Shown piece by piece: positions 1 through 64,000 of a stretch of 64,000 nt of DNA. A program made the translations under genes and the position numbers. Location: positions 768-64,767 of the forward strand of contig PXRX01000001.1 of the NCBI GenBank assembly GCA_003023195.1. The letters are read 5' to 3'. This stretch comes from Halobacteriales archaeon QS_8_69_26 (lineage in GTDB: Archaea > Halobacteriota > Halobacteria > Halobacteriales > SW-7-71-33). The notes below the pieces were generated by a model that saw only the letters and a program-made list of their open reading frames with translations, was not told the origin of the DNA and ran no database searches. How positions within the stretch are numbered: the first letter of the stretch is position 1; every line of letters begins with the position of its first letter.

Positions 1-400
1 CGTCCACCCGCCCGGCGACCTCCTGGCGGCCGTCCGGGACGCCAGGTTCGTCGCGCTGGCCGTCCCCCTGACCGACGAGACGCGGGACCTGGTCGGCGCC
101 CGGGAACTCGCCGCGATGGACGACGACGCGTACCTGATAAACGTCGCCCGGGGTCCGGTCGTCGACGAGGACGCCCTGGTCGAGGCACTCCGGGAGGGCG
201 AGATCGCGGGGGCCGCCCTCGACGTGTTCGAGACCGAACCGTTGCCGGCGTCCTCGCCGCTCTGGGACCGCGAGGACGTCGTCGTCACGCCCCACGTCGC
301 GGCGACCGTGCGGAGCTACTACGAGGACGTCGCCGACCTGGTCCGGGAGAACGTCCGCAGGGTCGACGACGGCGAGGAGATAATCAACCGGGTTGTCTGA
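1..400 (+). CDS. D-isomer-specific 2-hydroxyacid dehydrogenase family protein, C-terminal part (5' end lies outside the window)
   Basis: The frame is open from the window edge to the stop at 398-400. The translation ...FVALAVPLTDETRDLVGARELAAMDDDAYLINVARGPVVDEDALVEALREGEIAGAALDVFETEPLP...VVTPHVAA matches the NAD-binding/catalytic core of PGDH/GyaR-like dehydrogenases. Confidence 0.85.
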   Translation, partial: VHPPGDLLAAVRDARFVALAVPLTDETRDLVGARELAAMDDDAYLINVARGPVVDEDALVEALREGEIAGAALDVFETEPLPASSPLWDREDVVVTPHVAATVRSYYEDVADLVRENVRRVDDGEEIINRVV

Positions 401-440
401 CGACGCGGCCGACCGGTCGCCGTCCCGACGTCGACGGGGC

Positions 441-1130
441 CTAGGCGGGCGTCTCGACGCCGAGTTCGGTAAGCAGCGTCCGTGCCGCCTCTTCGGAGGA
501 CTCCGGACCACGGGCCGTTACCAGGTCGCCGTCGACGGTGACGCTCGCGTCCTCGTCGAGTTCGGCGTCCCAGTTCGCCCCGGCGGCCCGCACCTCGTCC
601 TCGACCCAGTAGGGGAGCTTTCGACCGTCCGGCATCCGATCGTCGTCGTCGACGATCCCCTCCTCCCACTCGTTGGGGAAGCCGGTGACGTCCCGGCCCT
701 CGACGAGGAACGACCCGTCGCTGGTCCGGGTGAACGCCAGGATCCCGACCGCGTGACAGACTACCAGGGCCGTCCTGTCGCCCTCGACGGCGTCCCGGAG
801 GGCCGCCCGGGCGTGGCGGTCCTGGTTCACGTCCCACTCGGTGCCGTGGCCGCCGGGGAACACGACCGCGTCGTAGTCGGCGCCGTCGACCCGCGCGAGT
901 GGTTCGGGGTCGTTCAGGCGCTCGTCGGACTCGTGGACTCGCTCGACGCGTTCAGCAGTCTCCTCGCCGACGGTCTCGGGATCGACCGACCGGTCGTCGA
1001 CCACGGGCGGGTCGCCGGTGGGCGTCGCGACCGTGACCTCGACTCCCGCGTCGGTGAGCGTCTCCAGGGGCGTGATACACTCCTCGCCCCAGTACCCGTG
1101 CTCGCTGACGACGAACAGTGCCGATACCAT
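441..1130 (-). CDS. DJ-1/PfpI family (class I glutamine amidotransferase-like) protein
   Basis: 229-aa acidic ORF. It has the nucleophile-elbow context ALVVCHAVGIL, the FPGGHG motif, and a length typical of DJ-1/PfpI proteins. Confidence 0.8.
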   Translation of the reverse strand: MVSALFVVSEHGYWGEECITPLETLTDAGVEVTVATPTGDPPVVDDRSVDPETVGEETAERVERVHESDERLNDPEPLARVDGADYDAVVFPGGHGTEWDVNQDRHARAALRDAVEGDRTALVVCHAVGILAFTRTSDGSFLVEGRDVTGFPNEWEEGIVDDDDRMPDGRKLPYWVEDEVRAAGANWDAELDEDASVTVDGDLVTARGPESSEEAARTLLTELGVETPA

Positions 1131-1196
1131 GTCGGGACCTACGTGCTACGGACATATATTTCGGATCCCGGGGCCGGTGGTGCCGGTCGCCGGGAG

Positions 1197-1376
1197 TCAC
1201 CGCAAGACGAGGAGGTAGGTCGCCACCATCAGGAAGACGGTCGCCAGCGCCACGTTCGTCCAGTCGAACGGGGCGACGTTTATCACCGAGAACCCCCAGA
1301 CCACGACCGCGCTGAAGGCGAACGAGAGCACGAGGTTCATGAGAAACAGGACTCGTGGGTCGCCGTCGGAAGCCAT
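1197..1376 (-). CDS. Small two-helix membrane protein (59 aa), hypothetical
   Basis: Not in the ORF track because it is under 60 aa. ATG at 1376 and TGA at 1197-1199. Translation MASDGDPRVLFLMNLVLSFAFSAVVVWGFSVINVAPFDWTNVALATVFLMVATYLLVLR. Third codon positions are strongly G/C, like neighbouring genes, and there are two hydrophobic segments. Confidence 0.45.
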   Translation of the reverse strand: MASDGDPRVLFLMNLVLSFAFSAVVVWGFSVINVAPFDWTNVALATVFLMVATYLLVLR

Positions 1377-1516
1377 ACCGGCGGTAGGGCGTCCGGGGGC
1401 TTAGGAATGTGGGACCGGTCGGGCCGTGGCGCCGGTTCGTCTCTCGCGTGCGGGCCTGCCCCCGTCGTTTCGACACAACTAACTCGCGGTCGACGGAACT
1501 ACGTGACGAGTCACCG

Positions 1517-2665
1517 ATGAAGCTACACGAATACCAGGCCAAGGGCGTCTTCGCCGACGCGGGGATCCCCACGCCCGACTCGGAACTGGCCGAGACGGTC
1601 GAGGAGGTCGTCGCGGCGGCCGACCGGATCGGGTACCCGGTCGCGGTGAAGGCGCAGGTACAGGTGGGCGGTCGCGGCAAGGCCGGCGGGATCGAACTGG
1701 CCGACGACGAGGACGAGGCCCGGTCGGCGGCGGAGTCGATCCTGGGCATGGACCTGAAGGGCTACCACGTCGACCGGGTGCTCGTCGAGGACGCGGTCGA
1801 CTTCACGAACGAACTGTACGTCGGCGTGACGATGGACCGGGGCGAGGGCAAACCCGTCGCGATGGTCTCGACCCGCGGCGGCGTCGACATCGAGGAGGTC
1901 GCCGCCGAGGACCCCGACGCCATCGCCCGGGAGCACGTCGACCCGTCGTTCGGCCTGCACCCCTACCAGGCCCGTCGGGCGGTCTACGACGCGGGCGTCG
2001 AGGACGCCGTCGCGCGGGACGTCGCCTCGGTTCTCACCACGCTGTACCAGCTCTGGGACGGGCGCGACGGTGCCGACGCCGAGATCAACCCCCTGATGGT
2101 CACCGCCGCCGACGAGGTCGTCGCGGCCGACGCCGTCTTCAACGTCGACGAGGACGCCCTCTTCCGCCAACCGGAGATGGCCGACATGGAGGAGGAGTCG
2201 GCGTCCGGCGACGAACTCGAACGGAAGGCCGACGAGTACGGCTTCGACTACGTCCGCCTCGACGGCAACGTCGGCATCATCGGCAACGGCGCGGGCCTCG
2301 TGATGACGACCCTGGACCTGGTCGACCACTACGGCGGGGCACCCGCCAACTTCCTCGACGTGGGTGGGGGTGCCAAGGCCGAACGGGTCAGCAACGCGCT
2401 GGACATGGTGTTCTCGGACCCCAACGTCGACTCGGTCGTGTTCAACATCTTCGGCGGCATCACCCGCGGCGACGAGGTCGCCAAGGGCATCAACGCCGCC
2501 CTGGAGGGGTTCGACGAGATCCCCGACCCCGTGGTGGTCCGGCTGGCGGGCACCAACGCCGAGGAGGGCATGGAGATCCTGAACACCGACCTGGTCGAGG
2601 TGGAGTCCACGCTGGAGGACGCCGTCCAGCGTGCGGTCGAACTCGCCACGGAGGTGGAAGCATGA
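1517..2665 (+). CDS. sucC: Succinyl-CoA synthetase (ADP-forming) beta subunit
   Basis: The true start is the internal ATG at 1517 (MKLHEYQAKGVFADAGIPTP...). The 36 codons upstream in the track ORF are Arg/Pro-rich. ATP-grasp and ligase-CoA motifs are present, and the stop overlaps the sucD start (ATGA). Confidence 0.95.
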   Translation: MKLHEYQAKGVFADAGIPTPDSELAETVEEVVAAADRIGYPVAVKAQVQVGGRGKAGGIELADDEDEARSAAESILGMDLKGYHVDRVLVEDAVDFTNELYVGVTMDRGEGKPVAMVSTRGGVDIEEVAAEDPDAIAREHVDPSFGLHPYQARRAVYDAGVEDAVARDVASVLTTLYQLWDGRDGADAEINPLMVTAADEVVAADAVFNVDEDALFRQPEMADMEEESASGDELERKADEYGFDYVRLDGNVGIIGNGAGLVMTTLDLVDHYGGAPANFLDVGGGAKAERVSNALDMVFSDPNVDSVVFNIFGGITRGDEVAKGINAALEGFDEIPDPVVVRLAGTNAEEGMEILNTDLVEVESTLEDAVQRAVELATEVEA

Positions 2666-3531
2666 GCGTGCTCGTCGACGACGACACCCGGGTCGTCGTC
2701 CAGGGGATCACCGGCGGCGAGGGGAAGTTCCACGCCGAGCAGATGATGGAGTACGGCACGAACGTCGTGGCCGGCGCGGTCCCGGGCAAGGGCGGCCAGG
2801 CGGTCGCCGGCGTCCCGGTCTACGACACCGTCGAGCGTGCCGCCCGGGAACACGACGCCGACGCCTCGGTCGTGTTCGTGCCGCCGGCGTTCGCCGGCGA
2901 CGCGATATTCGAGGGGGTCGACTCCCCGCTGGACCTGGTGGTCGCCATCACCGAGGGGATCCCTGTCCAGGACATGAGCCTGGTCAACGAGAAACTGAAC
3001 GACGTCGACACCACCCTGATCGGCCCGAACTGTCCCGGCGTGATCACGCCCGGCGAGGCCAAACTCGGCATCCTCCCGGGGAACGTCTTCTCCTCCGGGT
3101 CGGTGGGGTTCGTCTCGCGGTCCGGCACGCTCACCTACCAGATCGTCGATAACCTCACGAACCGCGGCCTCGGCCAGTCGACGGCCATCGGGATCGGGGG
3201 CGACCCCATCATCGGCACCGACTTCGTCGACGCCCTGCGCCTATTCGAGGCCGACCCGGACACCGAGGTGGCGGTGATGTGCGGCGAGATCGGTGGCGAG
3301 GACGAGGAGCAGGCCGCCGAGTTCATCGACGAGCACATGGAGACGCCCGTGGTCGGCTTCATCGCCGGCCGGACCGCCCCGCCCGGCAAGCGGATGGGCC
3401 ACGCCGGCGCCATCGTCTCCGAGGCTGGCACCGGCACCGCCGAGTCGAAGATCGACGCCCTCAACGACGCCGGCGTCCACGTCGGGTACACCCCCGAGGA
3501 AGTCGCCGACCACGTCGAGAAGTACCGCTAG
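2662..3531 (+). CDS. sucD: Succinyl-CoA synthetase alpha subunit
   Basis: 289 aa. Motifs [16 protein letters not shown] and the phosphohistidine loop MGHAGAIV are present. The gene is translationally coupled to sucC. Confidence 0.95.
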
Positions 3532-3598
3532 GCCCGGAGTACCGGTCTCGGGATCCGCCGGTGACCGGGACCCACCGGTTCCCAGGAGGGATCCGCCG

Positions 3599-5308
3599 AT
3601 GACTGACCCCCTGGTCCACGTCGAGAACCTGCGGAAGTACTACTCCGAGCAGGACACGATATACGACCGGCTGATGGGGCGCGAGCCCCAGAGCGTGAAG
3701 GCCGTCGACGGCGTCTCCTTCCAGATCCGGGAGGGAGAGACGCTGGGCCTGGTCGGGGAGTCGGGGTGTGGCAAGTCCACCACCGGCGAGACGCTCCTGC
3801 GACTGCGCGAACCGACCGACGGGACCGTCCGGTTCGACGGGGTGAACGTCTACGACGAGGAGGACCTCACGGCGTTCCGCCGGGAGGCACAGATCGTCTT
3901 CCAGGATCCCTTTTCGAGCCTCGATCCCCGCATGACTGCGGGAGGGATCATCCGCGAACCGCTGTCGATACACGGTCTCCCCGACAGCGGACGGATCGCC
4001 GACCGGCCGGTCGACTGCACCGTCGACGGGAACATCTCGGTCGCCGTCGACGTGTACGGCGACGCCGACATGTACCTCGGGGAGCGCGACCTCGGCGTGT
4101 CGGTCGCCTACAGGCCGGACCTCGACCCGGCCGATGCCCGCGGCACGAACGAGGGCGGGGAGACGGTCGCAGGCGACGGGTCGGGTGCGGACCCGGCGGC
4201 CGACGGCGGGTCGGACGCGTCCGGGAGGGCGGTCGGGGAAGGGCGGACGGCGCCCACCACCCCCGCCGGCGATCCCCACCAGGTCGCGGCTGTCGACGGG
4301 GGGACCCTCGCGGTCACCTTCGAGACCGAACTGGCCGAGAACCTGGACGCGACGGTGACCGTCACGGAGAGGGACCCGCTCTCGGTACGGGTCGAGGTCC
4401 GTGCCGGCGTCTCGACCAAGGCGGTGCGGGACCGCCGCGTGCGGGATCTCCTGGAGCGGGTCGGCCTCTCCGAGGGGCAGATAGACCGCTACCCCCACGA
4501 GTTCTCCGGCGGCCAGCGCCAGCGGATCGGCATCGCCCGCGCCCTCGCCCTGGAACCGGACTTCCTGGTGCTGGACGAACCCGTCTCGGCGCTGGACGTC
4601 TCGGTCCAGGCACAGGTCCTCAACCTCCTCAGCGACCTCCAGGAGGAACTGGGGCTGACCTACCTGTTCATCGCCCACGACCTCTCGGTGGTGCGCCACA
4701 TCTCCGACCGGGTCGCGGTGATGTACCTCGGCGAGATCGTGGAGATCGGGCCGGTCGAGGAGATATTCGAGTCGCCGAAACACCCCTACACGCAGGCGCT
4801 TTTGGAGAGCGTCCCGCGGGCCGAGGCCGCGGAGGCGGGGCGGGACGTCCAGGTGTTGCAGGGCGACGTGCCCTCGCCGCGGAACCCGCCCTCGGGGTGT
4901 CGGTTCCGGACCCGGTGTCCCGAGGTGATCCCGCCCGAGGACGTCGAAATCGACCAGGCGGCCTTCCGCGAGGTGATGGACCTGCGGGACCGCCTGGCGG
5001 GCGACGGGATCCCGGAGGAGGTGCGGGGGACGGCCATGGAACGGGTCGAGACCGGGACGGACGCCGTCGACGCCCTGGAGGCCGAACTCTTCGATGCGGA
5101 CCTGAGCGGTGCCAACCGGGCGGTCGTCCGGGAGGCCCTCGAACTGGTCCTGGACGACGAGCGCGAGGCGACCGCCGCCCGCCTCCGGGACCGCTTCGAG
5201 AGCGTCTGCGAGACGACGTCGCCGTCCCTGGACGAGGGAGAGCCCGGGGTGTCCTGCCACCTCTACGGCCCCGGCGGGGAACGGGTCTCCGGATCCGTTG
5301 AAGACTGA
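3599..5308 (+). CDS. Opp/Dpp-type ABC transporter ATP-binding protein with a large internal insertion and a C-terminal extension
   Basis: Start re-picked at ATG 3599 ([15 protein letters not shown]). Walker [10 protein letters not shown], signature FSGGQRQR, Walker B LVLDEP and the oligopeptide-type C-terminal motif [11 protein letters not shown] are present. About 145 aa are inserted between the Q-loop region and the signature motif. No permease or binding-protein gene is adjacent. Confidence 0.85.
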
Positions 5309-5405
5309 GATCGGACCTCCCGAGGCTTTGCTGCCGACGGACCGGCGGGAGTCGCGCCGGGCACCGATCGCCGGCCATTTCTCCGTGGGACCCCTCCCGC
5401 CGGGC

Positions 5406-5930
5406 ATGGGCTACGCGTGTCCTGTCTGTGGGACGCCCCAGGCCGACGAGCGCCACCTGGCGGACCACCTGGCGGTGACGGCGATGACCCACGGCGACGA
5501 CCACGAGGACTGGCTGGACGAACACGTTCCGGACTGGTCGGAGTACGGGCCGTCGGACCTGGGTCCGGTCGTGGCCGGGGAGGCGGCCGAGACGGAGTAC
5601 CCGCAGGTGTTCGAGGACACGACGGGCCACGACCACGGCCCGGACCGCGGGGAGACCCTGGAGGACCACCTCGCGAGCGAGGGCCGCCGCGGCCCCCGCG
5701 GTGCCGGGCGGGGCGACCTCACCGGCGAACAGGCGGGGATCCTCGCCGAGGCCCGGGAGATGACCCGGCGGATGATGGGCGAGGCGTCGGACCGCGAGGA
5801 CGGCGAGGAAGGAGAGGGCGACGACCCCGCCACTGGTTCGACCGACGGACCGGACGAGGAGGGGGCCGCCACCGGGGGATCGGACGGCGCCGAGGAACGG
5901 GACCGCGGGGACGACGCCGACGATGAGTGA
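5406..5930 (+). CDS. Small acidic zinc-finger-like protein (resembles the haloarchaeal DUF5810 family, from memory)
   Basis: Start re-picked at ATG 5406 (MGYACPVCGTPQADERHLADHLAVTAMTHGDDHEDWLDEH). It has a CxxC...HxxxH arrangement and a very acidic tail. The stop overlaps the start of the next gene by 8 nt. Confidence 0.6.
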   Translation: MGYACPVCGTPQADERHLADHLAVTAMTHGDDHEDWLDEHVPDWSEYGPSDLGPVVAGEAAETEYPQVFEDTTGHDHGPDRGETLEDHLASEGRRGPRGAGRGDLTGEQAGILAEAREMTRRMMGEASDREDGEEGEGDDPATGSTDGPDEEGAATGGSDGAEERDRGDDADDE

Positions 5931-6471
5931 GGAGTGGCCGGGCGACCCGGAGTGGCCGGTCGTCGAGTCCGCGGTCGAGTACGAGACGCCCTGGTACACC
6001 GGGGGGTACGACCTGGTCGAACAGCCCGACGGGTCGCGAAAGCGGTACTACTGGGCGGAACTGCCGCCGGCGGTGGTGGTGGTCGCGGTGGCCGACGGCC
6101 GGGTGGTGTTCGTCGAGCAGTACCGGCCGACGATCCGGGAGACCCACCTCGAACTGCCGGCGGGGATCGTCGAGGAGGGCGAGTCGTTCACGACGGCCGG
6201 GGCCCGCGAACTCCGCGAGGAGACGGGGTTCGACCCGGCAGGGGTGTCGCTGCTGGCGGACTACGCCGTCGCCACCGGCGTCCTGCGCCACCGTCGGGGG
6301 ATCGTCTTCGCCGAGGGGCTGGAACCGGTCGAACCGGACCTGGACGGCAACGAGTTCCTCCAGGTGCGGTCGGTGCCCGTCGACGAGGCACTGGCCCGGG
6401 CCCGCGAGGCCCCGTCCAACGACGCCACGATCACCGGCCTGTTGCTGGCCCGCGAGGAGGGGCTGATCTGA
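5923..6471 (+). CDS. NUDIX hydrolase (ADP-ribose pyrophosphatase-like)
   Basis: 182 aa with the Nudix box GIVEEGESFTTAGARELREETGF (GX5EX7REUXEEXGU). Confidence 0.85.
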   Translation: MSEEWPGDPEWPVVESAVEYETPWYTGGYDLVEQPDGSRKRYYWAELPPAVVVVAVADGRVVFVEQYRPTIRETHLELPAGIVEEGESFTTAGARELREETGFDPAGVSLLADYAVATGVLRHRRGIVFAEGLEPVEPDLDGNEFLQVRSVPVDEALARAREAPSNDATITGLLLAREEGLI

Positions 6472-6639
6472 CGCCACCCGCTCCGCCCGCTAGACTCGCA
6501 CGGAGAGACGGGTCCGGAGCGACCGCTCCGCGCCGGTAACGTGGTCGTCGCGTCCGGATCTTCCGGCCGTCGAGTTGCTGGTTTGACGAGTTCTCGCCCG
6601 CTGGCCGCCTGTAGTCTTCCGATCCTCCATCAAGTCCTA

Positions 6640-6685
6640 TGTTAACCTAATAATTTTAATCCAGATGGGAAGCTTTATGAAGGGT
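6640..6685 (+). promoter_or_regulatory. AT-rich promoter region upstream of the secreted nuclease gene
   Basis: The block gttaacctaataattttaatcc plus ctttatga lies 20-60 nt upstream of ATG 6704, in otherwise GC-rich DNA. This is compatible with an archaeal TATA/BRE. No transcript data are available. Confidence 0.4.
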
Positions 6686-6703
6686 TGGGATCAGTGAACA
6701 CGC

Positions 6704-8956
6704 ATGCAACGGCGGCAATTCCTGAAAGGCGTCAGCGCGTCAGCGTTCGGTGTAACACTCGCATCGCAACAGGCGGCGGCGGAGTGTAACTTCGAACCCG
6801 GCGTGTGGTACGACGGGACGGTCGTCGACGTGACCGACGGGGACACGTTCGACGTCGTCCTCGACTGCGACGGCCAGGAGTACGAGATCCGGCACCTGGG
6901 GCTGGACACGCCCGAGACCAAGAGGAACAACAGGTACGAGGAGGTCCGCGAGTGGGAGGGCATCGAGGACGACAACTACCTCGCCGACTGGGGCGAGAAC
7001 GCGAAGGACTACGCACAGAACGAGTTCCCCGACGGCACGCCCTGTCAGATCGCGGTCGACGAGAACGAGGACACGTTCGACCCCTTCGACCGGCTACTGG
7101 CATACGTCCGCTACGACAAGGACGGCGACGGGTCGATGGACACGGTCTACAACTACGACGTCGTCCGCAAAGGCTACGCCCGGGTGTACAGTTCCTCGCT
7201 CACGAAGCACGACGAGTACTGGCAGGCCGAACACGACGCCCAGTCGGAAGGCCTGCGGGTCTGGCAGCAGAGCGACCCCGAGAACACCTCGGAGGTGGAC
7301 AACGACCCGGTGTCGACGGTCTACTTCCCGAACGCCTCCAGCGTCCGGACCAGCGACGGGGCCATCGCCGACTCGCGGGTGCCGGTCTACGCCGAGTCGA
7401 CCACCACCCAGTCCCTCGACTCCGGCGGGATCGACTACTCGGAGATCCCGATGGTCGGCGTCGACGAGGCCAACAACACCGCCGTGATCGGCGGCCTGTT
7501 CATCAACGAGGCCAACGAGGGCGACGACGAGGGCGAGCACAAGGTCTTCCTCTCGAACCTCATCGACTACCTCTCCTCGAAGGCGGGCAAGGTGCTCATC
7601 GAGGGCGGCCACCGGCAGTTCAACGCCGACTACGGCCTCTCGTGTGAGGACACCGTCGTCTACCAGCGGTTCCTGGAGGGCGTCGGCGTCGCCCACGAAG
7701 GCATCAACGCCGTCGACTCCGACACCTACGAGAACCGGCTCTCGTCGGCGCGAGCGATCATCGTCACGAACTCCCCGCAGTCGTTCACGACCAGCGAGAA
7801 GGACGCCCTCGCGAACTACGTCTCCAACGGCGGCGCGGTGATCCTGATGGGATCGGCCAACGCGTCGGCCACCATGCGCTCGAACCTCCACGACGTCGCC
7901 GCCGGCATCGGGACGGATCTGCGCCTGAACGCCGACCAGGTCTACGACGACTCGAACAACACCGGCGACTCCTCGTTCGTCACCACCTCGAACTTCGACA
8001 CCTCCTTCCCGCTGTTCGACAGCTATACGCCCGACAGCGGTTCCAGTAACTCCTCCCCGACGACGTCCTGGGTCAACCCCAGTGACGGCGAGACGGTGTC
8101 GGGGACGGTCACCGTCCAGATCGACGCCTCGGACAGCGAGGACAGCGACGACTCCCTGGACGTGACTTACAGCGTCGACGGCGGCTCCGAGCGATCGACG
8201 ACCTACAACTCCACGTCGGGCTACTACGAGGACTCCTGGGACACGACCGGGGTGAGCGACGGCGACCACACCCTGGAGGCCACCGCCACCGACTCGAACG
8301 GGGCGAGTTCCTCCTCGACCATCACGGTCACGGTCGACAACGTCGAGAGCGCCCCGACCGTCGACAGCCTCTCGCTGACCGAGGTCGAGACCAGCGACTC
8401 GGACGCGGAGTTCGACGCCGACTGGTCGGTCAGCGACGACGACGGCGACCTCGACTCCGTCGACCTCACGCTCACCGACGACACCGCCGGCGAGACCGAG
8501 GACACCGCGACCGTCAGCGTCAGCGGGGACACTGCCTCCGGCACGACGCGCCTCGTCGCCGCCGGCGACGACGGATCCGGGAACTCCTACACCGTCGAGG
8601 CGACGGTCACCGACTCCGACGGGAACTCGTCGTCGGACACGGCCTCGACGAGCGAAACCGAGGACACCCAGAGCGCCCCGACCATCGACCAGTTCGACGT
8701 CTACGACGACAGCAACCCCCAGTGGAACCGCTATGACGTCGACTGGGCCGTATCGGACGGCGACGGTGACCTCGACACCGTCGTGACCGAGATGCTCGAC
8801 TCCTCGGGCAACGTGCTGGACTCCGACTCCGATTCCGTCAGTGGCAGTAGTGCCTCGGGCAGCCACTACGTCCGATCGAAGCAGACCGCGAGCGAGGTCG
8901 TCCTGACGGTCACGGACGCCGCCGGCAACTCAACGTCGGACTCCCAGCAGGTCTGA
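6704..8956 (+). CDS. Secreted (Tat) multidomain thermonuclease (SNase-like) protein with C-terminal Ig-like repeats
   Basis: Twin-arginine signal MQRRQFLKGVSASAFGVTLASQQAAA. An SNase-like core follows (VVDVTDGDTFDV...IRHLGLDTPE...RLLAYV...VVRKGYARVY). Next comes a central alpha/beta-looking domain of about 250 aa (KVLIEGGH...IIVTN...NGGAVILMGS). The C-terminus has Ig-like modules, including two acidic repeats of about 100 aa that each start SAPT(V/I)D. Confidence 0.8.
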   Translation: MQRRQFLKGVSASAFGVTLASQQAAAECNFEPGVWYDGTVVDVTDGDTFDVVLDCDGQEYEIRHLGLDTPETKRNNRYEEVREWEGIEDDNYLADWGENAKDYAQNEFPDGTPCQIAVDENEDTFDPFDRLLAYVRYDKDGDGSMDTVYNYDVVRKGYARVYSSSLTKHDEYWQAEHDAQSEGLRVWQQSDPENTSEVDNDPVSTVYFPNASSVRTSDGAIADSRVPVYAESTTTQSLDSGGIDYSEIPMVGVDEANNTAVIGGLFINEANEGDDEGEHKVFLSNLIDYLSSKAGKVLIEGGHRQFNADYGLSCEDTVVYQRFLEGVGVAHEGINAVDSDTYENRLSSARAIIVTNSPQSFTTSEKDALANYVSNGGAVILMGSANASATMRSNLHDVAAGIGTDLRLNADQVYDDSNNTGDSSFVTTSNFDTSFPLFDSYTPDSGSSNSSPTTSWVNPSDGETVSGTVTVQIDASDSEDSDDSLDVTYSVDGGSERSTTYNSTSGYYEDSWDTTGVSDGDHTLEATATDSNGASSSSTITVTVDNVESAPTVDSLSLTEVETSDSDAEFDADWSVSDDDGDLDSVDLTLTDDTAGETEDTATVSVSGDTASGTTRLVAAGDDGSGNSYTVEATVTDSDGNSSSDTASTSETEDTQSAPTIDQFDVYDDSNPQWNRYDVDWAVSDGDGDLDTVVTEMLDSSGNVLDSDSDSVSGSSASGSHYVRSKQTASEVVLTVTDAAGNSTSDSQQV

Positions 8957-9162
8957 CCGGGCGAGGCCGCCGACGTCGCACGTCGCTCTTTTCTTCCCGC
9001 TCTCCGAAACACACGACAGCCGGTGATCCGGACCCCCGTCTACCGGATCCCCGTGGTCGAGGCGTCGATGACCCGGGGTGAAGCCGCGGCTGGCGGGCGG
9101 CGAGAACCGGTCGACCCGTCGCCGGCGGCGATACGGGCCGAGAAGGAGGGGTCAGGTCACGA

Positions 9163-9456
9163 TCAGGCGACGTTGAAGCCGCGCTCTTCGAGATAGTCTT
9201 CGACGCGCCCGGCGTGGTTGCCCTGGAGCTCGACGTGCCCGCCGTCGACGGTGCCTCCACAGGCGAACTTGGACTTGAGTTCCGAGGAGAGGCTGTCAAG
9301 GTCGACGTCGTTCGGGTCGAACCCCTCGATGATCGTTACCTCCTTACCGTATCTGCGCTCGTCAATGCGGACCGAGATTTGCTGTGACTCCTTGGCGACG
9401 TCCTCGCAGACGCACAGCTCATCGGGTAGCCCGCACGTCGAGCATACCTCTGCCAT
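9163..9456 (-). CDS. Translation initiation factor aSUI1 (eIF1 homologue)
   Basis: 97 aa. An N-terminal Zn-ribbon-like CxxC...CxC is followed by the SUI1 fold sequence [13 protein letters not shown]...[11 protein letters not shown]...ELQGNH. Confidence 0.9.
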
Positions 9457-9480
9457 TACGGCTACAAATTACGCCCGGGC

Positions 9481-9493
9481 AGTATTAAATACT
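9481..9493 (-). promoter_or_regulatory. TATA-like palindrome upstream of aSUI1
   Basis: AGTATTAAATACT is a perfect 13-nt palindrome lying 25-37 nt upstream of ATG 9456. The spacing fits a TATA box for a leaderless mRNA. Confidence 0.45.
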
Positions 9494-9537
9494 ATCGCCG
9501 GCGGGTCGCCGTGGGACACGACCGCAGGGACCGGGGA

Positions 9538-11061
9538 CTATCCCTCGTCGGTCCCGGACTCGTCGAGGGGGTTCTCGGCGACGTAGACGAACGCGAGCAG
9601 CGCCGCCAGTGCGAGCGCCAGCGCCACCAGCGCCCGCCCCTCGTCGGGCGGTGCCAGGCCGGCGGGGCCCAGCAGGAACATGGCCCCCGTCGCGACGACG
9701 ACCGCGAGGACCCCAACGACGGCACTGCCGACGGCGTGCGTGAGTTCGACCTCCCGGGTGTCGACGCCCCGCCCGAGCTGTTCGCGGAGCGTGGTGGTGT
9801 TCTCGCCGAGGTCCCAGACCAGCAGGGATCCGGCGGCGCCGGCGAACACGACGACTGCGGGTGCGTCGCCCACTGCGGCGGCCAGCGCGGCGACGAACAG
9901 GAGGGTCCCCCCGGCCGCGTAGCCCGCTGCGGAGTCGGGGACCGCGCCCAGCACCGTCGCCGCGCCGAAGGCGAGCAACAGGGTCCGGACGACCACCAGT
10001 GCCCCCACGACACAGAGCAGGACGACAGCGGTCGCACCGAACGTCCCCGGGAGGCTCCCCAGGCCCGAGGCCGAGGCCCACCGGCCGAGTGCGGCCCCGA
10101 CGGGGGGAATCGCCCCCAGCCCGGTCACGACGACCGCGGCGAAAGCACCCCCGGCGGCGTACGCGAGCGCCGTGGCGGGCTGGGGGCCGGCCCACCACAT
10201 CACGACCACCTGGAACCCGCGCGCGACGAGGACCAGGACCGCGAGCAGGGCCACGGCCACCAGGGGGAGGTGGAAGACGCCGTACACCAGGACCAGTTCG
10301 ATGGCGGTCCCGAGGTCCGAGAGGACGCCGAGCACCGCCCCGAACCAGCTACCGGAGGGGTTCACCAGCAGGACGAGGACCTGGAGCATCAGCAGCGCCC
10401 AGTAGGCGACGGGGACGTCCTCCAGTCGGAAGCCGAACCGTTCGAGGGGCGACTCCGACCCCTCGCCCAGGTCCGGGATCCACCGGTCGAGTACCGGGAT
10501 CGCTTCCCCGACCAGCACGATGGTGACGACGGCGAGGAACTGGAGCGCCACCAGGGCGAGGAAGGCGTTGACCGACGTCCAGAGGACGACCACCGCCTCG
10601 GGCGCGAGCAGCACCGTCGGGAGGACGCCGAGGTGCCAGGTCGCCGCCAGGGCGGCGGCGGGAACGATGACTGCGGCCGACCGCTTGACGGCCTTGCCGA
10701 CCGGGGGGCTGGCCTGGACGGGCGACTCGACGAACGCGTCCAGGACGACGACCGCCACGCCCAGCGAGGCGGCCGGGACGAACGCCGCCGCGACCGAAGA
10801 GTGCCGCAGGCCGACGGCGATCCCGCCCAGGAGCGCCAGGCTCCCGACGACGAGTCCGGCGCTCCCGGCCGCACGGGTGGCGTTCTCCTCGCGCACCAGG
10901 GCGCGGGCACCGGCAGCCAGGATCACGCCGCCGCCGACGCCGCCGAGGGTCGCACCGGGGACGCCGATGGCGACCCCCAGGACCAGCGCCACCAGCGCCG
11001 CCAGGACCGACGCCAGGCGGGCGCCCAGTCGGACCTGCCGCTCCGCGGGGTCACGGCTCAT
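9538..11061 (-). CDS. Polytopic membrane protein, last gene of the DUF4129/DUF58 operon (hypothetical)
   Basis: Start re-picked at ATG 11061 (MSRDPAERQVRLG...), which overlaps the upstream stop (ATGA). The protein is about 507 aa and almost entirely hydrophobic Ala/Leu/Val/Gly helices. No catalytic motif was recognised. Confidence 0.7.
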   Translation of the reverse strand: MSRDPAERQVRLGARLASVLAALVALVLGVAIGVPGATLGGVGGGVILAAGARALVREENATRAAGSAGLVVGSLALLGGIAVGLRHSSVAAAFVPAASLGVAVVVLDAFVESPVQASPPVGKAVKRSAAVIVPAAALAATWHLGVLPTVLLAPEAVVVLWTSVNAFLALVALQFLAVVTIVLVGEAIPVLDRWIPDLGEGSESPLERFGFRLEDVPVAYWALLMLQVLVLLVNPSGSWFGAVLGVLSDLGTAIELVLVYGVFHLPLVAVALLAVLVLVARGFQVVVMWWAGPQPATALAYAAGGAFAAVVVTGLGAIPPVGAALGRWASASGLGSLPGTFGATAVVLLCVVGALVVVRTLLLAFGAATVLGAVPDSAAGYAAGGTLLFVAALAAAVGDAPAVVVFAGAAGSLLVWDLGENTTTLREQLGRGVDTREVELTHAVGSAVVGVLAVVVATGAMFLLGPAGLAPPDEGRALVALALALAALLAFVYVAENPLDESGTDEG

Positions 11062-12326
11062 CCCGACCACCTCCGCTCGGCACGCGCGACGGCGGTGTGG
11101 AGCGGTTCGTCGGGCGACCACTCCAGGACCCGCGTCTCGCTCTCGCGGAGTTCGTGGACGCGGTGGGCCCGGTCGATGCGGGCCAGGGTGTCACCGGGCG
11201 TCTCGCCAGCGGTGACGTCCGGGCTGACGACCGTGACCGGGTGGCCGTGTGCCCGGAACCGGTTGACCAGCCCCACCGGGTCGTCGTCGAGCAACGGCGA
11301 GACCAGGACGACCTGGGCCTCCGGCGGGATCCGCCGGTCCAGTGCCGAGAACCGGCGGCCGCCGAAGGCCATCCTGTCACCCTGGCCGTCGCCGAGGGCC
11401 CCGGGCCCGTCTTGCAGCAACTGCCGCACACGGAGACGCTGTGGGTCCCCGGCCGCCGGGGAGAGGTACCCCCCGTGGCCGCCGTACATGGCGAGGCCGA
11501 CGCGGTTGTGTCGCTCCAGCAGCGTATCGACGACTTCCTCGGCGGCGTAGGCACCCAGTTCGACGGCGTCGGGTTCGACGGGGTCGCGGGCGACGGAGGC
11601 CTCCATCCGGGCGTCGACCACCACCACCACGACCGCGGCCTGCTCCTCGCGGTACTGGATGGTGGTCAACTCGCCGGTCCTCGCGTACCGGTTCCAGTCG
11701 ATCCGTCCCATCGGGTCGCCCCGCTGGTAGCTGCGCGTGGCGTAGAACTCCACGCCCTCGCCACCGTCGTCGGTCTCGATCCGACCGGTGTGGGGGATGG
11801 TGCGCTCCGCGAGCGGGAGTCCCTCGGGAGCGGACCGGCAACTGAGTTCCGTCCTGGCCCGGACGAACTGGCGGCGCTCGACGCCGCCGCTCAGGTTCCG
11901 GGTGACGACGACCGCCCCGTCGAACGCGTGGTCGCCCCGCCGGCCCCGGACGCTGTAGGTGTGGGTGGCCGACTCGCCGGGCGACAGCGTCGCCGTGAAG
12001 GCGGAACCGTCGTCGACGACCTCCAGTTCCTCGGGGATCCGGTCGGTCACCCGGAGGTCCGGGAGCGGGTCGTCCCCGACGTTGGTCACGGTGAGGGTCA
12101 CCGTCACCTCCGCACCGGGCAGCGGCGAGTCGTCGTCCAGGGATCGCTCGACGGTGACCGTTCCCGGCGGCGGCCCGGTCACGTAGCCGTAGACGGCGTA
12201 CACCAGGCCGACCGTGGCGGCGAGGAAGACGGCGGGGTTGCCGGTGACGACGCCCGCACCGCCGGCGAGCAGGGCCGTCGCCAGGCCGACCTCCCACCGG
12301 CCAGTCTCCCTCGTCTCCTCGGTCAT
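11058..12326 (-). CDS. DUF58 domain protein (MoxR-system-associated family)
   Basis: 422 aa. Two N-terminal TM helices are followed by an Ig-like segment (VTLTVTNVGDDPLPDLRV) and the DUF58 core GEGVEFYATRSYQRGDPMGRIDWNRYARTGELTTIQYREEQ...VVVVVDAR. Confidence 0.8.
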   Translation of the reverse strand: MTEETRETGRWEVGLATALLAGGAGVVTGNPAVFLAATVGLVYAVYGYVTGPPPGTVTVERSLDDDSPLPGAEVTVTLTVTNVGDDPLPDLRVTDRIPEELEVVDDGSAFTATLSPGESATHTYSVRGRRGDHAFDGAVVVTRNLSGGVERRQFVRARTELSCRSAPEGLPLAERTIPHTGRIETDDGGEGVEFYATRSYQRGDPMGRIDWNRYARTGELTTIQYREEQAAVVVVVVDARMEASVARDPVEPDAVELGAYAAEEVVDTLLERHNRVGLAMYGGHGGYLSPAAGDPQRLRVRQLLQDGPGALGDGQGDRMAFGGRRFSALDRRIPPEAQVVLVSPLLDDDPVGLVNRFRAHGHPVTVVSPDVTAGETPGDTLARIDRAHRVHELRESETRVLEWSPDEPLHTAVARAERRWSG

Positions 12327-13267
12327 CGGGATCCCTCCCGTGCGGCGGAGCGCTCGACTTCGGGAGCGTCGGTCCCCTCCCGGTCGCCCCCGTCCGCGGA
12401 CTCTCTGGCGGTCGGGTCACCGTCCGTACCGGCGTCCGGTGGGACGACCCTCCCCCCCGGTGCGACCACGTCCTCGGGCGACCTCGCGTCGTCGTCCCCG
12501 TCGCTGGTCCCATCGCCGGGACCGGATCCCTCCTCGGCGGCGAGGTCCGTCTCCCTCGCGTCGGCGGTCGGGACGCCGGATCCCCCGGGGCGGCCGGTCT
12601 CCGTCGTTTTCAGGTCGACCGGCTCCGGGGCCATCCCGCTCCCCGTCTCGACCCCGGCCATGTCGGCGAGTTCGTCGACGGCCGCCCGGACCTGGCGCTC
12701 GAACGGTTCGCCGCTCAGCCAGTCGCGGATCCGGACCTCCAGGGGGAGGTTCGTGGCGTCCCCGCCGAGGAACGCGGCGGCCCGGGGCCGGTCGGTCCAG
12801 GCGCCGGCGTCCACGCTGTCGCGGGCCTCGCGCCGACTGTACCCGCGGGTGTCGACCAGCACGTCGACCGCGGTTTCCCGGACCGCGTCCTGGACCCGGC
12901 CCTGGTCGATCAGCCGGTCGACCGTGGTCGCCTGCCCGTCGGGGGTGGCGATCCGTTCGAGGAGGTCGTCGATGGACCGGCCGACGATCCGTACCTGGCC
13001 CTCCCGGCGGCGTTCGCGCTCGGCCGGGGTCGCCGGCAACTCGACGGACCCCGAGGCGGTCCCGTCACTGCCGCGGTAGACCGCCCACAGGCCCAGCAGG
13101 CCGGTCGCCCCGGCGAGGACGAACACCAGGCCCCGCACCGTACTCGACAGCCCCTCCGCGAGGCCCGCGGGGACGACCCCCGGGACCGCGGCGACGGCGA
13201 CCGCGCCCGCCAGGGCCGCAACTCCCGCGAGCATCACCGTGTCGACCCCGAACACCGTGCGGTTCAC
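12323..13267 (-). CDS. Membrane-anchored hypothetical protein (operon gene 2)
   Basis: GTG start at 13267 overlaps the upstream stop (GTGA), and the stop overlaps the DUF58 start (ATGA). Two N-terminal TM helices are followed by a soluble region and an acidic low-complexity tail. Confidence 0.65.
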   Translation of the reverse strand: MNRTVFGVDTVMLAGVAALAGAVAVAAVPGVVPAGLAEGLSSTVRGLVFVLAGATGLLGLWAVYRGSDGTASGSVELPATPAERERRREGQVRIVGRSIDDLLERIATPDGQATTVDRLIDQGRVQDAVRETAVDVLVDTRGYSRREARDSVDAGAWTDRPRAAAFLGGDATNLPLEVRIRDWLSGEPFERQVRAAVDELADMAGVETGSGMAPEPVDLKTTETGRPGGSGVPTADARETDLAAEEGSGPGDGTSDGDDDARSPEDVVAPGGRVVPPDAGTDGDPTARESADGGDREGTDAPEVERSAAREGSR

Positions 13268-14433
13268 GACTCCTCACCCCCGTGACGTCGGATCTCCTCC
13301 AGGGCCGACAGCGCCGCCCGGAGCCGGTCCTCGGAGGGCGGGACGCCCCCGTAGCGGACCGCCCGGAAGGTCCCCGTCAACCGCTCGACGGCGTCAGACG
13401 GGAGTCCGGCATCGACGGCGGCCCGCGCGAGTTCGCCGGGGGTCCGCGCGGCGGTGTTCCGGGCCCCCAGGTGCTCGACGAAGGCCGCCCACGCCTCCTC
13501 GACGGACTCCGGCGGGGTCTCCTCCTCCTCCACGGCCTCCTCGCTGGGCGGTACCGGCGAGGCGTCGCGGGGGTCCCTGCTCGGGGTCGCCCAGTCCGGG
13601 GTGCTCAGGCCGCCGAGGCCGCCCACCAGCGCCCCGAGACCGCTCGGGATCGCGACGAGTGCGCCACCCAGCGCACGGGTCGACCCGGCGAGGACCGTTC
13701 CCATCGCCGTCGGGAGCGACGACAGCGCACCGCTGCCCGACCGAACGAGCGCCGACAGCGCCGGTCCGAACCCGGACCCGGCGGCGCTCATCGCAGTCCC
13801 GACCTGGTCGACCAGCCGCGCCGCCGAGGCGGATATCGCCAGCACGTACGACATCGTCGACCTGGAGATGCCCTGGACGGCGCTGCCGACCTGGAACTCC
13901 ACGCTCCCGACGGTCAGGACGGTCCCCGTCGCTGCCCGCTCGACGGCGACCGTGCCCGTGGCCATCCCGACCAGCCCCAACACGAGGCCGAGCACCGTGA
14001 TGGCTCCGAGGGCCCACACGACCGCACCCAGCAACAGCGACACCAGTGGCGCCAGGACGGAGTCGTCGTCGCTGTCCGAGGGGTCCTCGGTCGTCGTGGA
14101 CTTGGTCGTCGCCGTCGGCGTCTCTCCGGCCGTCGTGGTCCCGTCGCTCTCCGTGGTCCCGTCTGTCGTCGTCTCGCCCCCGTCCTCGGTGGTCGTGTCG
14201 GTTCCGTTCCCCTCTCCGGTCGAGTCACCGGGGACGGTGGTGGCCCCGTCTCCCCCTGTCGTAGGCGGGCCGTCGCCGCCCGGTCCCTCCGCCACCCCCG
14301 TGTCGCCGTCCCCGCCGCCGGGGAGGGCGCCGAAACCGGCGGCGGGGAAGGCGGAGGCGGCGATCAGCACGGCGAGGACCGAACAGACGGCGAGGACCGC
14401 GCGACCGAGATCGTATCCCACAGTCGTCTTCAC
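13264..14433 (-). CDS. DUF4129-like membrane protein (operon gene 1)
   Basis: GTG start at 14433. The order is a signal/TM segment, a Thr/Gly/Asp-rich linker, several TM helices, and a C-terminal segment WAAFVEHLGARNTAARTPGELARAAVDAGLP..AVERLTGTFRAVRYGG that resembles the DUF4129 helical domain. Confidence 0.65.
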   Translation of the reverse strand: MKTTVGYDLGRAVLAVCSVLAVLIAASAFPAAGFGALPGGGDGDTGVAEGPGGDGPPTTGGDGATTVPGDSTGEGNGTDTTTEDGGETTTDGTTESDGTTTAGETPTATTKSTTTEDPSDSDDDSVLAPLVSLLLGAVVWALGAITVLGLVLGLVGMATGTVAVERAATGTVLTVGSVEFQVGSAVQGISRSTMSYVLAISASAARLVDQVGTAMSAAGSGFGPALSALVRSGSGALSSLPTAMGTVLAGSTRALGGALVAIPSGLGALVGGLGGLSTPDWATPSRDPRDASPVPPSEEAVEEEETPPESVEEAWAAFVEHLGARNTAARTPGELARAAVDAGLPSDAVERLTGTFRAVRYGGVPPSEDRLRAALSALEEIRRHGGEES

Positions 14434-14443
14434 TTACTTGCCG

Positions 14444-14475
14444 TCAATTATGTGTTTTTTCATCGCGTAATTTAT
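14444..14475. promoter_or_regulatory. AT-rich divergent promoter region (DUF4129 operon / htpX-like gene)
   Basis: gtcaattatgtgttttttcatcgcgtaatttatg is the only AT-rich stretch between the two divergent genes. It contains two TATA-like elements. Confidence 0.4.
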
Positions 14476-14577
14476 GACGCCCCCGTACCACGATCCGGGC
14501 GTGAACGGTGTGGGTCGGGGGTCCCAGCCGTCGTCCCCGCGGCACCGCCCGGCCCGCCACAGCGGAGGCCCGACGCA

Positions 14578-15672
14578 ATGACCCGTGACTCCGACCTCGC
14601 CCGGCCGATCGCGCTCACGCTGGCGCTCGTGCTCGCGATAGACCTCGCGTTCGTGCTCGTGGTCGCGTACCTGCTCCGCCCGTGGTTCGCCCCGCTGGCG
14701 GGTGCGCTCGGCGGGACGACCCTCCCGGTGTGGCCGCTCGCGGCGGTTCCGGCGCTCGTGGCGTTCGTCTGGGCACAGCTCCGGTACACCCGCCGGGGGA
14801 CCCTGGCGGAGGTCGACGCCCGCGAGGTCGGTCCCGACGAGTACCCCGACCTCCACGGCCGCGTCGCCCGGCTGGCACGCGGCGCAAACGTCGCCGTCCC
14901 CGCCGTCGCCGTCGCGCCCACCGCGGTACCCAACAGCTTCACCGTCGGCGGCCCCACCGACGCCGTCGTCGTCGTCTCCGAGGGCCTGCTGGACGCCCTC
15001 GACGACGACCAGCTAGACGCCGTCCTCGCCCACGAACTCGCACACGTCAAGAACCGCGACGCCACCGTCATGACCCTCGCGAGCTTCCTGCCCTCCCTCG
15101 TCGACGACGACTACTCGCTGCTGGCGGACCTGCTCCCCGGCGAGTGGGAGGGATCCGGCAGCCTCGCGTTCTGGGGTGGCGTCCTCGGGGTCCTGTACGT
15201 CCTCGGCCTGGGGGCCTTCGACGCGCCCGCCTTCGGGCTCCAGTACACCGGCGCGTTCGTGGTGCTCGTGGTCTTCAGCGTGCTGTTCGGGAGCGCCGTC
15301 CTGGGCCTGCTGGCGGCCCCCGTGCTCGTGTTGAGCCGGCGGCTCTCGCGCTACCGGGAGTTCGCCGCCGACCGCGCGGGCGCGCTCCTCTCCGGCAAGC
15401 CCGGTGCGCTCGCGAGCGCGCTCGAATCCCTCGACGGCGGGGGGCACCCGGGCGCCGACCGCCGTGCGGTCGCGACCACCCAGTCGGTCCGGGGACTCTG
15501 CCTGCTTCCCCACGGCTTCGACCCCGACGAGTCCGCCGAGGCGGCCGACGACCCCGTCGACGCCGAGGACGGCTTCTACGTCCGCACCCGCTCGCACCCA
15601 CCGACCGGGGATCGGATCGCCCGACTCCGGGAACTCACCGCCGAGATGGAGTCCGGGGCGGTGACCGCCTGA
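14578..15672 (+). CDS. M48 family (HtpX-like) zinc metalloprotease
   Basis: Start re-picked at ATG 14578 (MTRDSDLARPIALTL...). The preceding 788 codons of the track ORF are Arg/Pro-rich antisense of the DUF58 operon. HELAH zinc motif, four or more TM helices and a downstream EFAADR motif are present. Confidence 0.85.
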   Translation: MTRDSDLARPIALTLALVLAIDLAFVLVVAYLLRPWFAPLAGALGGTTLPVWPLAAVPALVAFVWAQLRYTRRGTLAEVDAREVGPDEYPDLHGRVARLARGANVAVPAVAVAPTAVPNSFTVGGPTDAVVVVSEGLLDALDDDQLDAVLAHELAHVKNRDATVMTLASFLPSLVDDDYSLLADLLPGEWEGSGSLAFWGGVLGVLYVLGLGAFDAPAFGLQYTGAFVVLVVFSVLFGSAVLGLLAAPVLVLSRRLSRYREFAADRAGALLSGKPGALASALESLDGGGHPGADRRAVATTQSVRGLCLLPHGFDPDESAEAADDPVDAEDGFYVRTRSHPPTGDRIARLRELTAEMESGAVTA

Positions 15673-15772
15673 CGGGCGGACCCACCATCCCTCGCTCCGC
15701 GACGGCCGCGGGCCGGCACACCCACCGCTCTCGGGGGATCCGCCGTCGGTCATAAATCCGTACGTCTCGTGC

Positions 15773-15937
15773 TCAGACCTGACGCGACAGCGTCAGCAGC
15801 ACGAATATCAGCCAGACGGTGAGTGCCAGGACGAACACCGGCTTCCCGATGGGCTTCCCCAGGGCGATGAGGCCAGCCCCGATGATGAGCAGGAGCTGGA
15901 TCCCCGACACGTCACCCAGATCGACGTTCACTGTCAT
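15773..15937 (-). CDS. Small membrane protein (54 aa), hypothetical
   Basis: Internal ATG at 15937: MTVNVDLGDVSGIQLLLIIGAGLIALGKPIGKPVFVLALTVWLIFVLLTLSRQV. Two hydrophobic helices and G/C-rich third positions support it. The upstream part of the 101-aa track ORF looks non-coding. Confidence 0.4.
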   Translation of the reverse strand: MTVNVDLGDVSGIQLLLIIGAGLIALGKPIGKPVFVLALTVWLIFVLLTLSRQV

Positions 15938-16110
15938 GGTTGGCCGCTGCTCCTTGACCGTGTGCTTCACCGCTCTATCGGGCGAATTCACCGGAGGAAC
16001 AGCAACAGTCCATACGCGGCCTGCACGAATAAATCTCATCGAAACGCGGGGCGAAATTGAAACTGGTTCGGGGATCACCCTGGACAGTCAGGGTTGATCC
16101 GTGGATCGGC

Positions 16111-16131
16111 GGATCCGGGCGGATTCGAACC
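16111..16131 (-). other. Partial copy of the tRNA-Val T-arm/acceptor 3' end
   Basis: 16114-16131 (tccgggcggattcgaacc) is identical to 16249-16266 inside tRNA-Val, and 20 of 21 nt match over 16111-16131. No matching 5' acceptor strand, D-arm or anticodon arm could be found. Confidence 0.7.
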
Positions 16132-16209
16132 TCGTCGAGACGATCCGGGTCGCTCGCTTCGCTCCCTTCCCGGGCTGCGTCTCCCCTGGTTCGAACCGCC
16201 CTCCATGCC

Positions 16210-16244
16210 CTTCCTGCGGCTCGCGGATTGCTCGCCGCAGGAAG
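16210..16244 (-). other. Perfect 11-bp stem hairpin directly abutting the tRNA-Val 3' end
   Basis: CTTCCTGCGGC (16210-16220) pairs with GCCGCAGGAAG (16234-16244) around a 13-nt loop. It starts at the first nucleotide after the tRNA discriminator base. Function (trailer processing or termination) is unknown. Confidence 0.6.
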
Positions 16245-16319
16245 TGGGTCCGGGCGGATTCGAACCACCGATCTCGGCCTTGTAAAGGCCGCGTCATACC
16301 CAGGCTAGACCACGGACCC
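16245..16319 (-). tRNA. tRNA-Val (anticodon UAC)
   Basis: The reverse complement GGGUCCGUGGUCUAGCCUGGGUAUGACGCGGCCUUUACAAGGCCGAGAUCGGUGGUUCGAAUCCGCCCGGACCCA folds by hand into a cloverleaf. The acceptor stem is 7 bp (GGGUCCG/CGGACCC). The anticodon stem is CGGCC/GGCCG with loop UUUACAA. The T-arm is GGUGG-UUCGAAU-CCGCC. CCA is not encoded. Confidence 0.9.
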
Positions 16320-16339
16320 GCAGACGGGGAAAGCGGGCC

Positions 16340-16356
16340 GAGGGGAATAATCCTTG
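16340..16356 (-). promoter_or_regulatory. Putative tRNA-Val promoter (TATA-like)
   Basis: The AT-rich element ggattatt (minus strand) lies about 27-34 nt upstream of the tRNA 5' end. Confidence 0.35.
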
Positions 16357-16434
16357 TCTTCTCGGGGCGCGTCTCCGAACCTGTCCGCGGCCGGTCGAGG
16401 GGATCCGTGCCGGAACACGCACCTCCCGCCCGAC

Positions 16435-16452
16435 TACAGTAATCTTACTGTA
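16435..16452. repeat. AT-rich palindromic element, copy 1 (TACAGTA-atct-TACTGTA)
   Basis: Perfect 7+7 inverted repeat with a 4-nt spacer. The same architecture occurs at 39093-39114 and 61889-61910. Confidence 0.8.
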
Positions 16453-16548
16453 AACTGGCGCGTCCCCCCGATCGAACCACGCCCGGTATTCGCCCCGCCA
16501 TCCGGGGTGTCCGGAACCCTTACCCGAACTGGTCCCCGACCGGGGCGC

Positions 16549-17049
16549 ATGGAGCGCGAGCGGATCCTGTCGGTGGCAGTCCTCGTCTTCCTCGTCGGGG
16601 CCGCCGGCCTCGTCGCCGTCCAGGCCGGCTACCTACCGAATCCGGCGGCCGACGCCCACGACCGGGCACGGGTGACCGTCGTCGACGAGGGCGGCGAGGA
16701 ACTGGCCGTCGTCGACGCCAGGGTCGCCGACACTCCCCGCGAGCGCCGGATCGGACTGGGCGAGACGGACTCCCTGGAGAACGGGTCGGGGATGCTGTTC
16801 GTCCTCGACGCGGAGGACGAACACGTCTTCGTCATGCGGAACATGGACTTCCCCATCGATATCGTCTACGCCGACGCCAACGGCACCATCACCCGGATCC
16901 ACCACGCCCGTGAACCACCGCCGGGGGTCGACGGGGAGTCACTGCGGTACCCGGGGTACGGGAAGTACGTCCTGGAGGTCCCCCGCGGCTACGCCAACGC
17001 GACCGGGATGGACGAGGGCGACCGGATAGAGATAGAGTACGCCGACTGA
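16549..17049 (+). CDS. DUF192 domain protein (secreted or membrane-anchored)
   Basis: Start re-picked at ATG 16549 (MERERILSVAVLVFLVGAAGLVAV...). An N-terminal hydrophobic anchor is followed by the DUF192-like core ..RERRIGLGETDSLENGSGMLFV...FVMRNMDFPIDIVYAD..G.I..I. Confidence 0.75.
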   Translation: MERERILSVAVLVFLVGAAGLVAVQAGYLPNPAADAHDRARVTVVDEGGEELAVVDARVADTPRERRIGLGETDSLENGSGMLFVLDAEDEHVFVMRNMDFPIDIVYADANGTITRIHHAREPPPGVDGESLRYPGYGKYVLEVPRGYANATGMDEGDRIEIEYAD

Positions 17050-17109
17050 CCGGATCGAAATAGAGTACGCCGACTGACCGGATCGAAATAGAGTACGCCG
17101 ACTGATCGG
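17032..17109. repeat. 28-bp tandem repeat (about 2.8 copies) duplicating the DUF192 gene 3' end and its stop codon
   Basis: The unit ATAGAGTACGCCGACTGACCGGATCGAA occurs at 17032-17059 and 17060-17087. A partial, variant third copy lies at 17088-17109. Each copy carries GAGTACGCCGACTGA (E-Y-A-D-stop). Confidence 0.9.
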
Positions 17110-17183
17110 CTCATCCCTTCGGGGGATCGGAGAGAGGGTAGTTTGAAATACACCATCCACGAGGCGTTCACTGTACGGCGCTC

Positions 17184-18161
17184 ATGGCACCCGACGCAGA
17201 ATCCTCACGAATGCCGATACTGGATCCGATCAGGTCGCTCCTCTGGAGCACGGACGGCCCCCGCCTCAGGGCGTCGTGGCGTCTCCTCCTCTCGTGGGGA
17301 CTCCTGTTCGTCTGGAGCGTCGTCGCCGCCCTCGCCGCCGGCTTCACCAAACCGTTCTGGAACACCTTTCCCGGGCCCGCCCGACAGATCCTCAACATCG
17401 GCGTCGGGACTGCTGTCTTCCTCGCGCTCTTTGCCCTCTTCGCCCGCTACGTCGATCGTCGGCCCCTTTCGAACTACGGCTTCGCACGCTCTCCCACGTG
17501 GGTTGCGGAACTCGCTGTCGGCTTTCTCGCCGTCCTCGTCGGGACCGCGCTCTGGCACGCGCTCGGCGTCGTCCTCGGCTGGACGACCCTCGAGTTCGTC
17601 CTCGATACCTCCGACGTCACGGACGTCCTCTGGCTTCTCGCCCTGCTGTTGCCGTGGTACCTCTCCGGGTTGACGCAGTCGCTCCTCTCGGTCGCCCTCG
17701 TCACGAAGAACGCCGCCGAAGGCCTGCACGCCCGAGGAGCGTCCCTCGCGCACGCGGTCGCCGGAGCCGTCGTCGTCGCCTTCCTGTTTTTCACCCTCCG
17801 TCACTCCCCGACCACCGCGACGCGCGTCCTCAGCCTCGTGTTCGGTGGCACCGTCTTCACCCTCCTCTACGTCCACTCCGGGAACCTCGCCCTCTCGATC
17901 GGTGCCCTCGGCAGCGCGAACTACACCAACCAGTTCGTCTTCTCGAACCCCTCCGGAGGCCCACCGGGGGACTGGCCGGAGGTCGTCCACCTCTCGCAGT
18001 CACTCCCGGAGGCAGTCGACCTCGTCGCCCAAACGAACCTGCCCGCACTGGTGTTCACGTATCTGCTCGCCGTCGCGTGGCTCGCGTGGCGACGGGACGG
18101 CCTCGCGATCCACCCGTCGCTCGCGCAGTGGCGGCCACGCGAGGATACCCGTCCGGAGTGA
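17184..18161 (+). CDS. CPBP (CAAX protease/Abi)-like polytopic membrane protein with divergent catalytic motifs
   Basis: 325 aa. The N-terminus (..LLWSTDGPRLRASWRLLL..) and TM layout resemble haloarchaeal CPBP proteins. The position of the EExxxR motif reads TKNAAEGLHARG. An FxxxH-like FFTLRH is present, and the last HxxxN-like motif reads GSANYTN. Confidence 0.55.
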   Translation: MAPDAESSRMPILDPIRSLLWSTDGPRLRASWRLLLSWGLLFVWSVVAALAAGFTKPFWNTFPGPARQILNIGVGTAVFLALFALFARYVDRRPLSNYGFARSPTWVAELAVGFLAVLVGTALWHALGVVLGWTTLEFVLDTSDVTDVLWLLALLLPWYLSGLTQSLLSVALVTKNAAEGLHARGASLAHAVAGAVVVAFLFFTLRHSPTTATRVLSLVFGGTVFTLLYVHSGNLALSIGALGSANYTNQFVFSNPSGGPPGDWPEVVHLSQSLPEAVDLVAQTNLPALVFTYLLAVAWLAWRRDGLAIHPSLAQWRPREDTRPE

Positions 18162-18293
18162 TCTCCGTCGCCGCTTTCTTACCGGGACCGACCACCGATC
18201 TCCGGGTTGGACGAACGCGTCGACCCCGTTCGGTCGCTCCGGACGGTCGCACGGAGACGAAACGCCTACGGCGCGCTCCCCCCATCCCCGGTC

Positions 18294-18563
18294 ATGGGCG
18301 AGAAGGTGGCGGCGCTCGCCGACCAGGACGGGTGGCGGGGCGAGGAGTACGCGGCCCGGGTCCACTACGAGGGGGCCGACGACTACTACAGCATCGAGTA
18401 CTACGAGCCGAGCGACTGCGTCCTCTACTGGAAGGTCAAGGGCGACGGCGAGACGGCGGTGCCGGTCGGACGGGAGACCGTCCCCGAACCGCTCCGGGAA
18501 CGGATCCGCCTGGACCTGGAGGAAGCCGGGGTGGACCCCGCGGTGGAGTCCCGGTCGCTGTAG
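18294..18563 (+). CDS. Small acidic hypothetical protein (89 aa)
   Basis: Internal ATG at 18294 (MGEKVAALADQDGWRGEEYAARVHYEGADDYYSIEYYEP...). Composition is halophile-like and acidic. No family was recognised. Confidence 0.5.
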   Translation: MGEKVAALADQDGWRGEEYAARVHYEGADDYYSIEYYEPSDCVLYWKVKGDGETAVPVGRETVPEPLRERIRLDLEEAGVDPAVESRSL

Positions 18564-18710
18564 GTTCCGTCCCACCCGCTGTCGGTTCCGTCCTGCCCGG
18601 CGCCCTTCGACGGTCGTCCGGTACCGCGTGTGATCCCGTCACGGGGCCGGAAAAGACCCTTATCCCACCGGTGGGAACCGCCGGTCGCGCCGAGGGAGGT
18701 CAGGGAGTGA

Positions 18711-19130
18711 TGGGAGGCCGGTGCCGAGCGGTTCCAGGAGACGGCCGACATCGACGTGGGGATCAACTGGGGGTACGACGGGGTCGACGGCGGCGAACTC
18801 CTCGGGGACCTGGCGGGGGCGGACGTCCTGGAACTGGGCTGTGGCGGCGGCCAGTGTACGGTCGAACTGGCCCGGCGCGGTGCCGACGTGGTCGGGATCG
18901 ACTTCACCCGGAACCAGCTCCGGTACGCGCGGGACCTGGTGGTCTTCCACGAGACGGTCAGCGGGGTCCACGCCGCACCCCGGGACGCCGGTTTCGCGGT
19001 CGAGACGCTCCTGGAACCCGGATCCCCGGACCCCGACGACTACGAACCGGGCCCCTGGGACGATTCCCCGCCGGAACTCCGGGCGACGGTCCCCCAGGTG
19101 CTGGTCGTAGCCGCGAGCGCGCCCGCCTGA
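18711..19130 (+). pseudogene. Class I SAM-dependent methyltransferase remnant (apparent internal deletion, no ATG start)
   Basis: The frame opens after TGA at 18708-18710, and the first start codon is GTG at 18756. Motif I is intact (VLELGCGGGQCTVELARRGADVVGIDF). The sequence then jumps to a typical C-terminal tail (..DAGFAVETLLEPGSPDPDDY...VPQVLVVAA). About 100 aa, covering the post-I, II and III motifs, appear to be missing. Confidence 0.5.
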
Positions 19131-19209
19131 GTGGTGCGGTCGCCCGCGGGGACGGTGCAGGTGTTTCGACTCGAAACCCTTTTTGACGCGGATCCACTGG
19201 TGAGCATCA

Positions 19210-21183
19210 ATGGCTATCGCGGACGAAGACGACGACCCGTTCGAGGAACAAAAGGAGAAGGCCGAGGCCCCGATGCGGCGGCTGTTCGCCGAGTACGGCC
19301 GGGAGAACGCCTTCCAGTTCCTGGTGGGGGTCTTCGGGAGCGTCGTCGCCCGCCTGCTGGACCTCATCCCGCCGTTCCTGCTGGGGTTCGCCATCGACGC
19401 GATCCTCCGGGACGACAAGCCGTTCACACTGCTGTTCGTCCCCGACTCGTGGACGACTGAGTTGCCCCAGGCCACACAGCTGTGGATCGCCATCGGGATC
19501 ATCGGGCTGGGCTTCTTCGGCGGCGCCGCCTTCCACTGGATCCGCAACTGGGGGTGGAACTCCTTCGCCCAGAACATCCAGCACTCCATCCGGACGGACA
19601 CCTACGACAAGATGCAGCGGCTGAACATGGACTTCTTCGCCGACAAGCAGACCGGCGAACTCATCTCCATCCTCTCGAACGACGTCAACCGCCTGGAGCG
19701 GTTCCTGAACGAGGGGATGAACTCCGCGTTCCGCCTGTCGATCATGGTGCTTGGGATCGCGGTCATCCTGTTTATCCTCAACCCGCAACTGGCGCTGGTC
19801 GCGCTGTTGCCGGTGCCGCTCATCGCACTGACGACCTACAAGTTCATCGAGATAATCCAGCCCAAGTACAAGGCGGTCCGCAAGACCGTCGGGCAGGTCA
19901 ACTCCCGGCTGGAGAACAACCTCGGCGGCATCTCGGTCATCAAGACCGCGAACACCGAGGACTACGAGTCCGACCGGGTCGACGACGTGTCCGGTGACTA
20001 CTTCGACGCCAACTGGGACGCCATCGGCACCCGGATCAAGTTCTTCCCCAGCCTCCGGATCCTGGCGGGGATCGGGTTCGTCGTCACGTTCGCCGTCGGC
20101 GGGTTCTGGGTCCTCTTCTGGGAGAACTCCCGGACTGCCCCGCTGTTCTTCTCGGGGCGGCTCACCGTCGGGGAGTTCGTCACGTTCATCCTGCTGACCC
20201 AGCGGTTCATCTGGCCGATGGCTCAGTTCGGATCCATCATCAACATGTACCAGCGGGCCTACTCCTCGGCCTCGCGGATCTTCGGGCTGATGGACGAGCC
20301 CTCCCGGATAGCCGAGGACCCCGCCGCCGAGGGACTGGCGGTCGGCCGGGGGAACGTCCGGTACGACGACGTCACCTTCGGCTACGAGGACGAGGAGACC
20401 ATCGTCGAGGACGTCACCTTCGAGGTTGACGGCGGTGACACCGTCGCGCTGGTCGGTCCGACGGGAGCCGGAAAGTCCACGGTCCTCAAACTACTGCTCA
20501 GGATGTACGACGTCGACGAGGGAGCGATCACCATCGACGGCCAGGACCTCCGCGAGGTGACCATCCCGTCGCTCCGGAAGGCCATCGGCTACGTCTCCCA
20601 GGACACGTTCCTGTTCTACGGCACCGTCGAGGAGAACATCCAGTACGGCACCTTCGGCGCCTCCCGCGAGGAAGTGGTCGAGGCCGCGAAGATGGCCGAG
20701 GCCCACGAGTTCATCACCAACCTGCCCGAGGGCTACGACACCGAGGTCGGCGAGCGCGGCGTCAAACTGTCGGGCGGCCAGCGCCAGCGCATCTCCATCG
20801 CCCGGGCCATCCTCAAGGACCCGGAGATCCTCGTCCTCGACGAGGCGACCAGCGACGTCGACACCGAGACCGAGATGCTGATCCAGCGGTCGATAAACGA
20901 CATCACCGCCGACCGGACGACCTTCGCCATCGCCCACCGCCTCTCGACCATCAAGGACGCCGACAAGATCGTCGTCCTGGAGGACGGGCGGATCGTCGAG
21001 CGTGGCACCCACGAGGAACTGCTGGACAACGACGGCCTCTACGCCAACCTCTGGGGCGTCCAGGCCGGCGAGATCGACGAACTCCCCCGGGAGTTCATCG
21101 AACGGGCCGCGCGCCGGCGCTCGCACGTCGACGTCGACGAGGACGGGATGGACGAGGTCGAACCGGAGATCCTCGACGACTGA
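19210..21183 (+). CDS. ABC exporter, fused permease/ATPase (MsbA/multidrug type)
   Basis: 657 aa. A six-helix type-I exporter domain is followed by Walker [10 protein letters not shown], signature LSGGQRQR and Walker [10 protein letters not shown]. Confidence 0.9.
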
Positions 21184-21334
21184 CCGCCGCTCCGGGGTCG
21201 TCGGGGTCCCTACCAGGTCACGATCCGGGGGTCGGACGCGACTACCCGCTGTGGTCGGTTCGTGCCGGACAGACGTCCCCGGAACGTGCCGGAGACTGTG
21301 TCCCGGGAGCCTACCTGCGGTGACCCCCGGACGG

Positions 21335-21424
21335 TTACGTGGCCACGATCAACGCGAGTCCGATGGCGGGCCCTACGATGAGGGCGAGTGCGATGAGTCG
21401 TACCGCCATTCCCAGTGGGTTCAT
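21335..21424 (-). CDS. Possible 29-aa hydrophobic micro-protein
   Basis: MNPLGMAVRLIALALIVGPAIGLALIVAT is preceded by GGAGGAA a few nt upstream of ATG 21424. It is very short, so it may be chance. Confidence 0.25.
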   Translation of the reverse strand: MNPLGMAVRLIALALIVGPAIGLALIVAT

Positions 21425-21603
21425 GGTTCCTCCCGACGGCCCCTCGATTCCTCCCTCGGAGCCGTCGAATGGTCTTACGTTCCCTCTCCCCTTAATTTAT
21501 GCATCTATGTGTCTAGATTCGGTGCCGGATCGGTCACCCCGACGGATCCGGGCGGAGCGCCCGCAGTAGGAAGGTCTAAGGAACTACCGCGGCAGGTTCG
21601 AGT

Positions 21604-22746
21604 ATGGACTTCAGTCTCACCCCGGAGCAGCGCCAGATCCGGGACATGGTCGCGGAGTTCGTCGACGAGGAGGTCGTCCCCCGGGCGGCCGACATCGACG
21701 CGACCGACGAGTTCCCCGAGGACCTGGTCGCGGAGATGGGCGATCTGGGGCTGATGGGGATGCCGTTCCCCGAGGAGTACGGCGGGGCCGGACTGGACTA
21801 CCACTCCTACGCCATCGGCCTGGAGGAGATCTCCCGCGGGTCGGGTGGCCTGGGGACCGTCGTCGCCGCCCACACCTCGCTGGCGGGCAACATGGTCTAC
21901 GAGTTCGGCACCGAGGCCCAGCGCGAGGAGTACCTCACGCCGCTGGCCGAGGGAACCGACGTCGGCGCCTTCGCCCTCTCGGAGGCGGGAGCGGGGAGCG
22001 ACGTGCCCGCCATGGAGACCCGTGCCCGGAAGGACGGCGACGAGTACGTTATCGACGGCAACAAGCTCTGGATCTCGAACGGGTCGGTCGCGGACACGAT
22101 CGTCCTCTTCGCCAAGACCGACCCCGAGGCGGGGAGCAAGGGCATCTCCTCGTTCGTCGTTCGGCCCGACGAGGACCCCGGCTTCCACGTCGAGGGCACC
22201 GAGGACAAACTCGGGGACAAGGGGTGTCCGACGGCCGAACTCCGGTTCGACGGGATGCGGATCCCCGAGGACCGCCGCCTCGGCGAGGAGGGCCGGGGGT
22301 TCGTCCAGGCGCTGAAGACGCTGAACGGCGGCCGGATCACCATCGCCGCCCGCGGGGTGGGCATCGCCCGCGCCGCCTTCGAGGCGGCCCGCCAGTACGC
22401 GGGGGACCGCGAACAGTTCGACCAGCCCATCGCGGAGTTCCAGACCATCCAGCACAAACTGGCGGACATGGACACGAAGATACAGGCGGCGAAGATGCTG
22501 ATGCACAGGGCCGCCGACCTGAAGATGCGCGACGAGCGGTTCATCAAGGAGGCCGCCCAGGCCAAACTGTACGCCTCGGAAGTCTCCCGGGAGGTGGCCA
22601 ACGAGGGCATCCAGATCCACGGCGGCTACGGCTACACGAAGGACTTCCCCGCCGAGCGGTTCTACCGGGACGCGAAACTCAACGAGATATACGAGGGCAC
22701 GAGCGAGGTCCTGCGCAATACCATCGCGGACCAGGTACTGGACTGA
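21604..22746 (+). CDS. Acyl-CoA dehydrogenase
   Basis: 380 aa. Typical ACAD sequence runs throughout (..FALSEAGAGSD.., ..KLWISNG.., ..GGYGYTKDFPAERFYRDAKLNEIYEGTSEV..). Confidence 0.92.
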   Translation: MDFSLTPEQRQIRDMVAEFVDEEVVPRAADIDATDEFPEDLVAEMGDLGLMGMPFPEEYGGAGLDYHSYAIGLEEISRGSGGLGTVVAAHTSLAGNMVYEFGTEAQREEYLTPLAEGTDVGAFALSEAGAGSDVPAMETRARKDGDEYVIDGNKLWISNGSVADTIVLFAKTDPEAGSKGISSFVVRPDEDPGFHVEGTEDKLGDKGCPTAELRFDGMRIPEDRRLGEEGRGFVQALKTLNGGRITIAARGVGIARAAFEAARQYAGDREQFDQPIAEFQTIQHKLADMDTKIQAAKMLMHRAADLKMRDERFIKEAAQAKLYASEVSREVANEGIQIHGGYGYTKDFPAERFYRDAKLNEIYEGTSEVLRNTIADQVLD

Positions 22747-22818
22747 CCGCCGTCGACACGGGTCGACTGTCTTGCGGAAACCGGTACCTTCGACTGTCTC
22801 CGGCCCCGAGTGGCGCGT

Positions 22819-23136
22819 ATGAGCGACGACGGGGACTCTCTCGGTGAGGACGGCGAGGGCGTCGTGACCGCCGCGGAGGGACCGATCCGTGCCGAGTACG
22901 AGGAGACGGAGTCGGAGCGGATCCTCTCCTTTCTCAACCGGGACAACGGCCACACCGCCGCCATCGCACAGAACCGCGAGGGGTACGCCATGCTGAAGGT
23001 CCGGCCCCGGCCGGACGGGGACGAACTCGAACGCTACTACGGGTTCGAGATGGCCCTGGACCACGCCGCCGAACTGATCGGGGTCCAGACCGGGGACCTG
23101 CCGGTCCCGGAGGCCGCCGCCGACATGGGGATGTAG
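22819..23136 (+). CDS. Small acidic hypothetical protein
   Basis: ATG at 22819 (the track uses GTG at 22810). 105 aa, acidic, no motif recognised. Coding-like composition is the only evidence. Confidence 0.5.
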   Translation: MSDDGDSLGEDGEGVVTAAEGPIRAEYEETESERILSFLNRDNGHTAAIAQNREGYAMLKVRPRPDGDELERYYGFEMALDHAAELIGVQTGDLPVPEAAADMGM

Positions 23137-23299
23137 CGGCTCCGATCCCGGACCAGATCGGCCGGTCGAAGCGGCGGGCATCCGGCAGACTGCACCGGCC
23201 CGCTGGCATCCGGGGAACCGACCCAGCCCGGTGGCCCCGGGTCGGTCACCCCGTCCGGTGCCCGGTGGACCGAAGTACGCCCCGCCCGTCCGAGAGGGC

Positions 23300-23704
23300 A
23301 TGGAAGCGATCAACCCGGACGGACTGATCGACGCCACAGAGATCGGATACAGCCAGGCGGTCGTCGCCGGCGACACCCTCTACGCCTCGGGCCAGGTGGG
23401 CTGGGACGCCGACTTCGAGGTGGCCGGCGACGACGTCGAGTCCCAGGCACGCCAGGCCTTCGAGAACGTCGCGGTCCTCCTGGCGGAAGCGGACGCGGAC
23501 CTGGACGACGTGGCGAAGGTGACCTCCTACCTGGTCGACCCGCACGACCGGGTGGAGGACTACCTCGCCGTCTTCTCGGAGACGTTCGACGGGGAGCCGT
23601 ACCCGGCCCACACGATCCTCGGGGTCGAGGCGCTGGCCCGCCCGGAGTTCCTGGTGGAGGTCGAGGTGGAGGTGCCGCTTCCCGAGGGCGCGGATCCGGA
23701 GTGA
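23300..23704 (+). CDS. RidA/YjgF/TdcF family reactive-intermediate deaminase
   Basis: Start re-picked at ATG 23300 (MEAINPDGLIDATEIGYSQAVVAGDTLYASGQVGWD...). The sequence ..VTSYLVD......F.......P.HTILGV.ALARPEFLVEVEV is typical of the family. Confidence 0.85.
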   Translation: MEAINPDGLIDATEIGYSQAVVAGDTLYASGQVGWDADFEVAGDDVESQARQAFENVAVLLAEADADLDDVAKVTSYLVDPHDRVEDYLAVFSETFDGEPYPAHTILGVEALARPEFLVEVEVEVPLPEGADPE

Positions 23705-23825
23705 CGAGGGACGTGGAGGCGGAGTGGCGAGGGACGTGGAGGCGGAGTGGCGAGGGCCGCGGATCCGGAGTGACGGTAGCCGGCGAGGGTTCCGGAGTGA
23801 CGGGGGCCGCGGATCCGGAGTGACG
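23685..23825. repeat. Degenerate ~23-bp tandem repeat (6 copies) starting inside the RidA 3' end
   Basis: The copies lie at about 23685-23706, 23707-23729, 23730-23752, 23753-23775, 23776-23802 (27 nt) and 23803-23825. All end ..CGGAGTG(A/G)CG. GCGGATCCGGAGTGACG recurs three times, and the first occurrence contains the RidA stop codon. Confidence 0.85.
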
Positions 23826-23859
23826 GACCCGTCGGGAATCGTCCCCGGGTGGTCGGAAC

Positions 23860-25101
23860 TCAGAGCCCCTCGGGGTCGACCCGCTCTATCCCGATCCGGA
23901 CGATCAGGTACGCCGCCACGCCCAGGGCGGCGTAGGCCGCGACCGCGAGGTAGGTCCCCAGGGTCGGACTGCCGATGGCTAGCTTGGCGACCGTGTTGGC
24001 CGGGTGTTCGGGCAGCAGGAAGGTCAGCGTCGCGACCGCCAGGATCGCGGTCGAGTAGAGGAACTGCGCCTGGCGGCGCTCGGGGGTCAGCAGCGAGATG
24101 CCGACCCCGACGGCGACGACTGTCGTCGAGATCCCCGCGACGAGCACCACCAGCGGGAGCCAGCCGGCGATCCGGGTGCCGTTGAGTTCCAGCAACAGGA
24201 GCCACAGCGCCGCCTGGACCGGTGCGAGCGTGGCCGTCGAGAGCATCTTGGCGTCCAGGATGGCCGCCAGGTCGACGGGCGCGCTCCGGAGCAGTTCCAG
24301 GGTGCCCCGCTGGGTCTCCTCGGTGATGGAGTCGACGGCTATCGACCCCGAGATGAACGCGGGGAGGAACATCAGTAGCGGGATCAACACCGTGTAGGTG
24401 AAGCTGAAGTAAGGGCTGGACTGGGTCCTGTCGGGCACCGACAGCGGCTCGACGTCGAGGCGGTCCTGCATGCTGTACTCCTGGCGGAGTCGCTCCTCCA
24501 TCGATTCGAGCGTCTCCCGGGTCTTGACGACGATGAGCGTCGTCCGGAGGCTCTCGCTCGGGACGATCACCACCGCCCGGATGGTACCGTCGGCGGTGTA
24601 GTTCGCGCGTATCACGACGTCGATGGCTCCGCGCTCGAAGGCGTCGGCGGTGCCGTCGGGCGACCCGAAGGTACTCGGATCGATTCCCTCCTCGCGGCTG
24701 ATCGACTCGCGAACCTCGCCGCTGGCGTTGCCGGACAGCCCGGCCTCGACGGTGAACCCCTCGACCGACCCGGGGTCGTACAGCGACACGAGGCCGACCA
24801 CGAGGAACGACGAGAACGCCGCGACGAACAGCTGGATCAGCAGGGCCAGCACGATGGTCTTCTCGCTCTTCAGCGAGGCGACCTCCCGCCGGGCGATCAC
24901 GAGCCGGGGGTCCCGCCACCACGACCTGTCGCCGTCACTGTCGTCGGGGTTGCCCGCCATCGGCGGCGGGTCCGGTCCGTCCCCGTCCAGGGGGCGCTCC
25001 ACACTACCGCCGGACGGGCCGTCGGCGTCCGGATCGTCCGGGTCGGAGGGATCGCCCCGTCCCGCGGACCCGTCTCCCGGGGGCGTGGGGTCGTCAGACA
25101 C
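23860..25101 (-). CDS. ABC-2 type transporter permease
   Basis: The GTG at 25101 overlaps the upstream stop (GTGTCTGA); an alternative ATG lies at 24960. The layout is an N-terminal TM helix, a large external loop, then the ABC-2 core ..EETQRGTLELLRSAPV... and five more helices. Confidence 0.75.
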   Translation of the reverse strand: MSDDPTPPGDGSAGRGDPSDPDDPDADGPSGGSVERPLDGDGPDPPPMAGNPDDSDGDRSWWRDPRLVIARREVASLKSEKTIVLALLIQLFVAAFSSFLVVGLVSLYDPGSVEGFTVEAGLSGNASGEVRESISREEGIDPSTFGSPDGTADAFERGAIDVVIRANYTADGTIRAVVIVPSESLRTTLIVVKTRETLESMEERLRQEYSMQDRLDVEPLSVPDRTQSSPYFSFTYTVLIPLLMFLPAFISGSIAVDSITEETQRGTLELLRSAPVDLAAILDAKMLSTATLAPVQAALWLLLLELNGTRIAGWLPLVVLVAGISTTVVAVGVGISLLTPERRQAQFLYSTAILAVATLTFLLPEHPANTVAKLAIGSPTLGTYLAVAAYAALGVAAYLIVRIGIERVDPEGL

Positions 25102-26890
25102 CGCCGACCACCGCCAGTGTCCCGAGGTTGTACGCGGCGTGGACGACCACGGCACAGACGAGTGCGACGGCGTAGGCCCGCGGTCCCCGGCGGGCACCGA
25201 ACGCGGATATCGTCGCGGTCGTCGCGTGCAACAGCAGGGGTGCCAGCAACAGTGCGGCGGCGGTCGGCCCGCCGACTGCGGCCTCCGGGACCACGGCCCC
25301 GCCGAGCGCGAGCGAAGGGAGGCCGACCACCTGGGCGACGATCATCCCCTTCTCGCCGAGGAAGAAGCCCACCCCCGAGAGAGAGCCGACGACGACCGCG
25401 ACCCGGTCGGTCCGGTCGAAGCGGGCGTGCTCGAAGCCCGCGTAGAGGTGGGCGCTCTTGGCCACCTCCTCGATGCCGGCGATGATCACGATGAGCACCG
25501 GCACCGATAGCTGGAGGGGGAGCGCGAACAGCAGTGCCACGGCGAGCAGTTCGGCGACGAACACGAACGGGATGGACAGCGCCGAGAGGAGCACGACGGA
25601 CCGCTTGCGGCGGATCCTGGCCGCCAGGGCGTCGAGCGCCTTCAGGCGAACCGACCGCTGGGTGAACATGTCTTCCTCGCGGTAGACGCCCGCTCCCAGC
25701 GCGAACAGCACCGTGGTCGCGAGGTAGAAGGGGCCGGTCGAGAAGGCGTACTCGCCCAGGGTGACCCCCGTGTTCTGGAGGTCCCGGACCACCAGGGTGA
25801 GCGGCGAGATGAGTGCGATGGGCGTTATTTCGGTGAAGATCGCCGGGACGAACGCGTAGGAGGTGAGGAACACCGAGATGGTCAGGGTCACGAAGGTGAG
25901 TTCCTTGAACGACCGGGCGAACATCGCCCCGACGAAGGTGGCCGCCAGGAACAGCGCGGCGATGGGAACGACCGCGGCCACCGACAGGGGACCGCCGCCG
26001 ATGAGGACCGCCGTTCCGACGCTGATGGCGAGCAGCGTCCCGAAGTACGGCAGGGTCTTGCCCGCGATGATGTCCCCACGACTCACCGGCGAGACCAGCA
26101 ACAGTTCCCCACGGCGGTTGATCCGCTCGTCCATTATCGTCGACCCGTAGGCCTGGATGACGAAGTTCATCGGGACGATGAACAGGAAGGCGAGCACGAG
26201 CGACCCGAACGGGAACGGGGGCTGGATCGACGAGGGGGTCCCCTCGCTTGCCTCGGCGTTCCCGCCGCCCAGGTTCGGGATCCCGAGCGGACCGCCGCCG
26301 CCCCCGCCGCCCCCGTCGCCGCCCCCGTTGCCGCCGCCACCACCGCCCCCATTGCCGCCGTCGCCGCCGCCACCGCCGCCGGTGCCCCCGCCGGGCACCT
26401 CCCGGACGGTCACCCGGGACCGGAACCGGACCGACACGTCGACGGGGAAGGCCGCGGCCGGGTCGCTGCCGCGCTCGGCCGCCGCCTGCATCGCCCGGTC
26501 GTTGTGGGCCTGGATCGACCGCCGGAACGCCGAGTAGGCCGCCCGTCCCTTCGGCGTGCTCCGGTGGACGACCAGGGTCCCCCGGACGAGTACGTCGACG
26601 CTCTCGGGCATCTCGCCGTCGGCCAGGGCGTCGTCCGGGACGTCGACCGCGACGAACTTCGGGTCGTCCTCGACGACGTTGTGGTACCGGCTTCGCTCGT
26701 CGACGCCGACCCGGTAGATACCCTCGTCGACGGTGACGCCGCCGCTCAGGACCGCGGGACCGACCAGCAACGCGAGCATCGCCCCGACCAGCGCCAGGAC
26801 GAGGGTTCGGCCCTTGACCTGCCCGGCCGTCTCGGTCAGTTCCCACCGGGCGATCCGGGCGACCTTCCGCGGGTCGATCCGGCCGATCAC
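25094..26890 (-). CDS. ABC-2 type permease fused to a C-terminal PrsW-like intramembrane protease domain, with a poly-Gly tract in the external loop
   Basis: 598 aa with a GTG start. The N-terminal part is ABC-2 permease-like (..MDERINRRGELLLVSPVSRGDIIAGK..). The last ~190 aa carry GIEEVAKS (EExxK), LLLHATT and VVHAAYN (HxxxN), as in PrsW/CPBP-type proteases. Confidence 0.75.
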   Translation of the reverse strand: MIGRIDPRKVARIARWELTETAGQVKGRTLVLALVGAMLALLVGPAVLSGGVTVDEGIYRVGVDERSRYHNVVEDDPKFVAVDVPDDALADGEMPESVDVLVRGTLVVHRSTPKGRAAYSAFRRSIQAHNDRAMQAAAERGSDPAAAFPVDVSVRFRSRVTVREVPGGGTGGGGGGDGGNGGGGGGGNGGGDGGGGGGGGPLGIPNLGGGNAEASEGTPSSIQPPFPFGSLVLAFLFIVPMNFVIQAYGSTIMDERINRRGELLLVSPVSRGDIIAGKTLPYFGTLLAISVGTAVLIGGGPLSVAAVVPIAALFLAATFVGAMFARSFKELTFVTLTISVFLTSYAFVPAIFTEITPIALISPLTLVVRDLQNTGVTLGEYAFSTGPFYLATTVLFALGAGVYREEDMFTQRSVRLKALDALAARIRRKRSVVLLSALSIPFVFVAELLAVALLFALPLQLSVPVLIVIIAGIEEVAKSAHLYAGFEHARFDRTDRVAVVVGSLSGVGFFLGEKGMIVAQVVGLPSLALGGAVVPEAAVGGPTAAALLLAPLLLHATTATISAFGARRGPRAYAVALVCAVVVHAAYNLGTLAVVGGV

Positions 26891-27023
26891 GCCCGGGTCC
26901 CCTCCAGTCGCTCCCGCGGTTCCCCTGGTTCTGCCCGATCCCGGCGGGCTCGTTCCGGTCCCTCCCTTTCCCCCTCCCGGTCGGGACGGGATCCCTCCAG
27001 CCCGGTGCGGGTCCCCCTACCCG

Positions 27024-27911
27024 TCACGTCTCCGCCTCCCCGGTCGGGGTTTCGTCCGCGATGTCGAGGAATATTTCCTCCAGGCTCGGCTCCTCGGTTC
27101 GGATGTCGGTGACTTCGCCGCCCCGGTCGGCCGCCAGTCCCCTGGTCTCCTCGACTGCGCCCATGTCGTCGACGACGCGCTTGTAGCGGCCGTTCTCGCG
27201 GACCGCCTCGGGAACGTCGACGGTGGTGTAGACGTGGTACTCGGTCGTCCCGTGGCGGTCGCGGATCTCTTCGAGGGTGCCCCGGGCGATGATCCGCCCG
27301 CGGTTCATGACGATGACCCGGTCGCAGATGGACTCGACGTGGTAGAGGTTGTGGGCGCTGAACACGACGGTCTTGCTCCGGTCGCTGAGTTCGCGGGTGA
27401 AGTCGATGATGTAGTTCGTCGTCAGCGGGTCCAGCCCCGAGGCGGGTTCGTCGAACACCAGCACGTCGGGGTCGTTGACCAGCGACCGGGCGATGGCGAC
27501 CTTCCGCTTCATCCCCTTGGACATGTCCCCGATCTTCCGCGACCGGTGGTCCAGGTCCAACCGGTCCAGGGCGTCGTCGATGCGGTCGGTGGCGACCGAC
27601 CGCGGCACGTCGTAGAGGTCGGCGAAAAAGGTCAGGTAGGAGGTGGCGGTCATCTCCTCGTAGAGCGGTGACTCCTCGGGGAGGAACCCGAGGTTGCGCC
27701 TGGTCTCGGGGTCGTCCGTCGCCCGGCCACCCACCCGGGCGGTGCCGCTCGTCGGTTCGACCAGGCCGGCGAGCATCTTCAGCGTCGTCGTCTTGCCGGC
27801 CCCGTTCGGGCCGACCACCCCGAACACCTCCCCCGGTTCCACCGTGAAGGTGCTCCCCTCGACGGCCACGAAGTCGCCGTACTCCTTCCGAAGGTCCTCG
27901 ACTTCGATCAT
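27024..27911 (-). CDS. ABC transporter ATP-binding protein (ABC-2/NatA type)
   Basis: 295 aa. Walker A GPNGAGKTT, signature MSKGMKRKV and Walker B VLVFDEPASGLD are present. It is the first gene of a three-gene minus-strand operon. Confidence 0.9.
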   Translation of the reverse strand: MIEVEDLRKEYGDFVAVEGSTFTVEPGEVFGVVGPNGAGKTTTLKMLAGLVEPTSGTARVGGRATDDPETRRNLGFLPEESPLYEEMTATSYLTFFADLYDVPRSVATDRIDDALDRLDLDHRSRKIGDMSKGMKRKVAIARSLVNDPDVLVFDEPASGLDPLTTNYIIDFTRELSDRSKTVVFSAHNLYHVESICDRVIVMNRGRIIARGTLEEIRDRHGTTEYHVYTTVDVPEAVRENGRYKRVVDDMGAVEETRGLAADRGGEVTDIRTEEPSLEEIFLDIADETPTGEAET

Positions 27912-27998
27912 CTGCTAATGCCTGTGGTTCCGTCGTAATTAAAATGCCTGCTGTGTTGAATAGCGATCTGATCGACCGATATCGCGGGTTAGATGGGT

Positions 27999-28047
27999 GA
28001 AGTCGAGGAAGTCGACTCTGTCCATGGAAGTCGATATCCTCGACTTC
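27999..28047. promoter_or_regulatory. Cluster of four GAAGTCGA boxes (three direct, one inverted) in a divergent intergenic region
   Basis: GAAGTCGA occurs at 27999, 28008 and 28027, and inverted at 28040-28047. The outer boxes form a perfect 11-bp inverted repeat, GAAGTCGAGGA/TCCTCGACTTC. The cluster lies between the ABC operon (minus strand) and the geranylgeranyl reductase gene (plus strand). Confidence 0.5.
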
Positions 28048-28250
28048 GTCGAGCGGTGTCGGCACCTATCTAAACGAGCGTTGGGGAAGCACGCGGGCGG
28101 TACCGCCCCAGGCCGCTTGCGGGTGGCCCGGACCGTTGTTCCCGTCCGGAGTCGTGACTGTGGTGAGGCCCCGAGCGATCGGCCGTCGCCCCGGCGCATC
28201 GGTCGGCCGGATCCGGCAACACTAATTAGGGCCGACTGATCCCTTCGGGC

Positions 28251-29486
28251 ATGGAGCGGTACGACGTCGTCGTCGCGGGTGCGGGGCCGGCCGGGGCCCA
28301 GTGTGCGCGGGACCTGGCGGCGCGGAACTACGACGTCCTCGTCCTGGAGACGGAGTCGGAGGAGGATTTCCCGGCCCGGAGCAACAAGTCGACCGGGGGC
28401 ACCTTCCCGTCGATGATGGCGTCGTTCAACGTTCCGGACGACGTGGTGATGAACTTCACCGACGAGGTCGTCCTGGAATCGCCCAACGACCACTACGCGA
28501 TGACCCAGCCGGGAGCCGTGCTGGAGTTCGCGGAGTTCAAGCAGTTCCTCGTCGACGACAGCCGGGAGAAGGGGGCCGAGTACCGGTTCGACGCCCGCGT
28601 CTCCGGGCCGGCCACGGAGGACGGGGACCTCGTCGGCGTCCAGTACAACGGTTCGGAGACTGCCTACGGCGACATCGTCGTCGACGCGACGGGGCCGAGC
28701 GCCCCCATCGCCAAGGCCCTGGGAGTCAGCGACCTGCAACGCGAGAAGCAGGCGATCGGCATCGAGTACGAACTGGAGGGGGTGGACGTAGACCCGCCGG
28801 GGTACGCCGACCTGACGGACGCGATGATGCTCCGCCTGGACCACTCCATCGCCCCGGGCGGCTACTCGTGGATATTCCACACGGGCGGTGACACGGCCAA
28901 GGTGGGGCTGTGTTACATCCAGAACGAGCGCCACCGCGAACACGCCGAGGAAGGGATGACCGTCGACGACTACCTCCAGCGGTGGATGGACTCGGACCCG
29001 CGCTTCGCCGACGCCGAGCGCATCGCGAGCAAGCAACACCGGGGGTCGGCCCACATCCAGCCCCCGGGGAGCCTGAGCACGGACAGTTTCATGGCCATCG
29101 GCGACACGGTCCCGACGATCGACCCCCTGTGGGGCGAGGGGATACACCAGGGCATGAAGTCGGGCCGGGCGGCCGCCGTGACGGCCGACGCGTGCTTCAC
29201 GCCCAGGACGAAGGAACCGGACACCTCCGCGGAGGCGATGTCGGTGTACGACGACCTCTGGCACGAGGAGGTCGCGCCGCAGATGGATTCACGGCTGCTG
29301 TTGACCGAACTGCTGTACCTGGCGTCGAACGACCGCTACGACACCCTGATGAAGGACCTGAAGCGGGCCGACCAGGCGACCCTCAGCGGTGCCAACAGCG
29401 GGAGCAAGCGCGCCCTCCTGAAGCTACTGCACCTCGGCGACCTGCCCGACCTCGTCAAACTGGGCAGGGAGCGACTGGCCGGCTGA
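28251..29486 (+). CDS. Geranylgeranyl reductase family FAD-dependent oxidoreductase
   Basis: 411 aa. It has the N-terminal dinucleotide fold YDVVVAGAGPAGAQCARDLA, the motifs ..DATGPS.. and ..GGYSWIF.., and the C-terminal GD.....PL.GEGI motif. Confidence 0.85.
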   Translation: MERYDVVVAGAGPAGAQCARDLAARNYDVLVLETESEEDFPARSNKSTGGTFPSMMASFNVPDDVVMNFTDEVVLESPNDHYAMTQPGAVLEFAEFKQFLVDDSREKGAEYRFDARVSGPATEDGDLVGVQYNGSETAYGDIVVDATGPSAPIAKALGVSDLQREKQAIGIEYELEGVDVDPPGYADLTDAMMLRLDHSIAPGGYSWIFHTGGDTAKVGLCYIQNERHREHAEEGMTVDDYLQRWMDSDPRFADAERIASKQHRGSAHIQPPGSLSTDSFMAIGDTVPTIDPLWGEGIHQGMKSGRAAAVTADACFTPRTKEPDTSAEAMSVYDDLWHEEVAPQMDSRLLLTELLYLASNDRYDTLMKDLKRADQATLSGANSGSKRALLKLLHLGDLPDLVKLGRERLAG

Positions 29487-29609
29487 CCGCCGCCCAGGAT
29501 CCGGGGGGAGAGGCGATGGATCGACCCGAGCGATCGCCCCATTTATGTCTTCCCGGCGTCGAATCCCGGCTGGCACGACGTCCGGCCTTCGCCGGGCGAC
29601 CCAGGAACC

Positions 29610-30305
29610 ATGTCAGAACTGCCCGACGAGTTCGACTGTACGATCACGAACTGGCAGTACATCTACGACCTCTGCCGCGGGGTCGCCGACGACGTGAAGG
29701 CCGACGAGTTCGAACCGGACGTGGTCGTCGCCCTGGCGCGTGGCGGGTGGTTCGCCGGCCGGTGTCTCTGTGACTTCCTCGGGCTGGACGACCTGACGAG
29801 CCTGAAGATGGAACACTACGTCGGGACCGCCCGGAAGTCCGGCGAACCCACCGTCCGCTACCCGATGCCCGAGGGCAGCGTCGAGGGCAAGGACGTGTTG
29901 ATCATCGACGACATCGCCGACACCGGCGGGTCGATCCGCCGGGCCGACGAGTACGTCAAAGAGCGGAACCCGGGCGAGGTCCGGACCGCGACCCTCCAGC
30001 TATTGCAGACCAGCGAGTTCGAACCCGACTACGTCGGCGAACACCTGGAGGAGTGGTCCTGGATCGTCTACCCCTGGAACTTCATCGAGGACATGGTCGA
30101 CCTGATCCCGGGCGTCATGGAACGGTCCGACCGGGAGACGTTCTCGAAGGAGGAGATCCGCCGGGCGCTGGCCCACCACCACGACGTCCAGCGCATCGAG
30201 ATGGAGATCGCCCAGCCAGGACGCCTGGACGAGGTCCTGTCCGAGGCCGAACGGCGCGGCGAGATCGAGTCGACCGGGGACGGCTACCGGCTCCCGGCGG
30301 AGTGA
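29610..30305 (+). CDS. Phosphoribosyltransferase (purine PRTase-like) with a C-terminal helical extension
   Basis: 231 aa with the PRPP-binding loop VLIIDDIADTGGS. The layout is typical of archaeal hpt/gpt-like proteins. The extra ~80 C-terminal residues may form a winged-helix domain. Confidence 0.8.
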   Translation: MSELPDEFDCTITNWQYIYDLCRGVADDVKADEFEPDVVVALARGGWFAGRCLCDFLGLDDLTSLKMEHYVGTARKSGEPTVRYPMPEGSVEGKDVLIIDDIADTGGSIRRADEYVKERNPGEVRTATLQLLQTSEFEPDYVGEHLEEWSWIVYPWNFIEDMVDLIPGVMERSDRETFSKEEIRRALAHHHDVQRIEMEIAQPGRLDEVLSEAERRGEIESTGDGYRLPAE

Positions 30306-30415
30306 CGAGACCGCCACTGCCGGTCCCCGCCCTTCTCCCGAGTGGTACCGATCCACGCGATCGTAATTATTAATAGTGATCGAAACGGTTCCACGAGTGA
30401 AGTTCAGGAACAATC

Positions 30416-30547
30416 ATGTACGAAGTCAACTGTGACAACTGCGGCCAGATCGGCTTTCACCCGTCCCGCGTGGGTGCCGAATCGTGGGCCGAACGCCACG
30501 TCGAGGACACCGGCCACGACTGCGACGTCGGGCCGATGGAGGCCTGA
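30416..30547 (+). CDS. 43-aa zinc-finger-like micro-protein
   Basis: Not in the ORF track. MYEVNCDNCGQIGFHPSRVGAESWAERHVEDTGHDCDVGPMEA has a CxxC...HxC arrangement. It is preceded by the AT-rich aattattaatagtgat, and third codon positions are G/C-rich. Confidence 0.5.
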   Translation: MYEVNCDNCGQIGFHPSRVGAESWAERHVEDTGHDCDVGPMEA

Positions 30548-30655
30548 CGGCCCCGGTTTCTCCGCCCCGCCCGGCGGTGGTCCCTCGCCCCGGGATGCGC
30601 GACCGGCAATGGGAGATCCCTGCGTCTTTAGTGGGCACCGGGCGAGGGGACGAGT

Positions 30656-31513
30656 ATGGCCATCGGCTTCATCGGCGGCAGCGGCATCTACGACGCCCTG
30701 CCCCTGGAGGGCGTCGAGGAACACGAGATAGACACCCCGTACGGCGAGCCCAGCGCCCCCGTCTCGGTCGGGGAACTCGCGGGCCGCGAGGTGGCGTTCG
30801 TCCCGCGACACGGCCGGAACCACCAGTACTCGCCCACCGAGGTCCCCTACCGGGCCAACGTCTACGCGCTCAAGGAACTGGGCGTCGAACGGGTCCTGTC
30901 GAGCAACGCGGTCGGGAGCCTCCGGGAGGACCTCCCGCCCCGGACCCTCGTGTTCCCCGACCAGGTCTTCGACCGCACCCGGCGTCGCCCCTACTCGTTC
31001 TTCGGCGACGGGGTCGTCGTCCACCAGGAGTTCGCCGAACCGTACTGCCCGCACGTGCGCGACCACCTCCACGAGTCGGCGCGGGCCGCCACCGACGCCG
31101 GCCTGGAGGACGGCGGCTGTTACGTCTGCATCGAGGGCCCGCAGTACGCCACCCGCGCGGAGTCGGAGTGGTACAAGTCCCAGGGCTGGGACGTCATCGG
31201 CATGACGACGATCCCGGAGGCCAAACTCGCCCGGGAGGCCGAGATGTGCTACGCCACCGTGACGGGGGTCACCGACTACGGCGTCTGGAAGGGCACGGCC
31301 GAGGACCGCCTCCAGGAGGTCCTGGAGAACGCCGCCGCCAACGAGGAGGCGATCAAGTCCCTGGTCGAACACGCCATCCGGGAGATGCCCGACGAACGGG
31401 ACTGCGACTGCGGGCACTCGCTGGCGGGGACGATCAACACCCCCGCCGACGCCATCCCCGAGGAGACCCGCGAACGGGTCGAGTTACTGCTCGGGGAGTA
31501 CCTGGACGACTAG
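30656..31513 (+). CDS. mtnP: S-methyl-5'-thioadenosine phosphorylase
   Basis: 285 aa. IGFIGGSG, ..FVPRHGRNH.., ..NVYALKELGVERVLSSNAVGSL.. and ..DVIGMTTIPEAKLAREAE.CYA.. are typical of MTAP/PNP-family enzymes. Confidence 0.9.
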   Translation: MAIGFIGGSGIYDALPLEGVEEHEIDTPYGEPSAPVSVGELAGREVAFVPRHGRNHQYSPTEVPYRANVYALKELGVERVLSSNAVGSLREDLPPRTLVFPDQVFDRTRRRPYSFFGDGVVVHQEFAEPYCPHVRDHLHESARAATDAGLEDGGCYVCIEGPQYATRAESEWYKSQGWDVIGMTTIPEAKLAREAEMCYATVTGVTDYGVWKGTAEDRLQEVLENAAANEEAIKSLVEHAIREMPDERDCDCGHSLAGTINTPADAIPEETRERVELLLGEYLDD

Positions 31514-31772
31514 CGGGGATCGAGTGCCCGTGGGGTAGTGGGTAGGGGGATCGAGACGGGCCGGAATCCGACCCGGGTCGTCGCCCGGCCTGGATCGCCG
31601 CCGAACGTCGGGCCAGTCGCCACGCCCTCCCCGGCCGACTCCCTCCCTCGCGATGCTCGGTCGGTCGTCCCTCGCGCGTTGCTCGCGCGCCTGACGGACG
31701 TTCGGGCCGGGTGGATCGTGCGGTACCGTCCGGAGAACGGGGTTCTTCCCGAGAAGCGGGGTCCGTTTGGCG

Positions 31773-32672
31773 TCAGTCCGCGACGCCCTTCGACTCCGCG
31801 CCCGTGGCGCCCGGGTCGCGGATCCACAGGTCCCCGAAGAGGTCGTCCTGCTGGAGGCGGACGTGGCCGCGGTGGGAGAGGAAGAGGAGGCCGAGGTAGG
31901 TCTCGACGGTGGATCCGGCGGCCTCCCGTATCTCGGCGAACAGCACCTCCTCGCGCCCGGCCTCGTAGTGGCGGCGGAGTTCGGCGTGGACCTCGGCGAC
32001 CAGGGCCTCGACGTCCTCGGTGTGGGTGTTGGCGGTCACCTCCGCCTCGGTCGGTTCCTCGTCGGCGCGGAGGCCGTCGTTCGCCCGGTAGTCCAGCGTC
32101 TGGGTGCCCCGCCGGTAGCCCCCGCCGGTGGTGTCGTACTCCCGGGAGTCCTTCCAGCGGGCCTCGCGCTCGGCCTCCCGGAGTTCCCGGACGAGTTCGT
32201 CCAGCGTCTCGGGCGTGCCCCGGGCGCGCTTGCGGTCGAGGCGGCGCTCCAGTTCGCCTTCCAGCCCCTCGATGGGGTCGAACCCCTCGGGCGGAGCCTC
32301 GGCCCCGGGACCGAAGCCGGGCTCTTCCCAGGGGTCGGGTTCGGGTTCCTCGTCGTCCTCGGACAGCAGTTCGTCGCCCTTCATCCGCAGGAGGACGCTC
32401 GCGTAGAACAGCGCCCGGCCCGACCCCCGCAGGTCGGCCTCGTCCAGGCGCGCCAGGAACTCGTCGGTGACGGTCACGATGTCGATGTCCCAGGGGTCTA
32501 TCTCGCCGTCCTTCGCCAGCCCCACCAGGACCTCGACGGGTTCGACCTCCGCCTCGTCGGTCGTCTCCTCGCCGGCCCCGTCCTCGCCGTCCGCCATCTC
32601 TCCCGGGAGCCCCACGTCCGCCTCGCGGTCGTCCGGGTCGTCACCGAGGCCGGGGATCGACGGGTCAGTCAT
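31773..32672 (-). CDS. scpA: Segregation and condensation protein A (kleisin)
   Basis: 299 aa with ..GEIDPWDIDIVTVTDEFLARL..LR.SGRALFYASVLLRMK.. The start overlaps the smc stop by 8 nt. Confidence 0.85.
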   Translation of the reverse strand: MTDPSIPGLGDDPDDREADVGLPGEMADGEDGAGEETTDEAEVEPVEVLVGLAKDGEIDPWDIDIVTVTDEFLARLDEADLRGSGRALFYASVLLRMKGDELLSEDDEEPEPDPWEEPGFGPGAEAPPEGFDPIEGLEGELERRLDRKRARGTPETLDELVRELREAEREARWKDSREYDTTGGGYRRGTQTLDYRANDGLRADEEPTEAEVTANTHTEDVEALVAEVHAELRRHYEAGREEVLFAEIREAAGSTVETYLGLLFLSHRGHVRLQQDDLFGDLWIRDPGATGAESKGVAD

Positions 32673-35600
32673 CGGCCGTCACCTCCTCCGGGGCGTCCGA
32701 CAGTTGGATCCCGGTCACCGCCGAGGTGTTGTCCTCGCCCATCGTGACGCCGATGGCCCGCTCGGAGCGGTCCAGCATCGCGGAGCGGTGGGAGACGACG
32801 ACGAACTGGGCCTCCTCGGAGAGGTCGTCGACCATCTCGCCCACGCGCTCGGCGTTGGCCGCGTCGAGGAAGGCGTCCACCTCGTCCAGCGCGTAGAACG
32901 GCGCCGGGTTGTACCGCTGGATGGCGAAGATGAACGCGAGCGCGGTCAGGGACTTCTCGCCGCCGGACATCGCCTCCAGGCGCTGGATCGGCTTGTCGCC
33001 GGGGCGGGCCTTCATGGTCAGGCCGCCCTCGAACGGGTCGTCCTCGTCCTCCAGGTGGAGGGTCCCGGTCCCGTTCGAGAGGCGGGCGAACACCCGCTCG
33101 AAGTGGTCGTTGATCCCCTCGAAGGCCTCCATGAACGTCTCCTTCTTCTTCGCCTCGTAGGCGTCGATGCGCTCGCGGATCTCCGACCGCTCGTCCTCCA
33201 GGGTGGCCTTCCCCTCTTCCAGTTCCTCCAGTTCGGCCTGCACCTCGTCGTACTCCTCGATGGCGAGCATGTTGACCGGTTCCAGGGCCTCCATCTCCGC
33301 CTCGATCCGACCGATCTCCGAGACCACCTCGTGGTGGTCGGGGACGTCCTCGGGGTCGTAGTCCCCGACCGCGTCCTCCAGTTCGTCTATCTCCCGCTCC
33401 AGGCGTTCGGCCCGCTCCCGTGCGTCCGCCATGTCGGACTCGACGCCGTTGACCGCTTCGCGCTTCTCGTCGCGGGCGCGCCGGGCGTCCTCCAGGTCCG
33501 CCCTGGCCTCCTCGCGCTCTTCTTTCAGGTCGGCGAGTTCGTCCTCTATCTCCTCGACGGCGGCCCGCTTCTCCGCCAGGACCTGTTCCTGGTCCTCGAT
33601 CTCGCCCTCGAGTTCCTCGATCCGGGCCTCCTTCTCTGCCTTGCGGTTCTGGGCGGATTCGACTTCCTCCTGGAGGTCCTCGATGGACTCCTCGGCGTAC
33701 TCGCGTTCGAGTTCGAGTTCGTTGCGCTCGGCCTCCAGGTCGTTCAGGCGCTCCTCCAGGTCCTCGATTTCGGCCTCGATGGCCTCGGCCTCCTCGGTCA
33801 ACTCGGGGATCTCCGACTCGGCGAGTTCGGCCTCTATCTCGTCGATCTCCTCCTCGAACTCGGCCATCTCCGCCTCGACGTCTTCGATCTCCTCGTCTAT
33901 CTCGCCCATCCGCTCGTCGATGTCCTCGCGCTCGGACCGGAGGTCGTCGAGTTCGTCGCCGTAGGCATCGATGTCGCCCTCCACCTCGGCGAGGGTCTCG
34001 CGGGTCCGGTCGAGTTCGGCCTCCAGTTCGTTGACCGCCTCCGTGGCGTCGGCCCGTCGCTCTCGGGCGTCGTCGATCCGGTCCTCCACGTCGGACAGGT
34101 CCTCGCGGAGGGACTGGCGCTCGTCCTCCAGGTCCTGGATGGTCTCGGCCAGCCGTTCCAGCTGACCCTTGCCGCTCTTGGAGAACGAGTAGCGCGATCC
34201 GCCGCCGGAGCCGCCGGTCATCGCACCGGTCTTCTCGACCAGGTCGCCCGCCAGGGTGACCAGCCGGTACCGGCCCATCAGGTCGCGGGCGGTCTCGATG
34301 TCCTCGACGACCAGGGTGTCGCCCAGCACGTAGGAGAACACGCCGGCGTACTCCTCGTCGAAGTCGACCAGGTTGTACGCGAAGTCGACCACGCCGGGGT
34401 AGTCCGGCGTGTCGGGCACACCCCGGTCGTCCATCTCCGTCAGCGGGAGGAACGTCGCGCGGCCGGCGTTGCGGGACTTGAGGAACTCGATGCACCCCTG
34501 GCCCACCTCGTCGTCGTCGACCACGACGTTCGCCATGCGGGACCCGGCGGCCGTCTCGCAGGCGGTGGCGTACTCGCCGTCGACGCCCCCTAACTGGGCC
34601 ACCGCGCCGTGGACGCCCTCCATCCCGGCGTTCAGCACCGTCGAGACGGCGCGGCCGAACGAGTCGTCGCCGTTCCGGTCGGCCTTGGCCTCCAGTTCGG
34701 CGTACTCGCGCTGCTTGGCGTCCAGCCGGTCCTCCAGGTCCTCCAGTTCCGCCGCAGTCTCGCGCTTCTCGGCCGTGAGGTCGTCGACGACCTCGGCGAT
34801 CTGTTCCCGGTTGGCCCGCGCCTTCGCGAGTTCGGCCTCCAGGTCCTCTATCTCGGCCTCCACCTCGGGTACCCGGTCGCGGGCCCGGTCGAGTTCGTGT
34901 TCGATGGACTCTATCTCCTGGGCCTGCCGGCGCGCCTCGTCGGTCAGGCGGTCCCGCTCGCGCCGGAGCTCGTTGCGCTCGTCCTTGCGCTCTTCCAGTT
35001 CTTCCTTCCGGTCCTGGAGCCGGGACGTGAGTTCGTCGAACTCCGTGTCGGCGGCCTCGATCCGTTCTTGCACCTCCGCGAGGTCGACCTTCCGGTCCTT
35101 GCTGTCGGCCTTCACCGACGAGGCCTCGACTTTCAGGTCGCGTATCTCCCCCTCCAGTTCCTCGACGGTTTCCTGCTTGTGGTCTATCTCGAAGTAGGCC
35201 TCACGGCGGCGTGTCTCGGCGTCCTCGATGGCCTCCTCGGCGGCCTCTATCTCCCCTTCGAGCCGGGATATCTCGCCCTTGACCGTCTCGATTTCGGACT
35301 TGATCCGGAGTTGCTCGTCCTCGCCCTTGTGCTCTATCTCGGCGTTCAGGTCCTCCAGGTCCTCCTGGAGGCGGACGACGCGGCCCTGTCGCTCGTCGAG
35401 TTCGGCCTGGAGGTCCGCCAGTTCGTCCCGGAGGTCCTCGGCCTCGGCCTCGGCGTCGGCCAGTTCCTCGCGCTTGTCCTCCAGTTCGGCGGCCTTCCGG
35501 TAGGACTCGTACTCCTCCTTGCGGTCCTGCAACTCGCGGTACTCCAGGGCCGTCTCTCGCTCGTCCTCCAGGCGGTCGAGGCGGTCGGTCTTCTCCTCGA

Positions 35601-36258
35601 TCCGGAGTTCGGCTTCCTCGATGCGGTCCAGGACGGTGTCCAGTTCCTCCAGGGCGTCGGCCTTCTTCTCGTCGAACTGGGCGACGCCGGCTATCTCGTC
35701 GATTATCTGCCGGCGCTCCCGGGCGGACATCGAGATGACGTCGGTGACGTCGCCCTGCATCACCACGTTGTACCCTTCCGGGGTGACGCCGGCGCCCGCG
35801 AGCAGGTCCTGGATGTCCGAGAGGTTGACCGAGCGACCGTTCAGGTAGTAGTAGGAGTAGTAGTCCTCCTCCGTCTCCTTGACGCGGCGCTTGACCGTTA
35901 TCTCGTCGGGGTCGCCGACGTCCTCGGTGCCGGCCGCGGCGACCAGTTCGCCGCGTTCGACGGCCCGGTCGGCGTTGTCGAGCACCACGGTCACGCTGGC
36001 TTCCCGCGGACCGGGGTCGGGCCCGCCGGCCGACTCGTCGTCCTCGTCGTGGCCGGGGTTGTAGATGAGGTCCGTGAGCTTCCGGGCGCGGATGCCGCGT
36101 GCCCGCGCCAGGCCGAGGGCGAACAGGACGCCGTCGATGATGTTCGACTTGCCGCTGCCGTTCGGGCCGCTGATGGTCGTGAAGTCCTCGTAGAGGGGGA
36201 TGCGGGTCTTGCCCCCGAAGCTCTTGAAGTCCTCGAGGACGAGTTCTGTGATGTGCAT
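32665..36258 (-). CDS. smc: Chromosome segregation protein SMC
   Basis: Start re-picked at ATG 36258 (MHITELVLEDFKSFGGKTRIPL..FTTISGPNGSGKSNIID). Long coiled coils, a hinge (..GVHGAVAQLGGVD..), the C-terminal signature LSGGEKSLTALAF and Walker B FYALDEVDAFLD are present. Confidence 0.95.
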   Translation of the reverse strand: MHITELVLEDFKSFGGKTRIPLYEDFTTISGPNGSGKSNIIDGVLFALGLARARGIRARKLTDLIYNPGHDEDDESAGGPDPGPREASVTVVLDNADRAVERGELVAAAGTEDVGDPDEITVKRRVKETEEDYYSYYYLNGRSVNLSDIQDLLAGAGVTPEGYNVVMQGDVTDVISMSARERRQIIDEIAGVAQFDEKKADALEELDTVLDRIEEAELRIEEKTDRLDRLEDERETALEYRELQDRKEEYESYRKAAELEDKREELADAEAEAEDLRDELADLQAELDERQGRVVRLQEDLEDLNAEIEHKGEDEQLRIKSEIETVKGEISRLEGEIEAAEEAIEDAETRRREAYFEIDHKQETVEELEGEIRDLKVEASSVKADSKDRKVDLAEVQERIEAADTEFDELTSRLQDRKEELEERKDERNELRRERDRLTDEARRQAQEIESIEHELDRARDRVPEVEAEIEDLEAELAKARANREQIAEVVDDLTAEKRETAAELEDLEDRLDAKQREYAELEAKADRNGDDSFGRAVSTVLNAGMEGVHGAVAQLGGVDGEYATACETAAGSRMANVVVDDDEVGQGCIEFLKSRNAGRATFLPLTEMDDRGVPDTPDYPGVVDFAYNLVDFDEEYAGVFSYVLGDTLVVEDIETARDLMGRYRLVTLAGDLVEKTGAMTGGSGGGSRYSFSKSGKGQLERLAETIQDLEDERQSLREDLSDVEDRIDDARERRADATEAVNELEAELDRTRETLAEVEGDIDAYGDELDDLRSEREDIDERMGEIDEEIEDVEAEMAEFEEEIDEIEAELAESEIPELTEEAEAIEAEIEDLEERLNDLEAERNELELEREYAEESIEDLQEEVESAQNRKAEKEARIEELEGEIEDQEQVLAEKRAAVEEIEDELADLKEEREEARADLEDARRARDEKREAVNGVESDMADARERAERLEREIDELEDAVGDYDPEDVPDHHEVVSEIGRIEAEMEALEPVNMLAIEEYDEVQAELEELEEGKATLEDERSEIRERIDAYEAKKKETFMEAFEGINDHFERVFARLSNGTGTLHLEDEDDPFEGGLTMKARPGDKPIQRLEAMSGGEKSLTALAFIFAIQRYNPAPFYALDEVDAFLDAANAERVGEMVDDLSEEAQFVVVSHRSAMLDRSERAIGVTMGEDNTSAVTGIQLSDAPEEVTADD

Positions 36259-36480
36259 GGGGGGATCGGGTCGTGTTTCGGGTCGATCCGGGGTGGGGTG
36301 GCGACGGTCGGTCCGCCGCCGGGGTGGTTCTCCGACGGTCCGCCGGACGGGTCGTCGTCGCGTCCAACGATCCGCCGTTCGGTCCGGGGTGGGTCGCCGT
36401 TTGCACCGATCCTGTGCGTGCAACGGTGTATGCTTTCCGTTCGACCGGGGCCCGATCCACCCGGGAACGGGTCCCCGGGA

Positions 36481-36822
36481 TCAGGCGACGATGATGTCGT
36501 CCTTCTCGCCGTCGTCGGCCTCCTCTTCTGTCGGGGTGCCCGACTCGCACTGCCGGTCGTCGCGGACCGGTTCGGATCCCTCGGCCCGGCCGTCGGGCTC
36601 CACCAGTTCGGCGTCGCCCTCGGCGGCGTCGCCCGTCTCCTCACGACGGGGTTCCGGCTCCTCCGTCGCGAAGCCGGTTCCGTCGGCCGGCTGGGGCTCC
36701 AGTTCCGCCTCCAGGTCGCGGATCCGTTCCTTGGCCTCGACCAGTTCCTCGGTCAGTCCCGCCACCGTCGATTCGAGTTCGGCGACGGTCGATTCGAGTT
36801 CCTCCACCCGGTTTCTGGGCAT
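36481..36822 (-). CDS. Acidic coiled-coil protein upstream of smc (hypothetical)
   Basis: Internal ATG at 36822 (MPRNRVEELESTVAELESTVAGLTEELVEAKERIRDLEAELE...). A heptad-like N-terminus is followed by a very acidic tail. The gene has the same orientation as smc-scpA and lies 222 nt upstream of smc. Confidence 0.55.
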   Translation of the reverse strand: MPRNRVEELESTVAELESTVAGLTEELVEAKERIRDLEAELEPQPADGTGFATEEPEPRREETGDAAEGDAELVEPDGRAEGSEPVRDDRQCESGTPTEEEADDGEKDDIIVA

Positions 36823-36946
36823 ACGCGCTAGGGGCGGTTCCGGCCCCATAAGCCTTCGTCAGACTTTCTAAAATCATTCGACACTATCTGGTGGGGGATC
36901 GGTCCGGGTGCGGAGGCACGTGCCAGCGGGCGGATCGCCCGCCTCT

Positions 36947-36972
36947 CGAAGTATTCTTCCTCCAATACTTCG
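36947..36972. promoter_or_regulatory. Perfect 9-bp inverted repeat CGAAGTATT-N8-AATACTTCG in a divergent promoter region
   Basis: Seen directly in the sequence. It lies between the coiled-coil/smc operon (minus strand) and the S9 peptidase gene (plus strand). Confidence 0.4.
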
Positions 36973-37182
36973 GTCGGGGATCCGCCGGTCCGACGTCGAC
37001 GGGGGCGCGGCGCGACACCGTTCGGGCGAGAATCGTGGCCGAGGGCGAGGGGACGGGTCCGGGGACGCTCCGGTCCCGTCCGTTCCCTCCTCTACACCGA
37101 ACGTCTCACGCCAGGACTTAATCGTTTTCTATTATAAGCCGTTCGACAGTATTTTGGTCGACCTGGCCCTTGGCTGGCGTCC

Positions 37183-39045
37183 ATGCCGGACACGGACACC
37201 GCCGAGGCGTTCGCGCGACTCCCGACGTTCGCGTTCCCGACCGTTTCGAGGGACGGGGGCGAGGTAGCACTCTACTACGACGGCACGGGCCGCCGGGAAC
37301 TGCACGTCGTCGACGTGGAAACGGGAACCCGGGAGCAGTGGTCGAACGGCGAGGTTCCACGGGACGGCAGTGCCGGCCTCAGGTGGGCGGCCGACGGCGA
37401 CCGGGTGTTCTTCCACGCCGACGAGGACGGCGACGAACGGTACGACGCGTACGCCATCGACCGCGAGGGGGTCGTCGAAACGGTTCTCGCGACGGAGGGA
37501 TCGGTCGGGGTACAGGACGTCGGCCCGGACGGGGACCGCCTGTTGCTGGGAATCACCAGCGACGGTCAGCCGAACCTCCACGCGTACGACCTCGACGGCG
37601 GGGAACTGACGCCGCTGACCGACTTCGACGGTCCCGGCGGTGGCGGCCGGTTCTCGCCCTCGGGCGACCGGATCTCTTACGGCGTGATCGACCCGGAGGA
37701 CTACCTCGGTCGGACGCTCTACGTCGCCGACGCCGACGGGTCGGACCCGCGGGCCCTGGACGTGGGCGAACCGGATTCGCGCTCGCGCGTCGCCGACTGG
37801 CACCCTGGAGGCGACCGGTTACTCGTCCGGGACGACGCCGGGGAGTACGTTCGCTCGGGGGTCTACGACCTCCGAACGGAGTCGGTGACCTGGTACGGCG
37901 ACGCCGAGTTCGCGGAACGACCCCGGTTCTTCCTCCCCGGCGGCGACCGGTTCGTCGCCGTCCGGATCCGGCCCGTGACGACCGTCCCGGTCGCGTACGA
38001 CCTCGAAACCGGCCAGGCCCGCGAGTTCGACGTCCCGGAGGGGGTCACGTGGTTCGGGCGCATCCCCTCCGGGAACTACGTCGTCAACGACGACCGCGTG
38101 CTCCTGACCCACACCGCCCCGAGGACCAGGCCGGAACTGTGGGTCTACGACCTGGCAGCGGACGACTACCGGGTCCTGGTCCCGGCCGACTACGGCCCCT
38201 TCTCGCCGTCGGACTTCGCCGACGTCGAGCACGTCCGCTTTCGCTCCGACGGCGTCCCCGAGACACCGGCCCGGGCCGTCGACCACGACCCCTCCGACGA
38301 GTACTGGATCGACGCCCTCCTGTGGGACTCGGGTGAACGCCCCTCCCCGCTGGTGGTCTACCCCCACGGCGGCCCCCGGGCACGGAACGCGAAGGAGTTC
38401 CACCAGTACACCCAGTTCCTCGCGCTCCTGGGCTACTCCGTGTTGCACGTCAACTACCGGGGATCGACCGGCCGGGGTCGCTCGTTCCACGAGGAACTGT
38501 ACGGCGACTGGGGCGGTGCCGAGGCGGGCGACGTCGCCACCGGACTGGAACACGTCCTGGCGGAGTACGACCGGATCGACGAAAACCGGGTCGCCGTCTT
38601 CGGGCGGTCCTACGGCGGCTACCTCGCCTACTGGCAGTTGCTCCAGTACCCGGACCTGTACGACGCCGGGGTCGCCGACCTCGCGGAGAGCGACCTGCCC
38701 GACATGCACGAGAACTCGGTGCTCACCGGGTGGGTCGAGAAGCACCTGGGCACCCCGGAGGGGAACCCCGACCTGTACGAGGAGCGCTCCCCGACCACCC
38801 ACGCCGACGACCTCGACGCGCCGCTGTTTATCCTCCACGGCGTCAACGACCCCAGGGTTCCGGTTTCGCAGGCGAGGCTGATGCGCGAGGCGCTGTCGGA
38901 CGCCGGGTACGAGGAGGGACCCGGCGGGGACGTCGAGTACCTCGAACTGGAAGGCGAGGGCCACGGGTCGGGCGACGTCGAGCGGACGGTCCGCCGGTTC
39001 GAACTCCTCCGGGACTTCCTCGGTCGTCGGATCGGAGCCGACTGA
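37183..39045 (+). CDS. S9 family (prolyl oligopeptidase/acylaminoacyl-peptidase type) serine peptidase
   Basis: 620 aa. An N-terminal beta-propeller-like region is followed by a C-terminal alpha/beta hydrolase domain. The nucleophile motif is FGRSYGGY, with Asp in HGVNDPRV and His in EGEGHG. Confidence 0.88.
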   Translation: MPDTDTAEAFARLPTFAFPTVSRDGGEVALYYDGTGRRELHVVDVETGTREQWSNGEVPRDGSAGLRWAADGDRVFFHADEDGDERYDAYAIDREGVVETVLATEGSVGVQDVGPDGDRLLLGITSDGQPNLHAYDLDGGELTPLTDFDGPGGGGRFSPSGDRISYGVIDPEDYLGRTLYVADADGSDPRALDVGEPDSRSRVADWHPGGDRLLVRDDAGEYVRSGVYDLRTESVTWYGDAEFAERPRFFLPGGDRFVAVRIRPVTTVPVAYDLETGQAREFDVPEGVTWFGRIPSGNYVVNDDRVLLTHTAPRTRPELWVYDLAADDYRVLVPADYGPFSPSDFADVEHVRFRSDGVPETPARAVDHDPSDEYWIDALLWDSGERPSPLVVYPHGGPRARNAKEFHQYTQFLALLGYSVLHVNYRGSTGRGRSFHEELYGDWGGAEAGDVATGLEHVLAEYDRIDENRVAVFGRSYGGYLAYWQLLQYPDLYDAGVADLAESDLPDMHENSVLTGWVEKHLGTPEGNPDLYEERSPTTHADDLDAPLFILHGVNDPRVPVSQARLMREALSDAGYEEGPGGDVEYLELEGEGHGSGDVERTVRRFELLRDFLGRRIGAD

Positions 39046-39092
39046 GTTCGGACCTGCCGCACTGATCCGGTCGCCGTCCCGGACGCATCCTT

Positions 39093-39114
39093 TTTACAGT
39101 AGCTTTACTGTAAA
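39093..39114. repeat. AT-rich palindromic element, copy 2 (TTTACAGTA-gctt-TACTGTAAA)
   Basis: Perfect 9+9 inverted repeat with a 4-nt spacer, located between two convergent gene ends. Confidence 0.8.
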
Positions 39115-39152
39115 CAACGCCAGCACCGGCTGTCGGGCCGTCGCCGGTGCCG

Positions 39153-39533
39153 TCACTGGAACGTGCTCGGCTCGCTCTCCGGGGGTACCGACTCGAGTCC
39201 CTCCCTTACCGCAGTCTGTTGCATACGGCGCGCCATCGCCTCCATCTCGTCCACGAGTTCGTCCGCGCGCCGTTCGAGCGGCGTCGTGTCGAACGCGACG
39301 TCGACCAGCGGTTCGATCCCACCGCTGACGAGTCCGCTTGCCGTCCGCGGGTCCGGCCGGTACGGTTCGGACCGGACCACCAGCGCGACCGCCGGCACCT
39401 CGGTCCGGACGCAGGCGGACACCGGTGCGCCCGCGGGGCCGCCGATGGCCCCGACCCCGGGTTCCGGTTCGACGCCGGCCTCGCGGAGCTCCGACTCCAG
39501 CGCGTCGGTCGTCGCGACGGCGGTCCGCGCCAC
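39153..39533 (-). CDS. Hypothetical protein resembling only the C-terminal half of PAC2/proteasome-assembly-chaperone-like proteins
   Basis: This is the C-terminal part of the 296-aa track ORF, and the putative GTG start at 39533 is the only plausible start before gatB. The translation ..AIGGPAGAPVSACVRTEVPAVALVVRSEPYRPDPRTASGLVSGGIEPLVDVAFDTTPLERRADELVDEMEAMARRMQQ.. looks genuinely coding. The family call is from memory and weak. Confidence 0.4.
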   Translation of the reverse strand: MARTAVATTDALESELREAGVEPEPGVGAIGGPAGAPVSACVRTEVPAVALVVRSEPYRPDPRTASGLVSGGIEPLVDVAFDTTPLERRADELVDEMEAMARRMQQTAVREGLESVPPESEPSTFQ

Positions 39534-39617
39534 TCCGGGCGTGAGCGATCCCCTCCGGCGCCGGGAGTCTCGGACGGTCCCGATAGTCTTTACTCCCGGC
39601 GTACCGAACCGCGGCCA

Positions 39618-41132
39618 ATGACCGCTCAGGCAGTCGCGGAGGACCTCGCCGTGGTGATCGGACTGGAGGTCCACGTGCAACTGGAGACCGACACGAAGAT
39701 CTTCTGTGGCTGTTCGACCGACGCGGCCGACGCCGACCCGAACACCCGGACCTGCCCCGTCTGTCTGGGTCTCCCGGGTGCCCTGCCGGTGCTCAACCGC
39801 GGGGCCGTCGAGGCCGCCGTCGAGGTGGGGAAGGCCATCGACGCCGACATCCCCGAGGAGACCAGGTTCCACCGGAAGAACTACTACTACCCCGACCTCC
39901 CGAAGAACTTCCAGATCACCCAGTACGACGCCCCGATCTGCCAGGACGGCGAACTGGAGGTCACCGTCGAGGGCGAGACGAGGACCGTGGGGATCACCAG
40001 GGCGCACCTGGAGGAGGACCCGGGGAGTCTCCTGCACGTCCACGAGGGCCGCCGTGACGTCGCCTCCCGGACCACGTCCATCGACCGCGCGGACTACACG
40101 CTGGTCGACTACAACCGCGCGGGGACGCCGCTGCTCGAAATCGTCACGGACCCGGACTTCCGGTCGCCGAGCGAGGTCCGGGCGTTCCTCTCGAAACTGG
40201 AGTCCGTCCTGGAGTACCTGGGCGTGTTCGACAGTTCACGGGACGGATCCCTCCGGGTCGACGCCAACCTCTCGGTGGTCGACGCCGACGAGGTGGGCGA
40301 GGACGGTGCGATCGACACGGACACCCTGGAGTCGGCCAACCGGACCGAGGTGAAGAACATCTCCAGCCACAAGGGGGCGGAGAAGGCCCTGGCCTACGAG
40401 GAGAGCCGCCAGAAGAACGCCATCGAGCGGGGCCGCGAGGTGGCCCAGGAGACCCGCCACTGGGACGAGTCCAAGGGCGTTACAGTCTCCATGCGCGCGA
40501 AGGAGGAGGAGAAGGACTACCGCTACTTCGAGGAGGCCGACCTCCCGCCCCTGCGCGTGTCCGACTGGAAGGAGCGCCTCTCCATCCCGGAGTTGCCCGA
40601 CGAACGCCGGGGGCGCTTCCGCGAGGAGTACGGCCTCGACCGGGAGGCCGCCTCGAAACTCACCGCGACGAAGGCCGTCGCGGACTTCTACGAGGCCGTC
40701 GCCGAGACGTTCGACCCCGGGATGGCGGCTACCTGGGTGGCCGACACCCTGCTGGGCGAACTCAACTACCGGGACGTGGAAGTCACGGACGTCGAGGACC
40801 GCCTCGACGAGTTCGAGCGCCTGATCGAACTCGTCGACGAGGACGAGATAACGGTGAAGAACGCCGAGGAGACGGTGCTCCGGACGATGCTCGACGAGGG
40901 CCTCGGCCCGGACGAGGTGGTCGAACGGGAGGGCCTGGGCAAGACCTCCGGCGACGAGGTGGCCGCCGCCGTCGAGGCCGCCATCGAGGACAACCCCGGT
41001 GCCGTCGAGGACTACCACGACGGCGAGGGGGATGCGATCAACTTCCTGGTCGGACAGGTGATGGCCGAGACCGGCGGGAGCGCGGACCCGGGAACGGTCA
41101 ACGAACTCCTGCGCGAGCGTCTGGACGACTGA
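39618..41132 (+). CDS. gatB: Asp-tRNA(Asn)/Glu-tRNA(Gln) amidotransferase subunit B
   Basis: Start re-picked at ATG 39618 (MTAQAVAEDLAVVIGLEVHVQLETDTKIFCGC...CPVCLGLPGALPVLN...). The C-terminus has a YqeY/GatB-like domain. Confidence 0.93.
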   Translation: MTAQAVAEDLAVVIGLEVHVQLETDTKIFCGCSTDAADADPNTRTCPVCLGLPGALPVLNRGAVEAAVEVGKAIDADIPEETRFHRKNYYYPDLPKNFQITQYDAPICQDGELEVTVEGETRTVGITRAHLEEDPGSLLHVHEGRRDVASRTTSIDRADYTLVDYNRAGTPLLEIVTDPDFRSPSEVRAFLSKLESVLEYLGVFDSSRDGSLRVDANLSVVDADEVGEDGAIDTDTLESANRTEVKNISSHKGAEKALAYEESRQKNAIERGREVAQETRHWDESKGVTVSMRAKEEEKDYRYFEEADLPPLRVSDWKERLSIPELPDERRGRFREEYGLDREAASKLTATKAVADFYEAVAETFDPGMAATWVADTLLGELNYRDVEVTDVEDRLDEFERLIELVDEDEITVKNAEETVLRTMLDEGLGPDEVVEREGLGKTSGDEVAAAVEAAIEDNPGAVEDYHDGEGDAINFLVGQVMAETGGSADPGTVNELLRERLDD

Positions 41133-41233
41133 TACCCCCGGTCTCCGGTGAGGGGCCGCGGTACGGGTCGGCACCTATTTGAATCGCCCGGCCACATGAT
41201 CTTTTACGTGCGGGGTGCTATGACACGGGTAGG

Positions 41234-41884
41234 ATGTCACACCCGTCGCCCTCCAGCACCGAACGCCCCGAGCGGGCGGACGCCGAAAGCGCGCACGCCG
41301 AGGCTCCGGAGGAAGGGGAACTCCGGACCCTCTGGCTCGACAGCGACGACACGGGCGATCTCATCTCCTCGCTCTCCTCGGAGACCGCCCGGTCGATCCT
41401 GGTGCGCCTGCACGAGGACCCCGCGACCGCCTCCGAAATAGCGGAGAGCGTCGACACGTCCGTCCAGAACGTCCGCCACCACCTCGACAGCCTCCAGGAG
41501 GCCGGCCTCGTGGAGGTTACCGATATGCGCTACTCGTCGAAGGGGCGGGAGATGGACGTCTACGCGCCCGTCGACCAGCCCCTCGTGGTGCTCGTCGGGA
41601 GCGAGGACGACGGCTCCGGGTTCGTCGACTCGCTCAAGCGGTTCCTCGGCGCCATCGGTGTCCTGGCCGCGGCCAGCCTGCTGATCCAGTACCTGGTCGT
41701 GCTCCAGTTCAACGCCGGGAGCGCGCCGGGGATCCCGCGGGTCGGGGAGGGAGCGGGTGCCGGCGGCCTCGCGCCGCTCGGGATGCCGCCGGGACTGCTG
41801 TTCTTCGCGGGCGGGATGCTCGTCCTGGCGATGGCCTCCGCGTGGACCTACTGGCGGAACCGCCCGGACGCCACGCCCGCCTGA
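41234..41884 (+). CDS. ArsR-type winged-helix regulator with two C-terminal transmembrane helices
   Basis: 216 aa. The wHTH reads ETARSILVRLHEDPATASEIAESVDTSVQNVRHHLDSLQEAGLVEV. Two hydrophobic helices follow (AIGVLAAASLLIQYLVVL and LLFFAGGMLVLAMASAW). Confidence 0.75.
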   Translation: MSHPSPSSTERPERADAESAHAEAPEEGELRTLWLDSDDTGDLISSLSSETARSILVRLHEDPATASEIAESVDTSVQNVRHHLDSLQEAGLVEVTDMRYSSKGREMDVYAPVDQPLVVLVGSEDDGSGFVDSLKRFLGAIGVLAAASLLIQYLVVLQFNAGSAPGIPRVGEGAGAGGLAPLGMPPGLLFFAGGMLVLAMASAWTYWRNRPDATPA

Positions 41885-42183
41885 GGTTTCCGGACCGCTT
41901 CGGGGATCCGGACCGGTCCGGCACTTCCCTTCTGGTCTTTTCGATGCCCACTACAGGTTCCCAAGCGTGCGGGGAGTCGTCCAGCGACTCGCAAGGAGTG
42001 ATCCGTCGGCGTCACTGGCGGATCCGGGGTGGTGAGCGATCCCCGATCCGTGGAGCCGGGTCCTCCCGGCTGGGCTCTCTCTTCGCCGTCCGGCGGGCCG
42101 ACCGGGACGAGAAAGTAGTTGTATCCATACGTTGGTATCACGTAACAAGCTTTTTCCTCTAGGGGAGTACAGAGACCAACGTA

Positions 42184-43875
42184 ATGCCCCGGGAGGGTGC
42201 GGCCCAGGTCGTCATCGCCCTCTTGCTCGTGGCGGCGGCACTCTCGCCGCTGGCGGTGAGCGTCGGGGAGGACGGCCGGGTCGTCGCGGGCCCCGCCGAC
42301 ACCTCCGACGTCCCGGCCGAGGTCGCACCCGACCCGGGATTCCTGGAGTGGGAGGGCCCCGGTGAGGAACGCCCGACTCAGACGGAGGTCGACACCGCCC
42401 CGTCCGCCCACGTCGACGACGAGGTGGAGGTGGTCGCGAAGATCAGGGAGAACGCCGAGGTCCCCGACAGGGTGCAACGCCAGTACGGCGACGTCTACAC
42501 CCGGGAGGGCGCGCGCCGCCTGGCGGGGACCGTCCCCCTCACGGCGGTCCGCGAACTCTCGGAGGAACCGGGCATCGAGGGCGTGCGGATCAAGGCCGAC
42601 CCCGGGATGGACGACGGCACGGGCCGACGCTCGCCCGGCCTCGACGACATCGGTGCCACGGAACTCCACGACCGCGAGGTCGACGGTGAGGGGGTCGTCG
42701 TGGGCGTCATCGACAGCGGCTTCCAGCTGAGCCACCCCTCGATCGCGAACAACGTCGGGGCCTACAACTCGTTCTCGGGAACCTCCTCGCCGCAGCACGG
42801 CACGGCAGTCGCCAGCGTCGTCGCCGACACAGCGCCGGCGGCGGAACTCCACCTGGCGGCGATCGGCCCCTCGACGTCGGTCGAGGAGTACCGCGCCGCC
42901 GTCACGTGGCTCCGGGAGTCCGGTGCCGACGTCATCGTCGACGCCGGGAGCTACTTCGGCCAGCCCGGGGACGGGAGCGGGACGATCGCCGCGGTGGCCA
43001 GCAACGCCTCCGAGGACGTCGCGTTCGTGACCTCGGCGGGGAACTACGCCGAGCGTCACTGGTCTTCGACCCACTACCCGTCGAACGACTCGAAGTACGT
43101 CGACGTCACCCCGGACGCCGAGGGGAACCACCTCGGCGTCGGGGAACGGGTCGAGGGCCGGATCGAACTGGGCCTCACCTGGAACGGGACCGGGGACTAC
43201 GACCTCTACCTGATGCGGGACACCCGCGGCGGCGACATGGCGGTCGCGTCCTCCGCCTGGGAGTCCGAAAACGAGGGAGCGCGCGAACAGCTATCGGCGG
43301 TCGTCCCGGAGGGCCGGTACTACGTCGCCATCCACCCCAACGAGAGCAACCCGCCGGCCGGGCCCACGAGCCTCGAACTCTTCTCGAACCGCGACCTGGA
43401 CTACCGGACTCCGGAGGGAAGCATCACCGCGCCCGCCTCCGCCGAGGGCGTCGTCGCGGTCGGTGCCTACGCCAACGGGAGCGTCGAGTCGTTCTCCTCG
43501 CGTGGACCGCTCGACGACGACCGCCGGGGGGTCGACGTCGTTGCCCCCGACGGCGTCCGGGTCGACGGCGTCGAGGCGGTGGGTGGCACCTCCTTCGCCG
43601 CCCCGTACGTCGCCGGGACGGTCGCACTCCTGAAGGCGGAGTTCCCGGACCTCTCGACCGAGGAGATAGAGGCCATCGTCCGACTGAGCGCCGTCGACGT
43701 GGCTGCCGACGGTCCCGACCCGACTACCGGCCACGGCCTCGTCGACGCCGAGGCCGCCTACGAGACGGCACTGAGCACGACCGACGACGCCGACGACTCC
43801 GGCGACGACTCCGACGACGACACCGAGAACGGGGAGGACGACGGGTCGTCGTCGCCCGAACGGCCAGGCCACTGA
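42184..43875 (+). CDS. Secreted S8 (subtilisin/halolysin-like) serine peptidase
   Basis: 563 aa with an N-terminal signal/anchor. The catalytic Asp lies in VVVGVIDSGF, His in HGTAVASVV and Ser in GGTSFAAPYVAG. The C-terminal tail is acidic. Confidence 0.88.
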   Translation: MPREGAAQVVIALLLVAAALSPLAVSVGEDGRVVAGPADTSDVPAEVAPDPGFLEWEGPGEERPTQTEVDTAPSAHVDDEVEVVAKIRENAEVPDRVQRQYGDVYTREGARRLAGTVPLTAVRELSEEPGIEGVRIKADPGMDDGTGRRSPGLDDIGATELHDREVDGEGVVVGVIDSGFQLSHPSIANNVGAYNSFSGTSSPQHGTAVASVVADTAPAAELHLAAIGPSTSVEEYRAAVTWLRESGADVIVDAGSYFGQPGDGSGTIAAVASNASEDVAFVTSAGNYAERHWSSTHYPSNDSKYVDVTPDAEGNHLGVGERVEGRIELGLTWNGTGDYDLYLMRDTRGGDMAVASSAWESENEGAREQLSAVVPEGRYYVAIHPNESNPPAGPTSLELFSNRDLDYRTPEGSITAPASAEGVVAVGAYANGSVESFSSRGPLDDDRRGVDVVAPDGVRVDGVEAVGGTSFAAPYVAGTVALLKAEFPDLSTEEIEAIVRLSAVDVAADGPDPTTGHGLVDAEAAYETALSTTDDADDSGDDSDDDTENGEDDGSSSPERPGH

Positions 43876-43922
43876 GTGCACGGTCGGCCCCGCGGACCGA
43901 TCGGATTCCTGCCGTCCCGCCG

Positions 43923-44032
43923 GATCCGCCCGTTCGGGATCGCCGAATCCGTTCGTCCCCGATCGTCGAGTCCGCCCGTTCGGGATCGCCGAGTCCGTTC
44001 GTCCTGAACCGTCGAATCCGCCCGTTCCGGGG
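43923..44032. repeat. ~45-46-bp tandem repeat (about 2.4 copies) upstream of topA
   Basis: The unit GA(t/g/a)TCCGCCCGTTCGGGATCGCCGA(a/g)TCCGTTCGTCC.. starts at about 43923, 43968 and 44014 (the last copy is partial). Confidence 0.8.
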
Positions 44033-44137
44033 CTCGACGTTCGCGTCGTCCGCGTGCGCGTACGTCCGCCATCCTGCGGTTCTCCCCGCCATCGACGGAA
44101 AGCCTTTTGGACCGACCGTAGCCTACTGCCCGGCACG

Positions 44138-46645
44138 ATGAACACCGGCGTCGAGCTAATAGTGACCGAGAAGGACAACGCCGCCAGGCGGATCGCCGAC
44201 ATCCTCAGCGGCGGCGATTCGACGGTCAGGGACGCTGGCGGGGTGAACGTCTACGGGTTCGAGGACGGACGCCGGCAGGTGGTGGGCCTCTCCGGACACG
44301 TCGTCGGGGTCGACTTCCCGCCGGAGTACGAGGACTGGCGGGCGGTCGAGCCGGTGGAACTGATCGACGCGGAGGTCCGCAAGACCCCGACCAGGGAGGA
44401 CATCGTCTCGACGCTGCAGTCCCTGGCGCGGGAGGCCGACCGGGTCGTCATCGCCACCGACTACGACCGGGAGGGGGAACTGATCGGCAAGGAGGCCTAC
44501 GAACTGGTCCGCGAGGTGACCGACGTCCCGGTCGACCGGGTCAGGTTCTCCTCCATCACCGAACGGGAGGTGACCGAGGCCTTCGACGACCCCGACGAGA
44601 TAGACTTCGACCTGGCGGCGGCCGGCGAGGCGCGCCAGGTGATAGACCTGATGTGGGGGGCAGCACTCACCCGCTTCCTCTCGCTGTCGGCCCGCCAACT
44701 GGGGGACGACTTCATCTCCGTCGGCCGGGTGCAGTCCCCGACCCTGCGACTGCTCGTCGAGCGCGAACGCGAGATACGGGCGTTCGAACCGGAGGACTAC
44801 TGGGAGCTGTTCGCGGACCTCTCGCGGGACGGCGAGTCCTTCGAGGCCCAGTACTTCCACCGGGAGGACGGCACCGAGACCGAGCGACTGTGGGACGGCG
44901 ACGAGGCGGCGAGCGTCGAGGCGACGCTGCGGGAGGCCGGCACCGCGACCGTCTCGGAGGTCCGGCGGCGCACCCGGACCGACGACCCGCCGGCGCCGTT
45001 CAACACGACGCAGTTCATCAAGGCCGCCGGGTCGCTCGGCTACGCCGCGGGCCGGGCGATGAGCATCGCCGAGGACCTCTACACTGCCGGCTACCTCACC
45101 TACCCGCGGACGGACAACACCGTCTACCCGGAGGACTTAGAGCCCGACGAGTTGCTGGCGGCGTTCGAGGGGCACCGGACCCTCGGCGAGGACGCCGCCT
45201 CCCTCCGGGGGGACGACGTCGAACCGACCAGGGGCGACACGGAGTCGACCGACCACCCGCCGATCCACCCGACCGGCGAGATACCGGACCGCTCGGAGCT
45301 GAGCGACGACGAGTGGGAGGTGTACGAACTGGTGGTCCGGCGGTTCTTCGCGACGGTGGCCGACCCCGCGCGGTGGGCCCACCTCCGGGTGGTCGCCGAC
45401 GCCGGCGGCTGTTCGCTGAAGGCCAACGGCAAGCGCCTCCTGGAACCGGGCTACCACGCGGTCTACCCCTACTTCTCCACCTCGGAGAACTACGTGCCCG
45501 ACGTCTCGGAGGGCCAGCGACTCGACGTCGAGGACGTCCGCCTGGCGGAGAAGCAGACACAGCCACCCCGCCGGTACGGCCAGTCACGGCTCATCGAGGT
45601 CATGGAGGACATGGGGATCGGGACGAAGGCCACTCGGCACAACGTCCTCGACAAGCTGTACGCCCGGGGGTACGTCGAGGGGAACCCGCCGCGGCCGACG
45701 AACCTCGCGATGGCCGTGGTCGACGCCGCCGAGGAGTACGCCGAACAGATCGTCTCCGAGGGCATGACCCAGCAACTGGAGGCGGACATGGCGGCCATCG
45801 CGCGGGGCGAGGCGACCCTGGAGGAGGTCACCGACGAGTCCCGGGAGATGCTCCGGGAGGTGTTCGAGGCGCTGACCGAGTCCCGCGAGGAGGTCGGCGA
45901 CCACCTCCGGGAGTCGCTGAAGGCCGACAAGACCCTGGGCGAGTGCCCGGAGTGTGGCGACGAACTGCTGGTCCGCCGGAGCCGACACGGGTCGGTGTTC
46001 GTCGGCTGTGACGGGTTCCCCGACTGTCGGTTCACCCTGCCACTGCCGGACAAGGGCGAACCGCTGGTGCTCGACGAGCGCTGCGAGGACCACGGCCTCC
46101 GGCACGTCAAGATGCTCGCCGGCGAGGACACCTTCGTCCACGGCTGTCCGATCTGCGCCGACGAGGACGCCGGCGAGGGGCCGGTCATCGGGGCCTGCCC
46201 CGACTGCGGCGAGGAACACGGCGGCGAACTCGCCCTCAAGACCCTCCGGAACGGCTCCCGGCTCGTGGGGTGTACCCGGTACCCCGACTGCGAGTACTCG
46301 CTGCCACTCCCGCGCCGGGGAGAGATCGAGGTCACCGACGACCGCTGTGCGGAACACGACCTGCCCGAACTCCTCGTCCAGGACGGGGACGACCCGTGGG
46401 AACTGGGCTGTCCGATCTGCAACTACCGGGAGTACCAGGCCCGCCAGGCCCGGTCGAACGGCGACCTGTCGGCCATCGACGGCATCGGCGAGAAGACCGA
46501 GGCGAAACTCGCCGACGCCGGCGTCGAGACCCCCGAGGACCTCGCCGGAGTCGACGCCGACGACCTGGCCGGGCGCGTCGACGGCGTCTCCGCCGACCGG
46601 ATCCGGGAGTGGCAGAGCGCCATCGAGGCGGCCGCCGAGGCCTGA
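44138..46645 (+). CDS. topA: DNA topoisomerase I (type IA)
   Basis: Start re-picked at ATG 44138 (MNTGVELIVTEKDNAARRIA...). A Toprim domain and the type IA core (..LYTAGYLTYPRTDN..) are present. Four C-terminal Cys4 zinc ribbons and a terminal helix-hairpin-helix (IDGIGEKTEAKLADAG) follow. Confidence 0.93.
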   Translation: MNTGVELIVTEKDNAARRIADILSGGDSTVRDAGGVNVYGFEDGRRQVVGLSGHVVGVDFPPEYEDWRAVEPVELIDAEVRKTPTREDIVSTLQSLAREADRVVIATDYDREGELIGKEAYELVREVTDVPVDRVRFSSITEREVTEAFDDPDEIDFDLAAAGEARQVIDLMWGAALTRFLSLSARQLGDDFISVGRVQSPTLRLLVEREREIRAFEPEDYWELFADLSRDGESFEAQYFHREDGTETERLWDGDEAASVEATLREAGTATVSEVRRRTRTDDPPAPFNTTQFIKAAGSLGYAAGRAMSIAEDLYTAGYLTYPRTDNTVYPEDLEPDELLAAFEGHRTLGEDAASLRGDDVEPTRGDTESTDHPPIHPTGEIPDRSELSDDEWEVYELVVRRFFATVADPARWAHLRVVADAGGCSLKANGKRLLEPGYHAVYPYFSTSENYVPDVSEGQRLDVEDVRLAEKQTQPPRRYGQSRLIEVMEDMGIGTKATRHNVLDKLYARGYVEGNPPRPTNLAMAVVDAAEEYAEQIVSEGMTQQLEADMAAIARGEATLEEVTDESREMLREVFEALTESREEVGDHLRESLKADKTLGECPECGDELLVRRSRHGSVFVGCDGFPDCRFTLPLPDKGEPLVLDERCEDHGLRHVKMLAGEDTFVHGCPICADEDAGEGPVIGACPDCGEEHGGELALKTLRNGSRLVGCTRYPDCEYSLPLPRRGEIEVTDDRCAEHDLPELLVQDGDDPWELGCPICNYREYQARQARSNGDLSAIDGIGEKTEAKLADAGVETPEDLAGVDADDLAGRVDGVSADRIREWQSAIEAAAEA

Positions 46646-46827
46646 CGGCCGCCGACTCGCCCGGCGGTCCGTCCCGCCGTCCCGTTCACGCTCCGACCGC
46701 CCCGGTTCGCCGGACGGTCCGTCCCGTCACTCGGTTTCCGCCCTGACCGTCCGCAGTATCTCCTCGACGAGGTCGGGGTCGTAACCAGAAGGGATCGAGC
46801 GAGCCGTCGTCCGGGGCCTCGGTCGAG

Positions 46828-47010
46828 GTGACGGCGACGTTCCGGGACGCGGACGGGATGTCGCTCGGGGTCCGGTCCGAGGCGGTCTACTTCGACCCCG
46901 ACGAGGCCGTCGCGTTCCGGATGGCCCTCGGCGAGGGGGACGCCTGGCGGGACGTCGAGACGGTCGAACTGAGCGTGCGCCCCTCGGCGTGTCTCGAGGC
47001 CAGGAAGTGA
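46828..47010 (+). CDS. Possible small acidic protein (60 aa, GTG start), or a gene fragment
   Basis: Composition is coding-like (..[45 protein letters not shown]..). There is no ATG start, no recognised family and no clear promoter. Confidence 0.3.
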
Positions 47011-47083
47011 GTCGGCTGGCCCCGGTACGGAGAGGCCGCCGGAACCGAAGGTGATTTTACCCGGATCCCGCCTATCGACCCCC

Positions 47084-47794
47084 ATGACCGCGGCCTGGAC
47101 CGAGTGGGACCACGTCGTGAAGGTCGACCCCGACAAGGACCTGGTCGACGGGGAGACCTTCGCCGACGTGGCCGCGACGGGAACCGACGCCGTCGCCGTC
47201 GGCGGTACGACGGGGATGACCGAGGAGAAGATGAGCGACGTGATAGACGCCTGCGGGCGACACGACGTCCCGGTGTTCCAGGAGCCGTCGAGCCCGGGGG
47301 TCGTCGTCGAACACGACGCGCTGTCGGGCTACCTGGTCCCGACGGTGTTCAACGCCAGCGACGCCTTCTGGGTGACCGGCGCACACAAGGAGTGGGTGCG
47401 CGAGGACGACGTCCTCGACTGGTCGCGCACGGCCACCGAGGCCTACGTCGTCCTGAACCCCGACTCAGCCGTGGCCCGCTACACGGAGGCCGACTGCGAC
47501 CAGTCCCCCGAGGACGTCGCCGCCTACGCCGCCGTCGCGGAGCGACTGTTCGGCCAGCCCATCGTCTACGTCGAGTACTCCGGCACCCTGGGGGATCCCG
47601 AGGTGGTGTCGGCCGCCGCCGACGCCCTCGACGAGACGACGCTGTTCTACGGGGGCGGGATCGGCGACTACGAGTCGGCCAGGCAGATGGCGAGCAACGC
47701 CGACGTCGTCGTCGTCGGGGACCTCGTCCACGACGAGGGGGTCGACGCCGTCCGCGAGACGGTCGAGGGTGCCAAGGACGGGGCGGACGACTGA
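47084..47794 (+). CDS. Geranylgeranylglyceryl phosphate synthase (phosphoglycerol geranylgeranyltransferase, PcrB/GGGPS family)
   Basis: Start re-picked at ATG 47084 ([18 protein letters not shown]..). The motifs ..[10 protein letters not shown].., ..VFQEPS.. and ..[23 protein letters not shown] are typical of haloarchaeal GGGPS. Confidence 0.85.
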
Positions 47795-47810
47795 CCCGCG
47801 GGTAGCGAGG

Positions 47811-47941
47811 ACCGATCCCGGCCTGGAGAACTGCCCCGGGGATCGCGTGAACCGATCCCGGCCTGGAGAACTGCCCCGGGGATCGCGGGAACCGATCCCG
47901 GCCTGGAGAACTGCCCCGGGGATCGCGGGAACCGATCGCGG
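47811..47941. repeat. 40-bp tandem repeat (3 full copies plus a partial one), each unit able to form an imperfect hairpin
   Basis: The unit ACCGATCCCGGCCTGGAGAACTGCCCCGGGGATCGCG(T/G)GA occurs at 47811-47850, 47851-47890 and 47891-47930, with a partial copy at 47931-47941. Within a unit, CGATCCCGG can pair with CCGGGGATCG. The repeat lies between two convergent genes. Confidence 0.9.
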
Positions 47942-47968
47942 CTCGCAGGAAGGGTGGAGGGCGGCCGA

Positions 47969-48454
47969 TCAGGTCTCGTGGGTGGCCACGACGACCTCGG
48001 TGGCACCGATCCAGACGACCTCGACGGTCGACCCGGGGGCGACCTCGACGCTGTTCTGGTCGCTCGGTTCGACCGGTAGCTCCCAGGTGGTCCGCTCCTC
48101 GCCGTCGACGCGGATCACCAGGCGATCGGTGTTCTCCTCGGTGAACGCCTCGACGCCACTGTTGACCATCATCAGGGTCTCCTCGTCGGCGTCGTAGACG
48201 AACTGGATCTCGGCGTCCGGCGGGCTGGTCGCCTCGGTCGTCCCGTCGTCCGTGGTCGTCCCGCCGTCGGTCGTGGTGGTCGTCCCGCCGTTCCGTGTGG
48301 TGGTCGTCTCGCCGTTCCGCGTCGTCGGTTCCTCGTCGGTGGGCGTCGGCGTGCCGTCGTCGCCGCCGTCGCCCGAACAGCCGGCCAGGGCGACCAGCGT
48401 TCCGACGGTCGCAGCGGTCGTGGAGAGCAGTCGTCTGCGGGTTGGGGACTCCAT
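47969..48454 (-). CDS. Tat-secreted lipoprotein, hypothetical
   Basis: Start re-picked at ATG 48454 (MESPTRRRLLSTTAATVGTLVALAGCSG..). A twin-arginine motif and the lipobox LAGC are followed by a Thr-rich linker and a small beta-rich domain. Confidence 0.7.
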   Translation of the reverse strand: MESPTRRRLLSTTAATVGTLVALAGCSGDGGDDGTPTPTDEEPTTRNGETTTTRNGGTTTTTDGGTTTDDGTTEATSPPDAEIQFVYDADEETLMMVNSGVEAFTEENTDRLVIRVDGEERTTWELPVEPSDQNSVEVAPGSTVEVVWIGATEVVVATHET

Positions 48455-48563
48455 GCGCCCCCGCCTCCGCGGTCCACCCCTATAATCCCCCCGAGTTCGT
48501 CCGACGGGTGTCCGCCGCCGGGAGTTGGCCAGGGTTTTACCCGGGCCTTCCCGATCCGTCCCC

Positions 48564-49247
48564 ATGACCGACGTGCCGCCCCTCGCGGTGGACATCGACG
48601 GGACGCTCACCCGGCCCGACGGTCCCGGCATCGACGCTCGCGTCTTCGCCGCCCTCAGGGGGTGGGAGGCCCCGGTGGTCGTCGCGACCGGGAAGGCCTT
48701 CCCCTACCCCGTCGCGCTGTGTCACTTCCTGGCGATCCCGGAGCGCGTCGTCGCCGAGAACGGCGGGATCGTCTACGCCGAGGACCGGATCGAGGTGGTC
48801 GCCGACGGGGAGACGCCCCGGCAGGTACTCGAGGCCTACCGCGAGGCCGGCGGGGAGGTGGGGTTCGGGCGGGCCGACACCGCCAACCGCTGGCGCGAGA
48901 CCGAGGTGGTCGTCCACCTCGACGGCGACGAACGGCTCCTGCGTGACCTCGCCCGGGACCACGGCCTGGAGGTCGTCGACACGGGCTACGCCTACCACGT
49001 CAAGGACCCGGGCCGGGACAAGGGGACCGGCCTCCGGGCGGTCGCCGACCTCCTGGAACTGGACCCCGGGGCGTTCGTCGCCGTCGGCGACTCGGAGAAC
49101 GACGCGCCCGCCTTCGAGGTGGCCGGGTACGCCTACGCCGTCGCCAACGCCGACGGGGCCGCCCGGGACGCCGCCGACGAGGTCCTCGACGCGGCCCACG
49201 CCGACGGGTTCCTGGCGGCACTGGACCTGATCCGCGACCGGTCCTGA
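48564..49247 (+). CDS. HAD-IIB (Cof-type) phosphatase, archaeal phosphoglycolate phosphatase-like
   Basis: Start at ATG 48564 (MTDVPPLAVDIDGTLT..). HAD motif I is DIDGTLT, motif II is the ATG in VVVATGK, and motif III/IV is ..K..G......VAVGDSENDAPAF. Confidence 0.8.
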   Translation: MTDVPPLAVDIDGTLTRPDGPGIDARVFAALRGWEAPVVVATGKAFPYPVALCHFLAIPERVVAENGGIVYAEDRIEVVADGETPRQVLEAYREAGGEVGFGRADTANRWRETEVVVHLDGDERLLRDLARDHGLEVVDTGYAYHVKDPGRDKGTGLRAVADLLELDPGAFVAVGDSENDAPAFEVAGYAYAVANADGAARDAADEVLDAAHADGFLAALDLIRDRS

Positions 49248-49322
49248 CCCCCGACTGCGGGTCGATCGGGGACCGCGACAACCGGACAGGAAGCGCCGGG
49301 AACTGGGGGCGCGGATCCCCCG

Positions 49323-49529
49323 TCAGGGAACGGTGATGCCGTGCTTGGCGAGGAAGCCGCTGACCCCCTTGATCTCGACGGGGCTACCGATGATCCGGCA
49401 GTAGCCGTCCTCGATGGTGACGACGGTGACGGTGAACTCCTCGGTCAACGAGTCCCGGAGCCCGTTGAGTTCGTCGCAGGGGACCACGATCTGAGTGCTG
49501 TCGCGAAGCCGCGACGGGTCCGGGGTCAT
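49323..49529 (-). CDS. Small hypothetical protein (68 aa)
   Basis: Internal ATG at 49529 (MTPDPSRLRDSTQIVVPCDELNGLRDSLTEEFTVTVVTIEDGYCRIIGSPVEIKGVSGFLAKHGITVP). It looks coding, but no family was recognised. Confidence 0.5.
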   Translation of the reverse strand: MTPDPSRLRDSTQIVVPCDELNGLRDSLTEEFTVTVVTIEDGYCRIIGSPVEIKGVSGFLAKHGITVP

Positions 49530-49703
49530 TCGATACCGTACATCCGTCGTGGGTGACGTATTAATCTTTACAAGACTCTCGGGCACGTCAACCGATGACG
49601 TGATTTTCTGTGGCAATTACTGGCACGGTCCCCGGGAGGGGTCGCGCGGTCCCCGGGCCGGAAGAAAGGGTTTTTCGGCGGGGGTCGACGACGATCCGAC
49701 CAG

Positions 49704-50816
49704 ATGGGGCTCGAAGAGGAGATCGAGGAGATCCGCGAGGAGATCCGTACCACGCCCTACAACAAGTCGACCGAGCAGCACATCGGCCGGCTGAAGGCCA
49801 AGCTCGCGGAGAAGAAGGAGGAACTGGAGCGCCGGCAGGCCTCCTCGGGCGGCGGCGGTGGCTACGCGGTCGAGAAGACCGGCGACGCCACCGTCGCGAT
49901 GGTGGGCTTTCCCAGCGTCGGCAAGTCCACCCTGCTGAACGCCCTGACGAACGCCGACAGCGAGGTCGGGGCCTACGAGTTCACGACGCTGGACGTCAAT
50001 CCCGGGATGCTCAAGTACAACGGGGCGAACATCCAGATCCTCGACGTGCCGGGGCTGATCGAGGGTGCGGCCTCGGGACGGGGGGACGGGAAGGCCGTGC
50101 TGTCGGTGGTGCGCTCGGCCGACCTGGTCCTGATGCTCCTCTCGCCCTACGAGATAGAGCAGTACGACCGGCTCCGGGAGGAACTGTACGACAACAAGGT
50201 CCGGCTGGACGCCGAGCCGCCACGGATCTCGGTGGCCCGGAAGGGGAAGGGCGGACTCGACGTCACCGCGTCCGTCGACCTGGATCTGGAGGAGGACACC
50301 ATCACGGAGGTGCTCCGGGAGCACGGCTACGTCAACGCCGACGTGACCATCGGGGAGCAGGTCGGGGTCGACAGGCTCATCGACGGGGTGATGGACAACC
50401 GCGAGTACATCCCCTCCATCGTCGCGGTCAACAAGGCCGACCTGCTCGACGAGGCGTACCTCGACACGCTCTACGAGGGGCTCAGGGAGCGGGACCTCGA
50501 CCCGGAGGAAGTGACGTTCATCAGCGCCGAGCAGGGGAAGGGGCTGGACGCCCTCACGGAACGGCTCTGGGACGCCCTCGGGCTGATCCGCGTGTACATG
50601 GAGAAGCCGGGGCGCGGAGTCGACTACGAGGAGCCGCTCGTCCTGGAGGAGGGGGCCACCGTCGACGACGCGTGCCGGAAACTCGGCGGTGACTTCGAGG
50701 AACGGTTCCGGTTCGCCCGCGTGTCCGGCCCGAGTGCCAAGCACGACCGCCAGCAGGTCGGCACCGACCACGAACTGGCCGACGAGGACGTCCTCCGGCT
50801 GGTGTTACGCAGGTGA
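49704..50816 (+). CDS. DRG-family OBG-like GTPase with C-terminal TGS domain
   Basis: 370 aa. G1 is GFPSVGKST, G3 is DVPGLIEGA and G4 is NKAD. A TGS-like C-terminus (..IRVYMEKPG....PLVL..GATVDDAC.KL) is present. Confidence 0.9.
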   Translation: MGLEEEIEEIREEIRTTPYNKSTEQHIGRLKAKLAEKKEELERRQASSGGGGGYAVEKTGDATVAMVGFPSVGKSTLLNALTNADSEVGAYEFTTLDVNPGMLKYNGANIQILDVPGLIEGAASGRGDGKAVLSVVRSADLVLMLLSPYEIEQYDRLREELYDNKVRLDAEPPRISVARKGKGGLDVTASVDLDLEEDTITEVLREHGYVNADVTIGEQVGVDRLIDGVMDNREYIPSIVAVNKADLLDEAYLDTLYEGLRERDLDPEEVTFISAEQGKGLDALTERLWDALGLIRVYMEKPGRGVDYEEPLVLEEGATVDDACRKLGGDFEERFRFARVSGPSAKHDRQQVGTDHELADEDVLRLVLRR

Positions 50817-51289
50817 CCGGCCCCGGCGACGACCGGTCCGAGCGGAGTGGCGATAGGGCCGACGACGCGGCTGGCGACCCTCGGTCCCTCCTGGTGGTCG
50901 TCCTCGCCCTCCTCCCGTGGACCGTCGTCGTCCACCCGGGGGGCGTCGACCTGGTGTTCGGGTGGGGACTGGTCAACACGAACCCCCTCGGCGTCGTCGA
51001 CCTCCCGTCGTACCTGTTCGTCTACACGCCCGGTCCCCGGAGCCTCCCGTCGAGGCTGGTCGCCTGGCCCGGGTCGACCGCGCTGTTCGTGCTCGCCGTC
51101 GCCAGTGCGTCCCTGGGGGTCGTCGGCCGCGAGGACCGCCGGGTCACCGCCGCGTTGCTCGCACTGGCGGGACTGGTCCACCTCCGGGTGGCGCTCGGAC
51201 TGGTCCGGGTCGGCGGCACCGCCCTGCCGGTCGGGTCCGCGCTGATGCTCGGGACGGCCTGGTGGGTCCTCGGCCGGCCGGCGCAGTGA
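50813..51289 (+). CDS. Polytopic membrane protein, hypothetical, translationally coupled to the DRG GTPase gene
   Basis: The GTG start overlaps the DRG stop (GTGA at 50813-50816). 158 aa with four hydrophobic helices. Confidence 0.6.
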   Translation: MTGPGDDRSERSGDRADDAAGDPRSLLVVVLALLPWTVVVHPGGVDLVFGWGLVNTNPLGVVDLPSYLFVYTPGPRSLPSRLVAWPGSTALFVLAVASASLGVVGREDRRVTAALLALAGLVHLRVALGLVRVGGTALPVGSALMLGTAWWVLGRPAQ

Positions 51290-51649
51290 TCGCTACCTAT
51301 AATCTCCCCGACCGGTACCCGGAGCGCAACGCGGCGGTTCCCGGGGGTCCGATCCCCGCCACTCGCACGTCTGTAAGGATACCGTCAGCTTTGCGTGCGA
51401 GGGAGCCATCCCCGCAGAGCGGGTCAGTTGGGGGAGCGATCCGTCCGCGTTCGGCGATCAGGATCGCTGTCGTGTATCTTCCTCATCCGGCCGACAGGAA
51501 CCGGACAGATCCCCGGGTATCGGACCGAAACTTTTCTAAAGTCCTCCCGTGATGCCTCACATGGCGGTTCAAGCATGAGGCGTCGAGTTCCCCCCCGTCG
51601 GCGTGGTGACACGAATGCGTGTGGGGGAGCTGTCAGACGCTTACAGAAA

Positions 51650-51804
51650 GTATTTAAATCATGGATGAGTCACTGAACCTGACTCCAGCCAATGGAGGTT
51701 AATAACACGGCATGAGTTCGAACAACTATCGGAGAACAGACGATCGCGCCTTCCAGCGCGTAGGAAACGATGCACCAATCGAAAATGGAGGTGTGAGCTA
51801 ACGC
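51650..51804 (+). promoter_or_regulatory. Leader of the giant glycoprotein gene: TATA-like box, duplicated AATGGAGGT Shine-Dalgarno-like elements and a 29-codon uORF
   Basis: A TATA-like tatttaaat lies at about 51651-51659. GGAGGT at 51694-51699 is 12 nt before the uORF ATG at 51712. The uORF (51712-51801) encodes MSSNNYRRTDDRAFQRVGNDAPIENGGVS. GGAGGT at 51787-51792 is 12 nt before the main ATG at 51805. Confidence 0.45.
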
Positions 51805-54800
51805 ATGAATATGACGACTGAAACACGCAAGAAGATCAAGTCACTGTTCCTGTCGTGGCTGATGGTCATGTCGGTAACTGCGGGCGTAGCGGCCTTCTCC
51901 GGTGGCGCCGGCGCGGCGCCGTCGGACGGCCTGTCCGCGGCGGACCCCGTCGCGTCCAGCGTGGACGACGGCGGCGTCACCGCGGCCTCGCTGTCCCCGC
52001 CATCGGGCGTCGGCTCTGACGATACGCCCTCGGACACCGTCGTCCCCGGCGAGCGGACGACGGTCGCCGACGTCACGTTCTCGACCTCAGGCAACGTGAG
52101 TAGCGTCTCCGTCAATCTCGCGGCCGGTACCGAAGCGGCGAACATCACGGCGGACGACGTCGACAACGTCAACGTCACGCTGTTCAGCGACACCTCCGGT
52201 GAGCTGGCGTCCAGCGGTGACGTGAGCTACGACGCCCTGGTGACGACGGTCGACTTCAGCAACGACAGCGCTGCCGTCGCCGGCAACGTTACCGGCGTCG
52301 ACAGGGTCGTGATCCGGGCCGAGACCAACGAGTTCAACGCCGAGAACGGCGACGTCATCGACGCCGCGTTCAATACCACGGACGCCGCCGGCGACGACGC
52401 TTCGTTCAGCACTGCCGAGAACCAGACCATCGAGACCGACACCGACGCTCGGCTCCGTGGCGAGGTCGTCTGGCAGAACGGTTCGCCCGCCGACAACGTC
52501 ACGATCCAGATCGTCGACACGGACACGGGCAACGTCCTGATCGACGACATCGTGACGAACGGCTTCGACACGAACCAGCCCGGCGTCTGGTCCCCCCAGA
52601 CCCGCTCGCCCGGCAACTACACGGTCGAGCTCGACGACACCGGGGGGACGGTGAGCGGCCTCCTCGGTTCGGTCCAGGTCTTCTCGACGCGCGTCGAACT
52701 CGAGCGTGGCGAGACGGAGAAGATAGAAACCGTCCTCGACCCGCTCGAACAGGTCGGCCCCCTCGAATGTGAGGGCGTCGTCGCCTTCGCGGGCGAGGAA
52801 GGGACCCTCACCATCACTGCAGAGAACGAGGAGAACAGCCTCCTCCAGGGCGCTTCGGTCCAGGCCGTCGGCAAGGACGGCTCCGAAGCGGTGACCCTGC
52901 TCAACAACGTCACCAAGACGACGGACGCGAACGGGCAGGTCACCTACAACGCGACCGCCAACATCACCGCCTCGGCGACGTTCACCTTCGAGGTCTCCAG
53001 CGGTGGCGACACCGGGACCGTCGAGTGTAGCGCGGTCTTCGTCCAGAACGGCGAGGGCCAGATCACCGGCGACGTGCGCGACGAGGCGACGACCGACCCC
53101 ATCGAGGACGCCCGCGTCTGGGCGGTCCTCGCGAGTAGCTACGTCCAGAACGAGCGCTACACCCGGATCAACCTCTCCGCGGTGTACGACAACCTCGGCG
53201 TGACCGGCGACAACCGGGACGACGTCGTCTGGATCCGCCTGGTCGACAGTGACACCGGCGAGATCGTCGACAACGACGACTACGACGTCCGCAACGAGGA
53301 GTTCAACCGGACCAACGACGGCAACACGAGCGTGACCGCGGGCGAGGGCGGATTCAACCCCGAGAACGACACCGGCGTCCGGCTCGTCGAGGACTTCAAC
53401 GTCACGAACGCCAGCGAGGGCGAGGGCTTCGCGGTCGTCGACCTCGACGGTGACGGCCTGGTGGCGTTCAACCACACCCGCATCGCGCCCGAGGACTACT
53501 ACGTGCAGATCTCGCTGGACGCGCCCAACGCCTCGCGCAACGACGGCGTCGACCGGCAGAAGCAACAGCTCCCCGAGGACGACGACCAGGTCACCCAGCC
53601 CTGGCCCGGCGACGAGTGGCGGAACGTCACGAGCGTCGACGCCAACGGCACGGTGACCTCCAGTACGGCTGCTGCCACCTCGAGTCCGGTCGGGAGTGGC
53701 AGCATCGTCGCGGAGTTCGAGCCGCCGGCGAACCTGACCATGGCCCAGACCGCGCGTCTGGCCGACCTGGCGGACTCGAACCTGGTGGACGCGCCCGGCT
53801 TCGAGAACAGCTGGGGCGAGAACACCGCCGGGACCGACGTGAACGGTGACTTCGAGCTGAGCAAGCTCTTCACCAACTTCCAGGACGGCCGCGCGTACGT
53901 GGTCATCGCCGAGAAGGCCGGCTACTCGACGGACTTCCACGACGCGTTCGTCCGCGAGGACGGTACCCTCCGGCTCGGCGACAGCGAGGAGGTCGAGTCG
54001 TTCAACCTCCTGCCCGAGCCGCCCGAGCCCGGCCAGGTGAACATCACCCAGGTCGGGACCCACCCGGACGCGGCGTTCAACGAGAGCCTCGTCACCCGGT
54101 TCGACGAGGTCAACGAGAACCCCGGTGACGACATCTTCCAGCGGATCCCCCGTGACGGGCGGACCATCGACGTCATCCAGGTGACGACCAAGACCGAGGA
54201 CGGCAGCCTGGAAGTCGGTGGGAACGTCACGGTGACCTTCGACGAGTACCCCGGCGAGGACCCGTTCTCGCCGACGGTCGTCGGCGTGGTCAACGGCACG
54301 TTCGAGAGCCAGACCGGGCCCAGCGGGAACAGCATCAAGATCAACACCGGCGACGGCGTCGAGAACGGCACGGCGCTGCTGCTGGTCCAGACGGACCTGG
54401 ACTCCGAGAGTTCGCGCGTCAACAAGACCGCCGAACTCGAGGCCGACCCCTCGCGGGACCACTCGAACGCCACGTTCGTCGGCGTCATCCAGTTCCGGGA
54501 GGCATCCATCTCCGGGAAGGTGACCGACACCGACGACGACCGCATCGAGGACGCGGCGGTGTGGGCCAACCAGTTCTCGTTCGGCCCGAACTTCGCAGTG
54601 CGCATCCGGCCCACTGCGGGTGACAACGCGGACGCGGTTGACGAGGACTCGGACACGTTCAACGTGACGATCTACCGCGACGTGGACGCCGACATCGACC
54701 TGGAGCCCCAGGAGAGCGCCATCGTGACGGCGGGAGGACTGCGCTCGTTCACGTTCTCGCAATTCGACTCGATCGACAACGTGAACAACACGCAGTTCCG

Positions 54801-55482
54801 GCTGTACGACCGGACCGAGGACACGCAGGGGTCGTACACGCTGGACCCGGTGCCGGCGGTGAACAACTCGTTCGTGGAGACGGACTACCGGATCCGCGGG
54901 ATCAAGCTCGACGAGCCCAACAAGGACGAAGTGTCCAACGACGGGCTGGCGTCGGTCTTCCCGCTGACGACCGACGACGCCAACGTCGTGATCCCGATCA
55001 ACATCACGCAGTCGAACTTCGAGGTGTCGAACCTGTCGGCCCCGTCCGCGGCGAGCCCCGGTGACAACATCACCGTGACCGCCGACGTCACCAACACTGG
55101 CGGGCTGGACAGCCAGGAGGTCGTCTTCCGGCTGGACGCCAACCAGAACGGTGACTTCACGGACTCGGCTGACGTCGAGCTGTCGGCCGGGACGGTGCAG
55201 CTGGACAACGGCGAGACCAAGCAGGTGTCCGTCGAGGTGACGGTGCCGGACGTGAACGGCACGTTCGAGCACGGCCTGTTCAGCGAGGACACCGCCGCGA
55301 CCGACACCATCGAGATCAGCAGTGACGGCGGAAACGGGACCGTCGTCGAGCAGTACGACGCGAACGACGACGGCGACATCAGCACCGACGAGCTGAACGC
55401 CGCCATCCAGGACTGGGGTGCCGGCGACCTGGAGACCGACGAGCTCAACCAGGTCATCCAGGCCTGGGCGGCCAGCAGCTAA
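51805..55482 (+). CDS. Giant secreted glycoprotein (1225 aa) with a CARDB-like module and a C-terminal dockerin/EF-hand-like motif, and no membrane anchor
   Basis: The signal peptide is MNMTTETRKKIKSLFLSWLMVMSVTAGVAAFSGGAGA. I counted about 40 N-x-S/T sequons by hand. A penultimate CARDB-like domain (PGDNITVTADVTNTGG...) is present. The last 42 aa are YDANDDGDISTDELNAAIQDWGAGDLETDELNQVIQAWAASS. There is no PGF-CTERM or terminal TM helix. Confidence 0.85.
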   Translation: MNMTTETRKKIKSLFLSWLMVMSVTAGVAAFSGGAGAAPSDGLSAADPVASSVDDGGVTAASLSPPSGVGSDDTPSDTVVPGERTTVADVTFSTSGNVSSVSVNLAAGTEAANITADDVDNVNVTLFSDTSGELASSGDVSYDALVTTVDFSNDSAAVAGNVTGVDRVVIRAETNEFNAENGDVIDAAFNTTDAAGDDASFSTAENQTIETDTDARLRGEVVWQNGSPADNVTIQIVDTDTGNVLIDDIVTNGFDTNQPGVWSPQTRSPGNYTVELDDTGGTVSGLLGSVQVFSTRVELERGETEKIETVLDPLEQVGPLECEGVVAFAGEEGTLTITAENEENSLLQGASVQAVGKDGSEAVTLLNNVTKTTDANGQVTYNATANITASATFTFEVSSGGDTGTVECSAVFVQNGEGQITGDVRDEATTDPIEDARVWAVLASSYVQNERYTRINLSAVYDNLGVTGDNRDDVVWIRLVDSDTGEIVDNDDYDVRNEEFNRTNDGNTSVTAGEGGFNPENDTGVRLVEDFNVTNASEGEGFAVVDLDGDGLVAFNHTRIAPEDYYVQISLDAPNASRNDGVDRQKQQLPEDDDQVTQPWPGDEWRNVTSVDANGTVTSSTAAATSSPVGSGSIVAEFEPPANLTMAQTARLADLADSNLVDAPGFENSWGENTAGTDVNGDFELSKLFTNFQDGRAYVVIAEKAGYSTDFHDAFVREDGTLRLGDSEEVESFNLLPEPPEPGQVNITQVGTHPDAAFNESLVTRFDEVNENPGDDIFQRIPRDGRTIDVIQVTTKTEDGSLEVGGNVTVTFDEYPGEDPFSPTVVGVVNGTFESQTGPSGNSIKINTGDGVENGTALLLVQTDLDSESSRVNKTAELEADPSRDHSNATFVGVIQFREASISGKVTDTDDDRIEDAAVWANQFSFGPNFAVRIRPTAGDNADAVDEDSDTFNVTIYRDVDADIDLEPQESAIVTAGGLRSFTFSQFDSIDNVNNTQFRLYDRTEDTQGSYTLDPVPAVNNSFVETDYRIRGIKLDEPNKDEVSNDGLASVFPLTTDDANVVIPINITQSNFEVSNLSAPSAASPGDNITVTADVTNTGGLDSQEVVFRLDANQNGDFTDSADVELSAGTVQLDNGETKQVSVEVTVPDVNGTFEHGLFSEDTAATDTIEISSDGGNGTVVEQYDANDDGDISTDELNAAIQDWGAGDLETDELNQVIQAWAASS

Positions 55483-55535
55483 CGGTCCCGGTCGCCGACG
55501 CCCTTCCGACTACGGATCGCGCACGTCACGCGCCT

Positions 55536-55552
55536 TCTTCCATTTATTTTTC
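55536..55552 (+). terminator. Oligo-T tract downstream of the giant glycoprotein gene
   Basis: cttcttccatttatttttc lies 55-70 nt after the stop codon. Archaeal intrinsic terminators are oligo-T runs. There is no experimental support here. Confidence 0.4.
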
Positions 55553-55997
55553 GGCCAGCGGCCGCACCGGCCTCCGGTCGTGAGTCCGACCGACGGCGTC
55601 CGAGGACGGTCCGTGCGACGGCCGGTCGGAGTGGCCCCGGACCGGCCACGGGGTACCTCTCGGGTCGGAAGACGTGATTCCAAACCAGCACATCCCGGTT
55701 TATACGTCCCGGTCGGTCAGGATACGGAGTGAAAAGCGCCGGGGCTCGCGTCCGGCCGACCGCCCGGCCTCGGCGAGCGACCGAACACCCAGAACCGCAC
55801 GGTGTAACCGGGATTTCGGTCCGTCGGGTGGATCGTGCGACCGTCGTGCGCACGGTCGAACTCGGGGAAGGAAGACGACACATTACACAAAGCATTTACC
55901 ATATGGTTTCGAGGATGGGAATGATGGTACCTGTCCCGATGTTTACCGTACCTTTCGCGGTAGCATCGAGGCAGGTGCCTACACGCAAAACAAAGCT

Positions 55998-58900
55998 ATG
56001 ACAGGGATACAGACAGACAAGCTACGTAGCGTATTCCTCGCTGCGCTGATGGTGTTGTCGGTTGCTGCTGTCGCCTCGCCGGCGGCGGCCCAGCCGATCG
56101 ATTCTGCCGACCGGACGGTTGACCAGACGGAGGTCAACGCCGGCGGCAGTACGACGGTAACACTGACGGTCGAAGTCGGGGAAGACGCAGACTCAATCTC
56201 GATCCAGGATTCGTTCGATCCTGAGTTCGCCGAGGTATCGAATCTGAACGTGGAGTTCCAGAACGGTGACGGCAGCACGGTGTTCACTAACGCGGAAAAC
56301 GGTAGTGTGACCGTCGCTGCGTCGGCCGACGCGGGCACGACTATCGTCGTGACCTACGACGTCACCGTGGTCGACGAGGCGCCCGCCACCCACACGATTT
56401 CCGGTGAGGTCGTCTCCGGTGACCAGACGGTGACGCCGACCGGCGACACCGAGGTTAACGTCGTCGAGCAGGTCGGCCCGTCGATCACGTTCGACGGCCA
56501 GACCAGCGCCGGCAGTAGCGTCAACGTCGCCAGCTACAACCTCGGCGACAATGGCTCGACCGTCGCCGTCTGGTCGACCGACGACGCGGGTAACCCCGAC
56601 GAGGTCCTGGGCTCGGTTAGCCCCTCCTCGTCGAGCGGTAGCCTGAACGTCGCGCTGAACCAGCAGATCAGCGGCACCCAGACCCTGGTCGCGGCCGTCC
56701 ACAGCGGCGACACTTCGACTGAAATCCTCGCCAGTGACACCGCCGAGGTGACCGTCGAGACTCCGCCCGGTGACGCGGAAGTCGTCGACGGCGGGACCTT
56801 CTTCGTCGGTCAGGTCCTCTACACGAACGCGTACGACACGGGCGACCAGGTCGTCCTCCGTGACGGCGACGGTACCTTCCAGAGTGACGTGCCCGTCGAA
56901 GACGGGACCGTCACGCTGCGTACCGCCAACCGTAACGAGGGCATCTTCCAGCTGACCAGCCCGACCGGTCCGACCATCGAGTTCGAACTGGTCGAGCAGG
57001 ACTACGACATCTCGCCGAGTGAGGTGGAGGTCACGAACGAGGGCGACGGTGCTGCCGCCGAGATCACCGTCGCGTCCAACCGCGGCACGTACACCCACGT
57101 GCTCTCCTCGGAGAGCCTCAGTGCCTCGGACCTCCAGAGCGTGCTGGGCACCGGTACGATCGGCCCCGAGGGCGAGACGCTCCTCGTCTCCGGGACTGTC
57201 GACCAGACGCTCGCCGCAGACTTCACCGGCGTCCCCGCCGGCGACTACCAGATCGACTTCGGCGTCACCGACACGACGGCCAGCGACACCGTCAACGTCT
57301 CCGTCGAGGCGGCCGCTCCCGGCCAGGTGACGTTCGACTCCGACACGAAGGTCATCCAGGAGCAGCTGGGCGACCGGGCGCGGATCCCGCTCAGCTTCCA
57401 GAACTCCGACACTGCCCAGCTCGAGCTCGGCAGTGACGACCTGCGCTGGCGCGTCTCGCTGACGGTCACCGACGCGGACGACGACGGCTCCGCGACGGTG
57501 CTCGTCAACACGGACAACATCCGCCAGACCGGGACCGTGTTCGCCGCCGCTGGCGACGACACGGTCTCGAACGTCGAGGTCCTGACGGGCGGGCAGTTCA
57601 CGAGCCCCGACCGCAGGATCGCCGCGACCGCCTACCCGATGAGCGTGTCCGTCAACGGTGACGAGACCGACGTCGCCACGCTCTCGCTGCAGGACCCGTC
57701 CCAGGTCGAGCGCTCGCTCAGCGTCTCGCGCGCCCGGGCCGGGCTCTCGTTCGAGGACGCGCTCGCCAACCAGGAGGAATCCAGCACCGTCGCATCGAGC
57801 GACTGGGTGGTCATGGAACTCCAGGCCGCGGGCATCTTCGGTTACATCGGTGAGGACGCCGCTGCGGACCTCGCCGCGGGCGAGGACGGCGTCTCGCTGA
57901 GCATCAGCGAGACCTCGCTCGATCGCAACGAGGAAGGCGACAGCGTCGACCCGTCGGTCTTCGTGACCAGCGTCGACGAGGCGAGCAACACGATCACGCT
58001 GGCCGCCAAGGTCAACGAGGCTAACGGCTTCGAGATCGGCGAGACCTACCGCGCCACCTTCCAGGTCGCGGAGGCCAACCCCTACGTCGACGCGGCGGTG
58101 ACGCGCTCGGTCCAGTTCACGACCGCGCCGCGTGCCGTCTCGATCGACTTCGCGGGCGACCGGCTCCGCGTCCAGCAGGCGGCCAGCCAGACCATCTCCG
58201 GTAGCACCACGATGGCGACCGGCACGCAGGTGACGGTCACCATCCGGTCGACCGGTGAGAGCGTCGAGGGCGGTCAGCCCTTCCTCCGCTCGAAGACCAC
58301 GACGGTCCAGAACGGTGCCTGGAGCGTCGACTTCGACTTCGGAGACATCCCGCCCGGCCAGACCTTCACCGTGGCCGTGCGGTCCGCGGGTGCCAGTGAC
58401 GACGCTGCGGGCGTCGTCACCCAGGCCGCCTCCGTCTCGATGAGCAGCCAGATCTCCCAGAACGGTCAGGTCCTGCTCGTGGACAGCGTCTTCCTGCCCA
58501 ACGCCGGGTTCGTGACCATCCACGACGAGACCCTCCAAGACGGTGAGACTCTGGGCAGCGTCCTGGGCACCTCGCGGTACCTGCCGCCGGGCTCCCACGA
58601 GGACGTCCGCGTGACCCTCGACGAACCGATCGAGGAGACGCAGAACGTCATCGCCATGGCCCACCAGGACACCAACGGTAACGCCGTCTACGACTTCGTC
58701 GACCAGGAAGGCGGCGCAGACGGGCCGTACACCCTGGGTGGCGAGGCCGTGACGGACGACGCCCAGGTCCAGATCCCGACGGAGGAGACGCCGACGGCCA
58801 CGCCGACGGCCACGCCGACCGACACCCCGACCGACACGCCGACGGCCACGCCGACGGCCACGCCGACCGAGACCCCGACCGAGACCCCGACCGAGACCCC

Positions 58901-59006
58901 GACCGACGGGGACGGCGACGGTGACGGTGCGCCCGGCTTCGGCCTCGGCATCGCAGTCCTCGCGCTGCTGGCTGCTGCGCTGCTGGCAGCCCGCCGCCGC
59001 GAGTAA
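55998..59006 (+). CDS. PGF-CTERM-anchored surface (S-layer-like) glycoprotein, 1002 aa
   Basis: Start re-picked at ATG 55998 (MTGIQTDKLRSVFLAALMVLSVAAVASPAAAQP). The C-terminus has a Thr/Pro-rich linker (PTATPTATPTDTPTDTPTATPTATPTETPTETPTETPT) followed by DGDGDGDGAPGFGLGIAVLALLAAALLAARRRE. This is the PGF motif, a hydrophobic helix and a basic tail. I found only about 3 N-glycosylation sequons. Confidence 0.88.
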   Translation: MTGIQTDKLRSVFLAALMVLSVAAVASPAAAQPIDSADRTVDQTEVNAGGSTTVTLTVEVGEDADSISIQDSFDPEFAEVSNLNVEFQNGDGSTVFTNAENGSVTVAASADAGTTIVVTYDVTVVDEAPATHTISGEVVSGDQTVTPTGDTEVNVVEQVGPSITFDGQTSAGSSVNVASYNLGDNGSTVAVWSTDDAGNPDEVLGSVSPSSSSGSLNVALNQQISGTQTLVAAVHSGDTSTEILASDTAEVTVETPPGDAEVVDGGTFFVGQVLYTNAYDTGDQVVLRDGDGTFQSDVPVEDGTVTLRTANRNEGIFQLTSPTGPTIEFELVEQDYDISPSEVEVTNEGDGAAAEITVASNRGTYTHVLSSESLSASDLQSVLGTGTIGPEGETLLVSGTVDQTLAADFTGVPAGDYQIDFGVTDTTASDTVNVSVEAAAPGQVTFDSDTKVIQEQLGDRARIPLSFQNSDTAQLELGSDDLRWRVSLTVTDADDDGSATVLVNTDNIRQTGTVFAAAGDDTVSNVEVLTGGQFTSPDRRIAATAYPMSVSVNGDETDVATLSLQDPSQVERSLSVSRARAGLSFEDALANQEESSTVASSDWVVMELQAAGIFGYIGEDAAADLAAGEDGVSLSISETSLDRNEEGDSVDPSVFVTSVDEASNTITLAAKVNEANGFEIGETYRATFQVAEANPYVDAAVTRSVQFTTAPRAVSIDFAGDRLRVQQAASQTISGSTTMATGTQVTVTIRSTGESVEGGQPFLRSKTTTVQNGAWSVDFDFGDIPPGQTFTVAVRSAGASDDAAGVVTQAASVSMSSQISQNGQVLLVDSVFLPNAGFVTIHDETLQDGETLGSVLGTSRYLPPGSHEDVRVTLDEPIEETQNVIAMAHQDTNGNAVYDFVDQEGGADGPYTLGGEAVTDDAQVQIPTEETPTATPTATPTDTPTDTPTATPTATPTETPTETPTETPTDGDGDGDGAPGFGLGIAVLALLAAALLAARRRE

Positions 59007-59022
59007 CGACGGCTAGCTAACC

Positions 59023-59060
59023 ACCGGACTTCGTCCGGTTTCGACCTGCGGTTTCTTTTA
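59023..59060 (+). terminator. Hairpin plus T-runs after the PGF-CTERM gene
   Basis: ACCGGAC-ttc-GTCCGGT (59023-59039) is followed by ttcgacctgcggtttctttta. Confidence 0.4.
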
Positions 59061-59134
59061 TCGGACTGTGCGCCAGCGGCGGCACCGCGTCGCTCCCGGA
59101 GGGTTTATTCCCCGTCCCGATAGATCCCTGGGGC

Positions 59135-60733
59135 GTGTCCGACCGACGCAGTTTCCCGTGGGCGGCGCTATCCCGCCGGTTCGGGGTCGACCCACGCGCC
59201 CTGGCGACCCTGCGGGTCGCGGTCGGAACGTTGATCCTCGCCGATCTCGCGCTCCGTTCGCAGAGCCTCGTTGCGTTCTACACCGACGCCGGGGTGTTGC
59301 CCAGGGCGGCCCTGCGCGACTCGTACCCGGGGATCGCGCGGCTCTCCCTGCACGCCCTCTCGGGATCCCTCGCGTTCGAGGCGGCACTGTTCGCGGTCGC
59401 CGGGGTCGCCGCGGTGGCGCTGGCCGCCGGCTACCGGACCCGGCTCGCGACGGTCCTCTCGCTGGTGCTGCTGGCGTCGCTCCACGCCCGCAATCCACTG
59501 GTCCTGAACGCGGGCGACGCCGTGCTCCGGCGGTTGCTCCTGTGGGGTGCGTTCCTCCCGCTGGGCGAGGTGTGGTCGGTGGACGCGCTCCGGGGACGGA
59601 CGTCCAACGGTCGCGTGCGGGCGGACGGCTCCGGGGACCCGGACGGTGACGCCGATCCGGACGGACGGTGGACGGAGCGGCGCGTGGCGACCCTGGCCTC
59701 GGCGGGACTGCTCTGTCAGGTGGTCGTCGTCTACCTCGCCAACGCGGTCTTCAAGCTCGGGTCGGACGCCTGGACCGAGGGCGTCGCGCTCCGGTACGTG
59801 TTCGGGCTGGACCGGATCACCGTCGGTCCGGGCGACGCCCTGGCCGGGCACCCCGAGTTGCTGGCCGTGCTGGGGGTCGCATGGCTCGCGTTGCTCGTTT
59901 CCTCGGTCGGTCTGGTGGCCCTGACCGGGCGGGCCCGGACGGCCCTCGTGTGCCTCTTCGCCGGCGCCCACCTGGCGATGGCGCTGACCATGGCCCTCGG
60001 CCTGTTCCCGCTCGTCTCGGTCGCCGCCCTGCTCCCCTTTCTGCCGCCGGCGGTCTGGGACCGGGCAGAGCGGGTGGGCCGACGGCTCCGGTCCCGGGCG
60101 AACGGGGAACTCCCCGGCGCGCCCCGCCTCGGTCGGCTGGTCGACCGCCTGGCGACGGGTGACGGACCGCGGGTGCGACAGGCGCGCGCCCCGGACCCGA
60201 CGCCCGGACCGACCGATCGATACGGGCCAGCCCTCGACCGGTGGCGGGGACGGATCGCCAGGGCAGTCGTCGCCGTCCTCCTGGTCTCGATGCTCCTCTG
60301 GAACGGGGCGACGCTCGGGTACGTCGACGCCCCGGACGCGGTCGAGGCGACCGTCGACCCGGAGGAGCGGCGATGGGACATGTTCGCCGAACCCTGGCGG
60401 TACGGCGGGTGGTACGTCGCGTCCGCCGAGACGGCGTCCGGACGGGAGGTGGACGCCATGTACGGTGGGAGCGTCGACTGGGACCGCCCGCCGGAGGTGG
60501 CCGAGGCGTACCCCACACACCGGTGGCGGATGTACCTGGTCGACCTCCTGCGGTCCGGAAACGCCGACCTGCGTCCCCACCTCGCCGCCTACCTCTGCCG
60601 GGACTGGAACGGGAGTCACGAGGAGGGACTACGGTCGGTCTCGCTGTACTTCGTCGAACTGCACACCCGGTTCGACGGACCCGACGAGGCCCGGCGCCGA
60701 CACCTCCTCGACCACCGGTGTTCGGGGCGATAG
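59135..60733 (+). CDS. HTTM domain (vitamin K-dependent gamma-carboxylase-like) integral membrane protein
   Basis: 532 aa with a GTG start. The N-terminal ~300 aa match the HTTM pattern as I remember it: DPRALATLRVAVGTLILADLALR, FYTDAGVLP, RNPLVLNAGDAVLRRLLLWGAFLPLGEVWSVDAL, plus further TM helices. The C-terminal ~200 aa are soluble. Confidence 0.78.
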   Translation: MSDRRSFPWAALSRRFGVDPRALATLRVAVGTLILADLALRSQSLVAFYTDAGVLPRAALRDSYPGIARLSLHALSGSLAFEAALFAVAGVAAVALAAGYRTRLATVLSLVLLASLHARNPLVLNAGDAVLRRLLLWGAFLPLGEVWSVDALRGRTSNGRVRADGSGDPDGDADPDGRWTERRVATLASAGLLCQVVVVYLANAVFKLGSDAWTEGVALRYVFGLDRITVGPGDALAGHPELLAVLGVAWLALLVSSVGLVALTGRARTALVCLFAGAHLAMALTMALGLFPLVSVAALLPFLPPAVWDRAERVGRRLRSRANGELPGAPRLGRLVDRLATGDGPRVRQARAPDPTPGPTDRYGPALDRWRGRIARAVVAVLLVSMLLWNGATLGYVDAPDAVEATVDPEERRWDMFAEPWRYGGWYVASAETASGREVDAMYGGSVDWDRPPEVAEAYPTHRWRMYLVDLLRSGNADLRPHLAAYLCRDWNGSHEEGLRSVSLYFVELHTRFDGPDEARRRHLLDHRCSGR

Positions 60734-60827
60734 CGGCGTGGATCGACCGCGTTCGCAGTCACGCGACGACGGGATCGACTGGCGTTCGGGGCGGTAGCGG
60801 CGGGGCTCGCCGCGTGAAACAAAGTAT

Positions 60828-61850
60828 ATGGTCCGGCCGGACCTACGGTCGGTCGTGCCCGACCCACTGACGACCGGGATCGAACTCCTGGCCGCCCTCG
60901 GGGAGGCGTCGGACCCCCTCGCCTGGGTGGTCGTCGCCGTCTTCCTGGCCGCCGCGGTCCTGGAGGCCGACGACCGGCCCTGGGCCCGCCACGTGGCCGT
61001 CGGTGCCTGGGTGCTGTTCGGGGTCTTCTGGCTGACGCTGATCCACCACTTCGCGTTCGTCCAGAAGAGCCTCGTCGAGGGAGTCCTGACGGTCGTGGCG
61101 GTGCCGGCCTGCCTGTCGGCGGGCGCCCTGCTCTGGCGGGGCCGGGACTCGCTGTTCGTGCTCACCCGGTCGGTCGCCGTGATGGGCCTCATCGTGTTGC
61201 CCTTCGAGGCCGTCCCGTTCCTCAGACGGACCCTCATCGAGACGGTGACCGCCCAGACGGAACTGCTGATCAACCTGCTAGGCTACCACCCCGAGGTCGT
61301 CGCCGGGACGACCATCGAGGGCTGGGGGATCCCCGCCAAGGAGTACCCCTACCACAGCACGTTCCTGTTCTACAGCGAGAGCGGGGACCCGCTCACGCTG
61401 ACGATCAAGCTGGCGTGTACCGGGCTCGGCTCCATCGCCATCTTCGCGGGACTGATCGCCGCCGTCGACGCGCCACTCTCCCGGAAGCTCCGGGCGTTCG
61501 CCGTGTCGGTGCCGGTCATCTACGGGTTGAACCTCGTGCGCAACGTCTTCATCGCGGTCGGCTTCGGCACCCAGCAACTCCACGTCTTCCCCGACCTGGT
61601 GATGACGCTGTTCGCCGTCGAGAGCAGGGTGATGGTCTCGTACTACGTCGCGGACCGGATGATCGCACAGACCCTGTCCGTGTTCGTGCTGGTGGGGATC
61701 ACGTGGCTGGTCGTCCGACAGCTCCCGGAGGTCCTCACCGTCGTCGAGGACGCCCTCTACGTGCTCACCCGCACCGAGTACGACCTGGAGGGGGCGATGG
61801 GTGCGCCCGAGGTACGCGCCGACGGCGGCCCCGACCGCGGGGACGATTGA
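60828..61850 (+). CDS. artA: Archaeosortase A (PGF-CTERM-specific exosortase-family transpeptidase)
   Basis: 340 aa and polytopic. The conserved Cys motif is TIKLACTGLGSIAIFAGLIAAV and the Arg motif is YGLNLVRNVFIAV. A downstream conserved region (..SYYVADRMIAQT..) is present, and the overall layout is that of exosortase/archaeosortase proteins. Confidence 0.8.
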   Translation: MVRPDLRSVVPDPLTTGIELLAALGEASDPLAWVVVAVFLAAAVLEADDRPWARHVAVGAWVLFGVFWLTLIHHFAFVQKSLVEGVLTVVAVPACLSAGALLWRGRDSLFVLTRSVAVMGLIVLPFEAVPFLRRTLIETVTAQTELLINLLGYHPEVVAGTTIEGWGIPAKEYPYHSTFLFYSESGDPLTLTIKLACTGLGSIAIFAGLIAAVDAPLSRKLRAFAVSVPVIYGLNLVRNVFIAVGFGTQQLHVFPDLVMTLFAVESRVMVSYYVADRMIAQTLSVFVLVGITWLVVRQLPEVLTVVEDALYVLTRTEYDLEGAMGAPEVRADGGPDRGDD

Positions 61851-61888
61851 GGGATCCGCCCGTACCGGGTCTTACCGGCCGTTCGACG

Positions 61889-61910
61889 TTTACGGTAGAA
61901 TTACTGTAAG
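61889..61910. repeat. AT-rich palindromic element, copy 3 (TTTACGGTA-gaat-TACTGTAAg)
   Basis: Same architecture as copies 1 and 2, with one mismatch in the left arm. It lies between the convergent artA and dphB ends. Confidence 0.75.
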
Positions 61911-61953
61911 CCGCGAGGACGAGATTCCTCCTTCCCACCGGATCGCACGCCCC

Positions 61954-62721
61954 TCAGTCGACGTCGACGAGGTCCGTCGGTGCCCCGGCGAGTTCCCTGA
62001 GCGCCTCGGCCTCCAGGTGGTGGAGGTCGCCGGGGATCACCAGCAAGTGAAGGGGGTCGCCGAACTCGCGGTCGGCCAGCGCCGAGCACCGGTCGGCGGC
62101 AACGACCGGGCCGGGGCTCCCGGCGCGGGCCACGGCGACCCCCAGGCCGTCGCCCCTGGCGTCGGCGAGGAGGCCCGCGGCCGTCGCGGCGGTCATGTAC
62201 TCGTCCTCGTCGGCGCGGATGTCCAGGTAGACGAGGGTGTGCAGGCCACGGTCGGCGTTGTCCGAGAGGGTGTCGAGGACGCTGTCCGGGACGCCCCCGT
62301 GGACGTCCGGGAACGGGAGGGTGGTGGCCTTCCCGAACCGGTAGTTCTGGAGGCCGGTCAGGCCGGCGGCGGCCGTCGCCGCCGAGGTGCCGTGGACGAC
62401 CCGCGTGTCGATCCCCCGCCCGTGGGCCCGCAGTCTGAGGTCGACGTGGGTCGTCGAGACCATCGGGTCGCCGGCGGTGAGGAAGGCGACGGTCCCCGAC
62501 CCGGCGGCGTCGAGGACCGGTCCCGGTCGCTGCTCGACGCCCGCCCGGTCCCGGAGTTCGATCTCGATCCCGTGGTAGTCCTCCAGGTCCGCAACCGTGG
62601 TGCCGACGAGTTTGCTGGTGTAGAACTCCGCGAAGACGCGGTCGGCCTCGGCGAGGACCTCCCGCCCCTCGACGGTGATCGACCGCTCGTCGTACAGTCC
62701 CAACCCGACGAACGCGAGCAT
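61954..62721 (-). CDS. dphB: Diphthine synthase
   Basis: The real gene is the last 255 codons of the 627-aa track ORF, starting at ATG 62721 (MLAFVGLGLYDERSITVEGREVLAEADRVFAEFYTS...FLTAGDPMVSTTH..). It belongs to the tetrapyrrole-methylase-fold family. Confidence 0.9.
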   Translation of the reverse strand: MLAFVGLGLYDERSITVEGREVLAEADRVFAEFYTSKLVGTTVADLEDYHGIEIELRDRAGVEQRPGPVLDAAGSGTVAFLTAGDPMVSTTHVDLRLRAHGRGIDTRVVHGTSAATAAAGLTGLQNYRFGKATTLPFPDVHGGVPDSVLDTLSDNADRGLHTLVYLDIRADEDEYMTAATAAGLLADARGDGLGVAVARAGSPGPVVAADRCSALADREFGDPLHLLVIPGDLHHLEAEALRELAGAPTDLVDVD

Positions 62722-62847
62722 GGGGGTCGATCCGCGGCGCGGGGTTAAGAACCCACGCAACCCACCTCTCCCGGCACTCACCGCAAACGTGCCGGTCGCT
62801 CCCGACCAAGCGTCAGCGTTAGGGCCTCCCGGCGGCGAGTGGTGGGC

Positions 62848-63876
62848 ATGACAGGCGGGGATCGAACGGGCGAAACCGGGGAAGCGGAGGGACCGGTCGC
62901 CCCCTGCGTGCGCGTCCCCCGGGAGAACGGCGAGGAGACCCGCCGGGACCTCGCCGAGGCGGGAGTGCTTGACGACCGCTACGAGATCACGGTCGAGGAC
63001 GGGTGGATCTACGTCCCGGTCCTCGAACACCCGGAGGGGTACGAGGTGGTCGAGCGGCCGGTCACGGAGCGGGACGGCCAGACGACACCGGCGGACCTGC
63101 TGGCGTTCGACCCCACCTACGAGCGTCTCGGTGACGTGGTGATACTCGACGAGGAGGACCCGGACCGCGCCCGGCGGGCCGCCGAGGCGGTCATGGAGTC
63201 CGACGTCCCCGTCGCGACGGTGGTCAGGCGGGCCAGCGAGGTCCAGGGGGAGTTGCGCCTCCGGGAGTTCGAGGTCCTGGCCGGCGACGGCACCGAGACG
63301 GTCCACCGCGAGTACGGGTGCGAGTACCTGCTGGACCTCCAGGAGGTCTACTTCTCGCCCCGCCTGGCGACCGAGCGACACCGGGTGGCAGAGCAGGTCC
63401 GGGCGGGCGAGCAGGCGTTCGACATGTTCGCGGGCGTCGGCCCCTTCGTCGTCCCCTTCGCGGCCCGCGGTGCCGACTGCGTCGGCGTCGACCTCAACGA
63501 GGCCGCCGTCGAGTACCTCCGGGAGAACTGCCGGCGCAACGGCGTCGTCGACCTCGTGACCGTCCACCACGGCGACGTCCGTGAGATAGCCCGTGACCCC
63601 GAGTTCGGGTACGAGGGGTGGGCGGACCGGGTCGTGATGAACCTGCCCCACTCCGCCGACGAGTTCCTCGACACCGCCGTCGGCCTGGCGGGCGAGGACT
63701 GCCTGCTCCACTACTACGACATCCAGTCCGACGAGGACCCCTACGGCCCCGGCGAGCGAGCGATCCGCGAGGCGGCCGGACCCGAGTACGACGTCGAGGT
63801 GGAGACGCGACGAACGGTCCGGTCGCACGCCCCCCACGAACTGAACGTGGTGCTGGACGTTCGGCTGACGCGGTGA
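62848..63876 (+). CDS. Trm5/Taw2-like class I SAM-dependent tRNA methyltransferase
   Basis: ATG at 62848 (the track uses GTG at 62839). The motifs ..VYFSPRLATERHRV.., FDMFAGVGPFVVPFA and VVMNLPHSA (NLP motif) are characteristic of Trm5-family m1G37 methyltransferases. Confidence 0.8.
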   Translation: MTGGDRTGETGEAEGPVAPCVRVPRENGEETRRDLAEAGVLDDRYEITVEDGWIYVPVLEHPEGYEVVERPVTERDGQTTPADLLAFDPTYERLGDVVILDEEDPDRARRAAEAVMESDVPVATVVRRASEVQGELRLREFEVLAGDGTETVHREYGCEYLLDLQEVYFSPRLATERHRVAEQVRAGEQAFDMFAGVGPFVVPFAARGADCVGVDLNEAAVEYLRENCRRNGVVDLVTVHHGDVREIARDPEFGYEGWADRVVMNLPHSADEFLDTAVGLAGEDCLLHYYDIQSDEDPYGPGERAIREAAGPEYDVEVETRRTVRSHAPHELNVVLDVRLTR

Positions 63877-63918
63877 ACTCTCCGATCACTCCCCGGTCGC
63901 CTCCGTTCCGGTGGCCGG

Positions 63919-64000
63919 TCACTCCCCCTCGACGGCTCCGCGGAACGCCGACTGGAGGCGGCGGTTCCCCTCGACGAGGAACTTCGCGTCGAAGCCGACG
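63919..64000 (-). CDS. 3' end of an unidentified minus-strand gene running off the window
   Basis: The minus-strand frame reads ..VGFDAKFLVEGNRRLQSAFRGAVEGE-stop (TGA complement at 63919-63921). Only 26 codons are visible. Confidence 0.25.
   Translation of the reverse strand, partial: VGFDAKFLVEGNRRLQSAFRGAVEGE

Follow-up and report, generated by a model that had tools for sequence, protein, structure and literature searches.

Three A/T-rich palindromes of 18–22 bp, which recur between the genes of a window of 69.4% G+C, form a real and statistically solid sequence family, which is most likely to be either a repeat of the REP kind or a docking site for a protein. The window, i.e., the whole stretch of 64,000 nucleotides of DNA that was analyzed, comes from a contig of the uncultured MAG 'Halobacteriales archaeon QS_8_69_26' (ENA k119_90737, 65,958 bp). 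The reading that we prefer, to which we give a probability of roughly 35%, is that the three sites are members of a family of short extragenic palindromes, dispersed and restricted to one lineage, which resembles bacterial REP elements in kind. REPs are well studied in bacterial genomes, where they have their own domesticated transposases. In a GC-rich haloarchaeon, a family of AT-rich palindromes that is strictly conserved and confined to one lineage would qualify as a candidate analogue of REPs in archaea or, alternatively, would offer a way to a new DNA-binding protein with sequence specificity. The motif provides a clean, testable marker, the importance of which is potential, since the evidence comes from a single contig of an uncultured organism, with three sites on it.

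Structure of the palindromes

The three copies, with the 4-nt spacers in lower case, are as follows.

16435–16454: copy 1, TACAGTA-atct-TACTGTAAA (together cgacTACAGTAatctTACTGTAAAc); perfect 7-bp inverted repeat arms
39093–39114: copy 2, TTTACAGTA-gctt-TACTGTAAA (together ccttTTTACAGTAgcttTACTGTAAAc); perfect palindrome with 9-bp arms, equal to the consensus
61889–61909: copy 3, TTTACGGTA-gaat-TACTGTAA (together gacgTTTACGGTAgaatTACTGTAAg); one arm substitution, A to G

The core of copy 1 occupies 16435–16452 (TACAGTA-atct-TACTGTA); its right arm runs on to 16454 as TACTGTAAA, and its left arm lacks the outer TT (gAC). The consensus of the three palindromes is TTTAC-R-GTA-NNNT-TAC-T-GTAAA, and 41 of the 42 core arm positions are identical across the copies. 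The symmetry attributed to the element in the preliminary description is real, being perfect in the arms of copies 1 and 2 and interrupted by a single substitution in copy 3. This substitution keeps a G.U pair in + strand RNA and produces an A/C mismatch on the − strand. The spacer measures 4 nt in all three copies and differs in sequence each time (ATCT, GCTT, GAAT); since it always ends in T, the right-hand block common to all copies is TTACTGTAA. TACNGTA is its own reverse complement, and the element can also be read as two 7-bp palindromes with centers 11 bp apart, i.e., one helical turn. The central bases of the two heptads, however, are complementary rather than identical (A/T, A/T, G/T), which favors the inverted-repeat reading.

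Each palindrome is the most AT-rich point of its spacer. As RNA, copy 1 folds into a stem of 7–8 bp with a 4-nt loop on either strand, and the + strand hairpin of copy 3 reaches −14.6 kcal/mol, whereas its − strand stem is interrupted. The stems outfold shuffled sequence in five of the six strand/copy combinations (z of −2.5 to −4.3). None of the loops AUCU, GCUU, and GAAU is known as a stable tetraloop. A T5 run (39091–39095) overlaps the left edge of copy 2, on the + strand immediately ahead of the stem; in the remaining five strand/copy combinations the T-runs are T2–T3. When the whole window was compared with Rfam at gathering thresholds, tRNA-Val was the sole match, and the palindromes matched no family.

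Recurrence of the motif

A mismatch search of the window for TACNGTA-N4-TACNGTA, with up to 2 mismatches allowed and 100 shuffles as control, returned exactly three sites (16435, 39095, and 61891), in agreement with the sequence as read directly and with the three positions given in the preliminary description. The shuffles gave 0.20 matches on average, and none of the 100 reached three. The heptamer TACTGTA is confined, window-wide, to the three copies. A generic look-elsewhere test for the maximum recurrence of any 7-N4-7 palindrome was uninformative because codon-driven GC-rich arms (e.g., GTCGACG) dominate it; a composition-aware test was substituted. For sites with at most 1 mismatch, the latter gave a Poisson expectation of λ = 4.2e-4 and p = 1.2e-11, or p of about 2e-7 after Bonferroni correction over the 16,384 possible arms. 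This palindrome is the only outlier that is both AT-rich and purely intergenic, as patterns of comparable score are GC-rich, codon-driven, and located inside genes. The recurrence is thus confirmed as real and not due to chance, as had been supposed earlier without a calculation.

The copies are centered at 16443, 39103, and 61899, so that the center-to-center distances are 22,660 and 22,796 bp. A spacing so even arose in 0.6% of random three-point trials, a post hoc figure, and three points cannot establish periodicity. The next positions expected at equal spacing lie beyond the contig.

Two other repeats in intergenic DNA of the window should be mentioned. Tandem units of 40 bp, about 3.3 in number (47812–47945; unit ccgatcccggcctggagaactgccccggggatcgcgggaa), each with a hairpin GGGATCG-N7-CGATCCC (47839, 47879, and 47919), occupy the convergent spacer between the PcrB gene and a gene for a small Tat/lipobox protein; they are unrelated to the AT-rich palindrome. 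Upstream of the S9 peptidase gene, a divergent spacer contains a perfect hairpin with a 9-bp stem, relatively AT-rich for the genome (36947–36972; CGAAGTATT-N8-AATACTTCG).

Genomic context

The surroundings of the copies include the following features.

16244–16319, − strand: tRNA-Val(TAC), left neighbor of copy 1
About 16345–16367: conserved tRNA-Val promoter block
16368–16509: spacer segment of about 142 bp that surrounds copy 1, between the two conserved promoter blocks, not in four relatives
16511–16525: conserved DUF192 promoter-proximal block CCGGAACCCTTACCC
16549–17049, + strand: DUF192 gene, right neighbor of copy 1, ATG at 16549
39046–39152: convergent spacer of 107 bp with copy 2, between the stops of the S9 peptidase gene (39045, + strand) and the PAC2 ORF (39153, − strand)
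61851–61953: convergent spacer of 103 bp with copy 3, between the stops of the archaeosortase gene (61850, + strand) and the diphthine synthase gene (61954, − strand)

All three copies are intergenic, as the preliminary description maintained, and they lie near the middle of their spacers, with no gene end closer than 38 nt. The promoter-side placement given there (tRNA-Val/DUF192) is correct for copy 1 but does not extend to copies 2 and 3, which lie between convergent 3′ ends. Copy 1, in a divergent spacer, precedes tRNA-Val by 116 nt and the DUF192 ATG by 94 nt; it does not overlie the two conserved promoter blocks but lies about 60–80 bp upstream of both. Copies 2 and 3 are 38–47 nt from each stop codon. 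The flanking genes, i.e., those for tRNA-Val, DUF192, S9 peptidase, a PAC2 remnant, archaeosortase (Exosortase_EpsH family), and diphthine synthase, have no functional theme in common. The PAC2 ORF (39153–39500, − strand) matches PF09754 in its C-terminal part only (profile positions 137–214 of 215) and ends against the gatB upstream region, which gives it the appearance of a truncated gene remnant.

The window as a whole is ordinary core chromosome, with sucC, ABC transporters, SMC/ScpA, gatB, topoisomerase I, and PcrB, together with genes for S-layer-like proteins, archaeosortase, diphthine synthase, and Trm5. Pfam searches of the ORFs of the window, which amounts to about 2% of a typical haloarchaeal genome, revealed no transposase, Y1_Tnp, integrase, HUH nuclease, RAYT-like gene, or other mobile-element gene.

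Comparison with relatives

No collection searched contained a close relative of this organism. The best non-self protein identities in these collections were 78% for diphthine synthase, 77% for DUF192, and 60% for S9 peptidase.

The loci of the copies can nevertheless be compared with those of more distant haloarchaea. Four relatives (L253–L256) share the tRNA-Val/DUF192 pair, with a spacer of 84–120 bp vs 229 bp here. Both promoter blocks are kept in the four relatives (the DUF192-proximal one as CCGGAAC-S-CTTACCC), and the extra ~142 bp of the present genome lie between them; no palindrome was found in the spacers of L253–L256. Halorarius, Halorientalis, and a metagenomic relative have the same gene order as the copy 3 locus, and in all three the archaeosortase and diphthine synthase stops are 0–3 bp apart, whereas 103 bp separate them here. 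At the copy 2 locus, the SMC/ScpA side and the topoisomerase I side adjoin gatB in many of 80 related metagenomic loci, and in none of the 80 do the S9 peptidase and the PAC2 fragment stand beside gatB. At other loci, the convergent neighbor of the S9 peptidase gene is a different one, 0–3 bp away. In the window, the S9 peptidase and the PAC2 fragment occupy ~36.9–39.6 kb, between the SMC/ScpA/DUF7518 block and gatB; by comparison of gene order, this segment is a lineage-specific rearrangement or insertion. A horizontal-transfer donor of this region was considered and rejected: the S9 homologues are ordinary haloarchaeal genes of 55–60% identity, with no palindrome beside them. In these comparisons, copies 1 and 3 lie in spacer DNA that the relatives lack, and copy 2 at a lineage-specific gene junction.

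Wider scans gave a similar picture. About 1.17 Mb of related haloarchaeal DNA (1.11 Mb + 58 kb) contained no copy at 0–1 mismatch, and its three matches at 2 mismatches correspond to the chance rate. Half-sites occur there at 0.5 per 64 kb vs 11 in the window. The only other half-site-like string in the window, TTTACNGTA at 55942, has no partner arm; it falls within a comparatively AT-rich non-coding stretch of 626 bp (55483–56108) upstream of a large DUF7827/DUF7282 surface-protein gene. The exact 18-base consensus has 45 matches in 185,579 species genomes, a collection that excludes this MAG (copy 2 itself was not returned), and none of the matches is haloarchaeal. The lack of copies in the related DNA, together with the lack of the consensus in any haloarchaeal representative genome, indicates that the motif is lineage-restricted. 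Conservation at orthologous positions, on which the preliminary description had made its proposal depend, is thus not observed, the tRNA-Val/DUF192 and archaeosortase/diphthine synthase spacers of the relatives being shorter, by roughly 110–145 bp and 100 bp, respectively, and free of the palindrome. Because the nearest relatives are only about 75–78% identical in protein, we take this as lineage restriction and not as absence of function.

The same scans yielded several look-alikes outside the haloarchaea. The Chitinophagaceae matches of the 18-base consensus fall within a conserved ORF. The sole GC-rich genome among the consensus-scan matches is that of Nonomuraea sp. (NZ_JBEXMT010000016.1, 73% G+C; L162:399–420), which has an exact TTTACAGTA-catt-TACTGTAAA, apparently intergenic and in a TTTAC-rich stretch. 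A scan of viral contigs for the 14-base pattern gave, among the matches listed, AT-rich phages, and the contigs with look-alikes had, again among the matches listed, 24–56% G+C throughout. About 30 viral contigs (about 39% G+C, mostly 4–8 kb; loci L011, L018, L021, L023, L082, L262, and L267 among them) share a conserved hairpin, CCCCTTTACGGTA-TAAA-TACTGTAAAGGGG, the arms of which are those of copy 3, the G.T position included; this stem-loop is probably one conserved within a family of small phages and unrelated to the archaeal element. Phage contigs of sample 3300045988 (e.g., L003, L006, and L010; about 36% G+C) carry 3–4 GTTAC[A/T]GTAAC boxes at 11-bp phasing. These arrays, which have both the heptad and the phasing of the archaeal element, look like operator or iteron arrays. 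A literature string search for the motif returned eukaryotic primers and constructs only.

Flanking sequences

Similarity among the copies stops at the core, as seen in a six-way MAFFT alignment that included both orientations. Anchored 59-nt flanks, likewise compared in both orientations, show an ungapped identity of 0.23–0.35; the best shifted identity is 0.36–0.44, which is chance level (null median 0.39, 95th percentile 0.47). These comparisons rule out a larger mobile element of the MITE, SMR, or PATE kind, the copies being unalike outside the core, and no terminal inverted repeats were found around them. Nor are there target-site duplications: the best direct-repeat scores between left and right flanks are 17–20 at the three copies, against a null median of 17 (p = 0.24–0.53). 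The GGGG..GTC.CCG.AACC repeats that appear by eye to bracket copy 1 are at chance level in local alignment. A GATCCG box located 40–47 nt from the center and common to the copies was likewise discarded, since 7% of random position triples have a hexamer in common at a similar offset and GATCCG occurs 148 times in the window.

The idea that the core sits within a longer element of about 95 nt, either an imperfect palindrome or a structured RNA, is unsupported, as a clear fold was obtained for copy 1 alone (z = −2.95 against shuffles, + strand; copy 3 gave −1.2 and +1.1) and Rfam has no match.

Origin and function

The family of dispersed extragenic palindromes that we favor, as the reading in line with everything observed, may be pictured as follows. 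The copies would have been spread by a copying process, because three independent mutational origins of 18–22 specified bases are unlikely. They would have survived only in gene-free spacers, leaving coding sequence and promoters unbroken. The location of copies 1 and 3 in DNA absent from the orthologous loci, with the promoter blocks at copy 1 intact, is what would be expected of an insertion tolerated where it is harmless. It should be noted that the extra spacer DNA (about 100–142 bp) is much longer than the 22-bp core and is not common to the copies, and thus a simple insertion of 22 bp would not be sufficient. Near-identity would be maintained by a symmetric protein reading the sequence as duplex DNA or as a hairpin; with the centers of the heptads one helical turn apart, both would be presented on the same side of the helix. 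We only infer this binding protein, its very existence as well as its identity. Where it lies between convergent genes, the element would in addition be transcribed into both 3′ UTRs as a hairpin of 7–9 bp, which could help to define or protect RNA 3′ ends.

The closest rival, which we consider rather unlikely, dispenses with mobility: a lineage-specific dimeric or tetrameric protein would bind the palindromes in gene-free spacers to mark or organize the chromosome, or to insulate transcription units, stopping read-through where genes converge and keeping divergent promoters apart. Recognition at the DNA level would cover all three positions, including copy 1, which is outside any 3′ UTR, and half-sites with centers 11 bp apart and a free spacer sequence are consistent with it, as is the location of each copy in mid-spacer, at least 38 nt from gene ends. 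Regulon operators are usually less strictly conserved than these sites, which also points to an architectural role. This rival alone would give meaning to the near-equal distances between the copies, although their evenness was noted post hoc and three points are too few to establish a period. In its boldest form, which is highly improbable in our opinion, the sites would be docking sites for a new haloarchaeal chromosome-organizing protein at intervals of ~22.7 kb, serving as loop anchors or domain-boundary markers; if true, this would be an archaeal counterpart of the bacterial positional codes of the matS/parS type, recently evolved in a single lineage. We know of no such architectural palindrome system in haloarchaea, and the lack of a haloarchaeal precedent counts against the rival, as does the lack of a candidate binder in the window, where the ArsR-type HTH gene (41234–41884) and SMC/ScpA (31.8–36.3 kb) are ordinary haloarchaeal genes. 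In favor of the roadblock variant, a downstream termination motif of Haloferax volcanii has been proposed to act through a roadblocking protein (PMC7237163). What the rival leaves unexplained is the threefold origin of identical 18–22 bp sites without copying.

Readings tied to the neighboring genes fare less well. A palindrome of fixed spacing with AT-rich arms in a GC-rich genome has the classic look of an operator, and copy 1 is suitably placed in the divergent tRNA-Val/DUF192 spacer. Ordinary operators, through which a homodimeric regulator would control the adjacent genes or unannotated small RNAs, are nonetheless improbable. Copies 2 and 3 are enclosed by convergent stop codons that leave no space for a gene, and copy 1 is well upstream of both promoter blocks; the sites are therefore not promoter-adjacent. 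They are also not conserved at orthologous promoters, as no related palindrome is present in the tRNA-Val/DUF192 spacer of the four relatives (60–77% amino-acid identity). Moreover, the genes concerned lack a functional theme, and regulon sites are usually degenerate, whereas these are near-perfect. A role of the palindromes as bidirectional RNA hairpins (7–9 bp stem, 4-nt loop), which would terminate or stabilize transcripts at convergent 3′ ends, agrees better with copies 2 and 3, since their distance from the stops is within the range of Haloferax volcanii 3′ UTRs (median 58–97 nt; PMC7237163). In that archaeon, hairpins lie upstream of 503 termination sites, and one that was tested gave 59% termination, so that hairpins can terminate transcription (PMC7237163). 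The excess stability of the stems, the G.U pairing preserved by the change in copy 3 on the + strand, and the T5 run abutting copy 2 are in line with such a role. Copy 1, however, is downstream of no gene; lying upstream of both neighboring promoters, it belongs to no plausible 3′ end, and therefore a purely RNA-level role cannot account for all three copies, which narrows the choice between a dimeric protein site and an RNA tetraloop hairpin offered in the preliminary description. Furthermore, terminator hairpins need structure only, whereas here the sequence itself is identical and shows no covariation; a T-run follows the stem on neither strand, the loops are not among the known stable ones, and the other convergent spacers of the window lack a comparable AT-rich hairpin. 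For these reasons, the RNA reading is quite unlikely. The most improbable proposal is a bidirectional promoter made of back-to-back TATA-like boxes, in which TTTACA on each strand would recruit TBP/TFB to produce sense tRNA-Val and DUF192 transcripts at copy 1 and antisense RNAs at copies 2 and 3. TTTACA is one mismatch away from TTTAWA, the haloarchaeal TATA consensus; the element is the AT-richest point of each spacer, and both genes flanking copy 1 are directed away from it. Yet conserved promoter-proximal blocks already lie much nearer to tRNA-Val and DUF192, no BRE-like purine-rich block is seen by eye upstream of either box, copies 2 and 3 could yield antisense RNAs only, and a promoter does not need a palindrome of fixed spacing.

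Comparison with known systems

Several well-defined classes of sites can be set aside. Core sites of the Xer/dif type occur once per replicon and have arms of about 11 bp and a spacer of 6–8 bp; a 4-bp spacer and the presence of three sites within 64 kb rule out a core site for Xer/dif or another tyrosine recombinase. A by-eye comparison with the boxes of LexA (CTGT-N8-ACAG), TyrR (TGTAAA-N6-TTTACA), NtcA (GTA-N8-TAC), TrmB (TACT-N3-AGTA), and Pyrococcus Phr showed that the order or the spacing of the half-sites differs in each case. The bacterial systems matS/MatP, parS/ParB, and NBS/Noc consist of conserved short palindromes read by dimeric proteins, the binders having been identified. Like the sites of these systems, the present ones are well-conserved short palindromes dispersed at a spacing of tens of kilobases and not tied to promoters; unlike them, they are intergenic only and lineage-restricted, whereas matS, parS, and NBS sites are often inside genes and conserved across related species.

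Copies 2 and 3 resemble the hairpin termination sites of Haloferax volcanii in placing a hairpin a few tens of nucleotides past the stops (PMC7237163). The Haloferax hairpins share structure, with a T-stretch (T5C) as the efficient signal (PMC7237163); here it is the sequence that is identical, no T-run follows, and copy 1 is downstream of no gene. In being small non-coding repeats of a haloarchaeon, the palindromes recall the MITEs, PATEs, and SMRs of Haloquadratum walsbyi, among which PATEs carry palindromes, as here, and SMR-A, of about 110 bp, has no target duplication and a mobilization mechanism that is unknown (PMC3119063); the extra spacer DNA described here, similar in size at about 100–142 bp, also lacks duplications. 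Canonical transposons and SMRs are commonly more than 95% identical within a type, and MITEs, SMRs, and PATEs are homologous over their full length (PMC3119063), whereas only the central core of 18–22 bp is common to the present copies. Neither the terminal inverted repeats of MITEs and SMRs nor the near-terminal palindromes of PATEs, which are related to IS605 ends (PMC3119063), are present here. With neither whole-length homology nor the characteristic ends, the palindromes do not belong to these classes.

The REP/REPIN elements of bacteria differ from the present family in several respects. The host here is archaeal, and neither a text search of the REP survey PMC3733652 nor the titles and abstracts from a literature search produced an archaeal REP. 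The element is AT-rich, whereas REPs are described in one review (PMC3184786) as small stem-loops rich in G-C bonding. A GTAG or CGTC tetranucleotide at one end marks most REP families, according to the survey (PMC3733652); the ends here are TTTAC.../...GTAAA, and GTAG is missing from copy 1 and only internal in copies 2 and 3, at the arm/loop junction. There is no paired (REPIN/BIME) arrangement, and the element is far shorter than the extra spacer DNA around it. A cognate single-copy RAYT (Y1 HUH transposase), typically flanked by REPs, accompanies REP/REPIN elements; none was seen among the ORFs of this window, which amounts to about 2% of a typical haloarchaeal genome. REPs usually number over 100 copies genome-wide; the one 66-kb contig covered here has three, a density of 3 per 64 kb. 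Lacking the end tag, and seen on this single contig, the element cannot be filed as a REP but only resembles one. The resemblance is nevertheless broad. REPs are short (20–40 bp), imperfect, and repeated extragenic palindromes, and the window holds three of 18–22 bp, all intergenic. According to the survey (PMC3733652), REPs have near-identical stems and variable loops and are strictly extragenic, species- or lineage-specific, and surrounded by non-homologous flanks, all of which applies here. They are found mainly between unidirectional and convergent ORFs, as are two of our three copies between convergent ones, and their G.T stem pairs, of which copy 3 has an example, are taken as a sign of transcription (PMC3733652).

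What the first reader, a model, noticed from the sequence alone, without database searches (positions are those of the whole stretch)
55354..55479. Dockerin/EF-hand-like C-terminal module on a protein that lacks any anchor
The last 42 aa are YDANDDGDISTDELNAAIQDWGAGDLETDELNQVIQAWAASS. They contain one canonical DxNxDGxIxxxE calcium-binding loop followed by two copies of an (S/E)TDELNxxIQxW helix. This resembles the duplicated segment structure of type I dockerins, and a CARDB-like module sits directly upstream. The protein has a signal peptide but no PGF-CTERM, lipobox or TM tail, so it would need a partner to stay on the cell. The neighbouring PGF-CTERM protein is an obvious candidate receptor.
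Basis: partly seen in the sequence, partly recalled or inferred. Interest (0 to 1): 0.55.

Follow-up and report, generated by a model that had tools for sequence, protein, structure and literature searches.

The report
EF-hand-derived C-terminal docking tag
The last 42 residues of a large secreted haloarchaeal glycoprotein form a small calcium-loop-plus-two-helix module that is not a true dockerin but belongs to a widespread, uncurated family of C-terminal tags on secreted proteins, and it may hold anchorless proteins on the cell surface.

Summary
Codons 55354-55479 encode YDANDDGDISTDELNAAIQDWGAGDLETDELNQVIQAWAASS. It has one canonical EF-hand loop and a tandem 17-codon duplication (55371-55421 / 55422-55472, 75% DNA identity). 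The host is a 1225-aa signal-peptide protein with no anchor.

It is not a dockerin. There is no Dockerin_1 hit, only one Ca loop, 42 aa rather than about 60-70, and no dockerin in sequence or fold searches. In Halorhabdus tiamatea, classical dockerins and this tail occur on different proteins.

By profile it is EF-hand-derived. AF2 gives a confident helix-loop-helix-turn-helix mini-domain (pLDDT 96) on a flexible linker. The module family is large and has no curated model of its own. It sits 2-5 residues from the C-terminus of unrelated secreted proteins in haloarchaea, Archaeoglobales, Methanococcoides and above all Dehalococcoidia. Tails are more alike within a genome than between genomes.

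The tailed protein is followed by a PGF-CTERM surface glycoprotein in five lineages. That glycoprotein is homologous in four of them. In three the pair lies beside archaeosortase A. An S8 protease with the same tail is adjacent in three.

Best reading: a docking tag recognised by a genome-specific partner. The neighbour is a candidate receptor, but this is unproven. No cohesin was detected.

The parts
51805..55482 (+). Gene for the 1225-aa secreted, acidic, sequon-rich glycoprotein that carries the tail (BRD00_00250)
   Evidence: ORF with GC3 0.94 and pI 4.1. 100% identical to P0001. 40 N-x-S/T sequons; the only hydrophobic segment is at aa 13-32. CarboxypepD_reg-like (below cut-off) and CARDB domains; homologues carry Big_1.
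51832..51918 (+). Haloarchaeal surface-glycoprotein-type signal peptide (aa 10-38)
   Evidence: TIGR04207 halo_sig_pep, 28 bits against a cut-off of 24.6. No lipobox and no RR motif.
55015..55317 (+). Last Ig-like (CARDB) beta-sandwich domain, directly before the tail
   Evidence: PF07705, 25.1 bits against 22.7, aa 1071-1148. AF2 models 7 strands at model residues 32-131, which are aa 1072-1171.
55318..55341 (+). Flexible Ser/Gly linker SSDGGNGT between CARDB and the tail
   Evidence: pLDDT is below 50 at model residues 135-138 and about 55 for that block.
55342..55356 (+). Short entering helix VVEQY (aa 1180-1184)
   Evidence: AF2 helix 140-144 in model m08f040b58a53 and helix 3-7 in the tail-only model.
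55357..55392 (+). Canonical 12-residue EF-hand Ca2+ loop DANDDGDISTDE (aa 1185-1196)
   Evidence: Fits the PS00018-type pattern. Pfam EF-hand_6/5/7/1 align here. PDB EF-hand proteins align here.
55371..55421 (+). Repeat copy 1 (17 codons, GDISTDELNAAIQDWGA): distal half of the loop plus helix 1
   Evidence: Direct-repeat family D1. Helix 154-165 = aa 1194-1205.
55422..55472 (+). Repeat copy 2 (17 codons, GDLETDELNQVIQAWAA): truncated pseudo-loop plus helix 2
   Evidence: 75% DNA identity to copy 1. Helix 171-184 = aa 1211-1224. It lacks loop positions 1-5, so there is no second canonical Ca site.
55543..55551 (+). Oligo-T run TTTATTTTT about 60 nt after the stop codon; possible archaeal terminator (inference)
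   Evidence: Read from the sequence. The spacer to the next gene is 515 bp.
55998..59006 (+). Neighbouring PGF-CTERM surface glycoprotein (S-layer-glycoprotein superfamily); candidate receptor
   Evidence: Domain hits: TIGR04207, TIGR04126 PGF_CTERM, BGTF surface domain NF045517, DUF7282 x2, DUF7827 and a weak NF041335 S-layer glycoprotein match. Homologues in other loci: L005 (42% identity), L117 (39%) and L119/P0161 (25%), each directly after the tailed protein. No cohesin hit.
58920..59000 (+). PGF-CTERM sorting signal of the neighbour (aa 975-1001)
   Evidence: TIGR04126, 32.4 bits against 24.5. Hydrophobic segment at aa 976-1000.
59135..60733 (+). HTTM-domain polytopic membrane protein between the glycoprotein gene and artA
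   Evidence: PF05090, 32.1 bits against 27.7. Orthologue at the same position in L005 (52% identity).
60828..61850 (+). Archaeosortase A (ArtA), the enzyme that processes PGF-CTERM proteins
   Evidence: TIGR04125, 327 bits against 75. Orthologues follow the pair in L117 (63% identity) and L005 (60%).
50813..51289 (+). TIGR04206 'near_ArtA' membrane protein; marks the other edge of the locus
   Evidence: 122.9 bits against 90. Orthologues in L005 and L118.

Best explanation
What it is: the tail is an independently folding mini-domain of about 45 residues, derived from an EF-hand and attached to the last CARDB domain by a flexible Ser/Gly linker. Its order is a short entering helix, one complete Ca2+ loop (DANDDGDISTDE), helix 1, a 5-residue turn that is the remnant of a second loop, and helix 2. 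The core is a tandem duplication of a 17-residue unit, made of loop positions 6-12 plus the exiting helix.

Where it belongs: it is a member of a large family of C-terminal modules that has no curated model of its own. These modules are carried by unrelated secreted proteins in organisms such as haloarchaea, Archaeoglobales, Methanococcoides and Dehalococcoidia.

Proposed mechanism (inferred, not shown):
1. The glycoprotein is exported through Sec and its signal peptide is removed. It has no covalent or membrane anchor.
2. The two amphipathic helices of the tag, held in place in this protein by one Ca2+, bind non-covalently to a partner that is common to all tag carriers of the genome.
3. This keeps the protein, and in related genomes an S8 protease with the same tag, on the envelope.

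Receptor: the most economical candidate is the ArtA-processed PGF-CTERM S-layer-type glycoprotein encoded directly downstream. In that sense the tail would work like a dockerin without being one and without a cohesin.
For: Shown:
- Sequence, one canonical loop and the 17-codon duplication.
- Confident fold: tail-only AF2 model has pLDDT 95.8 and pTM 0.77, with helices at residues 3-7, 17-29 and 34-47. The same fold appears in the CARDB context after a low-confidence linker.
- EF-hand relationship.
- Family size and position: 40 of the top 152 profile hits carry the whole module, and 21 of those lie within 12 aa of the C-terminus. In GTDB genomes, 100 of 116 untruncated matches end within 11 aa of the stop codon.
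- Carriers are unrelated secreted proteins: PQQ propellers, FG-GAP, S8 proteases, LRR, cadherin/He_PIG, Big_2 and CARDB.
- Uniformity within genomes: P0004 and the adjacent S8 protease P0116 share 62% identity in the tail but 30% elsewhere. Orthologues from different genomes share 24-41% in the tail. In the GTDB set, module identity is 0.69 within genomes and 0.44 between genomes for pairs whose upstream regions are unrelated. The H. tiamatea S8 protease and the target's homologue both use FQDVLDVI.AYN helices.
- Conserved neighbourhood: the tailed protein is directly followed by a PGF-CTERM surface glycoprotein in the window, L005, L117, L002 and H. tiamatea L119. ArtA lies next to the pair in three of these. 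A tailed S8 protease is adjacent in three.
- A minimal Tat-signal+tail protein lies beside PGF-CTERM PQQ proteins on a Natronosalvus plasmid.
Against: - No binding partner has been shown. No multimer prediction or experiment was possible.
- No cohesin-like profile was found in any neighbour.
- In L002 the downstream PGF-CTERM protein is not detectably homologous to the window's neighbour.
- Halostella has the glycoprotein homologue without a tailed protein.
- Another tail carrier, P0150, has no PGF-CTERM neighbour on the side that is assembled; the gene lies at the very start of its contig, so its upstream side is unknown.
- The two genes are separated by 515 bp with an oligo-T run, so they are probably not co-transcribed.
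- The Ca loop is missing or degenerate in 7 of 14 haloarchaeal-type tails. Ca2+ therefore cannot be essential to the family's function.
- Within-genome similarity could partly reflect recent domain shuffling or paralogy. The GTDB statistic is dominated by one genome and its pairs are not independent.
- The 1,678 profile hits include ordinary multi-EF-hand proteins.
Confidence: 0.42

Rival explanations
1. Structural role only. The tail is a Ca2+-stabilised cap that helps the last Ig-like domain, or the whole protein, to fold and stay stable in saturated brine. It has no binding partner.
For: One canonical EF-hand loop. The tail is very acidic, with 11 D/E and no K/R. No receptor domain was detected.
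Against: The tail is separated from CARDB by a low-confidence flexible linker and folds confidently on its own. The Ca loop is lost in homologues and paralogues while the helices are kept. The same module ends totally unrelated proteins and is more uniform within genomes than between them, which a passive cap would not require. A 124-aa protein consists of little more than a signal peptide and the tail.
Confidence: 0.18
2. Sorting or processing signal. The tag is recognised by an enzyme or export-maturation machine and is then cleaved or modified, by analogy with other C-terminal sorting signals. Candidates are the adjacent S8 protease, the HTTM protein or an unknown factor.
For: The module ends 2-5 residues from the stop codon in most cases. 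It is more uniform within genomes than between them, which is also typical of sorting signals. The locus holds ArtA, an HTTM membrane protein and, in relatives, an S8 protease.
Against: It has no hydrophobic or TM element, unlike the known archaeosortase/exosortase signals. Some proteins carry 2-3 copies or internal copies. In L002, L005 and L119 the S8 proteases themselves carry the tag. HTTM is absent from the L117, L002 and L119 clusters.
Confidence: 0.15
3. Self-association module. Tags bind each other (homo- or hetero-oligomerisation), so that tag-bearing proteins of one genome co-assemble into a surface or extracellular complex without a separate receptor.
For: A single complete EF-hand usually needs a partner hand (established knowledge of EF-hand pairing). 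The module has two amphipathic helices with conserved aromatic ends. Within-genome uniformity would let different carriers cross-associate. Tandem copies exist.
Against: The monomer model is already compact and very confident, and the truncated second repeat can supply the paired half internally. There is no evidence of oligomers. Self-association alone would not retain the proteins on the cell.
Confidence: 0.15
4. A true but divergent type I dockerin that binds a cohesin domain encoded elsewhere in the genome.
For: It has a loop-helix duplication and a C-terminal position on secreted proteins. P0005, a distant homologue, ends in a two-loop module scoring 20.9 bits on Dockerin_1 against a cut-off of 22.9. 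Archaeal cohesin-dockerin pairs are known to be functional (PMC9012536).
Against: There is no Dockerin_1 hit on this tail or on any of about 20 family members scanned. It has one Ca loop and 42 aa. No dockerin appears in the PDB sequence or fold hits. It co-exists with classical dockerins as a separate class in H. tiamatea. No cohesin was found in the neighbours.
Confidence: 0.05

Closest known systems
Type I dockerin (Pfam PF00404) of cellulosomal and non-cellulosomal systems
   Same: It is a member of the EF-hand clan built from a duplicated loop-helix segment. It is usually C-terminal and appended to many unrelated secreted proteins. Its sequence is more uniform within a genome than between genomes. 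A Ca2+ loop precedes an amphipathic helix that ends in an aromatic residue and Gly.
   Different: It has one complete Ca loop rather than two. The repeat unit is 17 residues rather than about 22. The total is about 42-48 aa rather than 60-70, and there is no linker helix. It has Glu (EF-hand type) at loop position 12. There is no Dockerin_1 HMM match. No cohesin was detected. In H. tiamatea it occurs alongside classical dockerins as a separate class.
Canonical EF-hand (Pfam EF-hand_1/5/6/7; PROSITE PS00018)
   Same: The 12-residue loop DxNxDGxIxxxE has a hydrophobic residue at position 8 and is flanked by helices. EF-hand models are the only profile hits, and a family profile retrieves calmodulin-like proteins.
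   Different: It is extracellular and sits at the extreme C-terminus. The entering helix is reduced to about 5 residues. The second hand is truncated to half a loop. The loop is dispensable in many family members. For this tail the match is below Pfam's cut-offs.
SlaA/SlaB two-component S-layer of Sulfolobales (comparison from general knowledge)
   Same: A large anchorless, heavily glycosylated secreted protein is encoded directly upstream of a smaller membrane-anchored partner. The H. tiamatea partner even has a long coiled coil before its anchor.
   Different: There is no sequence relationship. Here the anchor is a PGF-CTERM/ArtA lipid anchor rather than a TM helix. The attachment mode is unknown, and whether the tailed protein forms a lattice is unknown.
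PGF-CTERM / archaeosortase A sorting
   Same: It lies in the same locus (artA, near_ArtA and a PGF-CTERM substrate) and addresses the same problem of keeping a secreted glycoprotein on a wall-less archaeal cell.
   Different: The target has no PGF motif, no C-terminal TM segment and no TIGR04126 hit. Any attachment would be non-covalent.

Membership tests
Type I dockerin (PF00404) | Match to the Dockerin_1 profile at or above the gathering score | tested here: not met
   No Dockerin_1 hit at E<=10 on the tail or the whole protein. No hit on 17 other carriers. Only the distant homologue P0005 comes close (20.9 bits against 22.9).
Type I dockerin (PF00404) | Two EF-hand-like Ca2+-binding loops in two duplicated segments (loop-helix-helix-loop-helix; PMC12484212) | tested here: not met
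   There is one PS00018-type loop. The second repeat lacks loop positions 1-5. AF2 gives helix-loop-helix-turn-helix over 48 aa.
Type I dockerin (PF00404) | Structural similarity to solved dockerins | tested here: inconclusive
   Foldseek of the tail-only model against the PDB gave no hit with E<1 and no dockerin in the top 50. The weak top hits are EF-hand proteins.
Type I dockerin (PF00404) | A cognate cohesin domain | tested here: inconclusive
   There is no Cohesin (PF00963) hit in the neighbour, its homologues or other secreted proteins of the window. The rest of the genome could not be searched.
Type I dockerin (PF00404) | C-terminal module shared by many unrelated secreted proteins and conserved within a genome | tested here: met
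   position and carriers; within-genome similarity.
EF-hand (Pfam clan EF_hand; PROSITE PS00018) | Canonical 12-residue loop with ligands at positions 1, 3, 5, 12, Gly at 6 and a hydrophobic residue at 8 | tested here: met
   DANDDGDISTDEL matches the pattern (pattern recalled from memory). It is the only such loop in the six frames of the window.
EF-hand (Pfam clan EF_hand; PROSITE PS00018) | Profile match at or above the gathering score | tested here: not met
   The best score is EF-hand_6 at 21.5 bits against 25. The threshold is passed in family members P0033, P0034 and P0093. The family profile hits PDB EF-hand proteins at E 3e-10.
EF-hand (Pfam clan EF_hand; PROSITE PS00018) | Helix-loop-helix, normally in pairs | tested here: inconclusive
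   AF2 shows a 5-residue entering helix, the loop and a 13-residue exiting helix. The second hand is reduced to a turn plus a helix.
EF-hand (Pfam clan EF_hand; PROSITE PS00018) | Binds Ca2+ | not testable with these tools
   Needs ITC, a 45Ca overlay or a structure.
PGF-CTERM / ArtA substrate | C-terminal PGF motif, TM helix and basic tail | tested here: not met
   The target has no TIGR04126 or PF18204 hit and no C-terminal hydrophobic segment. The feature is met for the neighbour.
Haloarchaeal S-layer glycoprotein superfamily (applies to the neighbour only) | NF041335 equivalog score | tested here: not met
   The score is 125.9 bits against a cut-off of 1100. The neighbour is a related superfamily member (BGTF domain, 66.5 bits against 40) but not the equivalog. 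Haloferax S-layer glycoprotein P0163 is 32% identical over 40% of the neighbour.

The most novel reading that the evidence does not exclude
A cohesin-independent surface-docking system. A duplicated 17-residue 'half-EF-hand' tag at the C-terminus tethers anchorless secreted proteins (large glycoproteins, S8 proteases, propeller and LRR proteins) to a genome-specific receptor. In this haloarchaeal clade the receptor would be the ArtA-lipidated S-layer-type glycoprotein encoded next door, giving a two-component envelope reminiscent of SlaA/SlaB. The same tag would be used across distant lineages, including Dehalococcoidia, Archaeoglobales and Methanococcoides.
Probability: 0.2. Interest if true: 0.8.

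Novelty: new variant of a known kind. Interest (0 to 1): 0.55.

Why it matters
Haloarchaea have no cell wall, and the only well-understood ways to keep proteins on their surface are TM segments, lipoboxes and ArtA/PGF-CTERM lipidation. How anchorless secreted proteins, including proteases, stay cell-associated is an open question.

A small, portable and possibly Ca2+-dependent docking tag would explain this. It would also define a new curated family for annotation, because thousands of proteins currently get only sub-threshold 'EF-hand' hits. It could give a compact tag of about 45 aa for surface display in halophiles.

The family's abundance in Dehalococcoidia suggests a broader principle. 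Cultured organisms that carry the system (Halorhabdus tiamatea, Natronosalvus amylolyticus) make the idea directly testable.

Tried and rejected
- Tail-only query in the word-indexed protein database found no candidates, not even the protein itself.
- tblastn of the tail against plasmids gave one weak hit at E=1. On inspection this turned out to be a real family member.
With the four closest tails (A4), 49 stretches matched the pattern but none was confirmed by tblastn.
- Foldseek with the CARDB+tail model returned only Fn3-like domains of GH3 enzymes and said nothing about the tail.
It was replaced by A6.
- My visual impression that the N-termini of the two Archaeoglobales carriers (L103, L063) are cohesins was not supported by Pfam or by PDB sequence search. 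I dropped it.
- A similar impression for the neighbour's N-terminal domain was also not supported. It scores weakly as DUF7927/DUF11/CARDB-like.
- The Peer et al. 2009 survey of non-cellulosomal dockerins is not held.
- The H. tiamatea proteogenomics paper mentions neither dockerins nor surface proteins.
- Literature searches found no description of this module.
- The GTDB pattern scan requires a canonical loop and exact spacing. It therefore misses the loop-less haloarchaeal variants, and the absence of named haloarchaea in that list means nothing.
Full report
1. THE OBSERVATION

The window has 69.4% GC. It matches a metagenome-assembled genome, Halobacteriales archaeon QS_8_69_26: the ORF 51805-55482 is 100% identical to hypothetical protein BRD00_00250.

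Codons 55354-55479 translate exactly to YDANDDGDISTDELNAAIQDWGAGDLETDELNQVIQAWAASS followed by a stop codon. DANDDGDISTDEL fits the PROSITE-type EF-hand loop pattern, which I wrote from memory. The repeated helix is a tandem duplication of 17 codons that is visible in the DNA: 55371-55421 (GDISTDELNAAIQDWGA) and 55422-55472 (GDLETDELNQVIQAWAA), 75% identical.

A degenerate 111-nt pattern for the whole loop-helix-turn-helix architecture matches once in the window and in none of 100 shuffles. The motif is unique in the six reading frames of the window.

- A CARDB domain lies directly upstream (25.1 bits against a cut-off of 22.7).
- There is a haloarchaeal surface-glycoprotein signal peptide (TIGR04207).
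- There is no lipobox, no twin-arginine motif and no second hydrophobic segment.
- The downstream protein carries a PGF-CTERM.

2. WHAT THE TAIL IS

Profile searches:
- Pfam gives only EF-hand models, all below their cut-offs (best is EF-hand_6, 21.5 bits against 25). There is no Dockerin_1 hit even at E<=10.
- NCBIfam has nothing relevant.
- phmmer against PDB sequences returns only EF-hand proteins, with E no better than 1e-3.

Homologues: the four homologues found (P0002-P0005, 29-42% identical over the whole proteins) all end in a comparable loop-helix-loop/turn-helix tail. The module is therefore conserved.

Structure prediction:
- AF2 on the last 185 aa gives a 7-strand sandwich, a low-confidence Ser/Gly linker and then a confident tail with pLDDT 77-90.
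- The tail alone, with a 24-sequence alignment, gives pLDDT 95.8 and pTM 0.77. It has a short helix (residues 3-7), the loop (8-16), a helix (17-29), a 4-residue turn and a helix (34-47).
- Foldseek of this model against the PDB finds nothing with E<1. The weak top matches are EF-hand proteins (centrin, EFhd1/2, S100), and no dockerin is in the top 50.

Interpretation: the tail is one complete EF-hand whose exiting half has been duplicated. The second repeat keeps loop positions 6-12 but lacks positions 1-5, so there is one canonical Ca2+ site and not two.

3. A LARGE FAMILY WITH NO CURATED MODEL OF ITS OWN

Exhaustive profile search: an hmmsearch with the four tails against 1.84 billion representative proteins gave 1,678 hits at E<=1e-3. 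Many of these are ordinary multi-EF-hand proteins that match only the loop. However, 40 of the top 152 proteins contain the complete module, and 21 of those have it within 12 residues of the C-terminus. Some are almost the same tail, for example P0150 (…FDADGNGKISTEELNAAIQAWATGDLSTADLNLVIQAWATSG).

Carriers are unrelated extracellular architectures: PQQ propellers, FG-GAP repeats, S8+CARDB, Big_2, cadherin/He_PIG and DUF7927. In P0033, P0034 and P0093 the module passes Pfam's EF-hand thresholds. Dockerin_1 never matches. A 16-sequence family profile retrieves calmodulin-like proteins from the PDB at E 3e-10 to 4e-7, and no dockerin is in the top 60.

Scan of the species-representative genomes with the degenerate DNA pattern: there were 121 matches in 109 stretches from 57 genomes. 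Most are Dehalococcoidia, with up to 18 matches in one genome. Others come from Bipolaricaulota, Archaeoglobales, Methanococcoides, a Thermotogae MAG and a few more. Of 116 matches that are not cut at the 3' end, 100 end within 11 residues of the stop codon, mostly 2-5 residues. The carriers include S8 proteases with fn3, LRR proteins and CARDB arrays. Many members show the internal duplication very clearly, for example IDIGELFEAIDDYF-AGV-IDIGELFELIDIYF.

I found no description of this module in the searchable literature. That is absence from that library and not proof of novelty.

4. NOT A DOCKERIN

A type I dockerin has two EF-hand-like Ca2+ sites in a loop-helix-helix-loop-helix arrangement and binds a cohesin (PMC12484212). 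The tail fails the profile test, the two-loop test and the length test.

In Halorhabdus tiamatea (complete genome HF571520.1) both kinds of module occur side by side:
- Two GH10 xylanases end in classical two-loop dockerins (…DVDGDGKRSIADVRSLL…DFTGDGSVDAGDVLALFRKF).
- The adjacent S8 protease ends in …RFDQNEPAGEIGFQDVLDAIGAYNEG…VTFQDVLDVIGAYNSGS.
- The next protein ends in DVTFQDVLGVITDYNNDDASFQDVLDVITAYNNS.

That last tail aligns without gaps to the window's GDISTDELNAAIQDWGAGDLETDELNQVIQAWAASS but has no Ca loop at all. Only 7 of 14 haloarchaeal-type tails have a canonical loop. The conserved core is therefore the duplicated helix unit, and Ca2+ binding is an optional feature that this particular protein has kept.

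5. CONTEXT

Window locus:
- DRG-type GTPase, 49704-50816.
- TIGR04206 'near_ArtA' protein, 50813-51289.
- Tailed glycoprotein, 51805-55482.
- PGF-CTERM glycoprotein, 55998-59006. It carries two DUF7282 domains, a DUF7827, a BGTF surface domain and a weak full-length match to the ArtA-dependent S-layer glycoprotein model.
- HTTM membrane protein, 59135-60733.
- Archaeosortase A, 60828-61850 (327 bits).

Related loci:
- L005 (P0002) has the same order, including the GTPase (82% identical), near_ArtA (60%), HTTM (52%) and ArtA (60%). It also has a divergently oriented S8 protease whose C-terminus is a loop-less tail of this family.
- L117 (P0003) has the tailed protein, the homologous glycoprotein (39% identity over 716 aa) and ArtA (63%).
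- L002 (P0004) has a tailed S8+CARDB protease (P0116), the tailed protein and then a different PGF-CTERM protein.
- H. tiamatea has S8+CARDB (tailed), then an 865-aa homologue of the target (28% identity over 440 aa, E 3e-18, tailed), then the BGTF/PGF-CTERM glycoprotein P0161 only 22 bp downstream. P0161 has a long coiled coil before its anchor.

Exceptions:
- Halostella has the glycoprotein beside the GTPase and near_ArtA genes but has no tailed protein.
- P0150, another tail carrier, has no PGF-CTERM neighbour on the assembled side. The gene is at the start of its contig, so its upstream side is unknown.

No cohesin profile matches any of these neighbours. In the window, the 515-bp spacer with an oligo-T run after the target's stop codon suggests that the two genes are transcribed separately. 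This is an inference.

6. UNIFORMITY WITHIN GENOMES

P0004 and the adjacent protease P0116 are paralogues over about 470 aa at 30% identity, yet their tails are 62% identical. Orthologues from different genomes share 25-33% outside the tail and 24-41% in the tail.

The H. tiamatea protease and the target's homologue share the FQDVLDVI.AYN helices.

In the GTDB set I took pairs whose upstream 142 aa show no BLAST similarity. Modules from the same genome are 69% identical on average (n=61), against 44% between genomes (n=3,724; Mann-Whitney p about 1e-33). There are caveats. One genome contributes many of the within-genome pairs, the pairs are not independent, and the search pattern itself fixes about a third of the positions.

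This pattern is expected if all tags of a genome are read by one common, co-evolving partner. That partner could be a receptor, as with dockerins, or an enzyme, as with sorting signals.

7. MECHANISM

Most likely (confidence about 0.4): the tail is a docking tag. After Sec export the anchorless, sequon-rich glycoprotein (40 N-x-S/T sites against 3 in the neighbour) is held on the envelope because the tag's two amphipathic helices bind a genome-specific partner. In this protein the tag is rigidified by one Ca2+.

What is shown: the sequence, the fold prediction, the EF-hand relationship, the C-terminal modular distribution, the within-genome similarity and the synteny.

What is inferred: Ca2+ binding, any protein-protein binding, and the identity of the partner. 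The neighbouring ArtA substrate is the best candidate (about 0.25 overall) because of its adjacency in five lineages and the co-located tailed S8 proteases. That evidence is circumstantial.

Rivals are a purely structural Ca2+ cap, a sorting or processing signal, a self-association module, and a true dockerin. Each is given in the rivals section with its evidence and the result that would refute it.

8. COMPARISON, NOVELTY AND VERDICT

The tail works most like a dockerin: a C-terminal, portable module with genome-specific sequence. It is not a member of that family. By descent it is an EF-hand variant, with one complete hand plus a duplicated exiting half. The locus architecture loosely recalls SlaA/SlaB of Sulfolobales.

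I classify it as a new variant of a known kind and score its interest at 0.55. The dockerin label was not, and the receptor proposal remains open. Cultured organisms that carry the system (Halorhabdus tiamatea, Natronosalvus amylolyticus) make it testable.

Noticed in passing
window 59135-60733 (+): An HTTM-domain polytopic membrane protein (PF05090, with a weak SdpB-family match) sits between the PGF-CTERM glycoprotein gene and artA. It is conserved at that position in L005 (52% identity) but absent from L117, L002 and H. tiamatea. HTTM is the membrane domain of vitamin-K-dependent gamma-carboxylase, so a role in modifying a surface protein is conceivable but untested.
   Followed up: partly
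window 50813-51289 and 60828-61850: The 'near_ArtA' gene (TIGR04206/DUF8050) and artA are separated here by three inserted surface-related genes. Comparing the window with Halostella (L118), the flanking genes are kept: GTPase and DUF8050 on one side, TP_methylase and Trm5 on the other. The content between them varies, which suggests a variable 'surface island' at this locus.
   Followed up: partly
L119 1-4117 (Halorhabdus tiamatea HF571520.1): Two GH10 xylanases of a cultured haloarchaeon end in classical two-loop dockerin modules (weak precomputed Dockerin_1 hits). They lie immediately upstream of the S8 / tailed-protein / surface-glycoprotein cluster. No cohesin was seen in the 22-kb locus, and the H. 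tiamatea proteogenomics paper does not mention dockerins.
   Followed up: partly
L001 4764-5138 (Natronosalvus amylolyticus plasmid NZ_CP101160.1, RS18675): A 124-aa protein consists of a Tat signal, a Gly-rich linker and the tail module. It lies after phage-tail-like genes and between two PQQ beta-propeller proteins of about 2,000 aa, one of which ends in a PGF-CTERM.
   Followed up: partly
window 51805-55482 versus 55998-59006: The anchorless protein has 40 N-x-S/T sequons (3.3 per 100 aa). The PGF-CTERM neighbour has only 3 but carries a long (T-P-T-[ADE]) repeat and a GD repeat before its anchor. The two proteins probably carry very different glycosylation.
   Followed up: no
L002 6061-9279 (P0116) and L002 10001-13333 (P0004): The C-terminal ~470 aa of the target family (Ig-like domains, CARDB and the tail) also occur fused to an S8 protease domain. 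The target family and these proteases therefore share a common 'stalk'.
   Followed up: partly
window 6704-8956 (+): A 750-aa protein with a probable Tat signal (MQRRQFLKG…) has an N-terminal staphylococcal-nuclease/EcnA-like calcium-activated nuclease domain and a Big_7 domain. It is probably a secreted nuclease.
   Followed up: no
window 42184-43875 (+): An S8 subtilase (563 aa) lies 8 kb upstream of the target. Unlike the S8 proteases next to the target's homologues in other genomes, it has an acidic low-complexity C-terminus and no tail module.
   Followed up: no
L017, L023, L028, L044, L045, L050, L051, L061, L075, L077, L078, L090, L100 (Dehalococcoidia MAG CBDCQN01): One Dehalococcoidia genome has at least 18 pattern matches, concentrated in two chromosomal regions. 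Their tails are nearly identical, and some proteins carry the module internally, followed by hundreds of further residues.
   Followed up: no

What the first reader, a model, noticed from the sequence alone, without database searches (positions are those of the whole stretch)
59135..60733. HTTM / vitamin-K-dependent-carboxylase-like protein immediately upstream of artA
The N-terminal ~300 aa show the HTTM signature blocks: D..sLa.lR...G, FYtd.GvLP and NaGD.vLr.LLlW..FLPlG..wSvDa. About 200 C-terminal residues form a soluble domain of unknown function. In animals this fold uses a quinone cofactor to modify secreted proteins. Here it sits 94 nt upstream of the enzyme that lipid-anchors secreted proteins and 128 nt downstream of such a substrate. 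A role in envelope-protein or lipid modification is plausible but purely inferential.
Basis: partly seen in the sequence, partly recalled or inferred. Interest (0 to 1): 0.7.

Follow-up and report, generated by a model that had tools for sequence, protein, structure and literature searches.

The report
Archaeal GGCX-like membrane enzyme beside artA
This gene encodes a haloarchaeal membrane protein related to the animal vitamin-K-dependent carboxylase that keeps the quinone-activating residues but not the glutamate-binding ones, and its position next to the archaeosortase gene is confined to one archaeal family rather than being evidence of a shared pathway.

Summary
The ORF (59135-60733, +, 532 aa) is real and belongs to the HTTM family. 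Pfam HTTM scores 32.1 bits against a cut-off of 27.7. A confident AlphaFold model (pLDDT 89) matches only human GGCX in the PDB (E 4e-8). Profile alignments place the family-conserved K207, W213, F291 and W414-D-M416 on GGCX Lys218, Trp223, Phe299 and Trp399-Asp-Met401. GGCX's glutamate-binding Asn159, His160 and Tyr395, its Asp263 and its propeptide clamps are not conserved. After the HTTM domain come a basic linker, one more TM helix and a 135-aa extracytoplasmic α/β domain with a conserved cysteine pair and no Pfam model.

The artA link is weak. artA lies within 10 kb in only 7 of 80 genomic loci, and every named genus among them belongs to Natronomonadaceae. None of the evaluable loci with close ArtA relatives has the gene. 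Homologs also sit on ten megaplasmids and in a Bradymonadaceae bacterium. A DCC1-like thiol-disulfide oxidoreductase is about as frequent a partner: neighbour in 9 of 80 loci, fused in 4 of 97 representatives.

Best reading: a menaquinol- and O2-dependent GGCX-like enzyme with an unknown substrate, inserted into a conserved PGF-glycoprotein–artA neighbourhood. It is a new member of a known kind and of moderate interest.

The parts
59135..60733 (+). Gene for the 532-aa HTTM/GGCX-like polytopic membrane protein (GTG start, TAG stop at 60731-60733)
   Evidence: ORF. Pfam HTTM above its cut-off. Full-length homologs. AF2 model with pLDDT 89.2. GGCX is the only PDB fold match.
59135..60109 (+). Residues 1-325: helical transmembrane catalytic domain, equivalent to the GGCX TM domain plus its 'cap' of three short helices (211-214, 218-224, 232-236)
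   Evidence: Secondary structure. hhalign to GGCX 59-314 with E 3e-4. GGCX domain description from PMC12647623.
59753..59773 (+). K207...W213: aligned to the GGCX catalytic base Lys218 and to Trp223, which stacks on it
   Evidence: hhalign. K in 101/109 and W in 89/109 family representatives. Codons verified.
59516..59518 (+). D128 of the invariant N-x-G-D motif. It occupies the position of GGCX His160, a glutamate-binding residue, so that residue is not conserved.
   Evidence: hhalign. D in 96/96 representatives.
60005..60007 (+). F291: aligned to GGCX Phe299, the residue that stacks on CO2
   Evidence: hhalign. F in 124/128. Role of Phe299 from PMC12647623.
60110..60223 (+). Residues 326-363: low-confidence linker. 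With the preceding amphipathic helix (305-325) it carries 13 Lys/Arg and is predicted cytoplasmic.
   Evidence: pLDDT 48-77. Charge count.
60224..60313 (+). Residues 364-393: additional long TM helix, in the position of GGCX TM9, that carries the C-terminal domain across the membrane
   Evidence: Helix 364-393. Extended hhalign alignment.
60374..60385 (+). W414-D415-M416-F417: loop motif aligned to GGCX Trp399-Asp400-Met401-Met402 (luminal loop LL9, which covers the naphthoquinone ring)
   Evidence: hhalign (E 1e-3, low probability). W in 141/142, M in 137/146 and F in 143/146. Role of Met401.
60314..60730 (+). Residues 394-532: compact extracytoplasmic α/β domain (a four-stranded sheet and helices) with the conserved pair C488/C529. 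No Pfam model covers it, and it is not detectably like the GGCX clamps.
   Evidence: Models. No Pfam hit. Foldseek against the PDB has best E 0.17 with GGCX absent. 2,174 cluster representatives. The cysteines are lost together.
59104..59109 (+). TATA-like TTTATT about 28 nt upstream of the GTG start. This spacing fits a gene-specific promoter and a leaderless transcript.
   Evidence: Read from the sequence. The promoter function is inferred from general knowledge of haloarchaeal promoters and was not tested.
59024..59059 (+). Hairpin (CCGGA...TCCGG) followed by T-runs just after the stop of the PGF-CTERM gene. This looks like a terminator separating that gene from the HTTM gene.
   Evidence: Read from the sequence. 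The terminator function is inferred.
55995..59006 (+). Upstream neighbour (context only): S-layer-glycoprotein-like surface protein with a haloarchaeal signal peptide, DUF7827, DUF7282, a Thr/Pro-rich linker and a PGF-CTERM anchor signal. It is a predicted ArtA substrate.
   Evidence: The start at ATG 55995 is inferred from the position of the signal-peptide match. The mechanical ORF starts at 55674.
60855..61850 (+). Downstream neighbour (context only): archaeosortase A. The likely start is GTG 60855, and the longest ORF starts at ATG 60828. A TATA-like AAAGTATAT lies at 60821-60829.
   Evidence: TIGR04125 at 327 bits. The public gene call is 331 aa. Sequence.

Best explanation
The gene encodes a stand-alone polytopic membrane enzyme of the HTTM superfamily, built like the catalytic core of the vitamin-K-dependent carboxylase GGCX.

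Architecture: a TM bundle, a three-helix cap just after a conserved lysine, one late TM helix, and a loop that closes over the quinone pocket. GGCX's propeptide-binding clamps are replaced by a small extracytoplasmic α/β domain that probably has a disulfide.

Proposed mechanism (inferred, not shown): Lys207 deprotonates reduced menaquinone, the haloarchaeal membrane quinone. O2 then adds to give the peroxide or alkoxide 'strong base' and menaquinone epoxide. That base abstracts a proton from a substrate bound at the outer face of the membrane, near the invariant Asp128, Arg119 and Arg27. Carboxylation may follow, because the CO2-stacking Phe is retained.

The substrate is not recognised the way GGCX recognises Glu and propeptide, and it remains unknown.

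The position between a PGF-CTERM glycoprotein gene and artA is synteny specific to Natronomonadaceae. The gene appears to have been inserted into a conserved PGF-glycoprotein–artA–trm5 neighbourhood. It probably has its own promoter, and the position is not evidence of a shared pathway.
For: Shown here:
- Pfam HTTM scores above its cut-off.
- The model is confident, with pLDDT 89.2 and pTM 0.89.
- GGCX is the only significant PDB match: 16 entries, E down to 4e-8, probability 1.0, about 530 aligned columns. Everything else has E > 1.
- hhalign maps K207 to K218, W213 to W223, G216 to G226, H279 to H287, F291 to F299 and W414-D-M416 to W399-D-M401.
- These residues are conserved in representatives only 27-57% identical to the query: K 101/109, F 124/128, W 141/142, M 137/146.
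- Their roles in GGCX are taken from PMC12647623.
- Charge distribution and a co-lost cysteine pair fit a topology with the N-terminus inside and the C-terminal domain outside.

Against a link to artA:
- Only 7 of 80 loci carry artA within 10 kb, all named ones in one family.
- No neighbour family is shared by more than 13 of 81 loci.
- 0 of 73 unlinked loci have a PGF-CTERM gene within 3 kb.
- None of the evaluable close-ArtA loci has the gene, and PGF-CTERM lies directly upstream of artA in L087 and L088.
- Copies lie on megaplasmids and one in a bacterium.
- A terminator-like hairpin and TATA-like boxes precede each gene.
Against: - No biochemical evidence exists for any archaeal HTTM protein. 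Quinone dependence is inferred from conserved residues alone.
- GGCX Asp263, reported to assist Lys218 (PMC13486548), aligns to a gap.
- The profile alignments are statistically weak (E 3e-4 and 1e-3, probabilities 39% and 21%). The W-D-M equivalence comes from the lower-confidence extension.
- I could not inspect model coordinates to confirm that K207, F291 and M416 are close in space.
- Within Natronomonadaceae the HTTM, artA and PGF-CTERM genes stay clustered despite rearrangements: the order differs in L010 and L021, and artA is duplicated in four loci. That leaves some room for a lineage-specific functional link.
- The neighbour-joining tree cannot resolve whether the linkage arose once.
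Confidence: 0.55

Rival explanations
1. One reading: the enzyme is an accessory of the ArtA pathway. It would modify the PGF-CTERM S-layer-type glycoprotein, or the lipid that ArtA attaches, before or after archaeosortase processing.
For: - In the window, L002 and L019 the gene lies between a PGF-CTERM glycoprotein gene and artA.
- In 8 of 81 loci it is adjacent to artA.
- The three genes stay clustered even where the order is rearranged, as in L010.
- The predicted active side faces outward, as does ArtA's substrate.
Against: - Adjacency is confined to Natronomonadaceae and absent from 73 of 81 loci.
- There is no enrichment of PGF-CTERM genes near the other HTTM genes.
- The closest ArtA relatives in metagenomes lack the gene, and two have PGF-CTERM directly upstream of artA.
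- The family occurs on megaplasmids and in a bacterium.
- Each gene has its own TATA-like box, and a terminator-like element follows the PGF gene.
- No paper in the held library links archaeosortase with this family.
Confidence: 0.12
2. A quinone-linked thiol/disulfide redox or folding role. The protein would work with a DCC1-like thiol-disulfide oxidoreductase to pass electrons between the quinone pool and cysteines of exported or membrane proteins. This would resemble the roles proposed for VKOR/DsbB, or for the related ER protein LMF1, rather than C-H activation.
For: - A DCC1-like gene (PF04134, 110.7 bits) lies divergently upstream in 9 of 80 loci from several genera.
- A DCC1-like domain is fused in 4 of 97 divergent representatives, best E 2.9e-9.
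- Bacterial HTTM-DCC1 fusions are described in bioRxiv 10.64898/2026.08.19.745780.
- 6 of 97 representatives weakly match LMF1.
- Several plasmid copies have redox-related neighbours.
Against: - The window has no DCC1-like gene.
- The DCC-linked genes form a separate clade from the window's gene.
- The HTTM domain has no conserved CxxC. The only conserved cysteines, C488 and C529, are 41 residues apart in the outer domain and look structural.
- Conservation of the Lys, Trp, Phe and W-D-M set argues for GGCX-type chemistry. In that case the DCC1 partner could serve to recycle the quinone epoxide instead.
Confidence: 0.15
3. A genuine protein carboxylase that makes gamma-carboxyglutamate, or carboxy-aspartate as MloH does, on acidic haloarchaeal surface proteins.
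For: - The equivalents of Lys218, Trp223, Phe299 (the CO2 pocket) and Met401 are conserved.
- The bacterial relative MloH carboxylates an aspartyl residue.
Against: - GGCX's Glu-binding Asn159, His160 and Tyr395 are not conserved. An invariant Asp sits at the His160 position, which would not favour binding a carboxylate.
- There is no match to the VKGC luminal domain PF22777.
- The C-terminal domain alone does not match GGCX structurally.
Confidence: 0.06
4. An SdpB-like role in maturation or export of a secreted peptide or toxin, or a non-catalytic membrane scaffold.
For: The best NCBIfam match is the SdpB family TIGR04033, with E 4.5e-8.
Against: - That score is 33.1 bits against a curated cut-off of 178.4, and it covers only residues 180-305.
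- No SdpA- or SdpC-like neighbour, or any other conserved small neighbour, is found.
- Strong conservation of GGCX catalytic positions argues against a passive role.
Confidence: 0.08

Closest known systems
[quoted passage not shown]
   Same: - GGCX is the only significant structural match.
- The order of elements is the same: TM bundle, catalytic Lys at the end of a TM helix, a three-helix cap, a late TM helix, then a loop carrying W-D-M.
- The equivalents of Lys218, Trp223, Gly226, His287, Phe299 and Trp399-Asp-Met401 are conserved.
- The catalytic side faces away from the cytoplasm.
   Different: - Identity is only 15-17%, and phmmer and hmmsearch do not detect the relationship.
- Asn159, His160, Tyr395 and Asp263 are not conserved.
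- The clamps A and B, the CTD and the PF22777 luminal domain are missing. A 135-aa α/β domain replaces them.
- The protein is 532 aa, against 758 aa for GGCX.
Bacterial HTTM proteins (some fused to DCC1) that pair with DUF5819 proteins, and MloH, in which the two parts are fused (bioRxiv 10.64898/2026.08.19.745780; Law et al. 2018 as cited there)
   Same: - HTTM core followed by a unit of one TM helix plus a soluble domain, which in those models sits where the GGCX luminal part sits.
- The association with DCC1-like oxidoreductases also occurs here, as a neighbour in 9 of 80 loci and as a fusion in 4 of 97 representatives.
- Stand-alone ~190-aa 'TM + domain' relatives exist.
   Different: - The C-terminal domain does not reach the DUF5819 Pfam model. 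The best result is E 0.038, in 4 of 97 members.
- The window's genome region has no DCC1 gene.
Giant-virus gamma-carboxylase-like 'vitamin K epoxidases' (PMC13486548)
   Same: Both keep the Lys218 equivalent while lacking elements needed for Glu carboxylation. Those authors proposed that the viral enzymes keep epoxidase chemistry for a different, lipid-related purpose.
   Different: - The viral proteins are truncated and lack GGCX 374-418. This protein keeps a W-D-M loop.
- The viral proteins have Glu at the Asp263 position. Here that position aligns to a gap.
- The viral genes are next to VKOR and a sterol desaturase. No such genes are in this window.
SdpB (Bacillus sporulation-delaying-protein system; TIGR04033)
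   Same: It shares the HTTM domain and gives the best NCBIfam match.
   Different: The score is far below the family cut-off (33 against 178 bits). There is no SdpA or SdpC partner, and this protein has an additional TM helix and C-terminal domain.
Lipase maturation factor 1 (LMF1, PF06762)
   Same: It is a related polytopic ER membrane protein, and 6 of 97 family representatives weakly match its Pfam model.
   Different: The window protein itself does not match LMF1. From general knowledge, LMF1 is regarded as a folding factor rather than an enzyme.

Membership tests
HTTM domain family (Pfam PF05090) | Score at or above the Pfam gathering cut-off | tested here: met
   32.1 bits against 27.7, E 1.1e-7, over residues 181-305 matching profile positions 136-257 of 259. 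The N-terminal half alone scores only 13.9 bits. 61 of 97 divergent relatives also match.
HTTM domain family (Pfam PF05090) | Fold of the polytopic helical domain shared with the GGCX TM domain | tested here: met
   Foldseek matches 16 GGCX entries with E from 4e-8 to 4e-2 and probability 0.99-1.0. All other hits have E > 1.
Vitamin-K-dependent carboxylase (GGCX) family | Catalytic base Lys218 and the Trp223 that stacks on it | tested here: met
   K207 and W213 align to them in two hhalign runs. K is present in 101/109 and W in 89/109 representatives.
Vitamin-K-dependent carboxylase (GGCX) family | CO2-pocket Phe299 | tested here: met
   F291 aligns to it and is present in 124/128 representatives.
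Vitamin-K-dependent carboxylase (GGCX) family | Loop LL9 with Met401 covering the naphthoquinone ring | tested here: inconclusive
   W414-D-M416-F aligns to W399-D-M401-M only in the extended, low-probability alignment (E 1e-3, probability 21%). hhalign of the C-terminal part against the single GGCX sequence did not recover it. The motif is very conserved and lies just after the last TM helix, as in GGCX.
Vitamin-K-dependent carboxylase (GGCX) family | Glutamate-binding Asn159, His160 and Tyr395 | tested here: not met
   The aligned positions are G127 and D128 (invariant), and there is no Tyr at the Tyr395 position.
Vitamin-K-dependent carboxylase (GGCX) family | Asp263 next to the catalytic Lys | tested here: not met
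   It aligns to a gap in both alignments, and the corresponding helix has no conserved acidic residue. The alignment in this helix is uncertain.
Vitamin-K-dependent carboxylase (GGCX) family | Luminal propeptide-binding domain (PF22777; clamps A and B) | tested here: not met
   No PF22777 hit even at E 10, although vertebrate GGCX proteins carry it. The model of the C-terminal part alone gives no GGCX hit, best E 0.17.
Vitamin-K-dependent carboxylase (GGCX) family | Quinol- and O2-dependent epoxidase and carboxylase activity | not testable with these tools
   This needs biochemistry.
SdpB family (NCBIfam TIGR04033) | Score at or above the curated cut-off | tested here: not met
   33.1 bits against 178.4.
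DUF5819 (Pfam PF19136), for the C-terminal TM helix and domain | Match to the Pfam model | tested here: not met
   The window protein has no hit at E 10. The best result among 97 relatives is E 0.038, 15 bits against a cut-off of 27.1. A structural comparison could not be run.
ArtA / PGF-CTERM sorting system (as an accessory component) | Conserved gene neighbourhood or co-distribution with artA and PGF-CTERM genes across lineages | tested here: not met
   - 7 of 80 genomic loci carry artA within 10 kb, all named ones in Natronomonadaceae.
- 0 of 73 other loci have a PGF-CTERM gene within 3 kb.
- 0 of 5 loci with close ArtA relatives have the HTTM gene.
- Homologs occur on megaplasmids and in a bacterium.

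The most novel reading that the evidence does not exclude
Haloarchaea carry out a vitamin-K-type reaction: menaquinol plus O2 gives the epoxide and a strong base, on the outer face of the membrane. That would mean a menaquinone epoxide cycle in Archaea, possibly recycled through DCC1-like or VKOR proteins. In Natronomonadaceae the enzyme would modify the neighbouring PGF-CTERM S-layer-type glycoprotein, or its lipid anchor, in concert with ArtA. This would be a previously unknown post-translational or lipid modification of the archaeal envelope.
Probability: 0.1. Interest if true: 0.8.

Novelty: new member of a known kind. Interest (0 to 1): 0.35.

Why it matters
GGCX chemistry is known from animals and from one bacterial natural-product enzyme. 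The evolutionary survey in a recent GGCX structure paper covered only Eukaryota and Bacteria. [quoted passage not shown]

This work finds a large, mostly haloarchaeal family: at least 539 full-length homologs and 2,174 cluster representatives for the C-terminal domain. The family keeps the quinol-activating residues but changes the substrate site. That suggests the same strong-base chemistry may be used for something else in aerobic, menaquinone-containing archaea.

It also gives testable residues (K207, D128, F291, M416) and a candidate partner (DCC1-like proteins).

For the scan itself, the main lesson is negative: the adjacency to artA does not generalise and should not be used to assign function.

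Tried and rejected
- phmmer and hmmsearch of the protein and of the family profile against PDB sequences found nothing. The link to GGCX is visible only by fold and by profile-profile comparison.
- hhalign of the C-terminal sub-alignment against the single GGCX sequence gave a spurious alignment with E 0.69. My by-eye pairing of C488 with GGCX Cys450 was not reproduced by the profile-profile run, so I dropped it.
- Foldseek with a model of the C-terminal part alone found nothing significant, with MHC/MR1 platforms best at E 0.17. I therefore do not claim that the soluble domain is homologous to the GGCX clamps.
- My first neighbour-joining trees were flawed. Wrong-frame ORFs were picked for about 20 loci, which created an artificial clade. 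This was corrected. Even the corrected tree is a simple distance tree without support values.
- A search for a conserved operon partner found none beyond genus-level synteny: kinases, isocitrate dehydrogenase, a CDC48-type ATPase and a helicase.
- tblastn found no DCC1-like gene in the window, and Pfam scans of 43 window ORFs found no VKOR, DsbA or menaquinone genes.
- The sigma-70 promoter scanner was not used because it does not cover archaeal promoters. The TATA and terminator calls were read by eye.
- The literature search found no paper linking archaeosortase to HTTM or gamma-carboxylase.
Full report
**1. The observation**

The ORF exists as described: 59135-60733 on the + strand, GTG start, 532 aa. 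Its codon-position GC (GC3 0.90) matches that of its neighbours. The public source contig, an ENA metagenome assembly of 65,958 bp, carries the same 532-aa gene call.

Pfam HTTM (PF05090) scores 32.1 bits against a gathering cut-off of 27.7, with E 1.1e-7. The significant stretch covers only residues 181-305, and the N-terminal 160 residues alone score 13.9 bits.

They fall on invariant or nearly invariant columns in alignments of 20 and 105 homologs.

The neighbours are as stated. The downstream gene is archaeosortase A (TIGR04125, 327 bits). The upstream gene is a surface glycoprotein with a haloarchaeal signal peptide and a PGF-CTERM signal (TIGR04126, 32.2 bits against a cut-off of 24.5). 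The gaps of 128 nt and 94 nt are correct for the longest ORFs. artA more probably starts at GTG 60855, as in the public gene call and as homolog alignments suggest, which makes the gap 121 nt.

**2. What the protein is**

At least 539 homologs were found. The 120 listed are mostly full length, 46-74% identical, and from Halobacteria. NCBI already names them 'HTTM domain-containing protein' or, occasionally, 'Vitamin K-dependent gamma-carboxylase'.

An AlphaFold2 model built with 105 sequences is confident (pLDDT 89.2, pTM 0.89). Its elements, in order, are:
- a helical membrane domain (about residues 8-302);
- an amphipathic helix and a low-confidence linker (305-363) carrying 13 Lys/Arg;
- a long TM helix (364-393);
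- a compact α/β domain (401-528).

Foldseek against the PDB returns only human GGCX. There are 16 entries with E from 4e-8 to 4e-2, probability 0.99-1.0, about 530 aligned columns, TM-score 0.42-0.47 for the 15 significant entries (0.32 for the weakest, 9bum_A) and 12-17% identity. The next hit has E above 1. Sequence searches against PDB chains find nothing.

**3. Mapping the active site**

I entered human GGCX from memory and verified it against the PDB chain: 757 of 758 residues were identical, and I corrected the one difference.

hhalign of the family profile against GGCX gave E 3e-4 over residues 18-306 against GGCX 59-314. Against a profile of 108 vertebrate GGCX sequences, with a permissive alignment threshold, it gave E 1e-3 over residues 7-482 against GGCX 50-480.

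Both alignments place these residues together:

| This protein | GGCX | Role in GGCX |
|---|---|---|
| D19, R27 | D60, R68 | – |
| W147-S-V-D150 | the GGCX W-S-V-D motif | – |
| Q195, Y200 | Q206, Y211 | – |
| W213 | Trp223 | stacks on Lys218 |
| G216 | Gly226 | – |
| H279 | His287 | – |
| F291 | Phe299 | stacks on CO2 |

The extended alignment also places W414-D415-M416-F417 on Trp399-Asp400-Met401-Met402. That is the luminal loop LL9, whose Met401 covers the naphthoquinone ring. The residue roles come from PMC12647623.

In 147 representatives that are 27-57% identical to the query, these positions are strongly conserved:
- K207 in 101/109
- F291 in 124/128
- W414 in 141/142
- M416 in 137/146
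- F417 in 143/146

The model also shows three short helices (211-214, 218-224, 232-236) immediately after K207. GGCX has a three-helix 'cap' after Lys218.

**4. What is not conserved**

- GGCX's glutamate-binding Asn159 and His160 align to G127 and D128. D128 is invariant, present in 96 of 96 representatives.
- Tyr395 has no tyrosine counterpart.
- Asp263 aligns to a gap.
- The VKGC luminal domain (PF22777) is present in all vertebrate GGCX hits but is not detected here, even at E 10.
- A separate confident model of residues 360-532 (pLDDT 87.7) has no significant PDB match. The best is E 0.17, and GGCX is not in the top 50.

So the shared part is the catalytic core: TM domain, cap, late TM helix and probably LL9. 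The GGCX clamps that bind propeptides are replaced by a different small domain.

That domain has two cysteines, C488 and C529, that are conserved and lost together: 133 sequences have both, 6 have neither and 4 are discordant. This fits an extracytoplasmic disulfide. The domain is net acidic, while the linker before the last TM helix is strongly basic. This fits a topology with the N-terminus inside and the C-terminal domain outside, the same sidedness as GGCX.

**5. The C-terminal domain as a family**

Searched alone against 1.84 billion cluster representatives, the last 173 residues find 2,174 proteins at E ≤ 1e-3 and 660 at E ≤ 1e-10.
- Most are 480-540 aa with the match at the C-terminus, which is the same architecture.
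- Some are about 190 aa and consist of a basic N-terminus, one TM helix and the domain. Some of these have non-halophilic composition.
- No Pfam model covers the domain.

Among 97 divergent representatives:
- 61 match HTTM;
- 4 carry a fused DCC1-like domain (best E 2.9e-9);
- 6 weakly match LMF1;
- 4 match DUF5819 below threshold (best E 0.038).

**6. The link to artA**

I fetched 80 genomic loci encoding relatives, out of 227 found.
- tblastn with the window's ArtA finds artA within 10 kb in only 7 of them: L002, L010, L019, L020, L021, L023 and L032.
- Every named genus among these (Haloglomus, Halorarius, Natronomonas) belongs to the family Natronomonadaceae.
- L002 has the same gene order as the window, and L019 has PGF-CTERM, HTTM, artA, artA.
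- Four loci have two tandem artA paralogs.
- In L010 and L021 artA is convergent with the HTTM gene.

Clustering all ORFs within 5 kb of the gene in 81 loci shows no neighbour family present in more than 13 loci. The recurrent ones are genus-level synteny.

The one neighbour that crosses genera is a divergently transcribed DCC1-like thiol-disulfide oxidoreductase in 9 loci (PF04134, 110.7 bits). These loci form their own clade in a distance tree. In that tree the artA-linked genes lie in several small groups with unlinked genes between them.

PGF-CTERM-like ORFs occur within 3 kb of the HTTM gene only in artA-linked loci. None occurs within 3 kb in the other 73 loci.

The reverse test starts from the window's ArtA. 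Five metagenomic loci encode its closest relatives (55-63% identity), and none has an HTTM gene. One of them has too little upstream sequence to judge. In L087 and L088 a PGF-CTERM glycoprotein gene lies directly upstream of artA, and Trm5 follows downstream in L086, L088 and L089.

The conserved neighbourhood is therefore PGF-glycoprotein – artA – (dph5) – trm5. The HTTM gene looks like an insertion into it in some Natronomonadaceae.

The family also sits on ten haloarchaeal megaplasmids, in varied and partly redox-related contexts without artA. One member with the same C-terminal domain comes from a Bradymonadaceae bacterium.

In the window, a hairpin and T-runs follow the PGF gene. A TATA-like TTTATT lies about 28 nt before the HTTM start, and another AT-rich box lies about 30 nt before the likely artA start. 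This suggests separate promoters. I read these elements by eye, so read-through transcription cannot be excluded.

**7. Most likely mechanism**

- **Shown:** HTTM membership, the GGCX-like fold, conservation of the residues that activate the quinol in GGCX, outward-facing topology by charge, and the lack of a general artA link.
- **Inferred:** the enzyme binds reduced menaquinone, the membrane quinone of aerobic haloarchaea (general knowledge). Lys207 deprotonates it, and O2 addition creates the strong base and the epoxide. That base deprotonates a substrate held near the invariant D128, R119 and R27 at the outer face, possibly followed by carboxylation, since Phe291 is kept.
- **Unknown:** the substrate. 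The different substrate site and the missing clamps argue against classical Gla formation.
- **Open:** DCC1-like partners in other lineages could recycle the quinone epoxide or indicate a thiol-redox role.

**8. Comparison with what is known, and novelty**

The protein is a member of the HTTM family, and the membership test was met. It has the catalytic core of GGCX but fails three defining features of GGCX proper: the Glu-binding residues, Asp263 and the luminal propeptide-binding domain. It should therefore be called GGCX-like, not a gamma-glutamyl carboxylase.

It is not an SdpB-family member (33 bits against a cut-off of 178).

The nearest analogies are the bacterial HTTM/DUF5819/DCC1 systems with MloH, and the giant-virus 'vitamin K epoxidases' that keep Lys218 but not the carboxylase elements.

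The family is already annotated in public databases, so this is a new member of a known kind. Three things appear not to have been described in the held literature:
- conservation of the GGCX quinol-activating residues in an archaeal family;
- the unnamed C-terminal domain family;
- the association with DCC1-like proteins in haloarchaea.

The GGCX evolutionary survey I read covered only Eukaryota and Bacteria.

**9. Verdict**

Interest is moderate at 0.35. The most novel reading not excluded is an archaeal vitamin-K-type modification of envelope components, tied to ArtA substrates in Natronomonadaceae. I give it a probability of about 0.1.

Noticed in passing
L019:11564-13586, L020:3049-5125, L023:11601-13623, L032:12727-14792: Four Natronomonadaceae-type loci carry two tandem archaeosortase A paralogs immediately downstream of the HTTM gene. 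The paralogs are 52-58% identical to the window's ArtA. The window and L002 have one copy.
   Followed up: partly
L017, L022, L027, L029, L034, L036, L045, L060, L074 (about 150-650 nt upstream of the HTTM gene, opposite strand): A DCC1-like thiol-disulfide oxidoreductase gene (PF04134, 110.7 bits) is divergently adjacent to the HTTM gene in 9 of 80 loci from several genera. A DCC1-like domain is fused to the protein in 4 of 97 divergent family representatives. The window has no such gene.
   Followed up: partly
window 60821-60857: artA probably starts at GTG 60855 (331 aa, as in the public gene call) rather than ATG 60828. The AT-rich AAAGTATAT that overlaps the ATG would then be its TATA box, about 30 nt upstream.
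   Followed up: partly
L086-L090 (metagenomic loci found with the window's ArtA): In the closest ArtA relatives the PGF-CTERM glycoprotein gene lies directly upstream of artA (L087, L088), and Trm5 follows downstream (L086, L088, L089), with no HTTM gene. This looks like the ancestral arrangement.
   Followed up: yes
P0247, P0278, P0328, P0308 (proteins): These ~180-200-aa proteins consist only of a basic N-terminus, one TM helix and the C-terminal domain with its W-x-M-F-(A/S)-P motif. Some are lysine-rich and non-halophilic in composition. They may be split-gene versions analogous to DUF5819 proteins, or they may be gene fragments. None matches any Pfam model.
   Followed up: partly
window 51805-55482 (+): A 1,225-aa secreted surface protein with a haloarchaeal signal peptide, a CARDB-like domain and a C-terminal EF-hand-like segment. 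It has no PGF-CTERM signal and lies just upstream of the PGF-CTERM glycoprotein gene. A homolog occupies the same position in L002.
   Followed up: partly
window 58870-58950 (within the PGF-CTERM gene): A long Thr/Pro/Asp/Glu repeat (PTATPTATPTDTPTDTPTATPTATPTETPTETPTETPTDGDGDGDG) immediately precedes the PGF motif. It resembles the O-glycosylated linkers of S-layer glycoproteins. The gene matches the ArtA-dependent S-layer glycoprotein model NF041335 at only 125.8 bits against a cut-off of 1100.
   Followed up: no
window 56109 (public gene call) against 55995: The public gene call for the PGF-CTERM gene begins at a GAC codon, after the signal peptide. The ATG at 55995 precedes the signal-peptide match. 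This discrepancy is unexplained.
   Followed up: no
plasmid records NZ_CP089594.1, NZ_CP100401.1, NZ_CP120471.1 and 7 others: Ten haloarchaeal megaplasmids carry full-length homologs, and Halobacterium zhouii has two on one plasmid. Neighbours include a plastocyanin/azurin-family protein, a molybdopterin oxidoreductase, cbb3 oxidase subunit I, thioredoxin, GST and an NADH:flavin oxidoreductase.
   Followed up: partly
P0345 (NCBI MFB6262700.1): A Bradymonadaceae bacterium MAG encodes a 622-aa HTTM protein with the same C-terminal domain (39% identity over that domain), so the architecture is not restricted to Archaea.
   Followed up: no
window 9511-11550 (+), 17184-18161 (+), 25094-26890 (-), 14434-14856 (-): These are sizeable ORFs with gene-like GC3 but no Pfam match at E ≤ 1e-4. 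25094-26890 lies next to an ABC ATPase gene (27024-27911) and may be its permease.
   Followed up: no
window 16244-16319 (-): The single tRNA gene in the window, tRNA-Val (anticodon TAC).
   Followed up: no
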